Below, piece by piece: positions 1 to 64,000 of a stretch of DNA of 64,000 bases (position 1 is the first letter of the stretch; each line of letters starts with the position of its first letter). The stretch lies in NCBI RefSeq assembly GCF_018977255.1, contig NW_024704742.1:806001-870000 (forward strand), read 5' to 3'. The notes under the pieces were generated by a model that worked only from the letters and a program-made list of their open reading frames with translations, made no database searches and was not told the DNA's origin. The DNA is from Callorhinchus milii. Taxonomy: Eukaryota. Made by a program: the position numbers and the translations under genes.

Positions 1-261
1 ACCTACGCACGAACACACCCATGGAGAGATTGCTGTGTTGAGATTAAACAGAAAGTCGCCACAAAAAGTGAGCTTCATTAATCGGCCGTGCATTCATGTA
101 AATAAAGTTTCTGGCCCTGATTGGAGGCAGACTCGATCCATACTTGCCCAAGATGCTTCAGTGATCGCACTCTTTCCAGTTGTCTGTCTGTGCCATTTCA
201 GCTTCAATGTCCTTTTGAACTCCGTGAGCTAGAAATTCCACCTGGATGGAGGGTGGAGGGT

Positions 262-630
262 GGAGTCTTGTTGCGTTTTGATTAGAGCGCTCGCCTCCCA
301 AACGAGAGGACATGTGTTTGTTTCCCAGGCAGGGACAAACTTTAGGCAAGTTTCCTTACCCTGTTTGCTTCTGTTTACAGTGTGTAGCAGTGTGTAGGTG
401 CCCCGTTGTTAGTCAATTGGTGGATAGTTTTACAGGGATATTAGTCCCTCAAAAGAAAACTTGGTCAATCGAACCACGACTGTTTGTGGGACACTGCTGT
501 GCGCAATTGGCTGCTGAGTTTTGCCCACAATATACAGAGTCAATCCACTTCACAATGTATTTTGTGAAGCGCTGTGAGACGTCTCAGCGATGTGATAAGG
601 CGCTACATCAAATGCAAAGATTATTATTTA
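262..630 (+). mobile_element. tRNA-headed SINE (family A), near full length
   Basis: Degenerate tRNA-like head, body ggcaagtttccttac..gttagtcaattgg, and shared tail gtgaagcgct..gagacgtctc..atcaaatgcaaagattattatt. Recurs many times in the window. Confidence 0.85.
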
Positions 631-3479
631 CTCTGTTTGTGTCACATTTCAGGACACCAAGCATTCTTAAATACAGCTTTCGTTTTGAAGCCTGTCAGAT
701 CTGCCGAAAATGCACTTCAACTAAATTCAACAATTCGCCAAATTCCGATTGCTCCGAAATAACTACAGTAAATAGAGTCAATCTAGACCAGGTGAGGTTT
801 CTCTGCCAGTGCCTTCTCTCAGATAGCTTTCCCCAGTGTCAGCAGCATTCACAGTACACTGTGATGGTGGTACGGGGGAAACAACATAAAAAAGGAAGAA
901 AATACGGTGGAGCCACAATTTTTCTCTGTTCCTCTTCCCCTCCACTATCCACCATTTTGAGGAAGAAAGGGGGGAACGGGCTTTGAGAAGAGGTAGATAA
1001 AGCTCATTACGACATCTTTAAATCTATCTCTACCATCCACTGCCCTCTAACTCGGTCCCATGGTTGGCCCAAACTGCAAGGTAACAGCATCTGAGATGCA
1101 ATCAGGGACTGATCAAAATTGTGTTGAACATTACAGCAAAAAATCTGGTCATTCAGCCCAACTTGTCCATGAAAATGTTTCTGTTGATCATGAGCCCCCA
1201 CCTTTCCTAATCCCCTCTCCCACATATCCCTCTTTCCCTCTATTCTCTTCTCTCTCAAGTATGCATTATGTTATTAATAAGTTGCCTCTCAAAGCTTTCT
1301 GGTTCAACCACAGCTTCCAGCAGTGAATTCCACATTCTGGCCAACTTCTGCTTGAAGAAGCTGCTTCCAATGTGAAAGGTGTTATGTAATGTACAATTGT
1401 ATTGTATTACAGATGTGCTACTTACTATCTCATATTTATGACCCCTCAGTTTGGATTCACCAACAAGTGGAAACAGCCTATTAACATCCTCTTACATAGT
1501 GAGATCTTATATTGCATATGTCAGGGTCATCTGTGTTGGATCCGATTGATGGCCTGTCTATTAAAGATTGGGCCAAGAGGTTCAGCATTTGGGAACAGCA
1601 GCACTTAAGGCCTCAGTTAATAGGGCCAACAGTTTATAATGGAAAACATTTGCCCTTTGATGTGCTGCAAGGATCATCAATCCACTCAGTTGTGATGTTC
1701 CCTCTATTCCGGGATGCCTCCTGAGCGTGGGTTTGTGAAGTCCTGCTGTAGTCGAGTGCTTGTGGCAACCAACGCGTTGTCCCACAAGCCACTTATCTCA
1801 GGTTACTTGGGAACTCATCAACTCATCTCCTTTTTCACATTGTCCATCCTGCAATTCCATCCTGGTTTGTGAATTTGGAAATGCAGTTGAAGAATCCACT
1901 GTTTGAGCTTATGGTTCTTTGTAAGCAGATATGACTGTCTTGGCAGTCAGCACTCTTGTTGGCTCTAGTTTCAGTTGTAGAGTTAGTACATTACAAGCTA
2001 AGTTGGTTGATTCACTTATTTGTTTTGATTTCCTGACACAGCTGTACTCTGTCCCCGCCTTGTGTTTCTGCCTGAGGTTATTTCTCACTTGCACCTTTGT
2101 CAAGAGGTGACCGTTCCTTCTTTTTACCCTCCTCCTTGAAGCTCTTGAGTTGGGGAAGAGCTTATTTCGCTGTGTTGATGGTAAAAGGGCTTTGGCACAT
2201 TCTGTTGACAGGATTAAATTACTTGAGAGAGTCCCGCTAAGAGTTTGATTCACATGCCTTAGGACACTCATGACTTTGAAACTGGTAAGTTGCAAAGTCT
2301 CAATCATTCTCTGCCCCCGCTCTCTGGAACTCCATCCCGAATATTCATTTATTTTGTCGTTAGCGTTCCTTGTCATTTGAGTTGTATCCATCTCCTATCT
2401 TTCTTTCACGCAGAGGTTTATGATAGGGTGTGTATTGAACTGCCCAGAAGCCCACAGAATGTAAAGTCAAACGGAGATAGGCGGATAAAGTTAGGGTATT
2501 AAGGAATGCTGAAAAAGGGCTGGGAAATAGGTTTCAAAGATCTGTCCTGATCTAATAAAACGGGGGAACATGTCCGATGGGGTGAATGGCCTGCTCCTGT
2601 TCGTACGCTGTTGGGAGATTACATTGAGTTCTGCTCAAAGTGAATTTGGCCTCCGTAGAATTAACAATGTACCTTGTAAAACATAAAACAATGGTCATTT
2701 GTAAAGCTAGATGATGTTATACCAAAATAGGAATGTATTTGTTTTGGAGAATCTAAAGAAGTCATCAGGAGATGGGATAAGAAAGTATGATAGTTGCCCC
2801 GGCTGTACCTTGTCATAAAACTATGGTCATTTATAACACTGATCATGCTGCAATTTAATAGAATTTAATAGTGAAGTGTAAGGTTGTACTTCAGAAGAGA
2901 TCCACATTTGACATCAGATGTCTGAGCAAGATGTACGGTAAATGGTTTACTGAAGGGCTGATAAAGGTTAAGACACTGATAATGGCTCTCTTTCCCTGAC
3001 TGCAAATAATTGTAATAGCTCAAAGCTCATAATGTTTACATGGAGGAACTTACGACGTTTGTGAGACGTGGCAGGTAAGCAGCACAGTCTGGATGGGCGC
3101 CCGTTTGCATGTTATATTCCCCCGCTACAGGTAGGAAGAATAGCTTGCAATCAGTCGCAGAACAATTAAAGCCGCAGAAGGATGTTTTGGCACTTTGACA
3201 AGCAGACACTTAGCTTTGATCATCAGCCAGTGGTGTCTCTGGTTGTTTTTTCAGGTAAGACACAATCCTGTACTGATCTCGTGGCAGCGTTCTCAACCTC
3301 TCCCTCCTCCCCCCCATTCCCTTCCCCTGCTGCTCCGGTCCCTTTGGGCTTTAGATCTCAGCTCTACGTTTCTGCCATGCCGAACCTTAGAGGCAGATTT
3401 GCTCTTTTGTGGGTAAGACTGCACTTGGCAATAAATTAAGGAATTCCTCATTAGACTCACAGAGAACAAGCCAGAGAAC

Positions 3480-3649
3480 AAGGTATCTCCTGGCCTCACA
3501 TCCATGGTTGATACATGAAGAAACCCAAAAACCAAGCTTCAGAGTAACCAAACCAGACTTGAGAGTTTCTCATATTGAGAGTGACTCTGAAGTCTGGTTT
3601 CTGGGTTTCCTCATGTATCAGACTTGGATTTGAGGCCAGAAGATACCTT
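3480..3649. repeat. Long inverted repeat: 69-bp arms (3480-3548 / 3581-3649), ~85% identical, 32-nt loop
   Basis: The left arm ggtatctcctggcctcacatccatggttgatacatgaagaaaccc..cttcagagtaac is the reverse complement of gtgactctgaag..gaggccagaagatacc with 10 mismatches. Confidence 0.92.
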
Positions 3650-4379
3650 TCATGGATGGCTTGAGAGTTTCCCATATGGATACCACCTAAATTTCCCTGC
3701 ATTTGATATAGTGCCTTATCACATCGTTGAGACTTCCCAAAGCGCTTCACAAAATATAGTCTAAAGTCAGTTGACTGTATGTTTTGTGGGTGAAACGCAG
3801 CACTGTTCGGAATGGAATGTGCACTTTCTCCCTCCTCACCAAATTCCGGAGAGTATTAGGTGCCGGTTGACAAGAACCAATGCTTAGGGACCCCAGAGTG
3901 TGTGTGGGGCTACAGTTGGAGTCTAACCAGCTAAAACCATAGAGCTTGCCATTGAGAACATTGTTTGGCAAGCTTGGTCTGCTCCTTCAAGACATGTCAA
4001 CTACCCCGCTTCACTGGTCTGACATCAGAAGTGCCCTAGAAGACTGCCTACCTAGCTCAGGAAAAGGGACTACTGAAAAGGAGATCGCCACAGAGGATTC
4101 ACTTGATTCTGATGTTCTTTTCTGAGGAAATGTTTCCTTGGAGCCATATCAGCCTTTTAGAATTCCAAATGATGTCGGGGGAGTCGAAAGGTTAGTGCCC
4201 TAACAATAATAATGCAAAGTAATAATAATAATAATCCTTGCATTTCGTATAGCACCTCATTACGTCTTCGAGACGTCTCAAAGCGCTTCACAGAAGTATC
4301 TGTGTGTGTGTGTAGTAATTCCTGCTTTCAGTAAGTGGTTCCAAAACCTTTTGAGCCCTCGCCTTAACAGAGGTTGGGA

Positions 4380-4715
4380 TTCCATTGTGATAGCTGATGG
4401 AAAGGGAATAAGGAGGCTTAGTATTTCCGAAGTGAAGGGTGCAATGCAAGTGTAATTTGTTGTTGTTGTTATAGCCTTCCTAGTCACTGGTCATGTTGCC
4501 CCATTAGCGTGTGGGAGTGCGGACATCAGGTGAGGACAGGATTGAGCTTGGCTGCGATACTTCCCCCCCACCCCACCCCACACACCAAACACTGAATACC
4601 TTGGCCAATAACCACAGGTCAGGAAGGACCATTTGGACGGGAAACCAGAAAGTGGCCAGGACCCGTGAAATCATACTCCAGCAAAGAGAAGGCACCTGAG
4701 GCAGAGGTCGAGGGG
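4380..4715 (+). mobile_element. Third, older SINE-like family; related pieces at ~16540-16720(-), 20940-21105, 44275-44640, 47485-47715, 53770-53890(-)
   Basis: Recurrent motif gtgaggacaggattgagcttggctgcgat (compare 47540 tgaggacaggatggggctgggctgggctgcgatgcc). Confidence 0.6.
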
Positions 4716-6769
4716 AGAGATTGAGGGACAGGGGAATTTGCCTTTTACAGCGATATTGTATTTCACAATATTATGCATTTGGCGAGAGGAAAGGGTGTAA
4801 ATGCACTGACTTTAATCAGCATTTTTTTAATCAATCGTTTTGACGCTCGGAATGGGAAAGCTTTTTCTCTCTCTCTCTCTCTCGCTCTCTGTGCCCGCAT
4901 GTCAGCCCCCTCCTTCCCTGGGCGCCTTGCGGTGCTATGAAGGTAAAGCTGAATAAACACTGCAGTTTATTTGAGCAGAGGGAGGGCTCGGTGGTGGTTG
5001 AAAGCAAGTCTGGGGCCATCTATTGTTGAGCCCTAATCCAAGAAGCACTCCCTGCCCCTCTGACTCTGTGCCACTGTGAAAACCTGAATAGGCTGAGACG
5101 TTTTATTGGTGTTTCTCTTCACCCCCCCACCCCCCACTCCCCTTCCTTCAGGCAAGGAGCCAAGAGAAACCAGTCACAGGTGGAGCCAGCAGAGCGGGTG
5201 GATTTTTTTTGTCCGTCCGAGGCCATTTGACACATCATGTTTACGTTTACAGACAATGAAGCAGAAAAGGTGATATAGTGAGGGCCTGCGGATTACTCCA
5301 GTGCCGGCATGTTTAATAAATAACAACTCAGCAGACCCATGGGAATGTGCTGCTTTCGTTTCCAGGCACAATGGGTGAGGACAAACATGTCCTCAGATGC
5401 AGACTGTTTGCCTCAACAGCATTATGTACAAAAGGAAATACTGGCTCCCAGGTGTTGCTTTAGATGTTGAAAAAAAAGAACATACTGGGTTATTGTCTGC
5501 AGATTGCAGGCACGGACATTCTTTCCAATCTAAAGCAGAATTGTTTCCTATCCCTCAGCTCCCCTCCACTCCATTCTCACCCTCACCCCAGTCATGCCTT
5601 TGTTTTATCTGAATTGAGCTACATTGTGAAATCTACCATAATACTTTTTGTGAAAGAACTCTCAGCTGCTGTAATGCCACACGTGAGAAGGTGGCACTGG
5701 ACTGTGTTTATTCCTGAGGTGCATTTCAGGATGTGTGTTTATTCCCAAAGAGCAGTTACGGGGCTTATTCTTAGTGAATAGGAAAGCAGTTGACGTTCAA
5801 CACTACCGTATCTGCTGACGCAGGCATGAATGTGGTTTAAGGCAAAGAAAGTGACCGTGTATGTAAAGGGGTCAAATGAAGTATAAAGTGAGGGAGGGAG
5901 GGAGGGAGAGAGGCGGCTGCTGATCATGCTGGGAGGTTTGAACATCGAAAGTACAGCTGAAAGAAATCTGGTTCTGAAATTGAGGTGGGGGAGATGATTT
6001 CAAAGATTGTTTTACTCGTTAATCGTTGAGGTGTCAGAACTGCCTCACTTTGTAGCACTCTCACTCGAGTCAGTGGGTCGGGGGGTACAAGCTGCAACGA
6101 AGAACTTTGAGCTCGTAACTTAGGCTGACACTCCCAATGCAGTGTCGGAAGTGCTGTCTTCCAAGGAACCCTTTGAGCCTGTTCGGGGGGATGTTAAAGA
6201 TCGCATGACTCTATTCGAAGAGAAGGCAGTTTCTCCAGCAATTCTCCCCCCAAAATTAATCATTCTCTTTATGTCGGTTTATGGGACACTGTGTGCGCAA
6301 GTTGGCTTCCGTGTTCTCTTGCAAATACGCAGGTACTATATTTTACAGTAAAATCCTATGCAGGGTTTGGACAGACCCTTTGACAAAGTGATTTGGCATT
6401 ATATCAAATGTAAAAATTATTTTATTGAGTGCCAGGGATTCATTGAGAGTGCATCTCTAACTAGGCCGTCCTCCCTACGTGAAACACACAATATAAATGT
6501 AAATGTTCTTATGGTTTTGTTGCATACTAATCCCACAGTAATGAAGTTACAAAACTATACTATTAACCCTAGACAGTTAAACTGAATACAAACACACCAT
6601 AGGGTAACAACTGCAATATTCTTTTAATGTGTTCCTTGCACTATTAAGGGAATGTTCTCATTCAGAATCTTCCACATACTTATGTGTATTCCCCATCGCT
6701 GAAGCTGCTGTTTTGGAAACATTTGTGTAGGCTTCTTGTCATGGGAAGCTGAATGAGGTCTAGGGGTGT

Positions 6770-7720
6770 TAGTTGACTCACCGTGTCAAAACAGTGTGAG
6801 GCAGCAATAAACAAGATAAACAGGATGCTGGGCTATATTCCCAAACCAGTTGAGTTCAGATCCCCAGACATCATATTAAAGCTGTATTCAAGTGATCTAT
6901 ACTAGTGCTCTAAATGCATTGAGTACTGCGTATAGTTCTGGTCACAATAAGGGGAACTCCAGTTTCAGAGCAGAGGAGAGCAACAAGGATAATAATAATA
7001 ATCCTTGCATTTGATGTAGCCCCTTATCACATCTTTGAGACAGAATATACTGTAAAGTGAATTGACTGTATATTTTGTGGATGAAACGCGGCAGCCAATT
7101 GCGCCCAGCAGCGTCCCACAAACAGTCGTGGATTGAATTGACCAATTTATTTTAAAAAAATTTTAAGGAGTTTTTACCTCTGAAAAAGTGATCCCCCAAT
7201 CGACTAATAACCAGGTTCCTACTTACTGTTAGGTAAACAGAGGTGTGTGGATTAAGGAAACTTGCCCAACATTTCGCTCTGTCCGGAATAGAACCCAGGT
7301 CTCTTGCGAGTGCTCTAACCACTGAGCTACAGGACTCCCGGGATGAGTGTTAAGGGAATGAGCTATGAGAAACGATTAAAAAAGTTAGGGCTCTTCAGTC
7401 TAAAATAGAGATGTATCATGCTGTATAGAATTTTAGTGTATAATATTTAAATGGGATTGAGACAGTGAACTCGGAACAATATTTTCCAATGCACTGTGGC
7501 AACGGAACAAGAGAATCCGGGTTTCAGGTTGTAAACAATTTCAGGACAGAAACCATGAAGTACCTCTTTACCCGAAGGATAATTAACAACTGAAAGAAGT
7601 TACGAGGAAAATTGGTTGAGGTCATTTATTAAACAAAGCGGTTGTGATGGGAGGATGGCAGGTTTGGTATTGTGGAAGGAAGGAGGAGATCAAATGGGCC
7701 AAAGACCTTCTTCATTCAAA
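6770..7720 (+). mobile_element. Decayed CR1 3' end, split by the SINE at 6989-7339
   Basis: aacaggatgctgggctatat, gagtactgcgtatagttctggtcac, aagggaatgagctatgagaaacg, gggctcttcagtct. Confidence 0.8.
6989..7339 (-). mobile_element. SINE family A, full length, inserted into a CR1 fragment
   Basis: Minus strand head ggagtcctgtagctcagtggttagagcactcgc..gacctgggttctattcc; (ATT)n tail at ~6990. Confidence 0.88.
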
Positions 7721-10309
7721 TCTTTTAGGTAAGACACATTGGAGTTGGTTACATAGGCAACAGAAATGATCCTAAGAGACAGAAACAACAACTTGCGTAT
7801 ATATTGCCCCCTTCACGCGGGCAGTGTCTCAGAGAATGGTGTAGTTTGACACCAAGCCAGGGAGAAAGGACAGGTGACCATAAGCACAATCGAAGAGGGA
7901 AGTCTTCAGGTGTGATCTGAAGACAGGCAAAGGAGGGAGCAAGGCGGAAGGTTTGAGGCAGGGAGTTCCAGAGGTTTGGGTGTACTGACTGAAGGCAAGT
8001 TCAATGAGGAGAACAGGCAACCACAACAACAACAACCAAATTACATTTATACAGCGCTTCTCACGTTGTAAGGACACCACGAAACACTGGACAGTTAAGG
8101 GTTTGCACCTGAGCTGGGGGCTGGAATTAAGACGGTTGGAGGGTAGGAGAAGTGGGGGTGGGAGTGTGGCCGAAGTTATGGTCATAGAGGAAGGTCTTCA
8201 CACACACACACGCACAAAGTGCACATCAAATCTGTACATTGGCCCTACATCACTGAGCACATCTTAGACACAGGACATACCATTGAGTTTAAAGGCAACA
8301 CCACCAGTATTTTTCATGCCAAACATTTTCAGCAAGTGGCAGTGGAGGTCTTTTACACACATTCTGAAAAAAACAGAAAGCGCACACATACATTCCTACA
8401 GAAACTGAATAGGATCTGGACAAAAAAATTCTTAATTCATTCGGAAGCCATTTTCCTGTTGGCCCTAAACAGAATCCGCTTCAAATAATTTTCCACGATT
8501 GTAGAATTTAAAGGATGAAACGTTAAGACAAAACTGTCTTTCCGGCTACAATCGTGGAGAGCTTCAGGCCTCTGACTTGACAAAAAAAAAGGTTGCGGGT
8601 TCAAAACTTGATAGTCCAATGTCAGTAAAATGAGAACCAAGTCAGACTGAGATGCACAAAGCATTTTGCACAACGAGATTGACTTTCCGTAAAAAAAAAT
8701 TGGGTTTTGATAACAATTTTGCACGGATCAGGATTTCTGGTCGTGTCAGTTTCCTTGTTATCAAAGTCATTATTTAATTACGTACTTATTTTCAATGGAC
8801 GAATATGCATCTTACATAGCGTGGTATAGTTACAACAACCTTCTAAATCTAAACAATAATTATACTCCTTACATTTGATATCGTGCCTTTCACGTCAGGA
8901 GGACGTCCCCAAGCACTTCACAGAATATGCAGTAAAGTGGGGTTACTGTGTGTGTTTTGTGGATGATTGCAGCAGCCAGTTTGCACCCAACAATCTCCCA
9001 CTAACAGCCATGAAGTCAATGATCCATTTTATCTGAGGTTAGACGGGTTTTTGGCCAGGGGACAGGGAGAAACTCATTTCTCTTTTCGAACAGTGCCATG
9101 GGATCTTTAATGTCCGTCTGAGCAGCCAGCTTGGGCCTCGGTTTAACGTCTCATCCGAAGGACGTAATACAACGTTGAATTCCGAGTGCTGGAGCCAGAG
9201 CTCCAAAGAGTTCTTAGTCACGGAGCAGCCACGAGAGAGTGTCAGAGATATCTGCAAATGGACATCCCACTTGGGAACAAACGCTAATCACTGGACTGCT
9301 AGGGATTCGATACTCATCTCCTTCAACTAGAAAACAAACTTGATACGTAAGGAGTTAATCTCTGCTTGCTGGCAAGGTAACTGGGCTTATAATGGGACCT
9401 CCCCCCGCCCCACCACCCATCATATGCTTTTCCCATTATAAGCACATAGCATAACGATAAGCAAACGCACAAAACAAGCAATGAACGATGTGCGCTCAAC
9501 ACTACGGTCGGTAAATGTACCTGCGCACAGAGAACCGCCATGATCCCCACTGAAAAGGGAAGCTGTTTAAAGTGTGTTAAAGAGAAAGTGGGATTTTCAT
9601 CCCACATCTAACTGGGATCGCTTGTTTCGCTAGGTATCCTGTTCATGTTTCTCACCCTTTAGGAAAATGGCACTTTGCATTTGTTATCTCAGCCCAATGT
9701 AATTATTTCTGTGGGTGCAGTTAGTCAGGAAATGTCGCATGTCACTGAAGTGATCTTAGTGGAGGAATGTCGAGCCAGTTGAATTCCACTGACAGCTCTA
9801 ACCCATTAACCACAAAGCGTAGAGATTACTTAATAGTTCTCTCTGCAAACTGCTGTACCGGTCCAAAGAGTTAACCCGAGTTTATAAAACAAAACCAGAA
9901 CATTTAATCATAGTTGGAGCTAACCCAACTGCAATATCTTCCAGTATGTACAGTGCAATCAGTGTGGTCAGATATTGATGTTACAATTCTGGAAATGTTT
10001 CACCGGCTTTTTCAATAGTTGCTGATAAGTTTACCAAACCAGAAATCTTCAGGTGAGGTTCATTCCTGGAGTTTCCTCGATCTACTACCTAATGAGCAAG
10101 TTCAGTTCTAATTCAAAATGCAACGTAATGTGAACTGCAACACAAAATAACTCCTCGTGTGTCCGTAAGCTAGGGAGGGACTTCTGAAGAAGATCAGTTT
10201 GCAGCTGCCGCCGTGACTCGATTGCACTTACCCTGGTTGTGAATATATTCAATAATAATAATATAATATAACAATAATATAATAATCCCTCCAAAACAAA
10301 AAACAATAA

Positions 10310-10500
10310 TAAATTGGTCATTTTCAATCTTCCACTGTTTGTGGGACATTGCTGTGCGCAATTGGCTGCCGCGTTCGCCCACAAATATACAGTCAATTCA
10401 CTTTACAGTCTATTCTGTGAAGCGCTTTGGGACGTCCTCCCGACGTGAAAAGCGCTATATCAAATGCAAGGATTATTATTATTATTATTATTATTATTAC
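10310..10500 (+). mobile_element. SINE 3' half with long (ATT)n tail; similar pieces at ~24405-24520, 29165-29340, 30090-30450, 31275-31410, 47310-47470, 49590-49735
   Basis: tgtgggacattgctgtgcgcaattggctgccgcg..aaagcgctatatcaaatgcaagg(att)n. Confidence 0.9.
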
Positions 10501-10544
10501 ATGTCGCTTACTGTTCAAGATCCCATGACACTATCTTTATAATT

Positions 10545-11115
10545 GTCTTACTAGATTGTGCTGATTGCATAGGGCATACTGCTCAATTCCCTCCTCGCCG
10601 ATCTCCCCAGCTCCAGTATCCACAAAATCCAGTTTATCCAAAACTCTGCCGCCTTCATACTCACCCTCACTAAACTCTGTAACCCCATCGCACCAGTTCT
10701 AGCCAGGCTCCACTGGCTCCCTATCACGGAACGGATGGATTTCAAGATGGTCACACTCATCTTCAAATCCCTTCTTGCCCTGGCACCTCCCTACCTCTCC
10801 GACCTGCTTACTCCCCAACCCACTTCGCATTCGCTCAACTGGCTCCGGCCTCCTGCAGGTCCCTCGCGCCCTCCGTTGCCCCATCCGTGGCCGGCTTTGA
10901 GCCACTACACCCGGAAGCTGTGGAACATTCTTCCTCTAACCCTCCACCTCGCCTCCTCCTTCCCCATCTTCGGATCACACCTGAAGACCTTCCTCTTTGA
11001 CCATGTCCTGTGGTTCCCCCCCGCCCCCAGCTTGGAGTCATGCAGTCGAGCTCTCTGGGACACTACCCTGCTTGAGGGGCACTATATAAATACAAGTTAC
11101 TGTCGTTATTGTTGC
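10545..11115 (+). mobile_element. L2 LINE 3' fragment (ORF2 C-terminus and tail)
   Basis: Encodes ..IQNSAAFILT..PIAPVLARLHWLPITERMDFKMVTLIFKSL.APPYLSDLL, the L2-clade LHWLP signature. Confidence 0.9.
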
Positions 11116-12214
11116 TTACTACACATGGTCGGTTACATGATGTCTGTTACATGTTGTGTTGCTTAACACGTGTTGTCTGTTACATATGTTGCTTACATGC
11201 ATAGTCTGCCACGTGTGCTACATACTACATAATAATTGCATGTTGTGCTGCCAGGCAAGCTACAAAAGAGCAGACATGAGGCCAGATAGGCATGTTTTCA
11301 ATGCATCCAACTTTAAATGCCCCCGAGTTCAGAACACTTTTCCTTTTCTCAGCAGCTACAGCCTGGATCTGAATGGTTCCGCTGGTATGTGGTCCATTTT
11401 TATCCCATTTGCCGAACCTTTGATTATCTCAAATGGCTTTCATCTGCGGGCTGAGCAAAGCTTTATTTCTCTTGGCTTGTCCTTGCTACAACAGAGACTT
11501 CCTCCTTTCCTTCAGTGGATGAAACATTTCACCCCTGGCTGGGCTTGAGCTTGACAGTTGATTTATACATGATTTAATTTCCTTCAGAAAATTGGAACCA
11601 GGGCTTTCAGGAATGGACGACTATAGTTTTCATTTGCTTAAGAACTCTTCTAGGGCCAATATAACCAGCAGTAGAAGATGTCATTTTGATTACCGGCATC
11701 CTGCTTGTCCCTCATGCTCCCCATTACACCATTTGTGGCTGCACTTTCAACCACTACGCCCCGAAACTCTAGAACACTCTCCCTCAATCCCTCCGCCTTA
11801 CCTCATCCTTCCCCATCTTCAGATCATGCTTGAGGAGCTTCTTTTCAACCGTGTCTTGAGTCACCTCCCCCCGGCTTGAAGCCATGCTCTGCCAACTGTC
11901 AAGCCCTCTGGGACACTACACGAGGAGCCTGTATAAATGCAAGTTGTTGTTCTTACTCGGGCTAGATACTCTAGGACGGTCGATGGCTGTGCAACTGTAA
12001 CCTTGTGTTACTAGAATGTCTTCAGGAGAGAAGGAGGGAAGGAAAGGAGTGGGGAGTGAATTAACAAATGCATACACGAGGAAGGAGGGAATAGAGAAGT
12101 AAGGGGAGGGGTGGATAGGGAGAGGGAATTAGGAAGGGTGGAGGCTCGGGTGGGGTAGGACCACTGGTTCCGACTAGTTGAATGAACTGAATGGCTTGTT
12201 TTGGTTCTGTACAG

Positions 12215-12600
12215 GTGTCAGCCTGATTCATCTCTGAGTCAGAAGGTTGTGGGTTCAAGCCCCACAACAGGACTTTGAACTGGCATTGTCTAAGCTGACA
12301 ATCCAAGACAGTGCTGGGGACGTTGCATTATCAGAGTTGCCGTCCTTCGGATGAGATGTTAAATCGAGATGCCATCGGCGTGTTCAGGTGGTCCATAAAG
12401 ATCCCATGGCACAATTCGAAAAGAGTAGAGAATTTCCCCTGACGTACTCACAAGCAATCCCTCAAATACAAAATTGACTCCTAATTTGTGACTACTGCGA
12501 TCACCTACAAAATACAATCACTAGACTTCCCAGTATGTCATGTGAAGCGCTTTCAGACATCGTCCTGATGTGAAAACTGTAATATGAAATAAAAGGATTG
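12215..12600 (+). mobile_element. DeuSINE-type (SacSINE1-like) SINE
   Basis: tctgagtcagaaggttgtgggttcaagccc head plus Deu-like core ggatgagatgttaaatcgag..aaagatcccatggcac. Confidence 0.8.
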
Positions 12601-13239
12601 TTATTAGATTGTAATAAAAATAATAATATAATAATCCTGACATTTGATGTAGCACCTTTCATATCGGGACAATGTCCCAAAGTGCTTTACAGGATATACT
12701 ATATACAAACGCCTTGTATAGCGTCAGGAGGACATCCCAAGGCCCTGGACAGTCAGGGATAAACAATCCCTCAAATAAAAAAATTACCCTTTGAGGGACT
12801 TTGCTGTGCGCAAGTTGTCTACTGCGATCACCTGCAAAATGCAGTCACTAGACTTCCCAGTATATCATGGGAAGCGCTTTCAGACATCGTACTGATGTGA
12901 AAACTGCAATATGAAATGCCAGTTGGATGACTGTGTATTTTTTTAAGCGAATGTGGCAGCCAGTTTGTGCACAGTAATGTCCCACGTTGAACAAAAGAAC
13001 AATGAATCATTCCTCTAAGCGTATATTGGCAATAACAAAGTGGTACTGTCAGTACTCGATATAAAAGAATAACTGAGAACCACAAAGCAGAATGTACTTT
13101 CCAGCAGAGCATGGCAGAAGTTATGTAAGACATACGAATATAAAACAGAACTTATACATGTGCTTAGCATTAAATTGCACCGTAACTCTACAAAGGACAA
13201 CCATTATGTAATGTAGGATTTACTGTTTCACCATATTTG

Positions 13240-13405
13240 CATGAAGTGTATGAATACTTGAGGAAAGATGATATTAAAGGATACAGGGGCGAGCGAGAGA
13301 ACAGGGTGAGCAGATAGCTCCATTGGGGGGAAACTATAATAGCAGCAGCAGATTCGCTGGACCGAATGACCTCCTTCTCTGTTGTAGGCATTCTATGACT
13401 CTATG
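13240..13405 (+). mobile_element. CR1 3' terminus; other CR1 ends at ~1010-1370(-), 2395-2605, 12060-12212, 56570-56640
   Basis: ggaccgaatgacctccttct..attctatgactctatga terminal repeat. Confidence 0.8.
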
Positions 13406-16192
13406 AAAACAAAATGGACATTCATCCATTTAACATTGACTGTTTTCTGCCTGCGAACATCAACTCACTTAGTGAGTAGTTGTGCTGCTTGTTTAGATAG
13501 AGCTAAATCATTCACTGTGACCCCCCCCCCCCCCGCCCCTCCGATACGGGCAGTATTTCAACATGGCTTCTTCTAAGCTGGCTTGGAGGTTCAACGTGTG
13601 GGTTGGTGTCCTCTTAACTAAATGGGATCAAGAGGCGCCCAGAGATTCGTGTGTGCGTGTGGTACTTGAGATTTTTTTCTGAAATCTTAAAAAGATCATA
13701 ACATCACCAGATAAAAGTGGTCGTTCACTTCATGGCTGCTTGTGCGACATTGCTGGGTGAAAACTGTCACTGCAATCGCCTACAAAAATGCACAGTCCCT
13801 CTGTTGTACAGTAAATGCTGTGACGCTCTTTGAGTCGTTCTACCAACCTGCCCTCTACTCTCCTCTCTGCAGGCACTGGCCTGCTTCGCGTCCCCCTCCC
13901 TGCCTGGCCCTCTATTGGCAGTCGGGCTTTCAGCCGTTCTGCCCGCACTCTCTGGAACTCCATCCATCACTTCACCCCTTCTCTCACCTCCTTGATGATC
14001 CATCTCAAGACCTTCTTCTTTGACCGTTCCTTCAGTCATCTCCCCCTTGCCCCCCTCCCCCCTCCCCCTTCTACTCAGGTGGTCTCCACCCCTCCTGAAT
14101 CCAACTCCCAGCTCAACCCTCGACTGTCCAGTGCCTTGGGACGTGAAAGGTGCTGTATAAATTCAATGGTGTTGCAGTTGTCGTTGAGACGTCCTCTTGA
14201 AAGGCACAGTAACAAATGAAAGGATGACAATTATTTTAAGATAGGATCCTGGTGAATAAATTGTAATGCTCAGAGCAAGTGTTACTGTGCAGCCAGCATT
14301 TACGTGTATGACATTTAAAAGTCCACATGTTTCCAGGACTGTTTGTTTCAGTGGAAAGGAAAGGGAGGGGAATCGCCTGCCCTGTTGTGCTTTATAGAGT
14401 TGTAAATACCTGGCAGGTTACCATGCTGCCTTCACCTTTTCAAACATTTCCTCTCGTTCTTAAACATCTGGTTGTACAAGTCACCTCGTTGCAGTTTTCG
14501 AATCTCTAATTGGATTTGAACAGTGCCTTATCACATCAAAATATCTCAGTGCTTCACAGATCATTACTGTTAAGTGTAGTGGCTGTTTTTGTAGGTAAAT
14601 GCGATCATTTGCTCCAGCTCCATGAGGTGAACAACCGATTTATCTGGAGGAATAATTGCCAGCGCACAAGGAAAATCTACCTTTTCTTGTAGGGTCATTT
14701 GAGGTCCAGCTACCTGAACAGGGAGGCAAGAATCTGGTTTAATATCCTAACCGAAGTACAACATACCCGTGCCTACGGTCATCTTCCCTCCTCCACCGCC
14801 CCCCGCCCTTGCCCTCCACCCTTGTCTGATCCCAACCGGCAGCTTGGGTGCAAATCCCTCATTGTCCAGGGTCTTGGGAGATTCTTCCGACGTGAAAGGA
14901 CCTTTACAAGTGAAATTTGTTGTTGTTGAGAGTGTCAGCCCAGGCTATGACCTGAAGTCCTGACAACAACAACAACAAATTACATTTGCATAGTGCCTTT
15001 CACGTCAGGAGGACATCCCAACCTGAACCAATTGAACCATATTGACAATGTTTCTCGTTAGTGCAGTAAAGGGTCTGGTGGTGAGTTGGGGTGCAGGCAG
15101 GTTGTTGGGGCAGAGCAGTCTATTTTAGTCCTTATCGGGTTTGCCCTGTACTTGCTGCTGAAACTGTCCATTCCAAGTGAGAGTGTTGCTTATCTCAGCT
15201 CCAACCAACAACGACAGATTCATTTGCATAGCGCCTTTCACGTCGGGAGGACTTCCACGTACCTCACCTGAAAAAGCACAAAAAACATCGCCAAAAGACA
15301 AAACGAACAGTTCACATCAGTTCCTCTTCAGTGAACACCGTCAGTAAACGTTCTTCAGAAGTGTGGCCCTGACGGATGAGGCCGGGCAGAACGACTTCGA
15401 TTGTATGCACAATTGAAAATTAAAAATGTAATTCACAGTTAAAATTAAATAAAAAATTAAAAAGCAATGAAAAATGAAAAAAGAACGTGAACCTTTTCCC
15501 ACACTTTGTTGGTGCTTGGTAGGTCTGCCAAGATTTTCTAACCGCAATAACTGCCCAAACGCTAGCGATACAGAAGGCCACTGTATAAATGCAAGTTGTT
15601 GCTGTTGTTACAGTGTCAATTAGCAGAAGAAAAAAAAGGTGTAAGGAGGAAACTGAGCTAACTTCAATGAGTTTTTTTTTTAAGGGACAAGTTATCCCAT
15701 TGTGAAGCCAAACTTATCTTTGGCGAGTGTCTCATCTTCACACCGGCCTGAATTTAATTCAGACGCAGGTATTAATTAACACATTGGAAAAATGACTGGC
15801 TGGTGTCAGAACAGGCAGCTGTTAATAGAAATCCTTGCATCATCCTGCCTTTCAAATCAGGAGGACTTTTCAAAGCACTCGGCAGGATTTGCTGTAACGT
15901 GTAGTGACTGTGTATTTTACAGGCCAACACCCATTTCATGGGGGAAGGGGACAGAAACAGCTTTCATCCTTTTTGTTTTGCCTGGCTCCTACACAGTCAA
16001 GCCCCTTACAAACTGAGTTCCCCACAAGATTACATTTGTATAGCGCCTTGGGACGTTCTCCCGAAATGAAAGGCGCTATACAAATGTAATGTTGTTGTTG
16101 TTGTTCAGATTGAATTGCTGAGAAGGATATACTTTTACCTGTGTTGTCCTGTCCTTGTAAATTTCGATCAAGAAAGAGAGAGAGATGGAGGG

Positions 16193-16495
16193 ATAATAAT
16201 AATCCTTGCATTTGATATAGCGCTGTATGGAGACGTCTCAAAGCGCTTCACAGGATTTACTGTAAAATGGATTGACTGTGTATTTTGTGGGCGGAACGCA
16301 GCAGCCAGTTGCGCACAGCAGCGTCCCACAAACAGCCATGGAGTGAGTGACCAATTTTATTTGGTGGATTGTTGGCCAGGACACCGGGAGAGAGAAACAA
16401 ACTCCTTTCTGCTTTCGAATGGCGCCGCGGGATCTTTAACATCCACTTGAACAGGCAGCCGAGACCTCGGTTTAACGTCTCATCCACATGACAGA
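16193..16495 (-). mobile_element. DeuSINE-type SINE, 3' part
   Basis: Reverse Deu core (gggatctttaacatccac..cctcggtttaacgtctcatcc) joined to the shared tail. Confidence 0.82.
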
Positions 16496-17854
16496 GGAGA
16501 ATGGAGGAAGCGAGAGAGAAGAGTGAGAGAGAGAGAGAGTGTATGAGAAATCGAGCAGCAGCCCTAGTTGAACATTGCCCTCCCTGACCCAGATCAATTA
16601 ACCCAAGTCAATTCTAGAAGTTGCCCTGGCAGAGATCAGTTACCTCAGCAAGGCTCGGCCCCAAACTTGGGAGTTTCCCGGTCTTTGTGGTTCAGTTTCA
16701 CACTGGACAGAGACTTTAACATATAAGGGAGAGTTCAGGATGCATTGGCAAAGCAGAGAAGAAGCTGATAATAGAGGAGTAATTCAACTGTTCATATCAC
16801 CGAATAATGACTTGTTCAACATGGATTGTGTTTGTTCTTTGGCGCCATTGTGTACTTTGATTACATTGCGTCAGTGAAGCTGGTTTATCTCTCCTCCTTT
16901 TTCTTGCTTCACAGTCCTTGTGACAGTGTTGATGATGAAAGACCAAAGCTGACTGAGATAAAGGTTTATGACTTTTTTCTCCCTGCTCCTTGGTGGTGAG
17001 GTGCATGCAAAAAGCGAACGGGGATTTGAGACCTTACAATGAACCGCGTTAAACAATAAGCTTCTGAGTCGCTGAGCAGTATTTACTCCACAGCACATTA
17101 AGTAAACACAACATGATCTGTTTAGTTGGTTGGAAAGAATGCAGCGTTTGCGCGTTGGTTTCCGCCCGCCTGTGGGACTTACTTACTTACTTTGAACCCT
17201 TTCAAAGAGCGGGAAACGCCGAGCAGAGAGCTGCAATAAGCTCTCCAGCACGCGTGCGGTTAAACAGCGAGAGTCAGGATGGTGACAGAGGTGGAAGAGG
17301 TGAAGTTAATGACAGGAACAAAAAAGCTTGTGGTGTCTGCATCTACCGAGGTTACTCTCTGAAGAGTCAACGACCATAACTTGCAATCCGGAGCGCTTAA
17401 CCGTGACGGAGCCTGAAGCCTGGGGCGGGGGGGGGGCGAGGGATAGCGGAGTCGAATCGTAAGGACGGTTGAAGAGGAAGGTCTTCAGTCATGATCTAAA
17501 AGAGGGGGAGACGAGATGGGGCAAGACGGAGGGATTGAGGGAGAGTTCCTAAGAGGCTGAACGCGTAGCCACAGAGTCTTTGGGAAAGGCAGTCCAATAT
17601 CCTGGTGCTGTCTAGTTTGCTTCTGCCCCATAACCTCTCTTTAACGCAACTGTGTTTAATGTGACACACTTATCGCAAAGGAAAGGCTTCAGTGACTGCA
17701 AATTCAGCATAAGTGCTGAACACAGTACTAGCTTACTACTATTTAAGAAGCTGTGCAATCTGCTTGATCTTCAGTTGCAAAGTTGAATTATAACCACGTT
17801 TATACGGTTGTACTTGTTAGAGCTGAGGTCTTGTTGTCTAAGCTGCAGTCCAAT

Positions 17855-18104
17855 TATAATAATAATAATAATCATTGTCATGGATTGAATGACCAAATTA
17901 TTTTTAAAATTTATATTGAAGGGATTATTACCCCCGGAAAAGCGATCCGCCAATCGACTAACAACCGGGTTCCTACTGACTGCTGGTAAACAGAGGCGCG
18001 GGGAGTAAGGAAACTTGCCCAACGTTTCGCCCCCTGCCCTGGGAATCGAACCCAGGTCTCTCGCTTGCGAGGCGAGTGCCTTAACCACTGAGCTACAGGA
18101 CTCC
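17855..18104 (-). mobile_element. SINE family A, intact tRNA head, most of 3' part deleted
   Basis: A box TAGCTCAGTGG and B box GGTTCGATTCC on the minus strand. Confidence 0.88.
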
Positions 18105-21100
18105 ACTACATGGAGTGGACTCTGTACGCTGATTGCTAAATCTTTATGATGGGAAATCCCATTGGAAAGATTGCACTGTAGCCACTGGTGTGCATTGGAT
18201 TCAACTTTCATGCCCCCTGCTCCCTGTGTGTGTGTGGGGGGGGGGTTACAGCATCAACAGCCATAGCTTTACCATTTAAGTGTGTTAAACTGGATGTGGG
18301 TGTGGAAATTGCTCTGTGTTTGCTGGTGATAACGACGAAGACGAAATGACGTGTGTAGCGGCTTTCATGTTGGACGGAAGTCCCAGGGAGCTGGACAATC
18401 AGTGTTTTGGAACCGAGCTGGGGGTCGGGATCAGGGAGGGTGGAGGGCGGTGGTGGGGGGGGCAGGAGGGTGGCCAAAGGCACGGTCCAAGAGGAAGGTC
18501 TTGGGACGGCCAAGGGAATAAAATGAGTGGGCATCCCCGACCATGTCTTGAAAGTGTAGGGGTTGGAGCTGCTGCTTATCGTACTGAATTCATTCGTCTC
18601 AGATGAGGGGGAATTGACCCCGGCTTCCCCAGGGTCAGGGAGGAGGAAAGCAGTCGGTGTTCCTGCTCCTCGTCGCTCTTCAGAACCCCCTCCTTCCTCC
18701 TTGTGTCGTGTTTCGCGCAGCACCACAATGTCCCACAAACCGGTGGATTCAGTGTGACTCGCATTTTTTTTCACAAAGGCGATGCAGGCGGGAGCTTTGA
18801 GAGCTGAGGTTTCCGCCTGCTATCTTCTCCGTGCCTGTGATCGCTCTCCTCCCTCCCTTTTGCCCACCCACCTGGTTGTAGGATGAGCGAGATGTGCCAC
18901 CCCGAACAGTGGCAGTTGCCGACATCACCGTCTGGCATGTAGTGGAACAGGCTGCTGAAATGGATGGCTCAACAAAATGCCTCCAGTTGGTTTCGTCAGG
19001 ATTTGGGCGAGCACCTAAGACTAATCTGGATAAACGCGAGCTGGTCTCCCGCAACGATAAGTGACAAGGTGACATTTGCACTCATTCTCACACAGCGGTG
19101 CCCAACTCAGCCCGTTCAGTTCTGTTTCCTCCTACCAGCATTGTATGGTAATTAGATTATTTTTTCCCGAGCATGAGCAAGTTAAAGGATTCAGCGCAAC
19201 AGAGAGAGTAGCATTTTTGAGGTCAGAAAGGGCTGTACAGTTCTTTCCCCAACGCACCGTTTATCAATACACAGCTTGACGGCTAGACTGAAACTCCGGC
19301 CTCTGTTAATCGGCGCTGGTGTTCTTGTGTTATTTGTGGTTGGGTTTATCTGCGCTTCACATCTGTTTGTGGCTAAGGCACAAGATTCAGAAAACCTAAA
19401 AACTTTTCATGCTTCTCACCACTGCAGTTGAGTAAAAAAAAATACTCACCTCCGCTTAATCCATCAAGAAGGGTTTTAGTGGCTTTCTTCCACAAAGCTT
19501 TTTGCTCCAGTTCTCTCCTCTCGCTCCCCCTTTCCTGAAAGCACCTTATTCCTTCTCCTGAAAAGCGAAGGGACTTTCTCCCCGTGTCCTGGACAACAAT
19601 CCCCCAAATAAAATTGGTCACCTAGTACACGGTAGCCGAGTGGCCAATTTAGGTTAGTGCTTTTGAAACTGTGTAAGAAAAGATCTTCAAAGGGGGCAAA
19701 AAAAAACATGTTGTAGGTTTAAGTTGGAATCTAAGGCTTTTTTTTCTCGCACGGTACAACAAAAACTCAGCCAATTGGGCATGAACCCACCCAAACTGAC
19801 CGCATTGGCCCTCGCTCCTAACCCTGCTCAGTCTAGCTCACGCATCAAGCGAAGTTTTGTCCACTTAAATGCAGGATCTGAGAGCTGCTGGAAACCTGTG
19901 ATATCCTACCCCAGCACGAGCCAGTCGCCTTTTAGAAAATGGTTTGGAGAGACAAAAAAGTAAAACGTGTCTGAAAAAATAATAGAATGGGACCCACAGT
20001 GAGTCACGGTATCAGCAGCAGTAACCTGAGTTAGTTAGCTGTGGCCCAGCTCTCTGGAACACTCTCCCTAAATCCTTGTGCTTTCAATACCCATCTAAGT
20101 ACTTCCCTCCGTGACCCAGCCTTTGGCCACCTCCTCCTAGGCCCCCACATCTCCCACCCAAGCTCGGCCTCCCACTGTATCCCTGTAAAGCGCTTTGAGA
20201 CCTCTTTCGTGAAACGCGTTAAGACGAGTGCAAGTTGTGCCAGTTGTTGAGTGTCCCTGATGTTGAGCGTGTTGGTAAGTTGACAACCAGTGAGAGCCAA
20301 TGGATATAAATAGGACCCTTAGAGGCAAGTCAGAATGTTTAGTAACCTTGGTCCAAGCTGCTGTTGTGTGTTTTCGAGCTCTTCGGTTCACCTCGCGAGT
20401 CTCGCCGAGCGCGACAGCACAGGAACAGTCTTTCATCCAAAGTCACCAAATTCTTTCTTCCTGTTGAATTTCAGGGCTTGCGACACAATCCTTTCCTGCA
20501 CACGGTTGGCCCGAGCTATCACTTGCAGGAAGTCGTTGGGACACCTGCTGTACTTGTCAAGAAAAAAACAATGTTACTTAGTTGATTTCCGTGGTTGCTT
20601 TGCTTCGAAGGAATGAGGATAGACAGCGCTGCAGGAAAAAGCTCCAGCTGCCAGCAGTGCGTCCAGGAACGCTAACAAGTGTTTTCTTTTTACTAATCCT
20701 CGTTCAACACCTTCGATCTTTGATTAGCAATTTACGCGTAAAATCTACGTGTCTGATGCTGACGTTCACCTCGTGTTACCGTTCTACACGCGCTCACGAA
20801 TGTAACCTGGTGCACATCAAAAGCTGCGCTGAAAATAAAACAGTTTCAGAAATCAAAGGGACTTGGGATGTCAGCTTCTGTAAAGGACGAGAGAAAGGAA
20901 CTCGCTCTGCTGGCCTCGGCCACATCCAAATGACACATTCTAGTATGGAACTGAGTCATTGCAGACCAGGGAGATGCCAGGTCTTCTGTGAGTTCGCTGA
21001 TCACTGCTGGGGGTGGAGGTGGGGGGGAGGAGGGGTGTTGCCGTTGGCCTCAGAGCCTCCTGCCTTAGACAGAAAAACAGCAGCCAGGCTTCCTGCTCCT

Positions 21101-22990
21101 GATCTCTGAAGTCTCTTCAGTCTCTGTTCATTCAAGACAACTGTTTTGTTAAATGACCTCTCCCTCAGAGACGCTGGAGATGTGATGGGTGACGACAGAG
21201 TTAGGTGGGGTTCCTTTGCCCTTCGCGGTCAAATAACCTCCAAACGCTCACTGTCTGGCCTTACGTGTGCAGCAAGAGCCGACTCCTTGAGGAGAGCGGA
21301 CTAAGGGCCAGCAAATTGGAGCAAGGAAAGAAAAGACTCTTGGGCCTGTCGGCGCCAATCTGTCATCAACTGCTGGGAAAGGTCTAGGCCCAGCCCAGCG
21401 TGACTGACTCAGAGATCTTTCCTTCCCTGGGTGAAGCATTTTTCCGCATCCCAAAACTCTTGTGACTCAGCGAGATCTGGTTGTCGCTGGGTTGCCATCG
21501 CACCCAGGCCAGTCTGCTGCTCTGCCCGGCCATCTGTAGGATCTGTACTTTCACAGAAGCACACGGCATCGCTCGCTGTCCCAGTGAGCACGGGCTCACA
21601 TTGCTTGCCACAGCATAAAGGGTACGACAATCTGTGCCGTGCAGGTTTGAGGTTAGGTATTGGCGTGTGGTCAAGGACAATACAACAAGGGGGGCAATAG
21701 AACAGACTAAAATGAGGGGACGGGAGCGAGATGTATAATTTAGGCTTTAGCTGAGAAACACACTGGGAAATGTATCCAAGTTTTCTGAAGTTGCACCTTT
21801 GGCGGCCGTGTGGGTCACTTAAGACGGACACTTATCGCCTTGTGCACTCCTGACGAGCGGAAGCCGCGTTTGAATTGACTTCTTCATTCGAGAGCAATTC
21901 AGCTCGGTCTCCCTGGCACGCCAGTGTTTTTAGTAACTGGCAGATGTAAAACGGAACACTCAGTTGGACTGCTCGGAAGGATAATCCAGGCACTGTGGCA
22001 CAAATGATGTTCTTCCGAAAGAATCTCATTCCTGCGAGCCTTTCATTCTCCCCCGTTGAGAATCGTGCTGAATGCTCTCTACTGGAATTTTCTTTTGGAC
22101 TGTGTGCGCGCGTGTGTGTGTGTGTGTGTGAGGGGGGGGGTATTGGGAGTGGGGGGGAGAAACAATGTTTGCAGTCAACTGAAGTACAGTACATAAGCAG
22201 CTTCCGCTGGGCTCTCGCTGACTCTTAGAACAAGATGAAATGATCCAAAGCCTTGTGCGTTTTTTTAATCTCACCCACGCACCATTGCAACCGCGTCCTC
22301 TAGAAAGCGGCCGAACGGCAAGCTCCACAAAAGCCAATCAATGAACAGGCGCTTAAGAAATATGTGTAATGGCTGTGCAAGTACGTTCCAGCAGCCTTTT
22401 ATCATTATCCCAGACACAAGGCATATTGAATACAACTTCTTGTTCGTTCCCCCTCCACCACACCCCCTCTCCACCCCATCACAATGTCCCTTTCATTGTG
22501 AGAGGGCTTCCACAGTAGTGATCTGTCTCTTGAAATGCAACTGACGGTCATCTGGTTCCAAATGCCAATAGCTGGCAGGGTTTTACAGGCAGATTTCAGG
22601 GTTTGTATTCCTCAAAGTCTTAAAGCCACATCCTCTGATTTTGCCACTGTCAAGCTTGGTGCTGGTTTAGTTTGAAGACAGTGAAAGGGTGACTATAGGG
22701 GGGCGGCCATAGGAATAAACGAGAGCGATAGTCCCAACTCGTCTTCCCGAAAAGTTGTTCTCTTCAAAAATCACAAACAAAATCCAAGGCTGCCTCAGTT
22801 CTGAGTTGTTGTTTACAGGGTATTAATCAGGCTGTATAAGTGCACTCAAATCCTTCCAGTCCAGTTAACAACAACTTGCATTTATATAGAGCTGTTCAGG
22901 AGGAGTAGTGGCTAAAAGGCCTTAACAGAGAGTTCCTGAGCCATTGTTTCCCCTTTAAATATTTCTGTATTTCTTGTGGTTCCCTTTCAG

Positions 22991-23167
22991 ATCGTTGCCC
23001 TTTGCAGAGAAGCTGCCCTTTTGGCTCTTCAGGAAAATCTCCAGGCCCAGAGTGTTATGGAAAGGCATTTTGTTCAGTCACTTAAAATTGTGACTCCGAG
23101 GATTCCTGAGAAGCTCATCGAGTTTTACACCAACTACCAGCAGCAAAGTGGACTGCACAGCCTATGA
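22991..23167 (+). CDS. SPATA5: Terminal coding exon of SPATA5/AFG2A AAA+ ATPase (C-terminal lid of second AAA domain)
   Basis: Encodes [58 protein letters not shown], closely matching the vertebrate SPATA5 C-terminus ([15 protein letters not shown]...VTPRIPE...SGLHTL). Phase-0 acceptor AG at 22989-22990, TGA at 23165-23167. Adjacency to SPRY1 fits known synteny. Confidence 0.93.
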
Positions 23168-23293
23168 GAACATTGTGTTGGATGCCGGTCAAAGGCATAA
23201 TAATCCTTGCATTTGGTACAGCGCCAAATCACGTCGTCGAGACATCTCAAGTCTCAAGGATACAATGATAACTTGGGCTCATACTGGTGAGAA

Positions 23294-23299
23294 ATTAAA
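23294..23299 (+). terminator. Possible SPATA5 poly(A) signal (ATTAAA)
   Basis: ATTAAA hexamer ~130 nt after the stop; no transcript support available. Confidence 0.25.
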
Positions 23300-23644
23300 T
23301 TGTACGATTATGATTTCCATGCGCATGAAACTCACATTTTGAACTGTTCTTTCAAAAAAAATGTAGTTTCTCTTCCCAGCAGTGACCAGAAAACATAGTC
23401 CAGATCTACAATGAAATGTGAGACCTTCCCAATTTGTGCGAGTCTGAGACACACTACTGGAGCCATCAGGAAGCTCTGATATTTCTTTAGGCTGTTCCAG
23501 AATTCCTGAAATATTTTTCCACACTGAAAAACCAAACAATCACTGATAATTGTTGGCCTGAAATGTCACATGGTCTTCGCCTGTAATCGCATTTTGTGTT
23601 AAAATGTAAGAGAGTGCAGAATTTTTGTCACTGATTCAACTCAG

Positions 23645-24000
23645 TGTTAATTTGACACTCCAGTGCAATACTGGACGAGCAGTGCATCGTTAGAGGTGCC
23701 GTTCATCAGCTAAGACGTTAAACCAAGGTCCCATCTGCCTGTTCAGGTGGATGCTAAGGATTCCTTGGCACTATTCAAAAAGAGAAAAGAGTTTCTTCCA
23801 GTGTCCTGGCCAACAATCCCCCAGATGCAATCAGTCATTCACTTCATGCATGTTGGGTGGGACATTATTGCTTGTAAATTGCAATCACCTTCATCGAAAA
23901 ATACAGTCACTACACTCAGTAGTAATATCTGTGAAGAGCTTTTAGATGTTTCAGTGACGTGATGTGGCTTTTTCCAATGCGAAATGTATTAATATTATTT
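23645..24000 (+). mobile_element. DeuSINE-type SINE; further copies at ~6040-6420, 8860-9170, 27320-27660, 51940-52215, 55120-55415, 57060-57370, 60280-60570, 61535-61740
   Basis: gacactccagtgcaatactg..gacgttaaaccaaggtcccatctgcctgttcaggtggatg..ggcactattc. Confidence 0.8.
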
Positions 24001-24827
24001 GGGAGGTAGTTTTTTTTAAAAAGAAACTGGCTTCCAAATTAGCTAGCGTTCAAATTAAGACTGACTTTAAGAATTGTTCACAATTCTACACCATCTTAAA
24101 TTTGAGACAAAATGGTCTTTCAGGATGGAAGTTTGAATGGAATTTGGGCCTCTGTATTTAAACTCAGGACAGAGTAAACTACTGGTTTAAAATTGTATAT
24201 TAAATACAATGGGGTGCGGGGGAGCTAATCTGCTGTGCTCATTAAGTGGAATGAATCTTTCAATGCTCCATCATAAGGTCATATCGAATAATTTGCTATA
24301 TTAGTGAGCGGAGCAGAAGAAACTCCAAAGTAAGGTTTGTTTTCTGAAGCCTTTGATGATGAGGTTTCATGATAAAGCTTTTAGCTGTAGGTTTCATGGG
24401 TGGTTTGGCCCACAAAATACACAGTCAATCCACTTTACAATACAATTCTGTGAAGCGCTTTGAGATGTCTCGACGATGTGATAAGGCGCTATGTCAAATG
24501 CAAAGATTATTATTATTATTTTCATTATTAAAAGTGTCAATTTTCTTTATAAACAAGATTACCGTTCATTTGTCCAGGCACCGGTTCTATTGGTGCCTCA
24601 ACCTAATGTCTCACTTGTCATGTTTTGGACTATGTTGGCTTTCGGGTTTGGGATTGAGCTCAATTGCAATTTGAACATTTCCGCACTGCTGACATTTGCA
24701 AAACAAAATTTGCAGCTAAAACAACAAATAGATTTGATTGTAGCAAATCAGCCGCTGTGGTAAAAATACTGCAATGCTGTGTTACACAGAGGACAGGAAC
24801 ATCACCAATAAATAGCTCAGTCGGTTG

Positions 24828-25975
24828 GAATCATAGACGCATAGGAACAGGAGTAGGCCATTCAGCCCCTCGAGCCTGTTCCATCATTCCCATATCCCTT
24901 GATACCCCGACCTAACAAATATCTATCCATCTCAGTCTGAATGGATCCAGCATCCACAGTCTTCTGGGGGAGAGAGTTCCAGATTTCCACTGACCTTTGG
25001 GTGAAAAACTGTCTCCTGATTTCACTCCTAAATGGCGTAACTCTAATTTTAAGATTTTGCCCCCCGTGTTCCTGATTCCCCCACCAGAGGAAATAGTTTC
25101 TCTGTATCTACGCTATCGAATCCCTTTATTATTTTAACAACGACGACAGCTCGCACTTATATGGCGCCCTCCACGCAGGGCAGTGTCTCAGAGCTTAACA
25201 GTGACGGAGCCTGACTGTGAGCCGGTGGGGGGTGAGGGGGGTGTCCGGTCGAAAAGGAACGTTTTCAGGCAGGACTTGAAAATGGGGAGGCGGAGGGATT
25301 GAGGGAGAGCGTTCCAGAGTTTCGGGGCGTAGTGGCTTAAGGGCACAACCACCGGTGATGGGGCGGAGGGTGCGAGGGACAAGCGGGAGCCGGGGCCAGT
25401 CGAGTGGAGGCGCCGGGTGGTGGATTGGGGAGTGAGGAGGTCGGGGAGGGAGGGAGGGAGGGGCCAGGGAGTGAAGGGATTTGAACACGAGAGTGAGAGG
25501 ATCTTGAAGTCGATGTGTTCAGTGATGGGGAGCCAGTGGAGCCTGGGCCAGAGCTGGTGAGATGTGGGGACGGAGTTTGGTCCGGGTCAGTATGCGGGCG
25601 GCAGAGTTGTGAATTTATGATAAGAACCTCAATTAGATCACCCTTCAACCTTCTAAACTCAAGGGAATACAGACCAAGTTTATGCAACACTGTCCTCGTA
25701 GTTTAACCCTTTAAGGCCTGGTGTCATCCTGGTGAATCTGTGTTGCACCCCCTCCAGAGCCAATATATCCTTCCTGAAGTGCGGTGCCCGAAACTGAACC
25801 CTGTACTGCAGATGGGGTCTGACCAAGGCTCCAGACAGTTGAAGCATCATTTCCTCTCCTTTATATTCCAGCCCCCCCACCCCTTGAGATAAAGGCCAAC
25901 ATCCCATCAGCCGTTATGATAACTTTTTGTGCCTGTGAGCTCGTTTTTAGTGATTTGTGTACGTGGATGTGGAAT
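24828..25975 (-). mobile_element. CR1 LINE 3' end (24828-25137 and 25620-25975), split by an L2
   Basis: Encodes LVRPHLQYRVQF.APHFRKDILALEGVQHRFTRMTPGLKGLNYE and KLGLYSLEFRRLKGDLIEV (CR1 ORF2 C-terminus), plus a typical 3'UTR. Confidence 0.92.
25140..25615 (-). mobile_element. L2 LINE 3' fragment nested within CR1
   Basis: Minus strand LHWLP-region sequence, then FKSLHSLAPP, YAPKLWNALP, FKSCLKTFLF. Confidence 0.88.
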
Positions 25976-27665
25976 CAGGAGATTTAACATTGAGAGTGTT
26001 TCTTTAAAGTGTCGCGTGGATGATTCACTACAGGGAAAACAGACGAAGTCTTTTTCAAAGGCAGGAAGAGCTGCCCAGAGAGGTTCTGCAAGAGAATTGG
26101 GATGCTAGAGGTATGTATGAGGTATGTCTCCCACTTCCTGCTTGAACAAAGCCCATTCGTTCTGTTGATATAGTATCAGTTTTCAGAGAAACGCGCTCTC
26201 TTTCCATCTGCAGTATTATGGGAAGCTTTTAAAGAGCACATCCATTCTTGGCAGCTGACATCGCCTTCTGGATTCCTGATCCCTTTTCAACTATTCTGTC
26301 TCATTCAAAACCTTGCATATTTTTGCAGCACTTGAATTGCTAAGCGAACAACGCGAGAATGCTGCAGCTGAAATGCCTTAAAATATCTTGTGTTCAGAAG
26401 GAATCTTACAGTATATTTAGCAGTGAAAATTTCAATCGTCCGTCATTACTTGGCCTGTTGGTACAGACACCGTATAGGACAGTATTCTGAATTCTACGCT
26501 GAGAGCCCACTTTGCAAGAGGTTCTCGTGATTCCAGTTTTATTTTTCTAACTTTGTTTTTCAACAAAATGGAAGTTATTCTGCGGAAAGGAGGGTTTGGA
26601 ACTGTGCGCACATTGACCTTGCACGCTGCTTTAACACATCTAAAGAATGAATGATTTCAGAAATTGATCGATTAGTCAATTGTCAAAAGAAAGCCTATCG
26701 GCACAGCCTCAATTTATTTTATTTCCCCCCCTCCCCCCCCAACCCGCCCAAAAAAAATCAACCAGAGAACAGCCAACAGGTTTGCCCAGGTGTGTTTCCA
26801 AAGAGTTAGTAATTCAACACAAAGAGGCCTAAGAAGTTCAAAGGAAGCACATTAGGAGCATTGCCAACTTCAAACACATCAGCGTCTGATCTCTGACAAC
26901 AAAAGACTGCCTTCAGATCACCAAAATGTCACTGTTAAAGGCCACATTGATTGGCCATAAAGGTCAGGCTGTTTGGGTATTATGATCAATCATGTGCTAC
27001 TCAGTAAGCACTTCATGGCCAATAACCACTTCCGAGATGCATCCTGACCCTGATATAGGACAACGATGATTAGCATTGAACATGAGTATAGTGCAAACAT
27101 CAGGTGCTAAATAGAGTGTATACCATATATATATCTGTGACACAAATATAATTGCATCACTCTGATTAATGCTTAAAATGCAGTGTTTCTCCCCTTTTCA
27201 CTAATGGCTTGGCTGCTACACACTGAGATGCAAAGTAACACAGATCTGATCAGCAAAAATGCAGACGCGAATTTCCGTAGTCTCAGTTTTCTTTGTTACT
27301 CCCATATCACGCATCGTGCCTCGAATAAGAAATCGTGCATTTGATTACGGCATCTACGCCGTCAAAGCTCTTCACGGGGAACTTCTTGCCAAATGGAGCG
27401 ACTGGGTAGCTGTAGGCAAACGTGGCATCCAATTTGTGCGCGGCGTTCTTCCATAAACAGCTCTGAAGCGAATGACCAAATTTAGCTGGAGGACTGTTGG
27501 CCGAGAGCCTGGGAGACACGCCCTTCTCCTTTCAAATAGCGCCATGGGATCTTTACCAATCCACCCGAACGCGCAGGTGGGGCTCGAGCTTAACGGCTAA
27601 TCCAAAAGACAGCATCTCCGTTATAGCAGCACTCGCCCAGCATGGCATAGGAGTGTCGCCTCGAT

Positions 27666-27735
27666 CGGTGTGGCGCAACTGGTAGCCCACGGGCCACATC
27701 CGGCCCGCTGGATGATTTTACCCGGCCCGAGACCA
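27666..27735 (+). mobile_element. hAT (Charlie-like) DNA transposon terminal/subterminal remnant
   Basis: gcccacgggccacatccggcccgctggatgattttacccggccc resembles the typical hAT end motif CGGCCCGCGGGCCACATCCGGCCCGC. Confidence 0.6.
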
Positions 27736-28699
27736 TTTACAACGTTCCTACTTCTGCTCCCTCTCTCCCCTGGGGATCGGAAGTTCTCCCTGCGGCGGCG
27801 GCAGGAGCTGGCGGCCGGGAGGACGTGGCGTGGAGAGTGAAAACAATACCGGCCGTTGCCGCAATCTGCCAGGAAGCCAAGTGCGTCTCCTTATCCACCA
27901 TGTCCTCAGCGACCGCTGGCTCCTACCGCTGCAGGTAGTGACTTGCGTGGCTGATTAGGAGTGAGAGCGATTGGGGGATGGGTGGGGGGCAGGGGGAGAG
28001 AGAGGGAGTGTGGGGGGGCAGAGAGGAGAATTGAGGGCAGTGTTTTGTGGTTCACAATCGGCACTGCCCTTGCCCTGCATGGAGGCGGCGGTGGTGGGGT
28101 GGGGGGGTGGGTAGCGAGGACAGACACCGAGTGACGTGCTGCACAGTTTCCTCGCAGAAGTGAAAACTTCTCTACATCCTTCATTCCACTCCCCCTCCCC
28201 TCCCTCCTCTGCAACCTCTTGACCTGTCCATTCCCTGAGCAGGGCAAACACCGGCTTGCTTCATGTCCCACCCCCCCCATTCCATCCCATCCCATCTGCC
28301 ACACCATCGCCATTTTGCCCCCGCTCTCTGGAGTTCCATTTTTGGAGTCCCTCCGGCTCGCGCCCCCTTCCCTCCTCTCTTTCGAGGCACATCAAGACCT
28401 CACCCTTTGACCGCGCTTCCGGTCATCTTTTCCCCTCCCCCACCTTCCACCATCCCACCCCACTGTTCTGGACTCCCACCCCCCGGCTCAGTCGGCCAGC
28501 CGACAGCGTGCAGCCCTTTGAGATGTCCTTCCAGCACGAGAAAGGTGCGGTGCAAACGTTGCTACGCTTCTGGAAGGGAAACACTAAATGTGGCTTGTGC
28601 AGCCCCATTTGTGTTTCGGTTTTTTTTGCGAATAAAAGATTTCATTCGTAATGAAACGAACCTTTGCATTTTTTTACACACGCACCACACACACCACAC

Positions 28700-28860
28700 A
28701 CACACACACACAGTTGCCAAGGTCAGCTCATTCCAAATACTGGGGCTTTATGGCAGGAAGTGGATACGAGGGGGAGGGCAGCAGTGAAACTGATTTATTT
28801 ATTACGTTTCAGCAATGAATTTTAGCAAGCTTATTGTATTGGGCAAGGAACCAAGGAATT
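28700..28860. promoter_or_regulatory. Candidate enhancer (NR5A/ERR, HOX, ETS, PBX-HOX motif cluster)
   Basis: CCAAGGTCA 28717-28725, TTTATGG 28747-28753, CAGGAAGT 28754-28761, TGATTTAT 28791-28798. Confidence 0.4.
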
Positions 28861-29964
28861 CTTTTTTTCCTTCTATCGCAGTACAGTTCGACAGGCACCC
28901 AATGGTGAACGCCCCTAGTGGCCATTGCTCACGTCTAACCGTCTTGGGCGATTGTCCAGTCAGTGAGTCCAGCTCAGCCCTGCCACATCGACCGACCCGG
29001 TCTTGTCCTCAACCAATGTCCGCATCAGAAGGACCTTTCCAGTAAAGGGGAGGGGGGGTGTCACTCAATAAGTGATCAAAAGCAGGTATTGGTCCAAAGA
29101 ATACTTTGTTATAAGATGAGTAAATAATCTCTCCCTCTTTCCACCACAAAAAAACAGCTTTCATAATAATAATAATAATAATCATTGCATTGATATAACG
29201 CCTTATCACATCGTTGAGACGTCTCAAAGCGCTTCACAGGATATACTGTAAAGTGAATTCATTGACTGTACATTTTGTGGATGAGACGCGGTGACCAATC
29301 CTGCACAGCAACATCCTCAACAAACAGTCGTAGGTCACCGAATTATTATTATTATTATTATTTATGTAAGTTTGATTATTTATTTAAGTTTATTTAACTT
29401 GGAAGTTGTCGTTTTGGACACTGGCGGGCTACATCGGGGGATTGTAGGGTAGTGTTCACACAACCTGCTGTTGGCTGCGGTAATGTTGCCACTGATGGAC
29501 ATCCTCAGCAGCGACAGGCTGACCACTGCTCACTGCCAACCCTTCAACTAGAAGCAAAGTCAGCTGGATATCGCTCCAGGCTCTATCTGCATTCAGCGCG
29601 GCTGCAGAAGATGTGAAATGATCGACCGGGGGCATCGAAAAGCAACCCCAGTGAAAGGAACCCACTGAAGTGTGCGAGCCTTGGCAACTCATTTTAAAGC
29701 ATCCAAAGAGCTGCGTCCATTTAGAGATCCACTTACAACAAGAACAACAACAAGTGACATTTGCGTAGCGCCTTTCGCGTTGGGAGAACGTCCCGAGGCT
29801 CTGAGGTGTCAGAGACCATTTTTTCCCCCTTAAAAAAGCAACAACAGGTCATATTTGTGTCACTGAGCAGAAAAAACTCAGGGTAGGAATGATTTCTAAA
29901 GTAGAGACTGTTCTTCATGTTTGTGCAGTGGAATCTTGCTCTCCCCCCACCGCCCCACCCCCCC

Positions 29965-29995
<31 letters not shown>

Positions 29996-31371
29996 AGCCC
30001 TTCCTGAAAACTCAGGTCACAGTAAAAGTGACTTTTCATACTCCGAATCAAAATGATAGATAGGTTCTGCTTCCGCAGTGATAAAAAATAATCCTTACAG
30101 TTGATAGAGCGCTTTATCACGTCGTCGAGACATCTCAAAACAGAATATACTGTAAAGTAAATTAACTGTATATTTTGTGGGCAAAACGGGTAGACTGAAA
30201 TATATCTCCCGTCTGGGCTGGGGCAAACAAACCTTTTGCTGTGGTTCAATAAAAGTGTTCCCGTATTCCCACATTGAATGGTTTAATAATAATAATAATA
30301 TAATAATAACCCTTGCATTTGATATAATAATAATAATCCTTGCATTTGATATAGCGCTTTTCACGTCTTCTCGACATCTCAAAGCGCTTCACAGAATAGA
30401 CTGTAAAGTGAATTGACTGTATATTTGTGGGCGAAACGCGGCGGCCGATTGATGAGGGGTAAATTGACATCCTGTATTTTTTTAACGTCCCGAAATTAAC
30501 GGGGGTGGGGGGGGGGGGGGGGGACATCAATGAGGACATGTTGTCGAACAGCTTATGTACAATACTTGTGTGATATGGGTTTGTATGTAGTTACCACGGC
30601 ACAGTGTGGGCTTCGGGCAGCCCCGGTGTCAGGCAGGCAGCAGACTGGGGTGACTGCACTGCCTTTGCACACTCTCTGACTGACACCATTTAATTACCGT
30701 ATGAAAAGGTGGACGGCGTTCATCAATGTCAGAATGGTGAAGCCCCCCCACCCCCACCCCCACCCCCCCCAACACACACACACACACACCATTAGTACCA
30801 GCCAAGCTGGGATCCATCCTGTCCTGGGAACTCAGCCAAGCGAAACCTCCCTTTATCTCCGCCCAGTCACTGCAACCCCTGAAACCGGCACCTCATTGAG
30901 AGCCAGCGGTGCGACCAGGGCTCTCTCTCTCTCTCTTTGTGAAAGGCAACAGCGGCGAACTCCAGGTGGACAGTGTGTACACATCCTGCCCCCCCCCCCC
31001 ACACACACACACACAGGCTGCCCATTGGTATGAGAAAGCCATCAGATCAGAGACCTCCGCGCATTAAAGTGCCACCGACCCTCCCTGCTTCCTGTCCTTC
31101 TGAAAAGCACAGACTGACACTGAGAACAAAAGCTCATGGTCTGGCTGACCCGCATGTGTTTACATGTCTCAGCCCCCCCCGCACCCCACCCCACCCCCAC
31201 CGCACCCCCTTCATCACGCATGCATGTACGCGCATGTGTATATGCATGATTGGTTTGCATATATGTATGTATGTTCGCCCACAAATATACAGTCAATTCA
31301 CTTTACAGTGTGTTCTGTGAAGCGCTTTGGGACGTCCTCCCGACGTGAAAAGCGCTATATCAAATGCAAGG

Positions 31372-31409
<38 letters not shown>

Positions 31410-31690
31410 GTGTGTGTATGCATCTATGGTATGTTTATATGTATGTGTGTGTGTATGCATGTATGGTATGTATATATGTATGTGTGTGTATGCATGTGTG
31501 CGTGTGGGCAAAACCCATAGATTGTGAAATGTATGGCTGTGTATCTATGTTTGCATGTATGTGTATATATCTGTGTGTGCGAGGAAGGAGACAGCTCACA
31601 CAGTCCTCACACAGTTACCGCTAATCATGTATGTGTGCATGTATGTGGACGTGTGTATGTGTACATATGGGTGTGTGCGTGTGCGCCTGT
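31410..31690. repeat. (TG/TATG)n low-complexity tract (duplicated at ~37408-37690)
   Basis: Direct reading. Confidence 0.9.
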
Positions 31691-33034
31691 GTGAGGGAGG
31701 AGATAGCTCACACAGTCCTATTACCATTAATCAGTGCAAAGAAAACACTAAGTGGAAGCATGTTAAGAGTTATTAACCACTGAAATGTAATAAGGTGTGT
31801 GTGGGGGTGGGGCTGGTGGGGGTAGACTTCAGTGTCTTTCTCCCACTGAGCGCACATCTAACTTTACATACTGAATAAATAAATTGACAGCTTTTACCCT
31901 CTTCCCCCACCCCCCCACCCCACCACCACCACCCCACCCCCATCTCTTGACGATACCGACGATTAATTTGGCTTAAAAGGAGACATTGGGGAGCTGTGAA
32001 AAAAATGCCACGCAACCATGCATTTCGTTCTGAACCTCGTGACATTTACAGCAGAAGTAAAATGCGTTCAGGTTTCACTGAGTGGGGGGTGGGGGGGATG
32101 TTATTCACAGCGGCAGAAATGAGTTACTTTCATCCGTTAGTCCTTTCAACGGAGAGAAGACAATCGGATCTTCATTCCGTTGCTTCGTACGAACGTGGAG
32201 GCGACAGCGCAATTTTATTCCACGGATGGATAATAAATAATAATCCTTGCATTTTTGATATGGCGCCTTATCAAGTCGTCTCAAAGCGCTTCACAAAATA
32301 TTCTGCTTCGCTTGCAACCAAAGGGTCCAATATGGAATGTAGATTGACCTTTCGTCTTTATAACTCTGGGAGGACTCATGTGGAAGGACTCCTCTAACAC
32401 CACAAAAGATAGACCTATGACACTGCCAGTTGCAAGACCTTTCCGATGAGGTATAAATCATGTCTTCACGTCAATTGGTTATTGTGCAAGTGTCGGACAC
32501 ACAGACAGATAGACACTTCATCTTTATTAGTATAAGATGAAGTATATTATATGATGATTCTATGCCTGGTATAATTTAGGAAACTTTTAGATTGTTCTGT
32601 GTAGTATTTTGATGTCTGTACTCTGAACACCCCCCAACACCCACACAAACTTCCCCTCCAAAAACCCAGAGTCCATGGGGGAGGAGGAGGAAGGAGTGGG
32701 GAGAGGGGGGGGAGGGAGGAAGAAAGTGTGGAAGGGGGAAGAAGTACAGTTCGAAGATCACAAAGGATCCTTCCCCCCCAAAAAAAACAATCACGAATCG
32801 ATGAGGTTTACGATACGAACCAATGAAGTTTTTTTTATTTAAAAAAAAGGTTTCTTAGAAAAATGATTGCCAACACTGGACAATCTTGAAATAAAATCCT
32901 GGGTATGAAAAATATATTGAAAATGCATACACACAGGTTGACCAGCGGGGGTTAAAGAAGGAAAAAAACAGGTAAAGGTTTGGGGGTGCCCTTTCTCAGG
33001 GCTTTTTTATTAATTAAAACAAATCCTGCTTCAA

Positions 33035-33067
33035 ACACACACACACACACATTCACAGACAGACACA

Positions 33068-33108
<41 letters not shown>

Positions 33109-33340
33109 ACACACACAGACAGAGAACACACATTCACACACAGACACACACACACATACACACACATACAGACACACACACATTCACACACATAGTCAGA
33201 GACACACACATACACACACATACAGACAGACACACACATTCACACACATACAGACAGACACACACATTCACACACATACAGACAGAGACACTCACACACA
33301 TACATACAGAGACACACTCACACGTACAGACACACACACG
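33035..33340. repeat. Compound (CA)n microsatellite (duplicated at 39023-39320)
   Basis: Direct reading. Confidence 0.95.
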
Positions 33341-33758
33341 AACCATTGGGAATTGTATGATAAGTTAAAAGATAATGATAGATGTGACGTGGGCCCTCGA
33401 AGAAGCAGGAAGGATAAAGTGAACGGGACAGCTGGCAACCTGATCTTAGCTGAGGTGGAATTAATTCCAATGTAGTTTCTTCTTGTCGTTTGTTGTGACC
33501 AAAGTGTGTTTGCGGGGAGAGTGGTGGGGCGGGGGGGGGGGGGGGCAGTGGGGGGAATTACTGTATCTCCACCCGACCCGACAGTTTGAGGGGAGCAGAC
33601 ACACCCTCAGATGCTGCTGTCCGGCGTCTCTGCGCTTTATCATTCTTCATTGGAAAACACGACCCCCAATTTGGTGACTTCTTTCGCCTCCCGGGAGGTG
33701 CAGACGATGGGCTTAAACCACCAGATAAAATAAACCCCTTCCCTCATTTCTTTTCTTG

Positions 33759-33798
<40 letters not shown>

Positions 33799-34219
33799 GA
33801 AGAAAACCCGTCTCTCTCTCTTTCTCTCTCTTCAGCCGTTCCGGTGTGAAGGAGAGAAACTGAAGGACAGTCGGACTCCCAGATGAAAGGGGGGAACCAG
33901 AGGGTTTTAATGAATGAGCCATTTCCTGCACAAATGGAACCAGTCACAAGGCCACAGAGAATCCCCAACAAAGGCAGAGTCTGTGCTGCACAATAATAAT
34001 AATAATAATAATACAGAGATACTGTACTCCATCCTCGGGCAGAGGGTTCCGGCTGCAAAATGTCACCGGTTGCGATCGCGAAGCAACGAAAACACACATT
34101 AATTACACTTCACACCATCCAGTGCCACCCCCCCCCCCACCCCCCACACACACCCAATCCCCCCCACCCCACACCCAATCCCCCCCCCCCCAGCAGCAGA
34201 GGGAAGGCTTTCACGTGGG

Positions 34220-35095
34220 CCCCCCCACCACCATACTCCCCCCCACCCCCCCACCATACTGCCACCCCCACCCCCCACCATACTACCCCCCAACCCCCCA
34301 CCATACTCCCCCCCACCATACTCCCCCCCCACCCCCACCACATACTGCCCCCACCCCCCCCACCATACTCCCCCCACCCCCCCCACCACCATACTACCCC
34401 CCCCACCCCACCATCCTCCCCCCCACCACCATACTCCCCCCCCAACCCCCCACCATACTCCCCCCCACCACCATACTCCCCCCCAACCCCCCCACCATAC
34501 TGCCCCCACCCCACCATACTCCCCCAACCCCCCACCACCATCTTCCCCCCCACCATACTCCCCCCACCATACTCCCCCCACCATACTCCCCCCCACCCCC
34601 ACATACTATCCCCCGCCCCCACCCATACTACCCCCCCCCACCATACTCCCCCCCAACCCCCCCACCATACTCCCCCCAACCCCCCCCATACTCCCCCCCA
34701 CCATACTCCCCCCCCCAATCCCCAGCATACTCCCCCCCCACCATACTCCCCCCCACCCCCCCACCATACTCCCCCACATCCCCCCCACCCCCCACCATAC
34801 TCCCCCCCCACCATACTCCCCCAACCCCACATACTATCCCCCCCCCCCCACCAATACTACCCCCCACCCCCACCTTACTCCCCCCAACCCCCCCCAGCAT
34901 ACTCCCCCCCCCCATACTCCCCCCCCCACCATACTCCCCTCCCCACCATACTCCCCCCCCACCATACTCACCCCCCACCATACTCACCCCCCCCCCCACC
35001 ATACTCACCCCCCCACCATACTCACCCCCCACCCCCCACCATACTCACCCCCCCCCACCATACTCCCCCCAACCCCCCACCATACTCACCTCCTT
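34220..35095. repeat. C-rich minisatellite, core CCATACTCCCCCC
   Basis: Dozens of degenerate ccatactcccccc units. Confidence 0.95.
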
Positions 35096-35560
35096 CCCCC
35101 CCAACACAACCCCCAACATCCCCCCTCAACACACACACCCCAACACACACACCCCACCAACACACACCCCAACACACCCCTCAACACACACCCCAACACA
35201 CCCCTCAACACACACCCCCAACACACACCCAACACACACCCCAACACACACACCCAACACACCCCCTCAACACACACACACCCAACACACCCCCTCAACA
35301 CACACACCCAACACACACACCCAACACACACCCCAACACACACACCCCCACCAACACATACCCCCAACACACCCTCAACACACACCCCAACACACACACA
35401 ACACAGCCCCTCAACACCCCCCCCAACACACACCCCCAACACACCCCTCAACACACCCCCCAACACCCCCCACAATACCCCCCAAACACCCCCCCAACAC
35501 CCCCCCCAACACCCCCCCCAACACCCCCCCACAATACCCCCCCCCACAACACCCCCCCTC
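35096..35560. repeat. (AACACACACCCC)-type minisatellite
   Basis: Degenerate caacacacacccc / cccctcaacacac units. Confidence 0.9.
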
Positions 35561-35904
35561 AAAAAAAACCCCGAGAGAGGTTGAAGGAAAACATTCATAC
35601 AAACAAATAAAGACTGTCGATGACCATGAAAGCGACTGCAGCCACAGTACACCTTAAAGCCACTGTCATGTGAATGTCAACAGCTGTTTTCTACCCCAAA
35701 AACAGTTTTGATTATTTTGGTGGGGAGGGGGGGGAGGGGGGAGGGGAGGGGAGGGAGGGAGGGGAGGGGGGTGAGGGGGAGGGAGGGGGAGGGGGAGGGG
35801 GTATTATTCCCCTCTCCCCCCCTCTCTGCTCTCTGGCCTCTCTCCCACTTAACTCACCAAACCCCACACCCCGCAATGTGCGTTAAAAGTCCAAGTACGA
35901 AAGG

Positions 35905-36450
35905 GGAATGAGGGAGGGAATGAGTGAGGGAGGGAGGGAATGAGTGAGTGAGGGAAGGAGGGAATGAGTGAGTGAGGGAAGGAGGGAATGAGTGAGGGAG
36001 TGAGGGAGGGAGGGAGGGAGGAATGAGTGAAGGAGGGAGGGAGGGAGGGAATGAGTGAGTGAGTGAGGGAGGGAATGAGTGAGGGAGGGAGGGAATGAGT
36101 GAGGGAGGGAGGGAGGGAATGAGTGAGGGAGGGAGGGAGGGAATGAGTGAGTGAGGGAGGGAGGGAGGGAATGAGTGAGGGAGGGAGGGAATGAGTGAGT
36201 GAGTGAGGGAGGGAATGAGTGGGTGAGGGAGGGAGGGAGGGAATGAGTGAGGGAGGGAGGGAGGAAATGAGGGAGGGAATGAGGGAGGGAGGGAGGGAGG
36301 GAATGAGTGAGTGAGGGAGGGAAGGAGGGAGGGAGTGAGGGAGTGAATAAGTGAGGGAGTGAGGGAGGGAATGAGGGAGGGAGGGAATGAGTGAGTGAGG
36401 GAGGGAATGAGTGAGTGAGGGAGGGAGGGAATGAGGGAGGGAGGGAGTGA
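35905..36450. repeat. Purine-rich minisatellite (GAGGGAGGGAATGAGT)n
   Basis: Direct reading. Confidence 0.95.
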
Positions 36451-36527
36451 TGGCTCAGAGGCTTTGAGTAGACCCGACTTTTTGGGGTTGATGCTTTTTT
36501 TGTTTGTTGCTCAGATTACACTAGAGA

Positions 36528-36805
36528 GGGAGTGGGGGTGTGGGGGTGTGGGAGGAAGGTGGGGGTGGGGGTGAAGTGTGGGGTGAAGGTGGGGGTGAAG
36601 GTGGGGGGTGGGGGTGAAGGTGTGGTGTGGGGGGGTGAAGGTGTGGTGTGGGGGTGAAGGTGGGGGTGGGGGTGAAGGTGGGGGGTGGGGTGAAGGTGGG
36701 GGTGGGGGTGAAGGTGGGGGGTGAAGGTGGGGGGGTGAAGGTGGGGGTGGGGTGAAGGTGGGGTGTGGGGGTGAAGGTGTGGTGTGGGGGGGTGAGGGTG
36801 GGGGA
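36528..36805. repeat. G-rich minisatellite (GGGGGTGAAGGT)n, G-quadruplex-prone
   Basis: Direct reading; many closely spaced G4-G6 runs. Confidence 0.93.
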
Positions 36806-36923
36806 GAGATTCGACTTCCTGAACCTTGGATTTTGTTGGGGTTTCTCCAGTCCATTTGAATGCTCCCAAAACAGCGTCCCGCGGGCTGTGAGCACACACT
36901 GGGAATGCTGATGCCAAGGAACA

Positions 36924-36948
36924 NNNNNNNNNNNNNNNNNNNNNNNNN
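36924..36948. other. Assembly gap (25 N)
   Basis: Run of 25 n. Confidence 1.
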
Positions 36949-39055
36949 TCTTTGTGAAAGGCAACAGCGGCGAACTCCAGGTGGACAGTGTGTACACATC
37001 CTGCCCCCCCCCCCACACACACACACAGGCTGCCCATTGGTATGAGAAAGCCATCAGATCAGAGACCTCCGCGCATTAAAGTGCCACCGACCCTCCCTGC
37101 TTCCTGTCCTTCTGAAAAGCACAGACTGACACTGAGAACAAAAGCTCATGGTCTGGCTGACCCGCATGTGTTTACATGTCTCAGCCCCCCCGCACCCCAC
37201 CCCACCCCCACCGCACCCCCTTCATCACGCATGCATGTACGCGCATGTGTGTATGCATGATTGGTTTGCATATATGTATGTATGTTCGCCCACAAATATA
37301 CAGTCAATTCACTTTACAGTGTGCTCTGTGAAGCGCTTTGGGACGTCCTCCCGACGTGAAAAGCGCTATATCAAATGAGAGGATTATTATTATTATTATT
37401 ATTATTATGTGTGTATGCATGTATGGTATGTTTATATGTATGTGTGTGTGTATGCATGTATGGTATGTATATATGTATGTGTGTGTATGCATGTGTGCGT
37501 GTGGGCAAAACCCATAGATTGTGAAATGTATGGCTGTGTATCTATGTTTGCATGTATGTGTATATATCTGTGTGTGCGAGGAAGGAGACAGCTCACACAG
37601 TCCTCACACAGTTACCGCTAATCATGTATGTGTGCATGTATGTGGACGTGTGTATGTGTACATATGGGTGTGTGCGTGTGCGCCTGTGTGAGGGAGGAGA
37701 TAGCTCACACAGTCCTATTACCATTAATCAGTGCAAAGAAAACACTAAGTGGAAGCATGTTAAGAGTTATTAACCACTGAAATGTAATAAGGTGTGTGTG
37801 GGGGTGGGGCTGGTGGGGGTAGACTTCAGTGTCTTTCTCCCACTGAGCGCACATCTAACTTTACATACTGAATAAATAAATTGACAGCTTTTACCCTCTT
37901 CCCCCACCCCCCACCCCACCACCACCACCCCACCCCATCTCTTGACGATACCGACGATTAATTTGGCTTAAAAGGAGACATTGGGGAGCTGTGAAAAAAA
38001 TGCCACGCAACCATGCATTTCGTTCTGAACCTCGTGACATTTACAGCAGAAGTAAAATGCGTTCAGGTTTCACTGAGTGGGGGGTGGGGGGATGTTATTC
38101 ACAGCGGCAGAAATGAGTTACTTTCATCCGTTAGTCCTTTCAACGGAGAGAAGACAATCGGATCTTCATTCCGTTGCTTCGTACGAACGTGGAGGCGACA
38201 GCGCAATTTTATTCCACGGATGGATAATAAATAATAATCCTTGCATTTTTGATATGGCGCCTTATCAAGTCGTCTCAAAGCGCTTCACAAAATATTCTGC
38301 TTCGCTTGCAACCAAAGGGTCCAATATGGAATGTAGATTGACCTTTCGTCTTTATAACTCTGGGAGGACTCATGTGGAAGGACTCCTCTAACACCACAAA
38401 AGATAGACCTATGACACTGCCAGTTGCAAGACCTTTCCGATGAGGTATAAATCATGTCTTCACGTCAATTGGTTATTGTGCAAGTGTCGGACACACAGAC
38501 AGATAGACACTTCATCTTTATTAGTATAAGATGAAGTATATTATATGATGATTCTATGCCTGGTATAATTTAGGAAACTTTTAGATTGTTCTGTGTAGTA
38601 TTTTGATGTCTGTACTCTGAACACCCCCAACACCCACACAAACTTCCCCTCCAAAAACCAGAGTCCATGGGGGAGGAGGAGGAAGGAGTGGGGAGGGGGG
38701 GGAGGGAGGAAGAAAGTGTGGAAGGGGGAAGAAGTACAGTTCGAAGATCACAAAGGATCCTTCCCCCCAAAAAAAACAATCACGAATCGATGAGGTTTAC
38801 GATACGAACCAATGAAGTTTTTTTTATTTAAAAAAAAGGTTTCTTAGAAAAATGATTGCCAACACTGGACAATCTTGAAATAAAATCCTGGGTATGAAAA
38901 ATATATTGAAAATGCATACACACAGGTTGACCAGCGGGGTTAAAGAAGGAAAAAAACAGGTAAAGGTTTGGGGGTGCCCTTTCTCAGGGCTTTTTTATTA
39001 ATTAAAACAAATCCTGCTTCAAACACACACACACACACATTCACAGACAGACACA

Positions 39056-39096
<41 letters not shown>

Positions 39097-39735
39097 ACAC
39101 ACACAGACAGAGAACACACATTCACACACAGACACACACACACATACACACACATACAGACACACACACATTCACACACATAGTCAGAGACACACACATA
39201 CACACACATACAGACAGAGACACACTCACACACATACAGACAGACACTCACACACATACATACAGAGACACTCACACACATACATACAGAGACACACTCA
39301 CACGTACAGACACACACACGAACCATTGGGAATTGTATGATAAGTTAAAAGATAATGATAGATGTGACGTGGGCCCTCGAAGAAGCAGGAAGGATAAAGT
39401 GAACGGGACAGCTGGCAACCTGATCTTAGCTGAGGTGGAATTAATTCCAATGTAGTTTCTTCTTGTCGTTTGTTGTGACCAAAGTGTGTTTGCGGGGAGA
39501 GTGGTGGGGGGGGGGGGGGGGGCAGTGGGGGGAATTACTGTATCTCCACCCGACCCGACAGTTTGAGGGGAGCAGACACACCCTCAGATGCTGCTGTCCG
39601 GCGTCTCTGCGCTTTATCATTCTTCATTGGAAAACACGACCCCCAATTTGGTGACTTCTTTCGCCTCCCGGGAGGTGCAGACGATGGGCTTAAACCACCA
39701 GATAAAATAAACCCCTTCCCTCATTTCTTTTCTTG

Positions 39736-39769
<34 letters not shown>

Positions 39770-40187
39770 GAAGAAAACCCATCTCTCTCTCTTTCTCTCT
39801 CTTCAGCCGTTCCGGTGTGAAGGAGACAAACTGAAGGACAGTCGGACTCCCAGATGAAAGGGGGGAACCAGAGGGTTTTAATGAATGAGCCATTTCCTGC
39901 ACAAATGAAACCAGTCACAAGGCCACAGAGAAGCCCCAACAAAGGCAGAGTCTGTGCTGCACAATAATAATAATAATAATAATACAGAGATACTGTACTC
40001 CATCCTCGGGCAGAGGGTTCCGGCTGCAAAATGTCACCGGTTGCGATCGCGAAGCAACGAAAACACACATTAATTACACTTCACACCATCCAGTGCCACC
40101 CCCCCCCCACCCCCACACACACCCAATCCCCCCACCCCACACCCAATCCCCCCCCCCCCAGCAGCAGAGGGAAGGCTTTCGCGTGGG
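36949..40187 (+). repeat. Copy 2 of ~3.2-kb duplication, starting exactly at the gap edge
   Basis: Differs from copy 1 mainly by homopolymer/microsatellite lengths and a handful of substitutions. Confidence 0.97.
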
Positions 40188-40330
40188 GAAGTCACTTCTG
40201 CATTCGGAAGGCTCTCCAAGTGGTTCCGGGCAGTTTAAATTTACGGCCATGTCATGGTCATATAGCCTGCGATTCAGATCCTCTGGCGTGGCAATGCCCT
40301 GGGGGGCTGAATAGAAATAAGAACTGAAAA
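40188..40330. promoter_or_regulatory. Candidate SPRY1 promoter/enhancer block
   Basis: Unique, CpG-retaining sequence with ETS cores CGGAAG and TTCCGG, TAAATTTACGGCC (posterior HOX-like) and a TATA-like CATATAG. Confidence 0.35.
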
Positions 40331-40549
40331 AGAGTCAGGAGGAATTTGAAAAGTACAATCGTGTTAGCAAAATAAGATAATGGTTCCGAAAGCACAGAAA
40401 AACAGCGTGCGCCAAGTCAAAACCGATGTATCAGTTGCTGATGCTTTACAAGACACCCAGCACTGCGCTCAACAGTACCTTGTGAATGTAAAAAAAAAAA
40501 GTGGTTTTCCCCAATTATCCTTCTCGTAAAATAAAAAAAATTCCTATTA

Positions 40550-41456
40550 TGACATCCATGTATTAAAAGGAGGACCAAAAAAAAAAAAAAAATATATAGA
40601 ACTGGTTTTAATTAGTTTCAATTACGATTTTTTTTCCCATGATTCACAAACGAACAGAAGGCGACATACTCTGTGCGATTTTGAGGAATCGGTGGGTGGA
40701 CGATACGCGTTAGTCGAGGGGGGCTGTTTTGCAGGTGGAAAGCCATGGTTTTTAAACTCCTTTGAAATGAAGGGTTTTGTCTTCACCCACAGGCTGGGCC
40801 GGGTGGCACTTGCAATCCTGAGCCTGGTGCGCAGAACAGAAGCCGGTCCACATTAATATGAAGCGAGCCTGTGATAAGGGCTGTGGTTAGAAATGGCACT
40901 CAATCCTTGGCCAGGGAGGGAGGGTGAGGGTGAGGTGAGGTGGGAGATGGGGTGGGAGGCCGGGACATGGGGGGGTGAGGGGTGGGGGGAGGAAGGAAGG
41001 TAAAGGCACACATGTGTGCATCCGAGATTCCTCGCAGCGTTAAAAGAGCGTCGTCGCAAAATTTCAGATCACGCAGAGTTTTTGGAAAACCCTTCCCAGG
41101 TTTGGTTTGGATTCGGGATCAGCCGCTCTAAATCCCCGAAGACAACAGCAAGAAAAACAACAAACAAAAAAAAAAAAAAAACAAAAAAAAAAGCAGCTTC
41201 CAGATTAAGAGCGAATTTCAAACTTTCCGCACAGGGGCCCTCGTGTTTTTAAAAAGACGACGACAGCCCTTAAGGCTGGGACTCTTGAGCAATATTTCGA
41301 GCCTCACGAGAGCAGAAAACAGGCACGGGGGGGAGGGCGGGGTGGGGGGGGGAAGGGTGGGTGGGGGTGGGGGGGAGGGTGGGGTGGGGGTGGTGGGGGA
41401 AGAGAGAAAAACAAGAAAACAAGGACACGCGAGGCTTCGCAAACCGCTGCTTCCCA
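40550..41456 (-). other. SPRY1: SPRY1 proximal 3'UTR
   Basis: Follows the stop, lacks interspersed repeats, has U-rich tracts. Short colinear motifs (ctgggaagctgc, gatttagag, cacagagtatgtcgcct) resemble human SPRY1 3'UTR as recalled. The lower boundary is uncertain. Confidence 0.65.
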
Positions 41457-42455
41457 TCAAGAAGGTTTGTCCTGCCCTCGCGTGGGGCAGCTCTTGACTT
41501 TGCAGTAGACAGTGTTGGAGTTCTTGCACCGGCACCCGGGCCGGTGCACCCAGTCATAGCAGCCCTGGCAGAGTTTGACGCAGCCCTTGGCCGGAAGGTA
41601 GCAAAGCAGACAGGGCAGGAACAAGGACATCAGACCCATGCAACAGAACCTGGAGCAGCAGTGGGAATGGGTGCACGAGCAAGGGCTGTCCGCGCACGAG
41701 TCCTCGTCGTCGCTGGAGCAGTGGTAGAAGACTCCCTTGACCAGGCACATGCAAGTGCCATACTCCACCGTGCTCTCGGCAGAGCACAGGCACTGCCTGT
41801 TGCAGGCCAGGCAGGAGGGCAGGGTCCTGGGTGCAGTGCACTCCCCGCACTTGCACCTCCCGCATCGCTCACATATAAACCTGTGCTTGGCCAAGTCCTC
41901 TTTCCCCAAGCACTTCAGCTCGTCGGACGCGCAGCCGGCCACGGCGGAGGGCTTGGGCTGGATCCGGATTGTCCGCTCCGCTCTGTGGTGGCCGGAGCTG
42001 AGCCGGGCGGGGGGCGAACGGCCCAGGAGGCCCTGCTCGGACGAGGCGCTGCTGTTGCTCCCCGAGCTGGCGGCGCTGCCTGTGCTGGTTGACCTGCTCA
42101 GCGCTGGCATCCTGCCGGCCGGTTGGTGGTGAGGGGCGTGCGGCTGCGGCTGAGGCTGCGGCTGAGAGGACCGCTGCTCATAGTTGTTGTTCACGTTGAT
42201 GGTTATGACTTCGTGAGTCCTCTCGTGCTTGTCATGTCGCTGCGCCGGCCGGCTGTTACTGCCCTTCTTGGCCGTTGTGGGCGCAGGACCTTCTGTGTAC
42301 TCGTTGCTGCTCCTGATGGCTTTGATCTGGTCGAGGGAGAGGATGGCAGTGTGTCTCAGCTCCCGCTCGTACTCCAGTCTCTGCCGACTGTCGAGGGAGG
42401 GTGGCTGGATCACGACTAATGAACCGCCACCGCCATGTTGACCTCGGGGCTCCAT
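41457..42455 (-). CDS. SPRY1: Sprouty RTK signalling antagonist 1, 332 aa, single coding exon
   Basis: SPRY1-type N-terminus (MEPRGQHGGGGSLVVIQPPSLDSRQRLEYERE), Cbl-binding NEYTEGP motif, Ser-rich SRSTSTGSAASSGSNSSASSEQGLLG, Cys-rich SPR domain, and C-terminus ..CPTRGQDKPS. ORF intact. Confidence 0.97.
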   Translation of the reverse strand: MEPRGQHGGGGSLVVIQPPSLDSRQRLEYERELRHTAILSLDQIKAIRSSNEYTEGPAPTTAKKGSNSRPAQRHDKHERTHEVITINVNNNYEQRSSQPQPQPQPHAPHHQPAGRMPALSRSTSTGSAASSGSNSSASSEQGLLGRSPPARLSSGHHRAERTIRIQPKPSAVAGCASDELKCLGKEDLAKHRFICERCGRCKCGECTAPRTLPSCLACNRQCLCSAESTVEYGTCMCLVKGVFYHCSSDDEDSCADSPCSCTHSHCCSRFCCMGLMSLFLPCLLCYLPAKGCVKLCQGCYDWVHRPGCRCKNSNTVYCKVKSCPTRGQDKPS

Positions 42456-42545
42456 CTGGGGTGATCACAACTTCCAGCATTCACCGTGGACCTGGCGGGC
42501 ATCGGAAACTCTGCCGGGGGTGGGGTGGGGGGAAAGGAAGAGAAA
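42456..42545 (-). promoter_or_regulatory. SPRY1: SPRY1 coding-exon 5'UTR (55 nt, 42510-42456) and 3' splice acceptor (CAG ending at 42511)
   Basis: Minus strand reads ttttttctcttcctttccccccaccccacccccggCAG|agtttccgatgcccgccagg...ccccagATG. As I recall, human SPRY1 also has an acceptor ~55 nt before the ATG. Confidence 0.8.
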
Positions 42546-45500
42546 AAATATCTTTAAATCAAAACCTGCCATTGCGTAGAGCCATTCAATAGTAACAGAA
42601 ACAACAACATTACATTTATAGAGCGCCTTTCACATCGGGAGGACGTCCAAGGCTGTGGACAGTTAAGGGTTAGCAACTTGAGCTGAGGGTTGGGATCAGA
42701 AAGGGCTGGAGGAGCAAGTGGGGTTGGTAGTGGGAAGATGTCTAAAGGCAAGGTCGAGGTGGAAGGTCTCGAGATGAGCCTCGAGATACGCAAGGGAGGG
42801 GAAAGCATTGGAAATTTAGGATAGGTGAAGAGGGTTGGAGGAGACTGCAAAGATAGAGAGAGAGGGGCATGTTCATTGCTGGCAAATGACACACAGATGA
42901 ATATTTTTTGCTATCACAAGGGAGTCCTAGGCTTTGGCAACAGGGATACACTCCGAAGGCCTTTAAAACCCCAAAACCTATCCTCATCCTGCACATCGAA
43001 CGAGCAGTGGGTCCCACTGGAGCTCCAGTGAACGAGGGAGCCCTAATGGTTCCAGCAGCAGAGAGTTCATTGGTGCTTGATCAGCGAGTTTGGCTGTAGC
43101 CCAGGGAAACTTCCCAATCCTCAGATGGGTAGGTCTTATTAGATCTGGGACAGCCAGATCTTAAGAGGGGAGGGGAGAGGAGGGAAGCAAATTGGAAGCC
43201 AGTCCAGTCAAATTCCGCAAATGGGCATAAAACCTGATCACATTAGCTCCGGGCTGAAAGCAAATCACAGTAAGAGCACCAATTCTAACAGGGGGAAAAT
43301 AACAAGTTTATTCTTTTAGAATTAGGTTCATACTTGTTAAAGTCAGCCCTGAATTGCAGGTACAATATCAGTATTTCCCAATAATAATCATCCGCAGAGA
43401 TGTCGTGCTTAGTTACGAACGCTGCAAAGGAAATTTCAGTAAATTAAGTTACCTTTTATTCGCGCTCCCCCCGCCCGCCCACCTCCCCAACCCCACCACT
43501 ACCTCCATTAAGTGGGTAGACCTGTTGCTAGGCGAGCAGCAATGCTGCTAAGGTTGACTATGGGCGTATATTGAAGGGAGGAGGCAGTGTGGAGGGGGGA
43601 TAAGCACTTGGCATCTACTCTTCTCCTATTGCCAGTGGTACAGGCCAGATTAGGAAACATAGTCACACACAAAAATCCAGCTCCTATCTCTCCAACGCAG
43701 AACAAATAATGATAATAAAAATAATCCTTGCTTTTGATATACTGAAGCACCAATTTGTTTTATATGCGATTATATTCCAGATGGTAGCAATCTAGATTAT
43801 GTAAATACCCATGTACATTTTCCTTCCTGTCTCTTTGGCTGTCCAAAACAAAGACTTATTTTTCCTAGCCTGCTGCATTTAGGATTTCTACACTTCTCCA
43901 CATGTAGACATGACTGTCAAGATCAGAATCAGAACAAAATTTTCTTTATTCCAACCTTTGCACAATGACATTTACACAGCGTCCAAGGTGAGGGAAAAGC
44001 TCACTGGTAACAATGCTCACGCTTACATCTCTGTGAACCTAACCTACCACTTTTCCAAAGGTTCGGTTCACTGCCTTGTGCGAAAGTACCAAAATAAAAC
44101 AGTTGCAACATCAACACCAATACAGTCTAAAATCCCTGTCTATTGTTGCGCAGAACTGAACGCCTCGATTACAAGAGAGAGAAAAACGTGAAGTTCACAT
44201 TCTTTACTGGTAAATACAGACGTTTTGTTTTCAGTTCTGAAATTGAGTAGACGTTCAGCACGACAAGTCCACTCCTAGCTCCATGGGTGAATGCACCACA
44301 TGGCGTGGGAATCAGCCAAATAGATCAAGAAGGTCCCACGTTTGATCTACATAGTGATAACTCATCCCAGTTGAGATGATGGAAAACACTGCAAATGATT
44401 TTTGCATGACCCTGCTCAACGGAAAATCAGATCTAGATTGCCATCCAACGGACCCCTGCTACAAGTGCATTTGCGGATGTTGGGGAGGGGGAACACAAAC
44501 TAAGCCCCAACTGTGATGTCCATATGCCCCCAAAAGAGACTGAGGACATGCACTGCCTATGCTCCCTTGTGACCAACAGCCGAGTGGGTAAATTACCAGA
44601 AGGAAGTGTAATCCAGGATCAGTTGGCACATTCAGGACAGCAAATGTTATGGAGATTCAAGACCAAGAAATGCACAACATTGCAATGTTCAAACATTGTC
44701 TGATGCTGCCAAATCTTTAGGACAGTCAGTAAAGGGGATGGATCCCTTCTCTCCTTACCTCCTCTCTACAATGGCAAAAATGTGGAGATTAACAATAGTT
44801 GAGGAACAGCAGTGCTACAACAGTAGAGAAAGCATCAGTGAAAGAATCCATTATATGGGACCACTAGAAGACTAGTCACTTTGCCTTTGAAATTAACACG
44901 CAAACACAAGCACACAAACACATAAGCAGTCACACAAACCAACACATACACACAGTTACCAGGCACTAGTTCAGGGCACTATTTTATAGGGTTAATCTGA
45001 AATCAAGAAAGTTCAGAATCCTGTTGTGACCATCACTCGTTGTGATTTATCTCAGCTAAACGGGTCTGCTCAGTGGAAGGAGTACCTCCAGTGAAGTGCT
45101 TTGGGAGAAACGATAGGATCTGCTCTGTAGCAAGTTCTAATGAGATCTGATACAGAACAAAATTGTGTGGGAGGGGAGCCTTCCGTAACCAATAGCACAC
45201 CTTGAAAATGTTTAAAAACCCTGCTCCGATAGTACGTGGTGGAGCAGAGTTCCTGTGAGTCTGCTTGACAGTCTTTATTTAGGAATCCTGTTAGATAATT
45301 GCCCCCACATTCGACCCCCAGCGGCTGATTTGCCGTTCTCAAAGATCGCCTCCTCCTGGATGGAAGACACAGCGATCTAGTGAGGGTCTCGGAGATGTGT
45401 GTGCTGTAAAGACCAGAAGGCAACAATGCAGGAGAGGAAATAGTCATGTTGTGACTGACAACTTGGTAGGGGTTGAATGGTAAAAAGGTGAGTGCAACAA

Positions 45501-45734
45501 ACAGAGAAAGCAGCGGTGCAATCTTTAGGAAAACAGTGCATTTCCTCCAGTACGTTTTTTTCCCCAATTGTAAATTCCCTCTTTGCGCAAGGAAACTAAT
45601 GTAAAACAGGCCCCGTAACGTGATAGGCAGTAACATTTTATTTAAGTGACACGGTGCGCCGTGTTCCAGTGTAGAACATGTGCTTAGTTTGATCGATGAG
45701 GTCTGTCTTGTACTGGGTTGCTAAAAATAGAGAT

Positions 45735-46027
45735 CTTTCGACAATAGAAGTTCGGATGAAGAAGGCCTTTTGGCCCATTTGCGCTCACCCTTCCAGAAAC
45801 CGACCCAACCACCTTCTCCTCACAGCGTCCAGCTCTTCCTTAAACGTCCAGTGTACTGGCTCCGATCACCCCGCCATGATAACCCATTCCACCCACTGAT
45901 CACCCTCTGCGTAAAGAATTCTGGGCTCAGATTACCTTGAACCTGTTTCTCCTGATGTGCCTATTTTTCCGGTTTTTGCTTTCTCCATTCTGATAGACGT
46001 CTTGTACATTTCTTAAGTTCCTCCACT
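45735..46027 (-). mobile_element. Decayed CR1 3' end abutting the inferred right inversion breakpoint
   Basis: gaaggccttttggccc..cattccacccactgatcaccctctgcgtaaagaa..ttgtacatttcttaagttcctcc. Confidence 0.7.
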
Positions 46028-46030
46028 GAC

Positions 46031-46795
46031 TGTAAGACACGTAGCAGCAAAATAGCTACGTTTTTCGCGATCAGCATATGGTAGATCCCCAGGATATGCA
46101 ATAGCGTTGAAAATCTTCCCCCCCCACCCCCTGTTTCTAGCCTACTTTGGTCTTGGTTTAAGTTTGAATTTATAGCCTATGTTGTATAGTACACAGGTAC
46201 AAAAAACCCTTTTGTATTGATCCCAATTGTTATGCATGTTGTACGAACGTTTTTCATTTTCTCTTACCGAAGAAATATCCTTTCAAATTGAACGGAGACT
46301 TGTGCTCATGAGCACCCACAGTGTCTGAATGTACAAATTGCCCACAAAATGTTCACAGGCTTCATCCATTCGAACTTTATTGTGACATCCATTGTTAAAT
46401 GTTGGGTTGGTTTTAATTCATGGGCCGAATTCTGGGTTTATTTTCTTCATTCTGCCCCAGTGAGCTCTTCATGCTTTTTGCCTCAGCCAAATTGTGGCTT
46501 TTTTTTTGTGTATATTTTATGTACAAAAGAAGAAGTTTTGAGGAATCCTGACTATTTTTAAAACTGTCTGTCAAAACTTTTTTGTTGTTGTTGTAAAGAA
46601 TATTTATTATGTGAAGCTCTATTATTTTATGGTATTTATTTCAAAAGCTGTCTGAAATTTTACTCATTTCTGAAATATAACAAATATCATTACTTACTGA
46701 GAAAATTAAGGGTTGGCACAAAAGAAAAATGCATATGTTAACTATAAGGCAGAAATATATAAATTAATGAAAATACCTTTTTGTGTGTTGTCTGA
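46031..46795 (+). other. SPRY1: Distal SPRY1 3'UTR and poly(A) region, on the opposite strand to the CDS
   Basis: 46465-46775 (aaattgtgg..tgtatattttatgtac..ctgactattttt..tgtaaagaatatttattatg..ctctattattttatggtatttatt..catatgttaactataa..attaatgaaa) matches my recollection of the human SPRY1 mRNA 3' end. It has AU-rich elements, AATATA/TATAAA at 46754-46763 and a GU-rich downstream element at 46778-46794. Confidence 0.78.
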
Positions 46796-48032
46796 ATCAT
46801 TTAATTCCTGTTCCCATGTAGTAACAGTGATAATAGACCTCGCGTTAGATTTAGCGCCTTATCACATTGTCGAGATGTCTCAAAGTGCTTCTCAGGATGT
46901 TACTGTAGTGACCAAATGTGTTGAAGATGAGCTGCTACACGTTAAGAAGGCGGTTTTTCGCTGTGTCAGTGAAAGGGGAAAACGCTTGTCTGTGGCTACT
47001 CTGCTCTCGGTGTTGGTCAGTTCCCGATTCAACACAGTGTGAGAACAGCATTTCCGTGTCAGGCTCCAAAACACACTCGATGTTACAGTAAATCCTGTGA
47101 AGCGATTTTGAGACGTCCTCCTGACGTGAAAGGTCCCTTTAATCAAATGCAAGGTTTATTGTTTTTAACAAATGTGCAGATTTGACAATCTTTTATAATC
47201 AGCCGTCACTTCATTTCTTTTTTTTTTTTAAAAAAAGAAATCTGCATGAAAAGCCCGACGGAGAGGGTAAACAAAAAGAGCTGCGATGCTTAAAGCCCAG
47301 GAGGGATTAACAATAATAATAATAATCCTTGCATTTGATACAGCACCTTATCACATCTTCGAGACGTCTCAAAGCGCTTCATAGGATACACTGTAAAGTG
47401 AATTGACTGTATATTTTGTGGGGGAAATGTGGCAGGCGATTGCGCACAGCAGTGAGTATCCCACAAACAGACGCCTTCAGTAACTAAGCCAGGGTGGGAA
47501 TTCCTTCTACTGATTTCTGGAAAGCACAAGGAATAGCAGCTGAGGACAGGATGGGGCTGGGCTGGGCTGCGATGCCCTCTGTGGTTGAGTTAGCTCCAGG
47601 CGATCGCTGCCTAGACTCACACTTGAAGAGTGGATGTTTGGACAAGGGCTGGTGGCGCCTGTGGAACAACTGCACAAACTGGCTCCTCCACAGCGGAGGA
47701 ACCGAGAGAATTAAGAGAGAAAAGGGGAGGCTTGGAAAAACAAGTCTCACGCCAGTCAATACTTCCAGGTAATTTGATTTAGCATCGCTGGGCATTAAAA
47801 ACCTGATGAAACGTGGAATGTTTTCAAGCCTGTGGTACATTGCGCCTGGTTGAGGAATTTCTTTCTATAAGTCAGGAGTAGATGGGAAGTGTTTTTGGTA
47901 ACTTGAAGAAGGTTCCTGCTTATTTGGAGCTGCAGTGATCTTTGGATAAAGATCCTAATTGTACTCGGATTGCTACTAATTGAATCCAGCGTGTTACGAC
48001 AGGACTATCACTCAGTGCTCTGTTGCCGGGTA

Positions 48033-48406
48033 TTAATAATAATAATTATTCTTGCCTTTGATATAGCGCTTTCCACATTTTCTAGATGTCTCAAAGCGCT
48101 TCACAGAATATACTGTAAAGTGAGTTGACTGTATATTTTGTTGGCAAAGACGGTAGCCGATTGCGCACAGCCGCCTCCCACAAGCAGTCGTGGATTGAGT
48201 GACCAAATTATTACTTTATTGTTGAAGGAATTATTACCCCCGGAAAAGCGATCCGCCAATTGACTAACAACCAGGTGCCTACTTACCGCTGGTAAACAGG
48301 GACGTGGGGAGTAAGGAAACTTGCTTTAAGATTCAGCCTTGCCCGGGAATCAAACCCGGGTCCTCTCGCTTGCGAGGAGAGCGTGTTAACCACTGAGCTA
48401 CAGGAC
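48033..48406 (-). mobile_element. SINE family A, full length
   Basis: Same head, body and tail as the 6989 and 17855 copies. Confidence 0.9.
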
Positions 48407-49879
48407 AGCGGGAAACTGACCCGTCCAACGCAGAAACAATGCGTCAAATCGTGCTGAAGGTGACCATGTTATTCCACCCTCAAAAAACAGCCTAACGCCT
48501 GTGAGGCGGTGTCAGTCGATGACAGGTTTCAGTTTTGGCTTTGGCCCAGGACTAGCCCTTGCGGTGTGGCTGGTGTTTTTCTGTTCCACTCCGCAATCCC
48601 AGGAACCGGTGTATAAAGCAACAGGGTTTTCCTAAGGTTCGCTCAGAATTTCACACCACAACTTGCGATGGAAGTTATTCGCATTCTGCGTCGGAAACCA
48701 CAAACACCTGGGGTGTCTGGGATTCGGTGCTCGGTGCATTCTTTGAAGGGAAAGAGCAATCGCTTTCAAGAGAGTGAGAGTTTAAAGGCGCCTGTTGCCC
48801 TGTAAAGCTCGGATTGCATCTCTTCACGATCGTTTTTCACACCGACCGTGAAAAACGTGGTTAAATCTATGTGCTAAATTGGGTTTTTTATTTTTAAGGG
48901 GTTTTATCGACAGCAATTTTCTGGCCCAAAGCTTTCTTTTATTCATGCGCTGACTGACCCCCGTTTCTGGTACATCTGCACAAATGCTTGCTTCGCTCAC
49001 TGAAAGGCTCCTTGGTATTTTTCCAAGGATCAGAATTTATTCTCTGCCAAAACCTTCTGCCGTGACCCCAGTGCAGCAGGGCGTGTGTGCAATTTGTGCT
49101 ATTTCAAACAAGGAAGAAAGGTGAAGACTTTGAGAGCCCCTTGTGCTGTGCTTACAGCTCTTAAAGGAAGCAACTCTGGCCCTGCCACAGCGAGATTTAT
49201 ACTCCCGGTACTCAGTATTTCACTGTAAAGCAGTTTCAGATGACATGTGATAGAAGACATGCTCATTGGCTCGCAAAGTAAGACTGAATTCAATTTCCAA
49301 AGGATTAAAAATATACCTTTGGGGGGAAATAATTACACTGCAGTAAATGTTAACCGATACATTTGAAGGTGCCTGTCCTATGCTTTTAATTTAGTTTTGT
49401 ATCGTTGACATTAGAGGGCTGAAGGTCTCTTCCGTGACGGTGTCTGAAACTGCACTTTAAAGCTTCTTTTTACGCGTAGTGTTTGAAAAAGGGGTGTCCT
49501 CCAGAATCGCTGGAGGTACAGTTGTGACCGACCCCCGTGCTTCTCAATGGTGTGACGCTCAATGAGCCGTGACCTTGGAGGTAATGAAAAATAATAATAA
49601 TAATGATCCTTGCATTTGATACAGCGCCTCATCACTTCTTCGAGACGTCTCGAAGCGCTTCACAGGATATGCTGTAGAGTGTATCTTTTGTGGGCGAAAC
49701 GCAGCAGCCAATTGCGCACAGCAGCGTTCCCCACACACGTCACCCTTCTGGGTATGCACGACCATTGTTCCAGGAAAGAGTCTGTGTGTTGAGCTGAGGC
49801 AAGAAACCCATTCTTTTTGCTCTGGGTTTTTAATGCTGCGCGATTTTAAAATAGCAACTTGCTTTTATATAATGCCGTG

Positions 49880-50382
49880 TCTTCTCCCGCACCAAGCTCC
49901 ACGATCCTATCACCCCCACCCTCGCCTGGCTTCCCGGCTCCCAGAGAGAGGGTAGAGATCGAGATCATCATCCTCGCTTTCAAAGCCCTCCATAGCCTTG
50001 CTCCTCCCTCCCTCCCTCCCTTCCTTTCCGCTGTGACCTGCTTATTACCCCTTACTAACCTGTCCGCTCCCTCCGCTCAGCAGGCTCTGGCCTGCTGAAC
50101 GTACCCGGCCTGGCCCGCTCCACCTTCGCCAGTTGGTCCTTCAGCCTCTCTGCCCCCACCCTTAGGAGCTTCATCCCACGGTCCCTTCACATCACGCACC
50201 CCCTCCCTTGCCTCCTTCAAGGCCCTTCTGAAAACCCTCCTCTTCGATCATGTCTTCGCTTACCCTCCTGCCTCCAATCTCTGTCCTCTACCCTCCTGAT
50301 CCTAACCTCAAATCCTTCAATGTCCAGCACCTTGGGATATCCTCCCGACATGAAAGGCGCTCTACAAAGGAAATTTGTTGTT
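49880..50382 (+). mobile_element. L2 LINE 3' fragment; others at ~7786-8190(-), 11680-11952, 13845-14185, 18330-18570(-), 28250-28560, 42595-42860(-), 50690-50870(-)
   Basis: IIILAFKALHSLAPP peptide; ends aaaggcgctctacaaaggaaatttgttgtt. Confidence 0.82.
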
Positions 50383-53300
50383 CACATGGGGTAGTGTGTA
50401 GGAGCGTTTGAAAGAGTGGTAGCACATCACTGAGTTGGCTGTGGGGTATAATAATAATAATTCTTACATTTGTCTTAGCCCCTTTCACATCAGGAGGATG
50501 TCTGAAAGCAGTTCACAGGATAAACTGGCAGTGGTGAGACTATGTCATTTTTGGGCGAATGAAAATGCCAATTTGCACACAGTGATGTCCAACAAACAGC
50601 CATGAAGTGAACGACCAGTTTTATTAGGGGGATTGTTAGCCAGGACACCAGGCGAAACCAGACAAAACTCCCACTGTTCCAGTGTTTGGGGGCATAGTGG
50701 GCGCAAGGCCGGCCACCGATGGTGGAGCAGAGGGCACGAGGGACAAGCAGGAGGCCGGAGCCTGTCGAGCGGTGGTGGATTGGGGAGAGAGTAAGCAGGT
50801 TGGAGAGGTAGAGAGGTACCAGAGCATCAAAGGATTTGAAAACGAAGGTGAGGATCTTGTAATCGAAAGGCATTTATTGTTCTTGTGCACTTGATGAGCG
50901 ATGTTTTCATTTATTTAAAGCTGATTTTTTTTTGATGATTGTTATAATCCTTGCATATTTTTGATAATAAGCGTAGAAAGTGCTGCGTCACCGCAGGTGA
51001 CCTGCTTGCCCTCCTGGAGCTGATTGGGTGCCACCTGTTACTAAGGTTATTGAGTGCCAAGTTTGCTGTCTGTCATGGAGCGTCTGTCAATATTTTGACT
51101 TAAATCTAAAAAAAAAGTCCTTTTTTTTACAAATTATGCTCCTATACAGGAAATACGCCATTTTTTTCCCCCCACTGCAGCTGCTTATAGAATTCCCGAG
51201 GGCAACCTTCTGCCATTCAAGACCTAAGTGCATCTTTTAGTATTTATAAGCAATATCCTTGATAAACTGATGTTATATTGCAATCGTACTATAGCTTGTA
51301 GAAATGCACAAATCCAGGAATTTGTTGCAGCATGCTTTGTTCGTACCTTTGGCACTCCCTGCCTCCATCTCTCTGTCTTGCCCCCACTTTGCCAGTCTTC
51401 AAATCGCATCTGAAGACTTTCCTCTTGTGGCTTTGGTCACCTCCCTTCTCTTTCCAGCTAAGAGGGAATCCACGCTGCCCTTACGCACGCCAAGACTGCT
51501 TTGCGCGGAGGGTGCAAGTTGTCGTGGTCAGTCGGTGGATGCTGCTGATCGACCTTGTTCAGCTGGCTGCTCGGCAAATTGTGGAGCGTTGGTTACAAAT
51601 ACACTGCTGGGATGTTATGTTTTAACATTCCCAGTTTGACCTGCTGTCCAGGTGAGCAATAAAGAAAAATCTCAAGGACAATCGTAAAGTGTCTTGAGCT
51701 AGTGTATAGCGAGACTCCCGGTAACTGGAAGCCCATCAATGCTGACCAATGGGAACTCTAGTCCAATGTGGTCTACCCTGGAGAGGAATTTAGTGGGAAT
51801 TCTCGCAGGTTGGAATCTGGTTAAGAAATACTGAAAATTAAACCCCGCTCCTTCTTTTTGGTCTCATCCTTTCAGAATACCCGAGACGTTATTCTATGTG
51901 AAAGGTTTTACTTAAGTGCAAGTTGCTGCTGCTGTTGTATCATTCTTCAGATAAGATGTTAAACCAAGGCCCTTGTCTGCCTATTCATGTGGTCGTTAAA
52001 GAACCAGTGGTACAATTCGAGAAGAGAATGGAGTTTCTCTCGCTGTCCCGACCAACAATCCTCCTTGATCATTCACCTCAAGGCTATTAGTGTGCCAACT
52101 GGCTGGTGTGTTTGCCTACAAAATACACAGTCACTACACTTGACGAGTGAATTGCTCGCGAAGCGCTGTGAGGTGTTTTGGTGTTACAGGTGCAATAGCA
52201 AATGCAATGATTATTATGACTTTCTACTTTATTTCGGGTAGTTTTCTCTTCAGGTTACTGTTTCACTTTTCTTATCCCTTACACTTCTTTCCTTGTTTCT
52301 CAGTCCCTTTCTCCCCTTTTTTTTAAATCCTTCTCTCCTTTGCCTTGTTCCGCTCTCCGTCTCACACAGCTACAGGCTGCAGGTCAGTTCACTATTGCAA
52401 CCTATTACGACATCTCAAGACCTCCTCCCACTTTACTACCTGCTAACACAGACAGATTGTGAACTTTACTCTTTAACAGTAAACTTGAGGACCCACCTAA
52501 ATCAACAGCAACATTTTATCATGCTTGACATATGGTTGTAAAATCCACTTAGGCATGCCCCCATCCCCCCCAGCACAATAAATAAATAATAATTTATGTG
52601 AAATATAATGAATTCTTTGAATCACTATGCTCCGGTGTGCTATATTGGACTGTGTCAACTTTCCGAGAGGTTTTTGAAGTGCATTTATTATAGTCCCTCT
52701 CGCTTCAAGTCACCTTCCCCACCCCGCCCGCCCGCCCGCCGCCCCCATTTCTGACGCCTTGTCAAGCCACACTGCTGTTAAGCACTCCTGAGTCGCGAGT
52801 CGCGTGAAGGGCGCTACATAAATGTAAGTTGTGGTTCTCTTTCCTTTCTCTGGTCTGTTCCAGGCCCTCTGCCAACGTGACTCTGGATAACTGGAAGAGA
52901 GAGCACTTTCCTGTCTGTGTTGAAGTGTCGGTGCCCAGCATGTGTCTCTCACAAGTGGAGACCAATAACTCTGTGAGCAATGATGGGCTGCATCCTATCA
53001 TTATGGCACAGTACAGCTTAACCGCACTTGCTGAGCTCCTATGATTTCCAACAGCAGTATTAGCCATGGGAACAGAACACGGGTCTAATTTGCAAGAGTT
53101 GCAAAAGGATTTGTAAAGAGTAGATCCCACAGATACTGTGATGTGTCTCAGGTTGACTTTCTGGAACCCTACCTGGTCTCTGGCATCAGTGTCGATTTCC
53201 CTATTTACTCCTGGATCTCCAATTTACGAATTCTTTGGGGAACAGCACAAACCAGACTCCAGCGTGTGGCCAAATGCTATTAAAGGGAATCAGACACAAG

Positions 53301-54049
53301 GCGCTGAAATCTTTCCACTCCAGACAGACTCAACTTATCTCTTGCGCCAAAATAATAAGCTCAAACAAAGCAGTTTAATGCTTCTCTGCCCTTAAAGAGC
53401 TAATTCGAATAATAACCGATAGGGTGCCCCAGATTCTGCAGGATAATGCCATGTTAATCAGGTTTAAGGAATTTACAGTCAGTATAATGGGCAATAAAAT
53501 GGACTGACAGGTATTGCATACGCCGGCCAATCTGCATACAAGCGAATCTAAATGCAGGAACATTTCAAGCCTTGAAATGCAAACTACGCAGACATCATAA
53601 AAAGTTCAATACGTTGCACGTAAAAATCATTATTCGTCTATTCGTGTTGGTTTCAGGGGGAGAGAGCTTGCCGAATGAATTTTACAACTGGCACAAAATA
53701 ATTACGGGAAAGGCAACCTTTTTTTTTAAACGCACAAATTCTTTTGCTGCACTTTTGTTTTGCCAATTTTCTTCCACTCTCCTTTCCTGAAGGCGCTGAC
53801 TCTTGCTGGGGTTCGATTCCACCGGCGCCAGCTGGCCTTGTGTGCTTTGCCCAAGGTAGCCGTTCTTCATGTGCGAGCCTAGACAGTCAATTGGCAAGCT
53901 GCTCAAGCATGGAGGGAGCATTAAAGAGGAGCCTGATGGTGTCCTTACCTGGCAGGAACACGCCACTTCCAACAGGAATCACTGGATAGCAATAAAGAAG
54001 CACTTCCATCTTAGCCTTTCTGCTCCCAACCTCTGGAACGACATCAAGT

Positions 54050-54318
54050 GAGAGACCTGGGTTCGATTCCCGACAGGACAGGGCGAAACCTTGGGCAAGT
54101 TTCCTTTCTCCACCCGCCTGATAATAATCCCTCAAGAAAAAAATAAATTGGTAATTTTAATCCACGACTGTTTGTGGGACACTGCTGTACGCAATTGGCT
54201 GCCGCATTTCGCCCACAAATATACAGTCAATTCACTTTACAGTATATTCTGTGAAGCGCTTTGAGACGTCTCGAAGACGTGGAAAGCGCTTTATCAAAGG
54301 CAAGGATTATTATTGTTA
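54050..54318 (+). mobile_element. SINE family A, internally deleted
   Basis: gagagacctgggttcgattccc..ttgggcaagtttcc, then the tail. Confidence 0.88.
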
Positions 54319-55774
54319 TATTCCAGAAACCCGTCTGCCTCACCCTCTCCCTTGCTTCCTTCAAGGCTCGACTCAAGGCTTTCCTCTTTGATCGTGCTTT
54401 CGGCCACGCTTTCCTGTTTCTATTTAGTTAGAGTTGGACTTGGGAGAAGAATAACTTATGATTTCCCATCTTTTCATGGTGAAGAACAGCCAACAAAAAC
54501 ACCCACAGCAACTTACACTGATATAGCTATCCTCACCAAGGGAGTGAGAAATACACCAGACAGAAGAGTAGAAGGTATAGGCTGGAATGTTGGACTGAAG
54601 AAGATTGCATTGGCAGAGTGGGCCATCCACTGTGGAGCAAATTGAGAACCAGGACACAGATCTTACCCTAATGTCCTGGGAGCCAATGGAACTCGATGAA
54701 GGTGGGAGCAATGGGTGTGCGGAGCCTTGTGTGGGTCAGAAATCGGGCTGTGCTTTTTTTAAAGAAAACGTCAGCACAGAACTGTCATGCTATCGAACAG
54801 TGCCAAGCGTGCGGGTAAGTTGGTGCTATAGATCGAGAAACACATTTCCAATTCCAGCTTTACTCAAAAGTGGCTCTCAAGCTACTTCCTCCCCCCCCCC
54901 CCACTCCACCACGAACCCCCCCGACACACCTTCCCTCCCTCCCGCAATCAGTTAATAAACCATAGTGAGCTGAAGCAGTGGTTTAATGGTAATATGGGGA
55001 TGCAGAGCAAACATAACTGGGATTGTGTGTGTGTGTGGGGTGGGGGGGGTGGTGGGGGGGGAAGAGGTGGGGGGACGGGGGGTGGGTGCTGACTGCTGCT
55101 TATATCTCTCTACCTCACGGTCCTTTGGATGAGATGTTAAACTGAGGTCTCATCTGCCTGTTTAGGCTGATGTTAAAAGATCCCATGGCACTAGTTGAAA
55201 AGAGAAGGCAGTTCTTCCCGGTGTCCTGACCAACAATTTCCCAAATGAAATTTGATCATTCACTTCATGGCTGTTTTGGGGACATTACTGTGCACATATT
55301 GGCTGCCGTGGTCACCCACAAATACAGTCACTCCACTTGACACTTGACAGTAAATCCTGTGAAGTGCTTTGGGAAAAGCGTGAAAAGCGCCATACCAAAG
55401 GATTATTATTATTATTGTTTTCAGGGCAGCACTGAGAGAGGCTGTGGAGAACCTCACAATAAACTCCCTCTGTGCCTCTGAGGCAGACACTGGCAGACTC
55501 GGACTGCAAAGGGGGAGAGAAAAGGGGTAGAAATCCATGAAGACAAAGGACGTCATTTGCACCAATTAACAAACTTATCTTTTTTGGGGGAAAGCTTTGC
55601 ACGACTAAAAGCTAAACCAGTACACTACGGTTTCACCTCCTCGCAGTCTCGTCTGCTCAGAAGCCTCAGCTCAAGCACACATTGTGCGGAATTTCCAGCC
55701 CCTTTCTTTTTCCAGCCAAGCTCCTTCTCTCCCCCCACTCCCCTTCCTCCCCCCCACCCGCCCCCACCCACTGA

Positions 55775-56055
55775 TTGAATAGATCTGTACAAATTTAGCG
55801 GTTTTCTAATTTCCTGTCTTGTTTCAAAGTGCTGCAATTTAAGGCCATCCACTTGCTGTTTGTACACAATGCAGAACAATAGCCGACTTTTTTAGGTTCC
55901 AGTTTAGAGCTCTTAAGAATGAGGAAGTGCAACATTTTATGAGTAATTACCAGTGGAAGTTATTTACCCTGTAGCTGCAGCCCAGTGCCGGTGAATGAAG
56001 GAGAAACACTTGTTAAAGAGCCAGCATCATTTCTGCGGCTCCTAAATATAGCCTG
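55775..56055. promoter_or_regulatory. Candidate enhancer (SOX, ETS, TCF, MEF2 motif cluster)
   Basis: AACAAT 55875-55880, GAGGAAGT 55921-55928, TTCAAAG, TTTTATGA, CTAAATATAG 56042-56051. Confidence 0.35.
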
Positions 56056-56164
56056 TGCTGTACAGTGTACAGTCCCCAGGACCGTCGCCAGCATTCTCCG
56101 TCCCCACATTCCTAAAAACCCATCCCTTTTTTCCCCCTTTTTGCATTGCAGAATCTAACTGTGC

Positions 56165-56524
56165 CGTGTCCCATAGCACAGCGGTTGACGTACTCGCATC
56201 ACACGCGAAAGGACCTGGGGTTCGATTCCGGGCCGAGTGTCCTCACTTACTCCGAATGCCTCTGTTCACCCGGCGGTAAGTAGAACCTTACTGGTTGTCA
56301 ATGGATTGGCAGATTGCTTTCCAGGGTAATAATCTCTCGGGGAGAAAAAACATTTGGTCGGTTCATCCACGACTGTTTGTGGGACATTGCTGGGCGCAAT
56401 TGGCTGCCCCATTTCGCCCACAAAGTATACAGTCAATCCACTTTACGATATGTTCTGTGAAGCACTTTGAGACGTTTCAAAGTTGTGATTAGGCGCTATA
56501 TCAAAATGCAAGGATTATTATTAT
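56165..56524 (+). mobile_element. SINE family A, full length, tRNA-Val-like head
   Basis: Head ctcgcatcacacgcgaaaggacctggggttcgattccggg, followed by the family body and tail. Confidence 0.87.
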
Positions 56525-59500
56525 GTTGGTCTCAACAGAGCACAACACGATATTCAGAAAGCGAATATTTGTGCAATTTAATAAACTGGTGGAACAAACT
56601 CGACGGGCTGAATGGTCTGTTCTTGTTTTCCAATGTCTAGCTGCTGTCAGGCAACAGATTGCACCATCAGGTCTTGTCTGTGATAAAATAGGTGACCCTT
56701 TTTGCCCCATGTTCCATGATATTGGAATATCTCAACGTGCTTCACAAGGAGTTGCTGTCAAGAGCAGTCACTGTGTAACTGAAGGCAAATGAACCAGCCA
56801 GATTGCACACAGCAAATACCCACCACTACCAGTTACGAGGTGAACGATCAATGGCCAATTTGTCTAGAGTTGACCAGGCCCGAACAGCCTCACATCAAAT
56901 AAATAGACTGCAAATTTACCACAGTACGTGTTTTAGTTTAAGTGCAGACTCACTCTATGTCTGTGTTATTATTGTTGTTCAAACTCATAATCCAATATAC
57001 AGTAGAGGAATATCTATCTCATCACAAGAGTCTAAGCAATTTTTTCAGACTCGATATATTAATCCTTACATTCGATATTGTGCCTTCAACACTGAAATGT
57101 CTCAAAGCGCTTCACAGAATTTACTGTAAAGTGGAGTGGCACAATTTCTGCGCGGCAATGTCCCACAAACAGTCATTGAAACGAATAAATCTAAAAAAAC
57201 ACTGGTGACCTAGACACCAGGAGAAACTAGCTTCTCTTTTGCTAAGGGATCTTTAACATCCGCCAGACAGGCACACGGGGTGGGGTCTTGGTTTAATGTG
57301 TCATCAATAGGACAGCACCTCAGACAATGCAATGCTCCCCTGGCCCTACGCTGGAGTGTCAGCCTAGATGTGGTGATTTATGGAATATTGGTTATTAACT
57401 AAGGGCATCTTCGCAAGGGTGAAATGAGGCTTCAAAAAGCACAGGGTGACCCTCACGTCTCTTCGAGAGTGGTTTCCCCTATAAGGGCAGACTATGTCAT
57501 TGATAAGGAGGCTCTCGTGAAGGGAACACTTTGCACAAACATAGCGGACACTGCAAAAAAATTAATATAAGAGCAATTACAATTGTAGGCACATCCCAGT
57601 GCTAAGGGGCAGGCATTCTCCTTCAGTTCCTATGTCACCTCAGCACGTCCTCTCTAAGTTTCCTGATTAATGGATGAATACTGGACTCCACAGAAAAGAA
57701 CCCTTTAAATGGGATTATTTAAAAAAAACACTGCATGGGTCTTACCTTTCAGAGTGCTTACCCCCAGAGGTACCTTTCACTTTAAAGCACCACAGCTTTC
57801 TAAAGCAACACTTTTTTTTCCAGGAAAAGTACTAATGGGTCACTCATGCGCGATAAACCGTGCTGTATGTCTGACTGTGTCTCTACAAAGACCTACAGAT
57901 AATTACATGTGTCCGGGCCAGGTGAGAACCTGACTCAAAGGCCGAATCTGACCCCAGTGACCCCAAACTCTTCAGGGCAGCGAGCACCTTTTGTACTTGA
58001 GGCACAATATGTTCTCTGCAATCCACCAGTAGGCTTTCTTCTGACAAGAGAGAGCAGGGAGGGATGGCTGCCTGATAGACACATTGACCCTCTAGGTTTG
58101 GAATGAATAGGGAAGGGGAGGGATTTCTTTTGTGGGTCATCTGCAGATAGATGGGTGGTGGTGGTGAGTCTTCCAGAAAGGGGGTAAACTCGCAATTGTT
58201 TTTCTTTGAATGATTTATTTGAATTTTATATTTACAATAGGAAACCTCACATTTGATCTGGAGCCTTTCATGTTAGGCGGACGTCTCAAGCGCTTTGTAC
58301 AATATACTTTCTAATAATACGTACGGCGCCTTTTACATCAGGACATGTCCCAAAGAATTTAACAGGAGGTACTGTAAATGCAGTGACTGTTTTGTGGGCG
58401 AATGAGGCAGCCAGTTTTATTTTCCTTGTGTTCTATCACTTTTCTGCCTCCCTTTGTCTCTCTCTGGGATTTCCAGGGCTGTTGTTGACTGGAAGGTTTG
58501 CGTCGCAAGGCCGGTTCATGATGTAAATTTCCATCCCATCGCCGCTCCTTCCCCACAAAAGAAGACCCACCCCTCATTTGCTCTCAGTATCTGCTGCTCT
58601 TCCCCCCCCCACCCTTCTCTCTCTCTCACACCACATCCCCCTCCCTTCTTGGAGAAGAATTTTTTCTCTCTAAAGTAACATTTGGCAGAGGTAACAGGAA
58701 TCAGCCTGGCACCTTCCTCCAGCCTGCCAAGAAGTGAAGGATAAAATGAATTCGACCTTTGTAGCTCTCTACTTCAGATATCAAAGGCAAAGAAAACATA
58801 GGGCCAAGGTGTGTCGACAAGTACAAAGGTGACTGTGAGCATTAATGAAAGTACCGTGCGCAGAATGAGACCAACACAGGACATATTTGAGTCGATGAAT
58901 AATAAACACAATAATCCTTGCATTTGCGTAGTGTCTTATCCCATTGTCAAGATTTCTCGAAGTGCTTGACAGGACATAATGTCAAGTGCCGTGACTTTAT
59001 TTCTCAGCAAACGAGGCAGACAATTTTCACACAGCAATGTTCCACATACAGACAGTCGTGAAGTGAGTGAAGGAGGTAATAAGTAACCTCGAACACAGTG
59101 TCCCAACCAACAGAACAGACCAGTAGAAGGAATTGTGTTGGTATTTCTTGGATGAACATTTGAGAGGTGTGATGTGATAACTATCCAGGCATTGCAAATC
59201 GTATTTTATGCCAGGCTCCAATTATTGACTTATCAACCCCCCGGCTCCCACCCCAAAAATTTTTAAGAGTTGGCCTTTCAGTGTCAACCTAACTCAACAA
59301 AATGTAAGTTAAACTCTGTTATCATACAAATTGGGTCTGGGGGGGGAACATGCACCCACAGAACATTTGGTGATTATAGACTAGACACAATTGCAATTTT
59401 CGGCAATGTGATGCTTATCACAGCTTGCAATTTTCACAGATTTGTGTCTTTCACACTAAACCAGAGCTTTGGAAATCAGAGGGATTCTGTTGCATGAGTT

Positions 59501-60084
59501 TTCCTGAACCAAGCTTTGAAGTCCAGCAAAGATCAGCAGAGATGACGAGTAAGATATCCCTGCTTATTCTAAAAGCATTGTATTTGCCCCCCATCCCTCA
59601 ATTAAACCCTATTTTCACGTTACATCTCTTTCCTTGGTACCGTTCCAAATAACCGGGGCGCTATTGGGAACTTGTATTAAAGGACAGAAAGAGGGAAGGA
59701 GGGACAGAGGAAAGAAAGGAACGAGAGAGAGAGAGAGAGAGAGGAAAGGAAGGAAGGAAGGAAGGGTGACATTTTATGGCATTTTATACGTCAAAACATC
59801 TCAGAGTAATTACAGAAATTGTTGTGAAGTGTAGTGACTGTTATTTTCTGAGTTGGAAATAATCACAGTAAGCTCCCACAAGTAGCCATATGGTGAATGA
59901 CCAACTCATCTGGCATATTGTTGCTCAGGACATTGGGAGAAATCCCTTCTCCTTTTCAATCGTATCATGGGATCTTTAACACCTGCCCACCCAAGGTCAG
60001 GCGGAAAGTCTTATTAATTCTACTGGTGTCATTTCCAATTAAGGCTCGGAGCGATCGAAGGGGTTGCCGCTGTATTCTGAGTTC

Positions 60085-60168
60085 TATGATCGCCTGGACT
60101 ATCAGCACTTTCCTTTCTTCATAGATGCTGCCTGACCTGCTGAGTTTTACCAGCTCTCTCTGTTTTGG
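60085..60168 (+). mobile_element. Possible Penelope-type repeat remnant
   Basis: agatgctgcctgacctgctgagttttaccagc, a motif I recall from cartilaginous-fish interspersed repeats. Confidence 0.4.
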
Positions 60169-62354
60169 TATCAGCAGGTGAGTTCACTCCCTAAAAACTG
60201 CTAACATTGCAAACTGTACTTCAAAAAACAGTGTGAGCTTTAAAATGGATGTATTTTTTGCTTTGTACTTCTAGTGCATCAGCCAGGCTTGGTTGGTAGA
60301 CCTCTCGTCTCTTAGTCACAATATTATGGCTTCAAGCCCCACCATATAGTCTAAGCTGACACTCCAATGCAACAAAAACAGCAAGATTACATTTGTATAT
60401 ATTATTTGTGTCTTTCACATCGGGAGGACGTCCCAAGGCGCTGGACAGTGTACAGCATTTCAATGCAGTGCCGGGGATGTGTGGCGTTGTTGGAGGTGCC
60501 GTCTTTTGGATGGACGTTAAACCGAGGTCCTCCTCTCCGCCTGTTCAGATGGCTGTTAAAGATCCCATGGCAGCTGACTGCTGTAAAGTGTAGTGACTGT
60601 GTTTTCGGTAGGTGAACATAGTTGCCAATTTGTCCATACGCAGTGAACCCACAAAACAGCAATGAAGTGAGTGATTTTAGTGGATATTGGTTGATTTATC
60701 TGGGGGATTGTCGTTCAGGGAAAAGTGAATTTCGATCGGAGGTAAAGCAGCCCTTGGAACTCAAGTCATGACCCCAGTTCCTGCCTCAACTCTGTCCCAC
60801 TGCATGGTCGACATCTGACTGAAATGGTTACTCGAGGCCATGCCTCACAAACAAACAAACTGTGGGTGCTGGCCAACGTTTCGAGGTTACATTAATTGAT
60901 CGCAGAGTACATTAGCAAATTATTAAGTTTATTTACCTGCCAGGGGAAGGAAGCATCGCTGGAGTAAACAGAGCACACAGAGTTCTCCCTCTTCCTCCCA
61001 CCCCCCCCCCCCCGTCCTCCCGCTCCCAAAGAAAACCTCAAGGTGAACTATTAAAAGCATTAGCTGAAACTCGGGCTCTCTGGCACACGCATTCTTTGTG
61101 TCTTGTTACTGTAGATTGGTCAGATATCAGCACCTTCCTAGGAATTTTCAAGTCGGAGCTGCGAGGAAAGATGTACCCCAGCCTCGCAGTTAGGTGTCTG
61201 GCATTCATCTCTGCTCTTTCCCCGACTGCCAAGGGTTTCAGTCAGACTGAGAGTCAGCGGTTCAGCTGCAGGGTGGCTCGCTCTCCCTCCCTTTTCTCTC
61301 TGAAAACAGGCTAAGCAGCTCGGGGCCAGATGGTTCCTGTCTGCTAGTTTCTTAAATGCACTTCCTCCCACAGACAAGAGCCAACCCCCCCTCCCCCGGG
61401 TTCTCTTTGGTCCTCGGCTGGAAATAATCTTTTATTGCCCAGTTGTTCGGAAGTGCCCTTGATTAGATACCACTAGGCCCTATCAGGGATTGCTCTTGTG
61501 CTAGCAGCTAGTTTTTTTCCACTTGGTAATCTAGCGAATGTTAAAGATCCTATGACACTGTTCGAAAAGAGAAGGGAGTTTCTCCCAGTTTCTCCTTGCC
61601 AGCAATCTCCTAATTTCCCTGTACGCAAATTGGCTGCCACCTTTGCCTACAAATACCCGATCACTCCACTTTATAGCGTATGCTGTGATGCTCTTTGAGA
61701 TGCCCTCCTTATGTGAAAAACGCTATGCCAAATATAATAATTATTTATTATTACTAGAGAAGGGAATCTCTCTTGGTGTGCTGGCCAACGATCCTCCAGC
61801 TAATTGGTCATTCACCTGCCTTTAGCAGAATATGTGTGCAAATTGTCTGCCACGGTTACCTACAAATCTACAGTCACAACTAACAGTAACTACTGTGAAG
61901 CACTTTAAGATGTTTTGACTTGATAAGTCGCTCCATCCAATGCCAGGTTTATTATTCTAGTTTCCTTACTTTCCCTCTCTAATCTTTTTCACACCCCTTT
62001 GTTCGCCATTCTATATTCCTCAACCAGCAAAAGACGATGGAACAGAGATGGTGATATTGCACATGTTCCTTTGTTATAGCACACGAAGGTGTTATGAAAC
62101 TCTGCAAACTTTACCCCAGTGTACCTCGCCTTGACCTACGACTACAGGAGATTTCTTGCTACAGCGATTTCCGGGCTTGTTTCTCTCCCACAGATATCGG
62201 GGTGGCAAAACTCACCCTGTAAGGCTTCTTTGTGTGCAGATGAGCGCTATGCAAATGCATAAATATAAATGCAAGATGAGGCCAGAATACTGCAACTACA
62301 GGAACGCACTTGATAATTGGTTCAAGTAATGTGTAGGGTTGAGGTGGATTCTAT

Positions 62355-62722
62355 AATAAGAAGAATAAGAATTCTTACATTTAGTATTGTACCTTTCACG
62401 TTGGGAGGGCTTCCCAAAGCGCTTCACAGGATATCCTGAAAAGTGCAGTGACTTTGTTTGGGGGGTGAAAGTGGCGCCAATTCTGCATACAGGAATGTTC
62501 CAAACATTTATGAAGTGAATGAACAATTTTTAAAATGTAATATTAATGATAAAAATAAGACGTTTATAAGATAAAAATTAAAAATAATTTTTTGTTTTGA
62601 AGGGATTATTACCCCCACAAAAGCAATCTGGCAATCGACTAACAACCAGATTCCTACTTACTGCTAGGTAAACAGAGGTGTGTGGGGGAAGGAAACTTGC
62701 CCAACCTTTTAGCCTGCCCTGG
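62355..62722 (-). mobile_element. SINE family A, 5'-truncated
   Basis: Body gggattattacccc..aatcgactaacaacc..ggaaacttgcccaac plus tail. Confidence 0.83.
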
Positions 62723-62724
62723 AA

Positions 62725-62990
62725 GATTCTTGGTCAGGACACTGGGAGAAACTTCCTTCTCTTTTTCGATTGTGCTGCAGAATCTTTAACATCCACCTGA
62801 ACGATCAGACCAGGCCTCAGTTTAACATCTCAACTGAAAGACGGCATCTCCAACAACACAGTTGAATCCCAGCATTGCATTGGAGTGTCAGCTTAGACTA
62901 TATGAGTTCCAAGTCCCGAGGTAGGGATTTGAACCCACAATCTTACGACCCAGAGGAGGGAATGCTACCAACTAAGCCAGGCTGACGCAC
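62725..62990 (-). mobile_element. DeuSINE-type SINE, 5' half
   Basis: Reverse of head (tttgaacccacaatctt..aactaagcc) and Deu core. Confidence 0.8.
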
Positions 62991-64000
62991 ATTCTGGTAC
63001 CTTATCAAAGACGCTTGCTAGGTTCTTTCTTGCCTTCCTTAAGCAGACACTTTTCTTTCTCTAGCACTTCGGTTTTCATCTGCCATCACGCACAGCACTC
63101 TTTAGAGCAACAAATACACCCTGGAGCAAGACGTTGTCTCCCTATTGTGTTTGGCAGCCTTTTTTTGTAGGACGGGATTTGGCCCTTCGCAGACCTGTCA
63201 GTAAATAAGGTTACAGTTTTATCAAACAGCCTTTGGGTTGGAAGGATACAATATGGTTTTATGCTCTGTTAAAAGAATGCCCCCCATGTAGGGGTGGGAG
63301 TGGGGTGGGGAGTGGTGAAGGGGGGGTGGGGGGGGGGGGTGGTGGGGGGATGAGAAGAGAATGTTTTGGTGCAGGAGCGTTCATTAAACAAATTTGGAAA
63401 TGGCTGTTAACACGAGTTGAAAAGTTTAGAACACTGTAGGTGCTGTTGTGTACATTTTCTCATTTGCATCTGAATGAAAGCTGTTAGTTGACTTGGTGCC
63501 CGGTGCTGCTATGGCTGGATCAGAATACGCCTTTGTTGGTTTTAGCTTTGGTCGATTCCACTATTTTCAGCGGGGAGAGGGGGTGGGGAAGGTGAATTTA
63601 GTTTGTCTAGTCAGGCAGAACACTCAACAGGAAGGAAGGAATAAGTGGCTCTCTTTAGTGCCATTGTCTGGTAACACAGTTTAAGCAGTCAAATAACCGT
63701 TCAGTCTATAGGGTATGTTCCCAGAACGTGAAGAGGGATAGAGAGAGGGAATGAAGGTGGAGTCAGACTCCACACTGAGCCTTCCATGAAAAAAGGCAAA
63801 TTCCACTCTTTCTTTACTTTCGGTACTTAACCCTTTCAATCCTCTTTTGATTTACAGGTCAGGTTTTGTTGGTCAGCCACTCAGTGATTTTTGGCTCAGA
63901 AAATAACCACCAGAACCAAGAAGGTTAAGAGGTTGTCTGTGTCCTCAGGAATTCCTGGCTTGCAAGCATGAGGTCCTCTTGCATCCAAATGCTGACACAA

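What the first reader, a model, noticed from the sequence alone, without database searches (positions are those of the whole stretch)
40330..46031. SPRY1 appears split by a ~5.5-6 kb inversion carrying the intron, CDS and proximal 3'UTR
Seen: the CDS, acceptor and proximal UTR read on the minus strand, while an AU-rich mRNA-end-like block reads on the plus strand at 46030-46795. Recalled knowledge: that block matches the end of the human SPRY1 3'UTR. Inference: flipping the segment between ~40190-40550 and ~46025-46140 restores a normal gene (intron, CDS, continuous ~1.9-kb 3'UTR, poly(A)) co-oriented with SPATA5. As written, an intact CDS is cut off from both its distal UTR and its presumed first exon. 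This is either a real or heterozygous inversion rewiring an FGF feedback gene, or a mis-oriented assembly block; there are no Ns at either junction.
Basis: partly seen in the sequence, partly recalled or inferred. Interest (0 to 1): 0.82.

Follow-up and report, generated by a model that had tools for sequence, protein, structure and literature searches.

The report
SPRY1 body flipped against its UTR end
In this cartilaginous-fish sequence the coding part of the growth-factor brake gene SPRY1 points the opposite way from the deeply conserved tail of its own messenger RNA, which is either a true small inversion in the sequenced animal or an assembly error beside a gap.

Summary
The SPRY1 coding exon (acceptor 42511/42510, CDS 42455-41457) reads on the minus strand. 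A 316-base AU-rich block at 46459-46774 reads on the plus strand. In an independent bird contig (L001) the same block lies about 975 bases downstream of the SPRY1 stop, on the coding strand (78.8% identity, E 3e-61). The upstream neighbour AFG2A/SPATA5 ends on the plus strand at 23164. So one flip of about 5.3-5.9 kb restores the ancestral order.

No second copy of the block lies in the window. No N and no inverted repeat sits at either junction zone.

New here: a 25-N gap at 36924-36948 sits between two 98%-identical 3.2-kb copies (30934-34219 and 36949-40187).

Real versus artefact therefore stays open. My odds are 0.45 for a real inversion on the assembled haplotype, 0.40 for an assembly artefact and 0.10 for a fixed lineage-specific inversion. 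Interest is modest until reads decide.

The parts
22988..23164 (+). Terminal coding exon of AFG2A/SPATA5, the upstream neighbour that sets the ancestral direction.
   Evidence: ORF 22940-23164 hits Pfam AAA_lid_3 at E 8.2e-5, below the curated cut-off. Its residues 17-75 align to the last 59 residues (862-920) of the solved human AFG2A chain 8rhn_K, E 1.3e-20.
30934..34219 (.). Copy A of a 3.2-kb near-identical direct duplication, at the end of the left contig.
   Evidence: blastn gives 98.2% identity over 3286 columns to 36949-40187. The copies differ by 13 substitutions and 17 indels, 9 of them single bases in C/G runs.
34220..36923 (.). Satellite-rich tail that follows copy A and runs to the gap: a C-rich array, then two G-rich arrays with short unique spacers.
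   Evidence: Sequence read; repeat families D1, D3, D4 and D6. Nothing else in the window matches it.
36924..36948 (.). 25-N assembly gap, the only N run in the window.
36949..40187 (.). Copy B of the duplication. It starts at the first base after the gap and ends at the proposed left junction.
40188..41456 (-). Sequence following the SPRY1 stop on the minus strand (candidate proximal 3'UTR, 1269 bases). It carries an ATTAAA at 40607-40612 followed by a T run.
   Evidence: It cannot be aligned to the bird UTR, so its extent as UTR is inferred.
41457..42455 (-). SPRY1 coding sequence, 332 aa plus stop, intact.
42456..42512 (-). 55 bases of 5'UTR in the coding exon plus the acceptor AG, preceded by a polypyrimidine tract.
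   Evidence: The alignment to L001 reaches 42508.
42513..46030 (-). Intron-side sequence that travels with the CDS. A>T on the plus strand up to about 45.5 kb; a weak CpG-enriched patch at 45601-46000.
Evidence: No Pfam hit in 23 ORFs scanned across 42557-47155.
46459..46774 (+). Deeply conserved terminal block of the SPRY1 3'UTR, on the strand opposite to the CDS.

Best explanation
The assembled sequence carries a simple inversion of about 5.3-5.9 kb, from roughly 40188 to somewhere in 45.5-46.4 kb. It flips the SPRY1 coding exon, at least 3 kb of sequence upstream of it and about 1.3 kb of proximal 3'UTR. The flip is relative to the ancestral vertebrate order: AFG2A/SPATA5 > SPRY1 exon(s) > CDS > proximal UTR > conserved terminal UTR block.

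My leading reading, by a small margin, is that this arrangement truly exists in the DNA of the sequenced animal on the assembled haplotype, as a heterozygous or otherwise young structural allele, and is not the species' normal gene structure.

On that allele, SPRY1 could at best be transcribed from the minus strand and end at a proximal site, for example the ATTAAA at 40607-40612. It would lose the roughly 0.3-kb terminal UTR element that has been kept since the split of cartilaginous and bony vertebrates. It would also lose its promoter unless exon 1 lies inside the flipped block.

Shown: the strand switch, the ancestral collinear order in one outgroup, the neighbour's direction, the absence of gaps and inverted repeats at the junction zones, and two different continuations after position 40187.

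Inferred: that reads support both junctions, the allele's frequency, and all transcript consequences.
For: 1. Strand switch against a collinear outgroup: L001 CDS = window minus strand, L001 distal UTR = window plus strand, E 3e-61 (alignment).
2. AFG2A/SPATA5's last exon is on the plus strand at 22988-23164, so the distal block, not the CDS, keeps the neighbour's direction.
3. Both junction zones are continuous sequence. The only Ns are at 36924-36948.
4. No reverse-complement match of 11 bases or more links 39800-40900 to 45300-46500 (0 found, 0.57 expected from shuffles). One search found only low-complexity pairs. An assembler therefore had no repeat on which to flip the block, and an artefact would need two independent false joins.
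5. The plus-strand A-minus-T excess rises steadily from 40.0 kb to about 45.5 kb and then falls. This fits a block with a long history of transcription in the CDS direction, abutting plus-sense UTR.
6. Two assembled continuations leave the same 3.2-kb sequence at exactly 34219/40187. The two copies differ by 13 substitutions in 3.24 kb, about 0.4%. This looks like two haplotypes, or two true copies, that differ structurally at the left junction.
7. The CDS is intact and the orphan block is still 79% identical to a bird's. Any real event is therefore young, or the block is still under constraint.
Against: The locus demonstrably contains an assembly defect 3.2 kb away. The gap is flanked by a 98% duplication, with copy B starting at the first base after the gap. 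Ko et al. list a gap between duplicated pairs on one scaffold as a hallmark of false duplication (PMC9516828, passages seen). Errors cluster in such places.

The other continuation after 34219 is satellite sequence. It is not the reverse complement of the block's far end. The simple picture of one inverted and one ancestral haplotype is therefore not what the two contigs show.

Nine of the 17 indels between the copies are single bases in C/G runs. That points to a noisy consensus, so some of the 0.4% divergence may be error rather than heterozygosity.

A gene-disrupting allele of a conserved developmental regulator is unlikely a priori.
Confidence: 0.45

Rival explanations
1. Assembly artefact. 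The animal has the normal collinear SPRY1 gene. The block was flipped during contig construction, scaffolding, breaking and rejoining, or gap filling in a satellite-rich, poorly resolved stretch next to a contig boundary.
For: A 25-N gap lies at 36924-36948. A 3286-column, 98.2% duplication straddles it, and copy B begins at the first base after the gap. This fits the published hallmarks of false duplication (PMC9516828).

The duplication ends at 40187, which is where the anomalous orientation plausibly begins. The block therefore lies within about 9 kb of a contig start.

Many single-base homopolymer differences between the copies suggest a low-quality consensus there.

The CDS is intact and the detached UTR block is fully conserved, as expected if nothing happened in the animal.

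A short N-terminal motif shared by two relatives' longer SPRY1 ORFs (P0122, P0003), probably derived from exon 1, is absent from the whole window. This could mean sequence is missing at the gap.
Against: There are no Ns at either junction, and no inverted repeat is present that could mislead an assembler. Two false joins would be needed inside otherwise continuous sequence. A scaffolder's orientation error would normally leave gaps on both sides of the block.
Confidence: 0.4
2. Fixed, lineage-specific inversion. All members of this species or lineage carry the flipped gene. SPRY1 works from the minus strand with a promoter and first exon inside or to the right of the block and a proximal poly(A) site. 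The orphan UTR block persists because decay is slow or because it has another role.
For: Against a 450-million-year outgroup, most orientation differences are fixed events. The junctions are clean. ATTAAA followed by a T run lies 844 bases after the stop on the minus strand. A CpG-enriched patch at 45601-46000 has observed/expected 0.75-0.90 against a window mean of 0.49 and could be a promoter carried with the block.
Against: The detached block is as conserved against the bird (78.8%) as the CDS itself (74.6%). That argues for continuing constraint as part of the mRNA, and fixing a variant that removes it should be selected against.

The coincidence with a contig fork at 40187 is unexplained under this reading.

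A related holocephalan's SPRY1 ORF (P0122) sits on a 3849-base contig. That hints at a long mRNA there, but I could not read the contig.
Confidence: 0.1
3. No rearrangement of SPRY1 at all. The plus-strand block is an independent conserved element, or a transposed copy of the UTR end, and the true distal UTR lies elsewhere.
For: Only one comparator was available. The plus strand has no canonical poly(A) hexamer near 46775.
Against: The block is single-copy in the window. No homologue of it lies on the minus strand below the CDS down to position 1. In the bird it sits where a 3'UTR end should be, and similarity stops at the same base in both species.
Confidence: 0.03

Closest known systems
Vertebrate SPRY1 gene (Sprouty family, feedback antagonist of receptor-tyrosine-kinase/FGF signalling)
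   Same: A single coding exon is preceded by a conserved acceptor and a short 5'UTR stretch. The protein has a Sprouty Cys-rich domain and the invariant NEYTEGP motif. The gene lies next to AFG2A/SPATA5. A terminal 3'UTR block is conserved from a bird to this fish.
   Different: The terminal UTR block is on the opposite strand and on the 5' side of the CDS, about 4.0 kb from the ATG. In the bird contig it lies about 1 kb 3' of the stop.
Heterotype false duplication at an assembly gap (Ko et al. 2022, PMC9516828)
   Same: Two near-identical copies lie on one scaffold with a gap between them, and their divergence is at heterozygosity level.
   Different: This accounts for the 30934-40187 structure only, not for a flipped block without gaps. 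Read depth and k-mer copy number, the other defining tests, could not be run.
Small gene-splitting inversions known from human genetics, such as the repeat-mediated F8 intron-22 inversion (recalled, not looked up)
   Same: One breakpoint lies inside the transcription unit, so an intact coding part is separated from the rest of the gene.
   Different: No inverted repeats flank the block here. The size is under 6 kb. What is cut off is a UTR end, and possibly the promoter, not coding exons.

Membership tests
SPRY1 orthologue (Sprouty family) | C-terminal Sprouty cysteine-rich domain | tested here: met
   Pfam PF05210, E 1.1e-33, residues 200-311 covering the whole profile.
SPRY1 orthologue (Sprouty family) | Conserved N-terminal tyrosine motif (NEYTEGP) and closest similarity to proteins named SPRY1 rather than SPRY2-4 | tested here: met
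   N51-P57 are invariant in a 12-species alignment. Every named protein among the 120 best hits is called sprouty homolog 1, sprouty1 or SPY1, or is a hypothetical or unnamed product.
SPRY1 orthologue (Sprouty family) | Synteny: immediately downstream of AFG2A/SPATA5 | tested here: met
   The AFG2A terminal exon lies at 22988-23164 on the plus strand. The human gene order used for comparison is recalled, not checked here.
True chromosomal inversion (structural variant) | Orientation of an internal segment reversed relative to flanks and to the ancestral order | tested here: met
   bird comparator; neighbour direction.
True chromosomal inversion (structural variant) | Both breakpoints supported by sequencing reads that span them | not testable with these tools
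No whole genome is held.
True chromosomal inversion (structural variant) | Alternative (collinear) arrangement seen in another haplotype, individual or sister species | not tested
   No DNA of a second cartilaginous fish could be fetched. The search for related loci gave one bird contig only.
Mis-oriented scaffold block | Block bounded by assembly gaps (N runs) on both sides | tested here: not met
   The only N run in 64 kb is 36924-36948, 3.2 kb left of the left junction.
False (heterotype) duplication | Gap between the duplicated pair on the same scaffold | tested here: met
   The criterion comes from PMC9516828.
False (heterotype) duplication | Half read depth and single-copy k-mers in both copies | not testable with these tools
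   No reads could be laid.

The most novel reading that the evidence does not exclude
The flip is real and fixed in this holocephalan lineage. SPRY1 has been running for some time from the opposite strand with a shortened 3'UTR. Its terminal UTR element, conserved for about 450 million years, survives as an orphan on the other strand. It survives either because it also acts at the DNA level or in a separate transcript, or because decay in this slowly evolving genome has not yet caught up. That would be a natural deletion experiment for one of the most conserved parts of a Sprouty mRNA.
Probability: 0.1. Interest if true: 0.7.

Novelty: new member of a known kind. Interest (0 to 1): 0.35.

Why it matters
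If the flip is real, it is a naturally occurring allele, or lineage state, that separates an intact FGF/RTK feedback inhibitor from a 3'UTR element conserved between cartilaginous fish and birds, and perhaps from its promoter. It would give a direct handle on what that UTR element does.

If the flip is an artefact, the reference sequence misrepresents a developmental gene. It also carries a 6-kb false tandem structure next to that gene. Both would mislead annotation, UTR and microRNA-site analyses, and synteny-based inversion counts, so the record should be corrected.

In both cases the check is cheap: map the existing long reads to 30-48 kb of this window.

Tried and rejected
Read evidence.
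- The look-up of sequencing runs listed 17 holders in 5 studies. No RNA holder is listed.
- No whole genome is held for the window.

Earlier findings: nothing by place or by sequence.

More comparators.
- Genome contigs and viral contigs held no SPRY1 relative.
- The metagenome scan gave L001, which I used, and L002, a 43% match over 53 residues that I did not use.

Refining the breakpoints with L001.
- The proximal UTR and the 540 bases before the block give no alignment above shuffles. The one score above shuffles is a C-rich tract.
- L001 1-1746 finds nothing in 23.2-31 kb or 42.5-52 kb.

Locating exon 1. A short N-terminal motif shared by P0122 and P0003 was back-translated and searched for, with no match. 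A six-frame peptide scan gave nothing convincing. One YGNSR match at 27279 on the minus strand has no splice donor and is on the wrong side, so I take it as chance.

Junction or UTR ORFs as probes of the protein collection. ORF 46292-46558 had no candidate. I ran no further search on the others.

Other checks.
- A recalled microRNA-21 seed-match motif is absent from both UTR parts. Its 7 matches in the window all lie elsewhere, against 6.3 expected.
- Rfam found no family in 36-50 kb.
- Pfam on 298 of the 540 ORFs of 55 aa or more gave only the AFG2A exon plus two sub-threshold chance hits. The 298 were those of 62 aa or more that were not low-complexity outside 31-46.8 kb, plus 23 ORFs across 42557-47155.

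Literature. A search for SPRY1 + inversion + UTR listed 9 papers. None is about this by title or abstract; I saw the listing only.
Full report
What is in the sequence

An intact 332-aa ORF lies at 41457-42455 on the minus strand. It has a full-length Pfam Sprouty domain, E 1.1e-33. Its best database relatives are SPRY1 proteins of vertebrates. The best named one is a shark protein at 80% identity, followed by coelacanth and birds at 73-75%. Its 90%-identity cluster contains an entry named for a holocephalan, so the window comes from a cartilaginous fish of that group.

Just upstream on the minus strand are a polypyrimidine tract, an acceptor AG at 42512-42511 and 55 bases of 5'UTR. A bird contig has the same layout. 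The coding exon therefore needs an upstream exon on its own strand.

Downstream of the stop, the minus strand runs through C-rich and T-rich low-complexity sequence. It has an ATTAAA at 40612-40607 followed by a T run.

At 46000-46999 the plus strand is AU-rich, GC 0.32-0.40.

No vertebrate nucleotide database is on hand. A scan of metagenome contigs with a 12-species SPRY1 alignment returned L001, an 11,256-base contig without Ns. It carries a complete SPRY1 CDS at 1800-2762 on its plus strand. Its protein is 99.4% identical to a bird SPRY1.

blastn of L001 against the whole window gave two matches that are not low-complexity:
- L001 1747-2763 (acceptor, 5'UTR stub, CDS) matches window 42508-41456 on the MINUS strand, 74.6% over 1064 columns.
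- L001 3737-4019 matches window 46475-46774 on the PLUS strand, 78.8% over 307 columns, E 3.35e-61.

In the bird the second stretch starts 975 bases after the stop, on the coding strand. MAFFT extends the match to window 46459-46774 and shows runs of up to 25 identical bases. Similarity stops at the same position in both species, right after a shared AT-rich motif. That is what the 3' end of an mRNA should look like.

The plus strand has no AATAAA or ATTAAA between 44093 and 47794. If this is the poly(A) site, it uses a variant signal in both species.

The block is single-copy in the window.

The CDS and the conserved end of its own 3'UTR are on opposite strands, and the UTR end sits about 4.0 kb on the 5' side of the ATG.

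Direction of the flip

An ORF at 22940-23164 on the plus strand hits the AAA+ lid domain. It aligns end to end with the last 59 residues of solved human AFG2A (SPATA5), E 1.3e-20. The neighbour's last exon is therefore on the plus strand, like the UTR block and unlike the CDS.

From memory, and unchecked here, human SPATA5 and SPRY1 are co-oriented with SPRY1 downstream.

Geometry gives the same answer. With one inversion, only a flip of the CDS-bearing segment puts the plus-sense UTR end to the right of a minus-sense CDS.

No other gene was detected. Of the 540 stop-to-stop ORFs of 55 aa or more, I scanned 298. None had a Pfam hit apart from the AFG2A exon and two sub-threshold chance hits.

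Where the junctions are

The bird does not help. Outside the CDS exon and the terminal block nothing aligns above shuffled controls. The right junction therefore lies somewhere in 42511-46458 and the left one below 41456.

The plus-strand A-minus-T count rises almost monotonically from 40.0 to about 45.5 kb and falls after that.

The bird's is about 1.27 kb.

No reverse-complement match of 11 bases or more links the two junction zones: 0 found, 0.57 expected. Neither recombination between inverted repeats nor an assembler confused by them explains the flip.

The window has one N run, 25 bases at 36924-36948. The 3.24 kb that start at the first base after it (36949-40187) repeat 30934-34219 at 98.2% identity. 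The two copies differ by 13 substitutions and 17 indels. Nine of the indels are single bases in C/G runs and eight are in microsatellites.

After the shared part the two copies diverge abruptly:
- Copy A continues into 2.7 kb of C-rich and then G-rich satellites that match nothing else in the window, and it ends at the gap.
- Copy B continues into the SPRY1 downstream sequence in reverse.

A gap between duplicated pairs on one scaffold, with heterozygosity-level divergence, is what Ko et al. describe for heterotype false duplications (PMC9516828; I saw the listing and the passages). Because copy B starts at a contig start, the same picture would also arise if a true repeat had broken the contig. 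Read depth would tell the two apart.

In either case, two different continuations after one position mean that the underlying reads fork there. The possible causes are a heterozygous structural difference, a true duplication boundary or a chimeric contig end.

Real or artefact

I could not get read evidence.

For a real event:
- The sequence is continuous across both junction zones.
- There is no repeat to mislead an assembler, so an artefact needs two independent false joins.
- There is a fork at the left junction.

For an artefact:
- There is a proven assembly defect 3.2 kb away.
- The block lies within about 9 kb of a contig start.
- The consensus there is noisy.
- The continuation seen after copy A is satellite sequence, not the ancestral neighbour that a simple heterozygous inversion predicts.
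- A disrupted SPRY1 is unlikely a priori.

A paper's table lists a public chromosome-scale assembly of the holocephalan named as PacBio CLR / Falcon / Chicago + Hi-C / HiRise (PMC12952989, passages). I did not establish that the window is from that record. If it is, gapless flips inside contigs would more often be real than not.

A fixed, old inversion is the least likely reading. The orphan block is at least as conserved against the bird as the CDS is, which argues that it has stayed part of a selected mRNA until recently.

My odds:
- Real on the assembled haplotype, young or heterozygous: 0.45.
- Artefact: 0.40.
- Fixed in the lineage: 0.10.
- No rearrangement: 0.03.

Consequences if real (inferred)

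The minus-strand gene would end at a proximal site and lose the terminal UTR element.

Whether it also loses its promoter is open. CpG-rich stretches lie to the left, on the side where the ancestral order puts the promoter: 25001-25600 and 27201-28000, observed/expected 0.76-1.0. A weaker patch lies inside the block at 45601-46000, observed/expected 0.75-0.90 against a window mean of 0.49. In the bird the CpG island lies within 1.8 kb of the coding exon, so a compact unit carried whole by the flip is conceivable.

Two relatives' SPRY1 ORFs (P0122, P0003) begin with a shared four-residue extension. It does not match this window's intron end and so probably comes from exon 1. I could not find it anywhere in the 64 kb. 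Exon 1 is therefore unlocated and may be missing at the gap.

Comparison with what is known, and verdict

The gene is an ordinary SPRY1 orthologue in its ordinary neighbourhood. The unusual thing is its orientation relative to its own UTR end.

I found no paper on such an arrangement. The search for SPRY1 + inversion + UTR returned 9 papers, none relevant by title or abstract.

As a kind of thing, a small inversion with one breakpoint in a gene, or an assembly error, it is known. The finding is well observed and worth one read-mapping check. Until that check is done its interest is modest.

Noticed in passing
window 30934-40187: A 25-N gap at 36924-36948 is flanked by a 3.24-kb, 98.2%-identical direct duplication. 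Copy B starts at the first base after the gap. This is most likely two overlapping contig ends (a false duplication), and it adds about 6 kb of spurious tandem structure.
   Followed up: yes
window 34220-36923: About 2.7 kb of satellites: a C-rich array of roughly 21-base units (34221-35570), a G-rich GGGAGGGAATGAGTGA-like array (about 35900-36450) and a GGTGGGGGTGAAGGT-like array (about 36520-36800), with short unique spacers. It is unique in the window and its origin is unknown.
   Followed up: partly
window 22988-23164 (+): Last coding exon of AFG2A/SPATA5. It matches the C-terminal 59 residues of the solved human protein.
   Followed up: yes
window 25001-25600 and 27201-28000: The two strongest CpG-rich stretches of the window (observed/expected 0.76-1.0, GC up to 0.64) lie between AFG2A's end and SPRY1. 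They are candidates for the SPRY1 promoter in the collinear order, but no homology supports this.
   Followed up: partly
window 3677-3771, 4218-4312, 6985-7079, 29164-29258, 30075-30169, 30319-30413, 46820-46914, 47309-47403, 49590-49684: Nine copies of a SINE-like repeat of at least 95 bases with an (AAT)n head. One copy starts about 45 bases after the end of the conserved UTR block. Fragments also lie in the SPRY1 intron at 42580-42732 and 43705-43741.
   Followed up: no
window 42464-42466 (-), 9 bases upstream of the SPRY1 ATG: An in-frame TGA here is read as glycine in a related holocephalan's longer ORF (P0122). P0122 and the more distant P0003 share the N-terminal extension MYGN, probably an upstream ATG in exon 1. 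The motif is absent from this window.
   Followed up: partly
window 40101-40114 and 46118-46131: The same 14-base C-rich word occurs in direct orientation in both junction zones. The bird UTR has a similar C-rich tract at about the same distance (roughly 350 bases) upstream of the conserved block. This hints that collinear UTR homology reaches at least to about 46118.
   Followed up: partly
L002 10001-10141: A second metagenome locus has a weak 43% match to SPRY1 residues 147-199. It was not examined.
   Followed up: no
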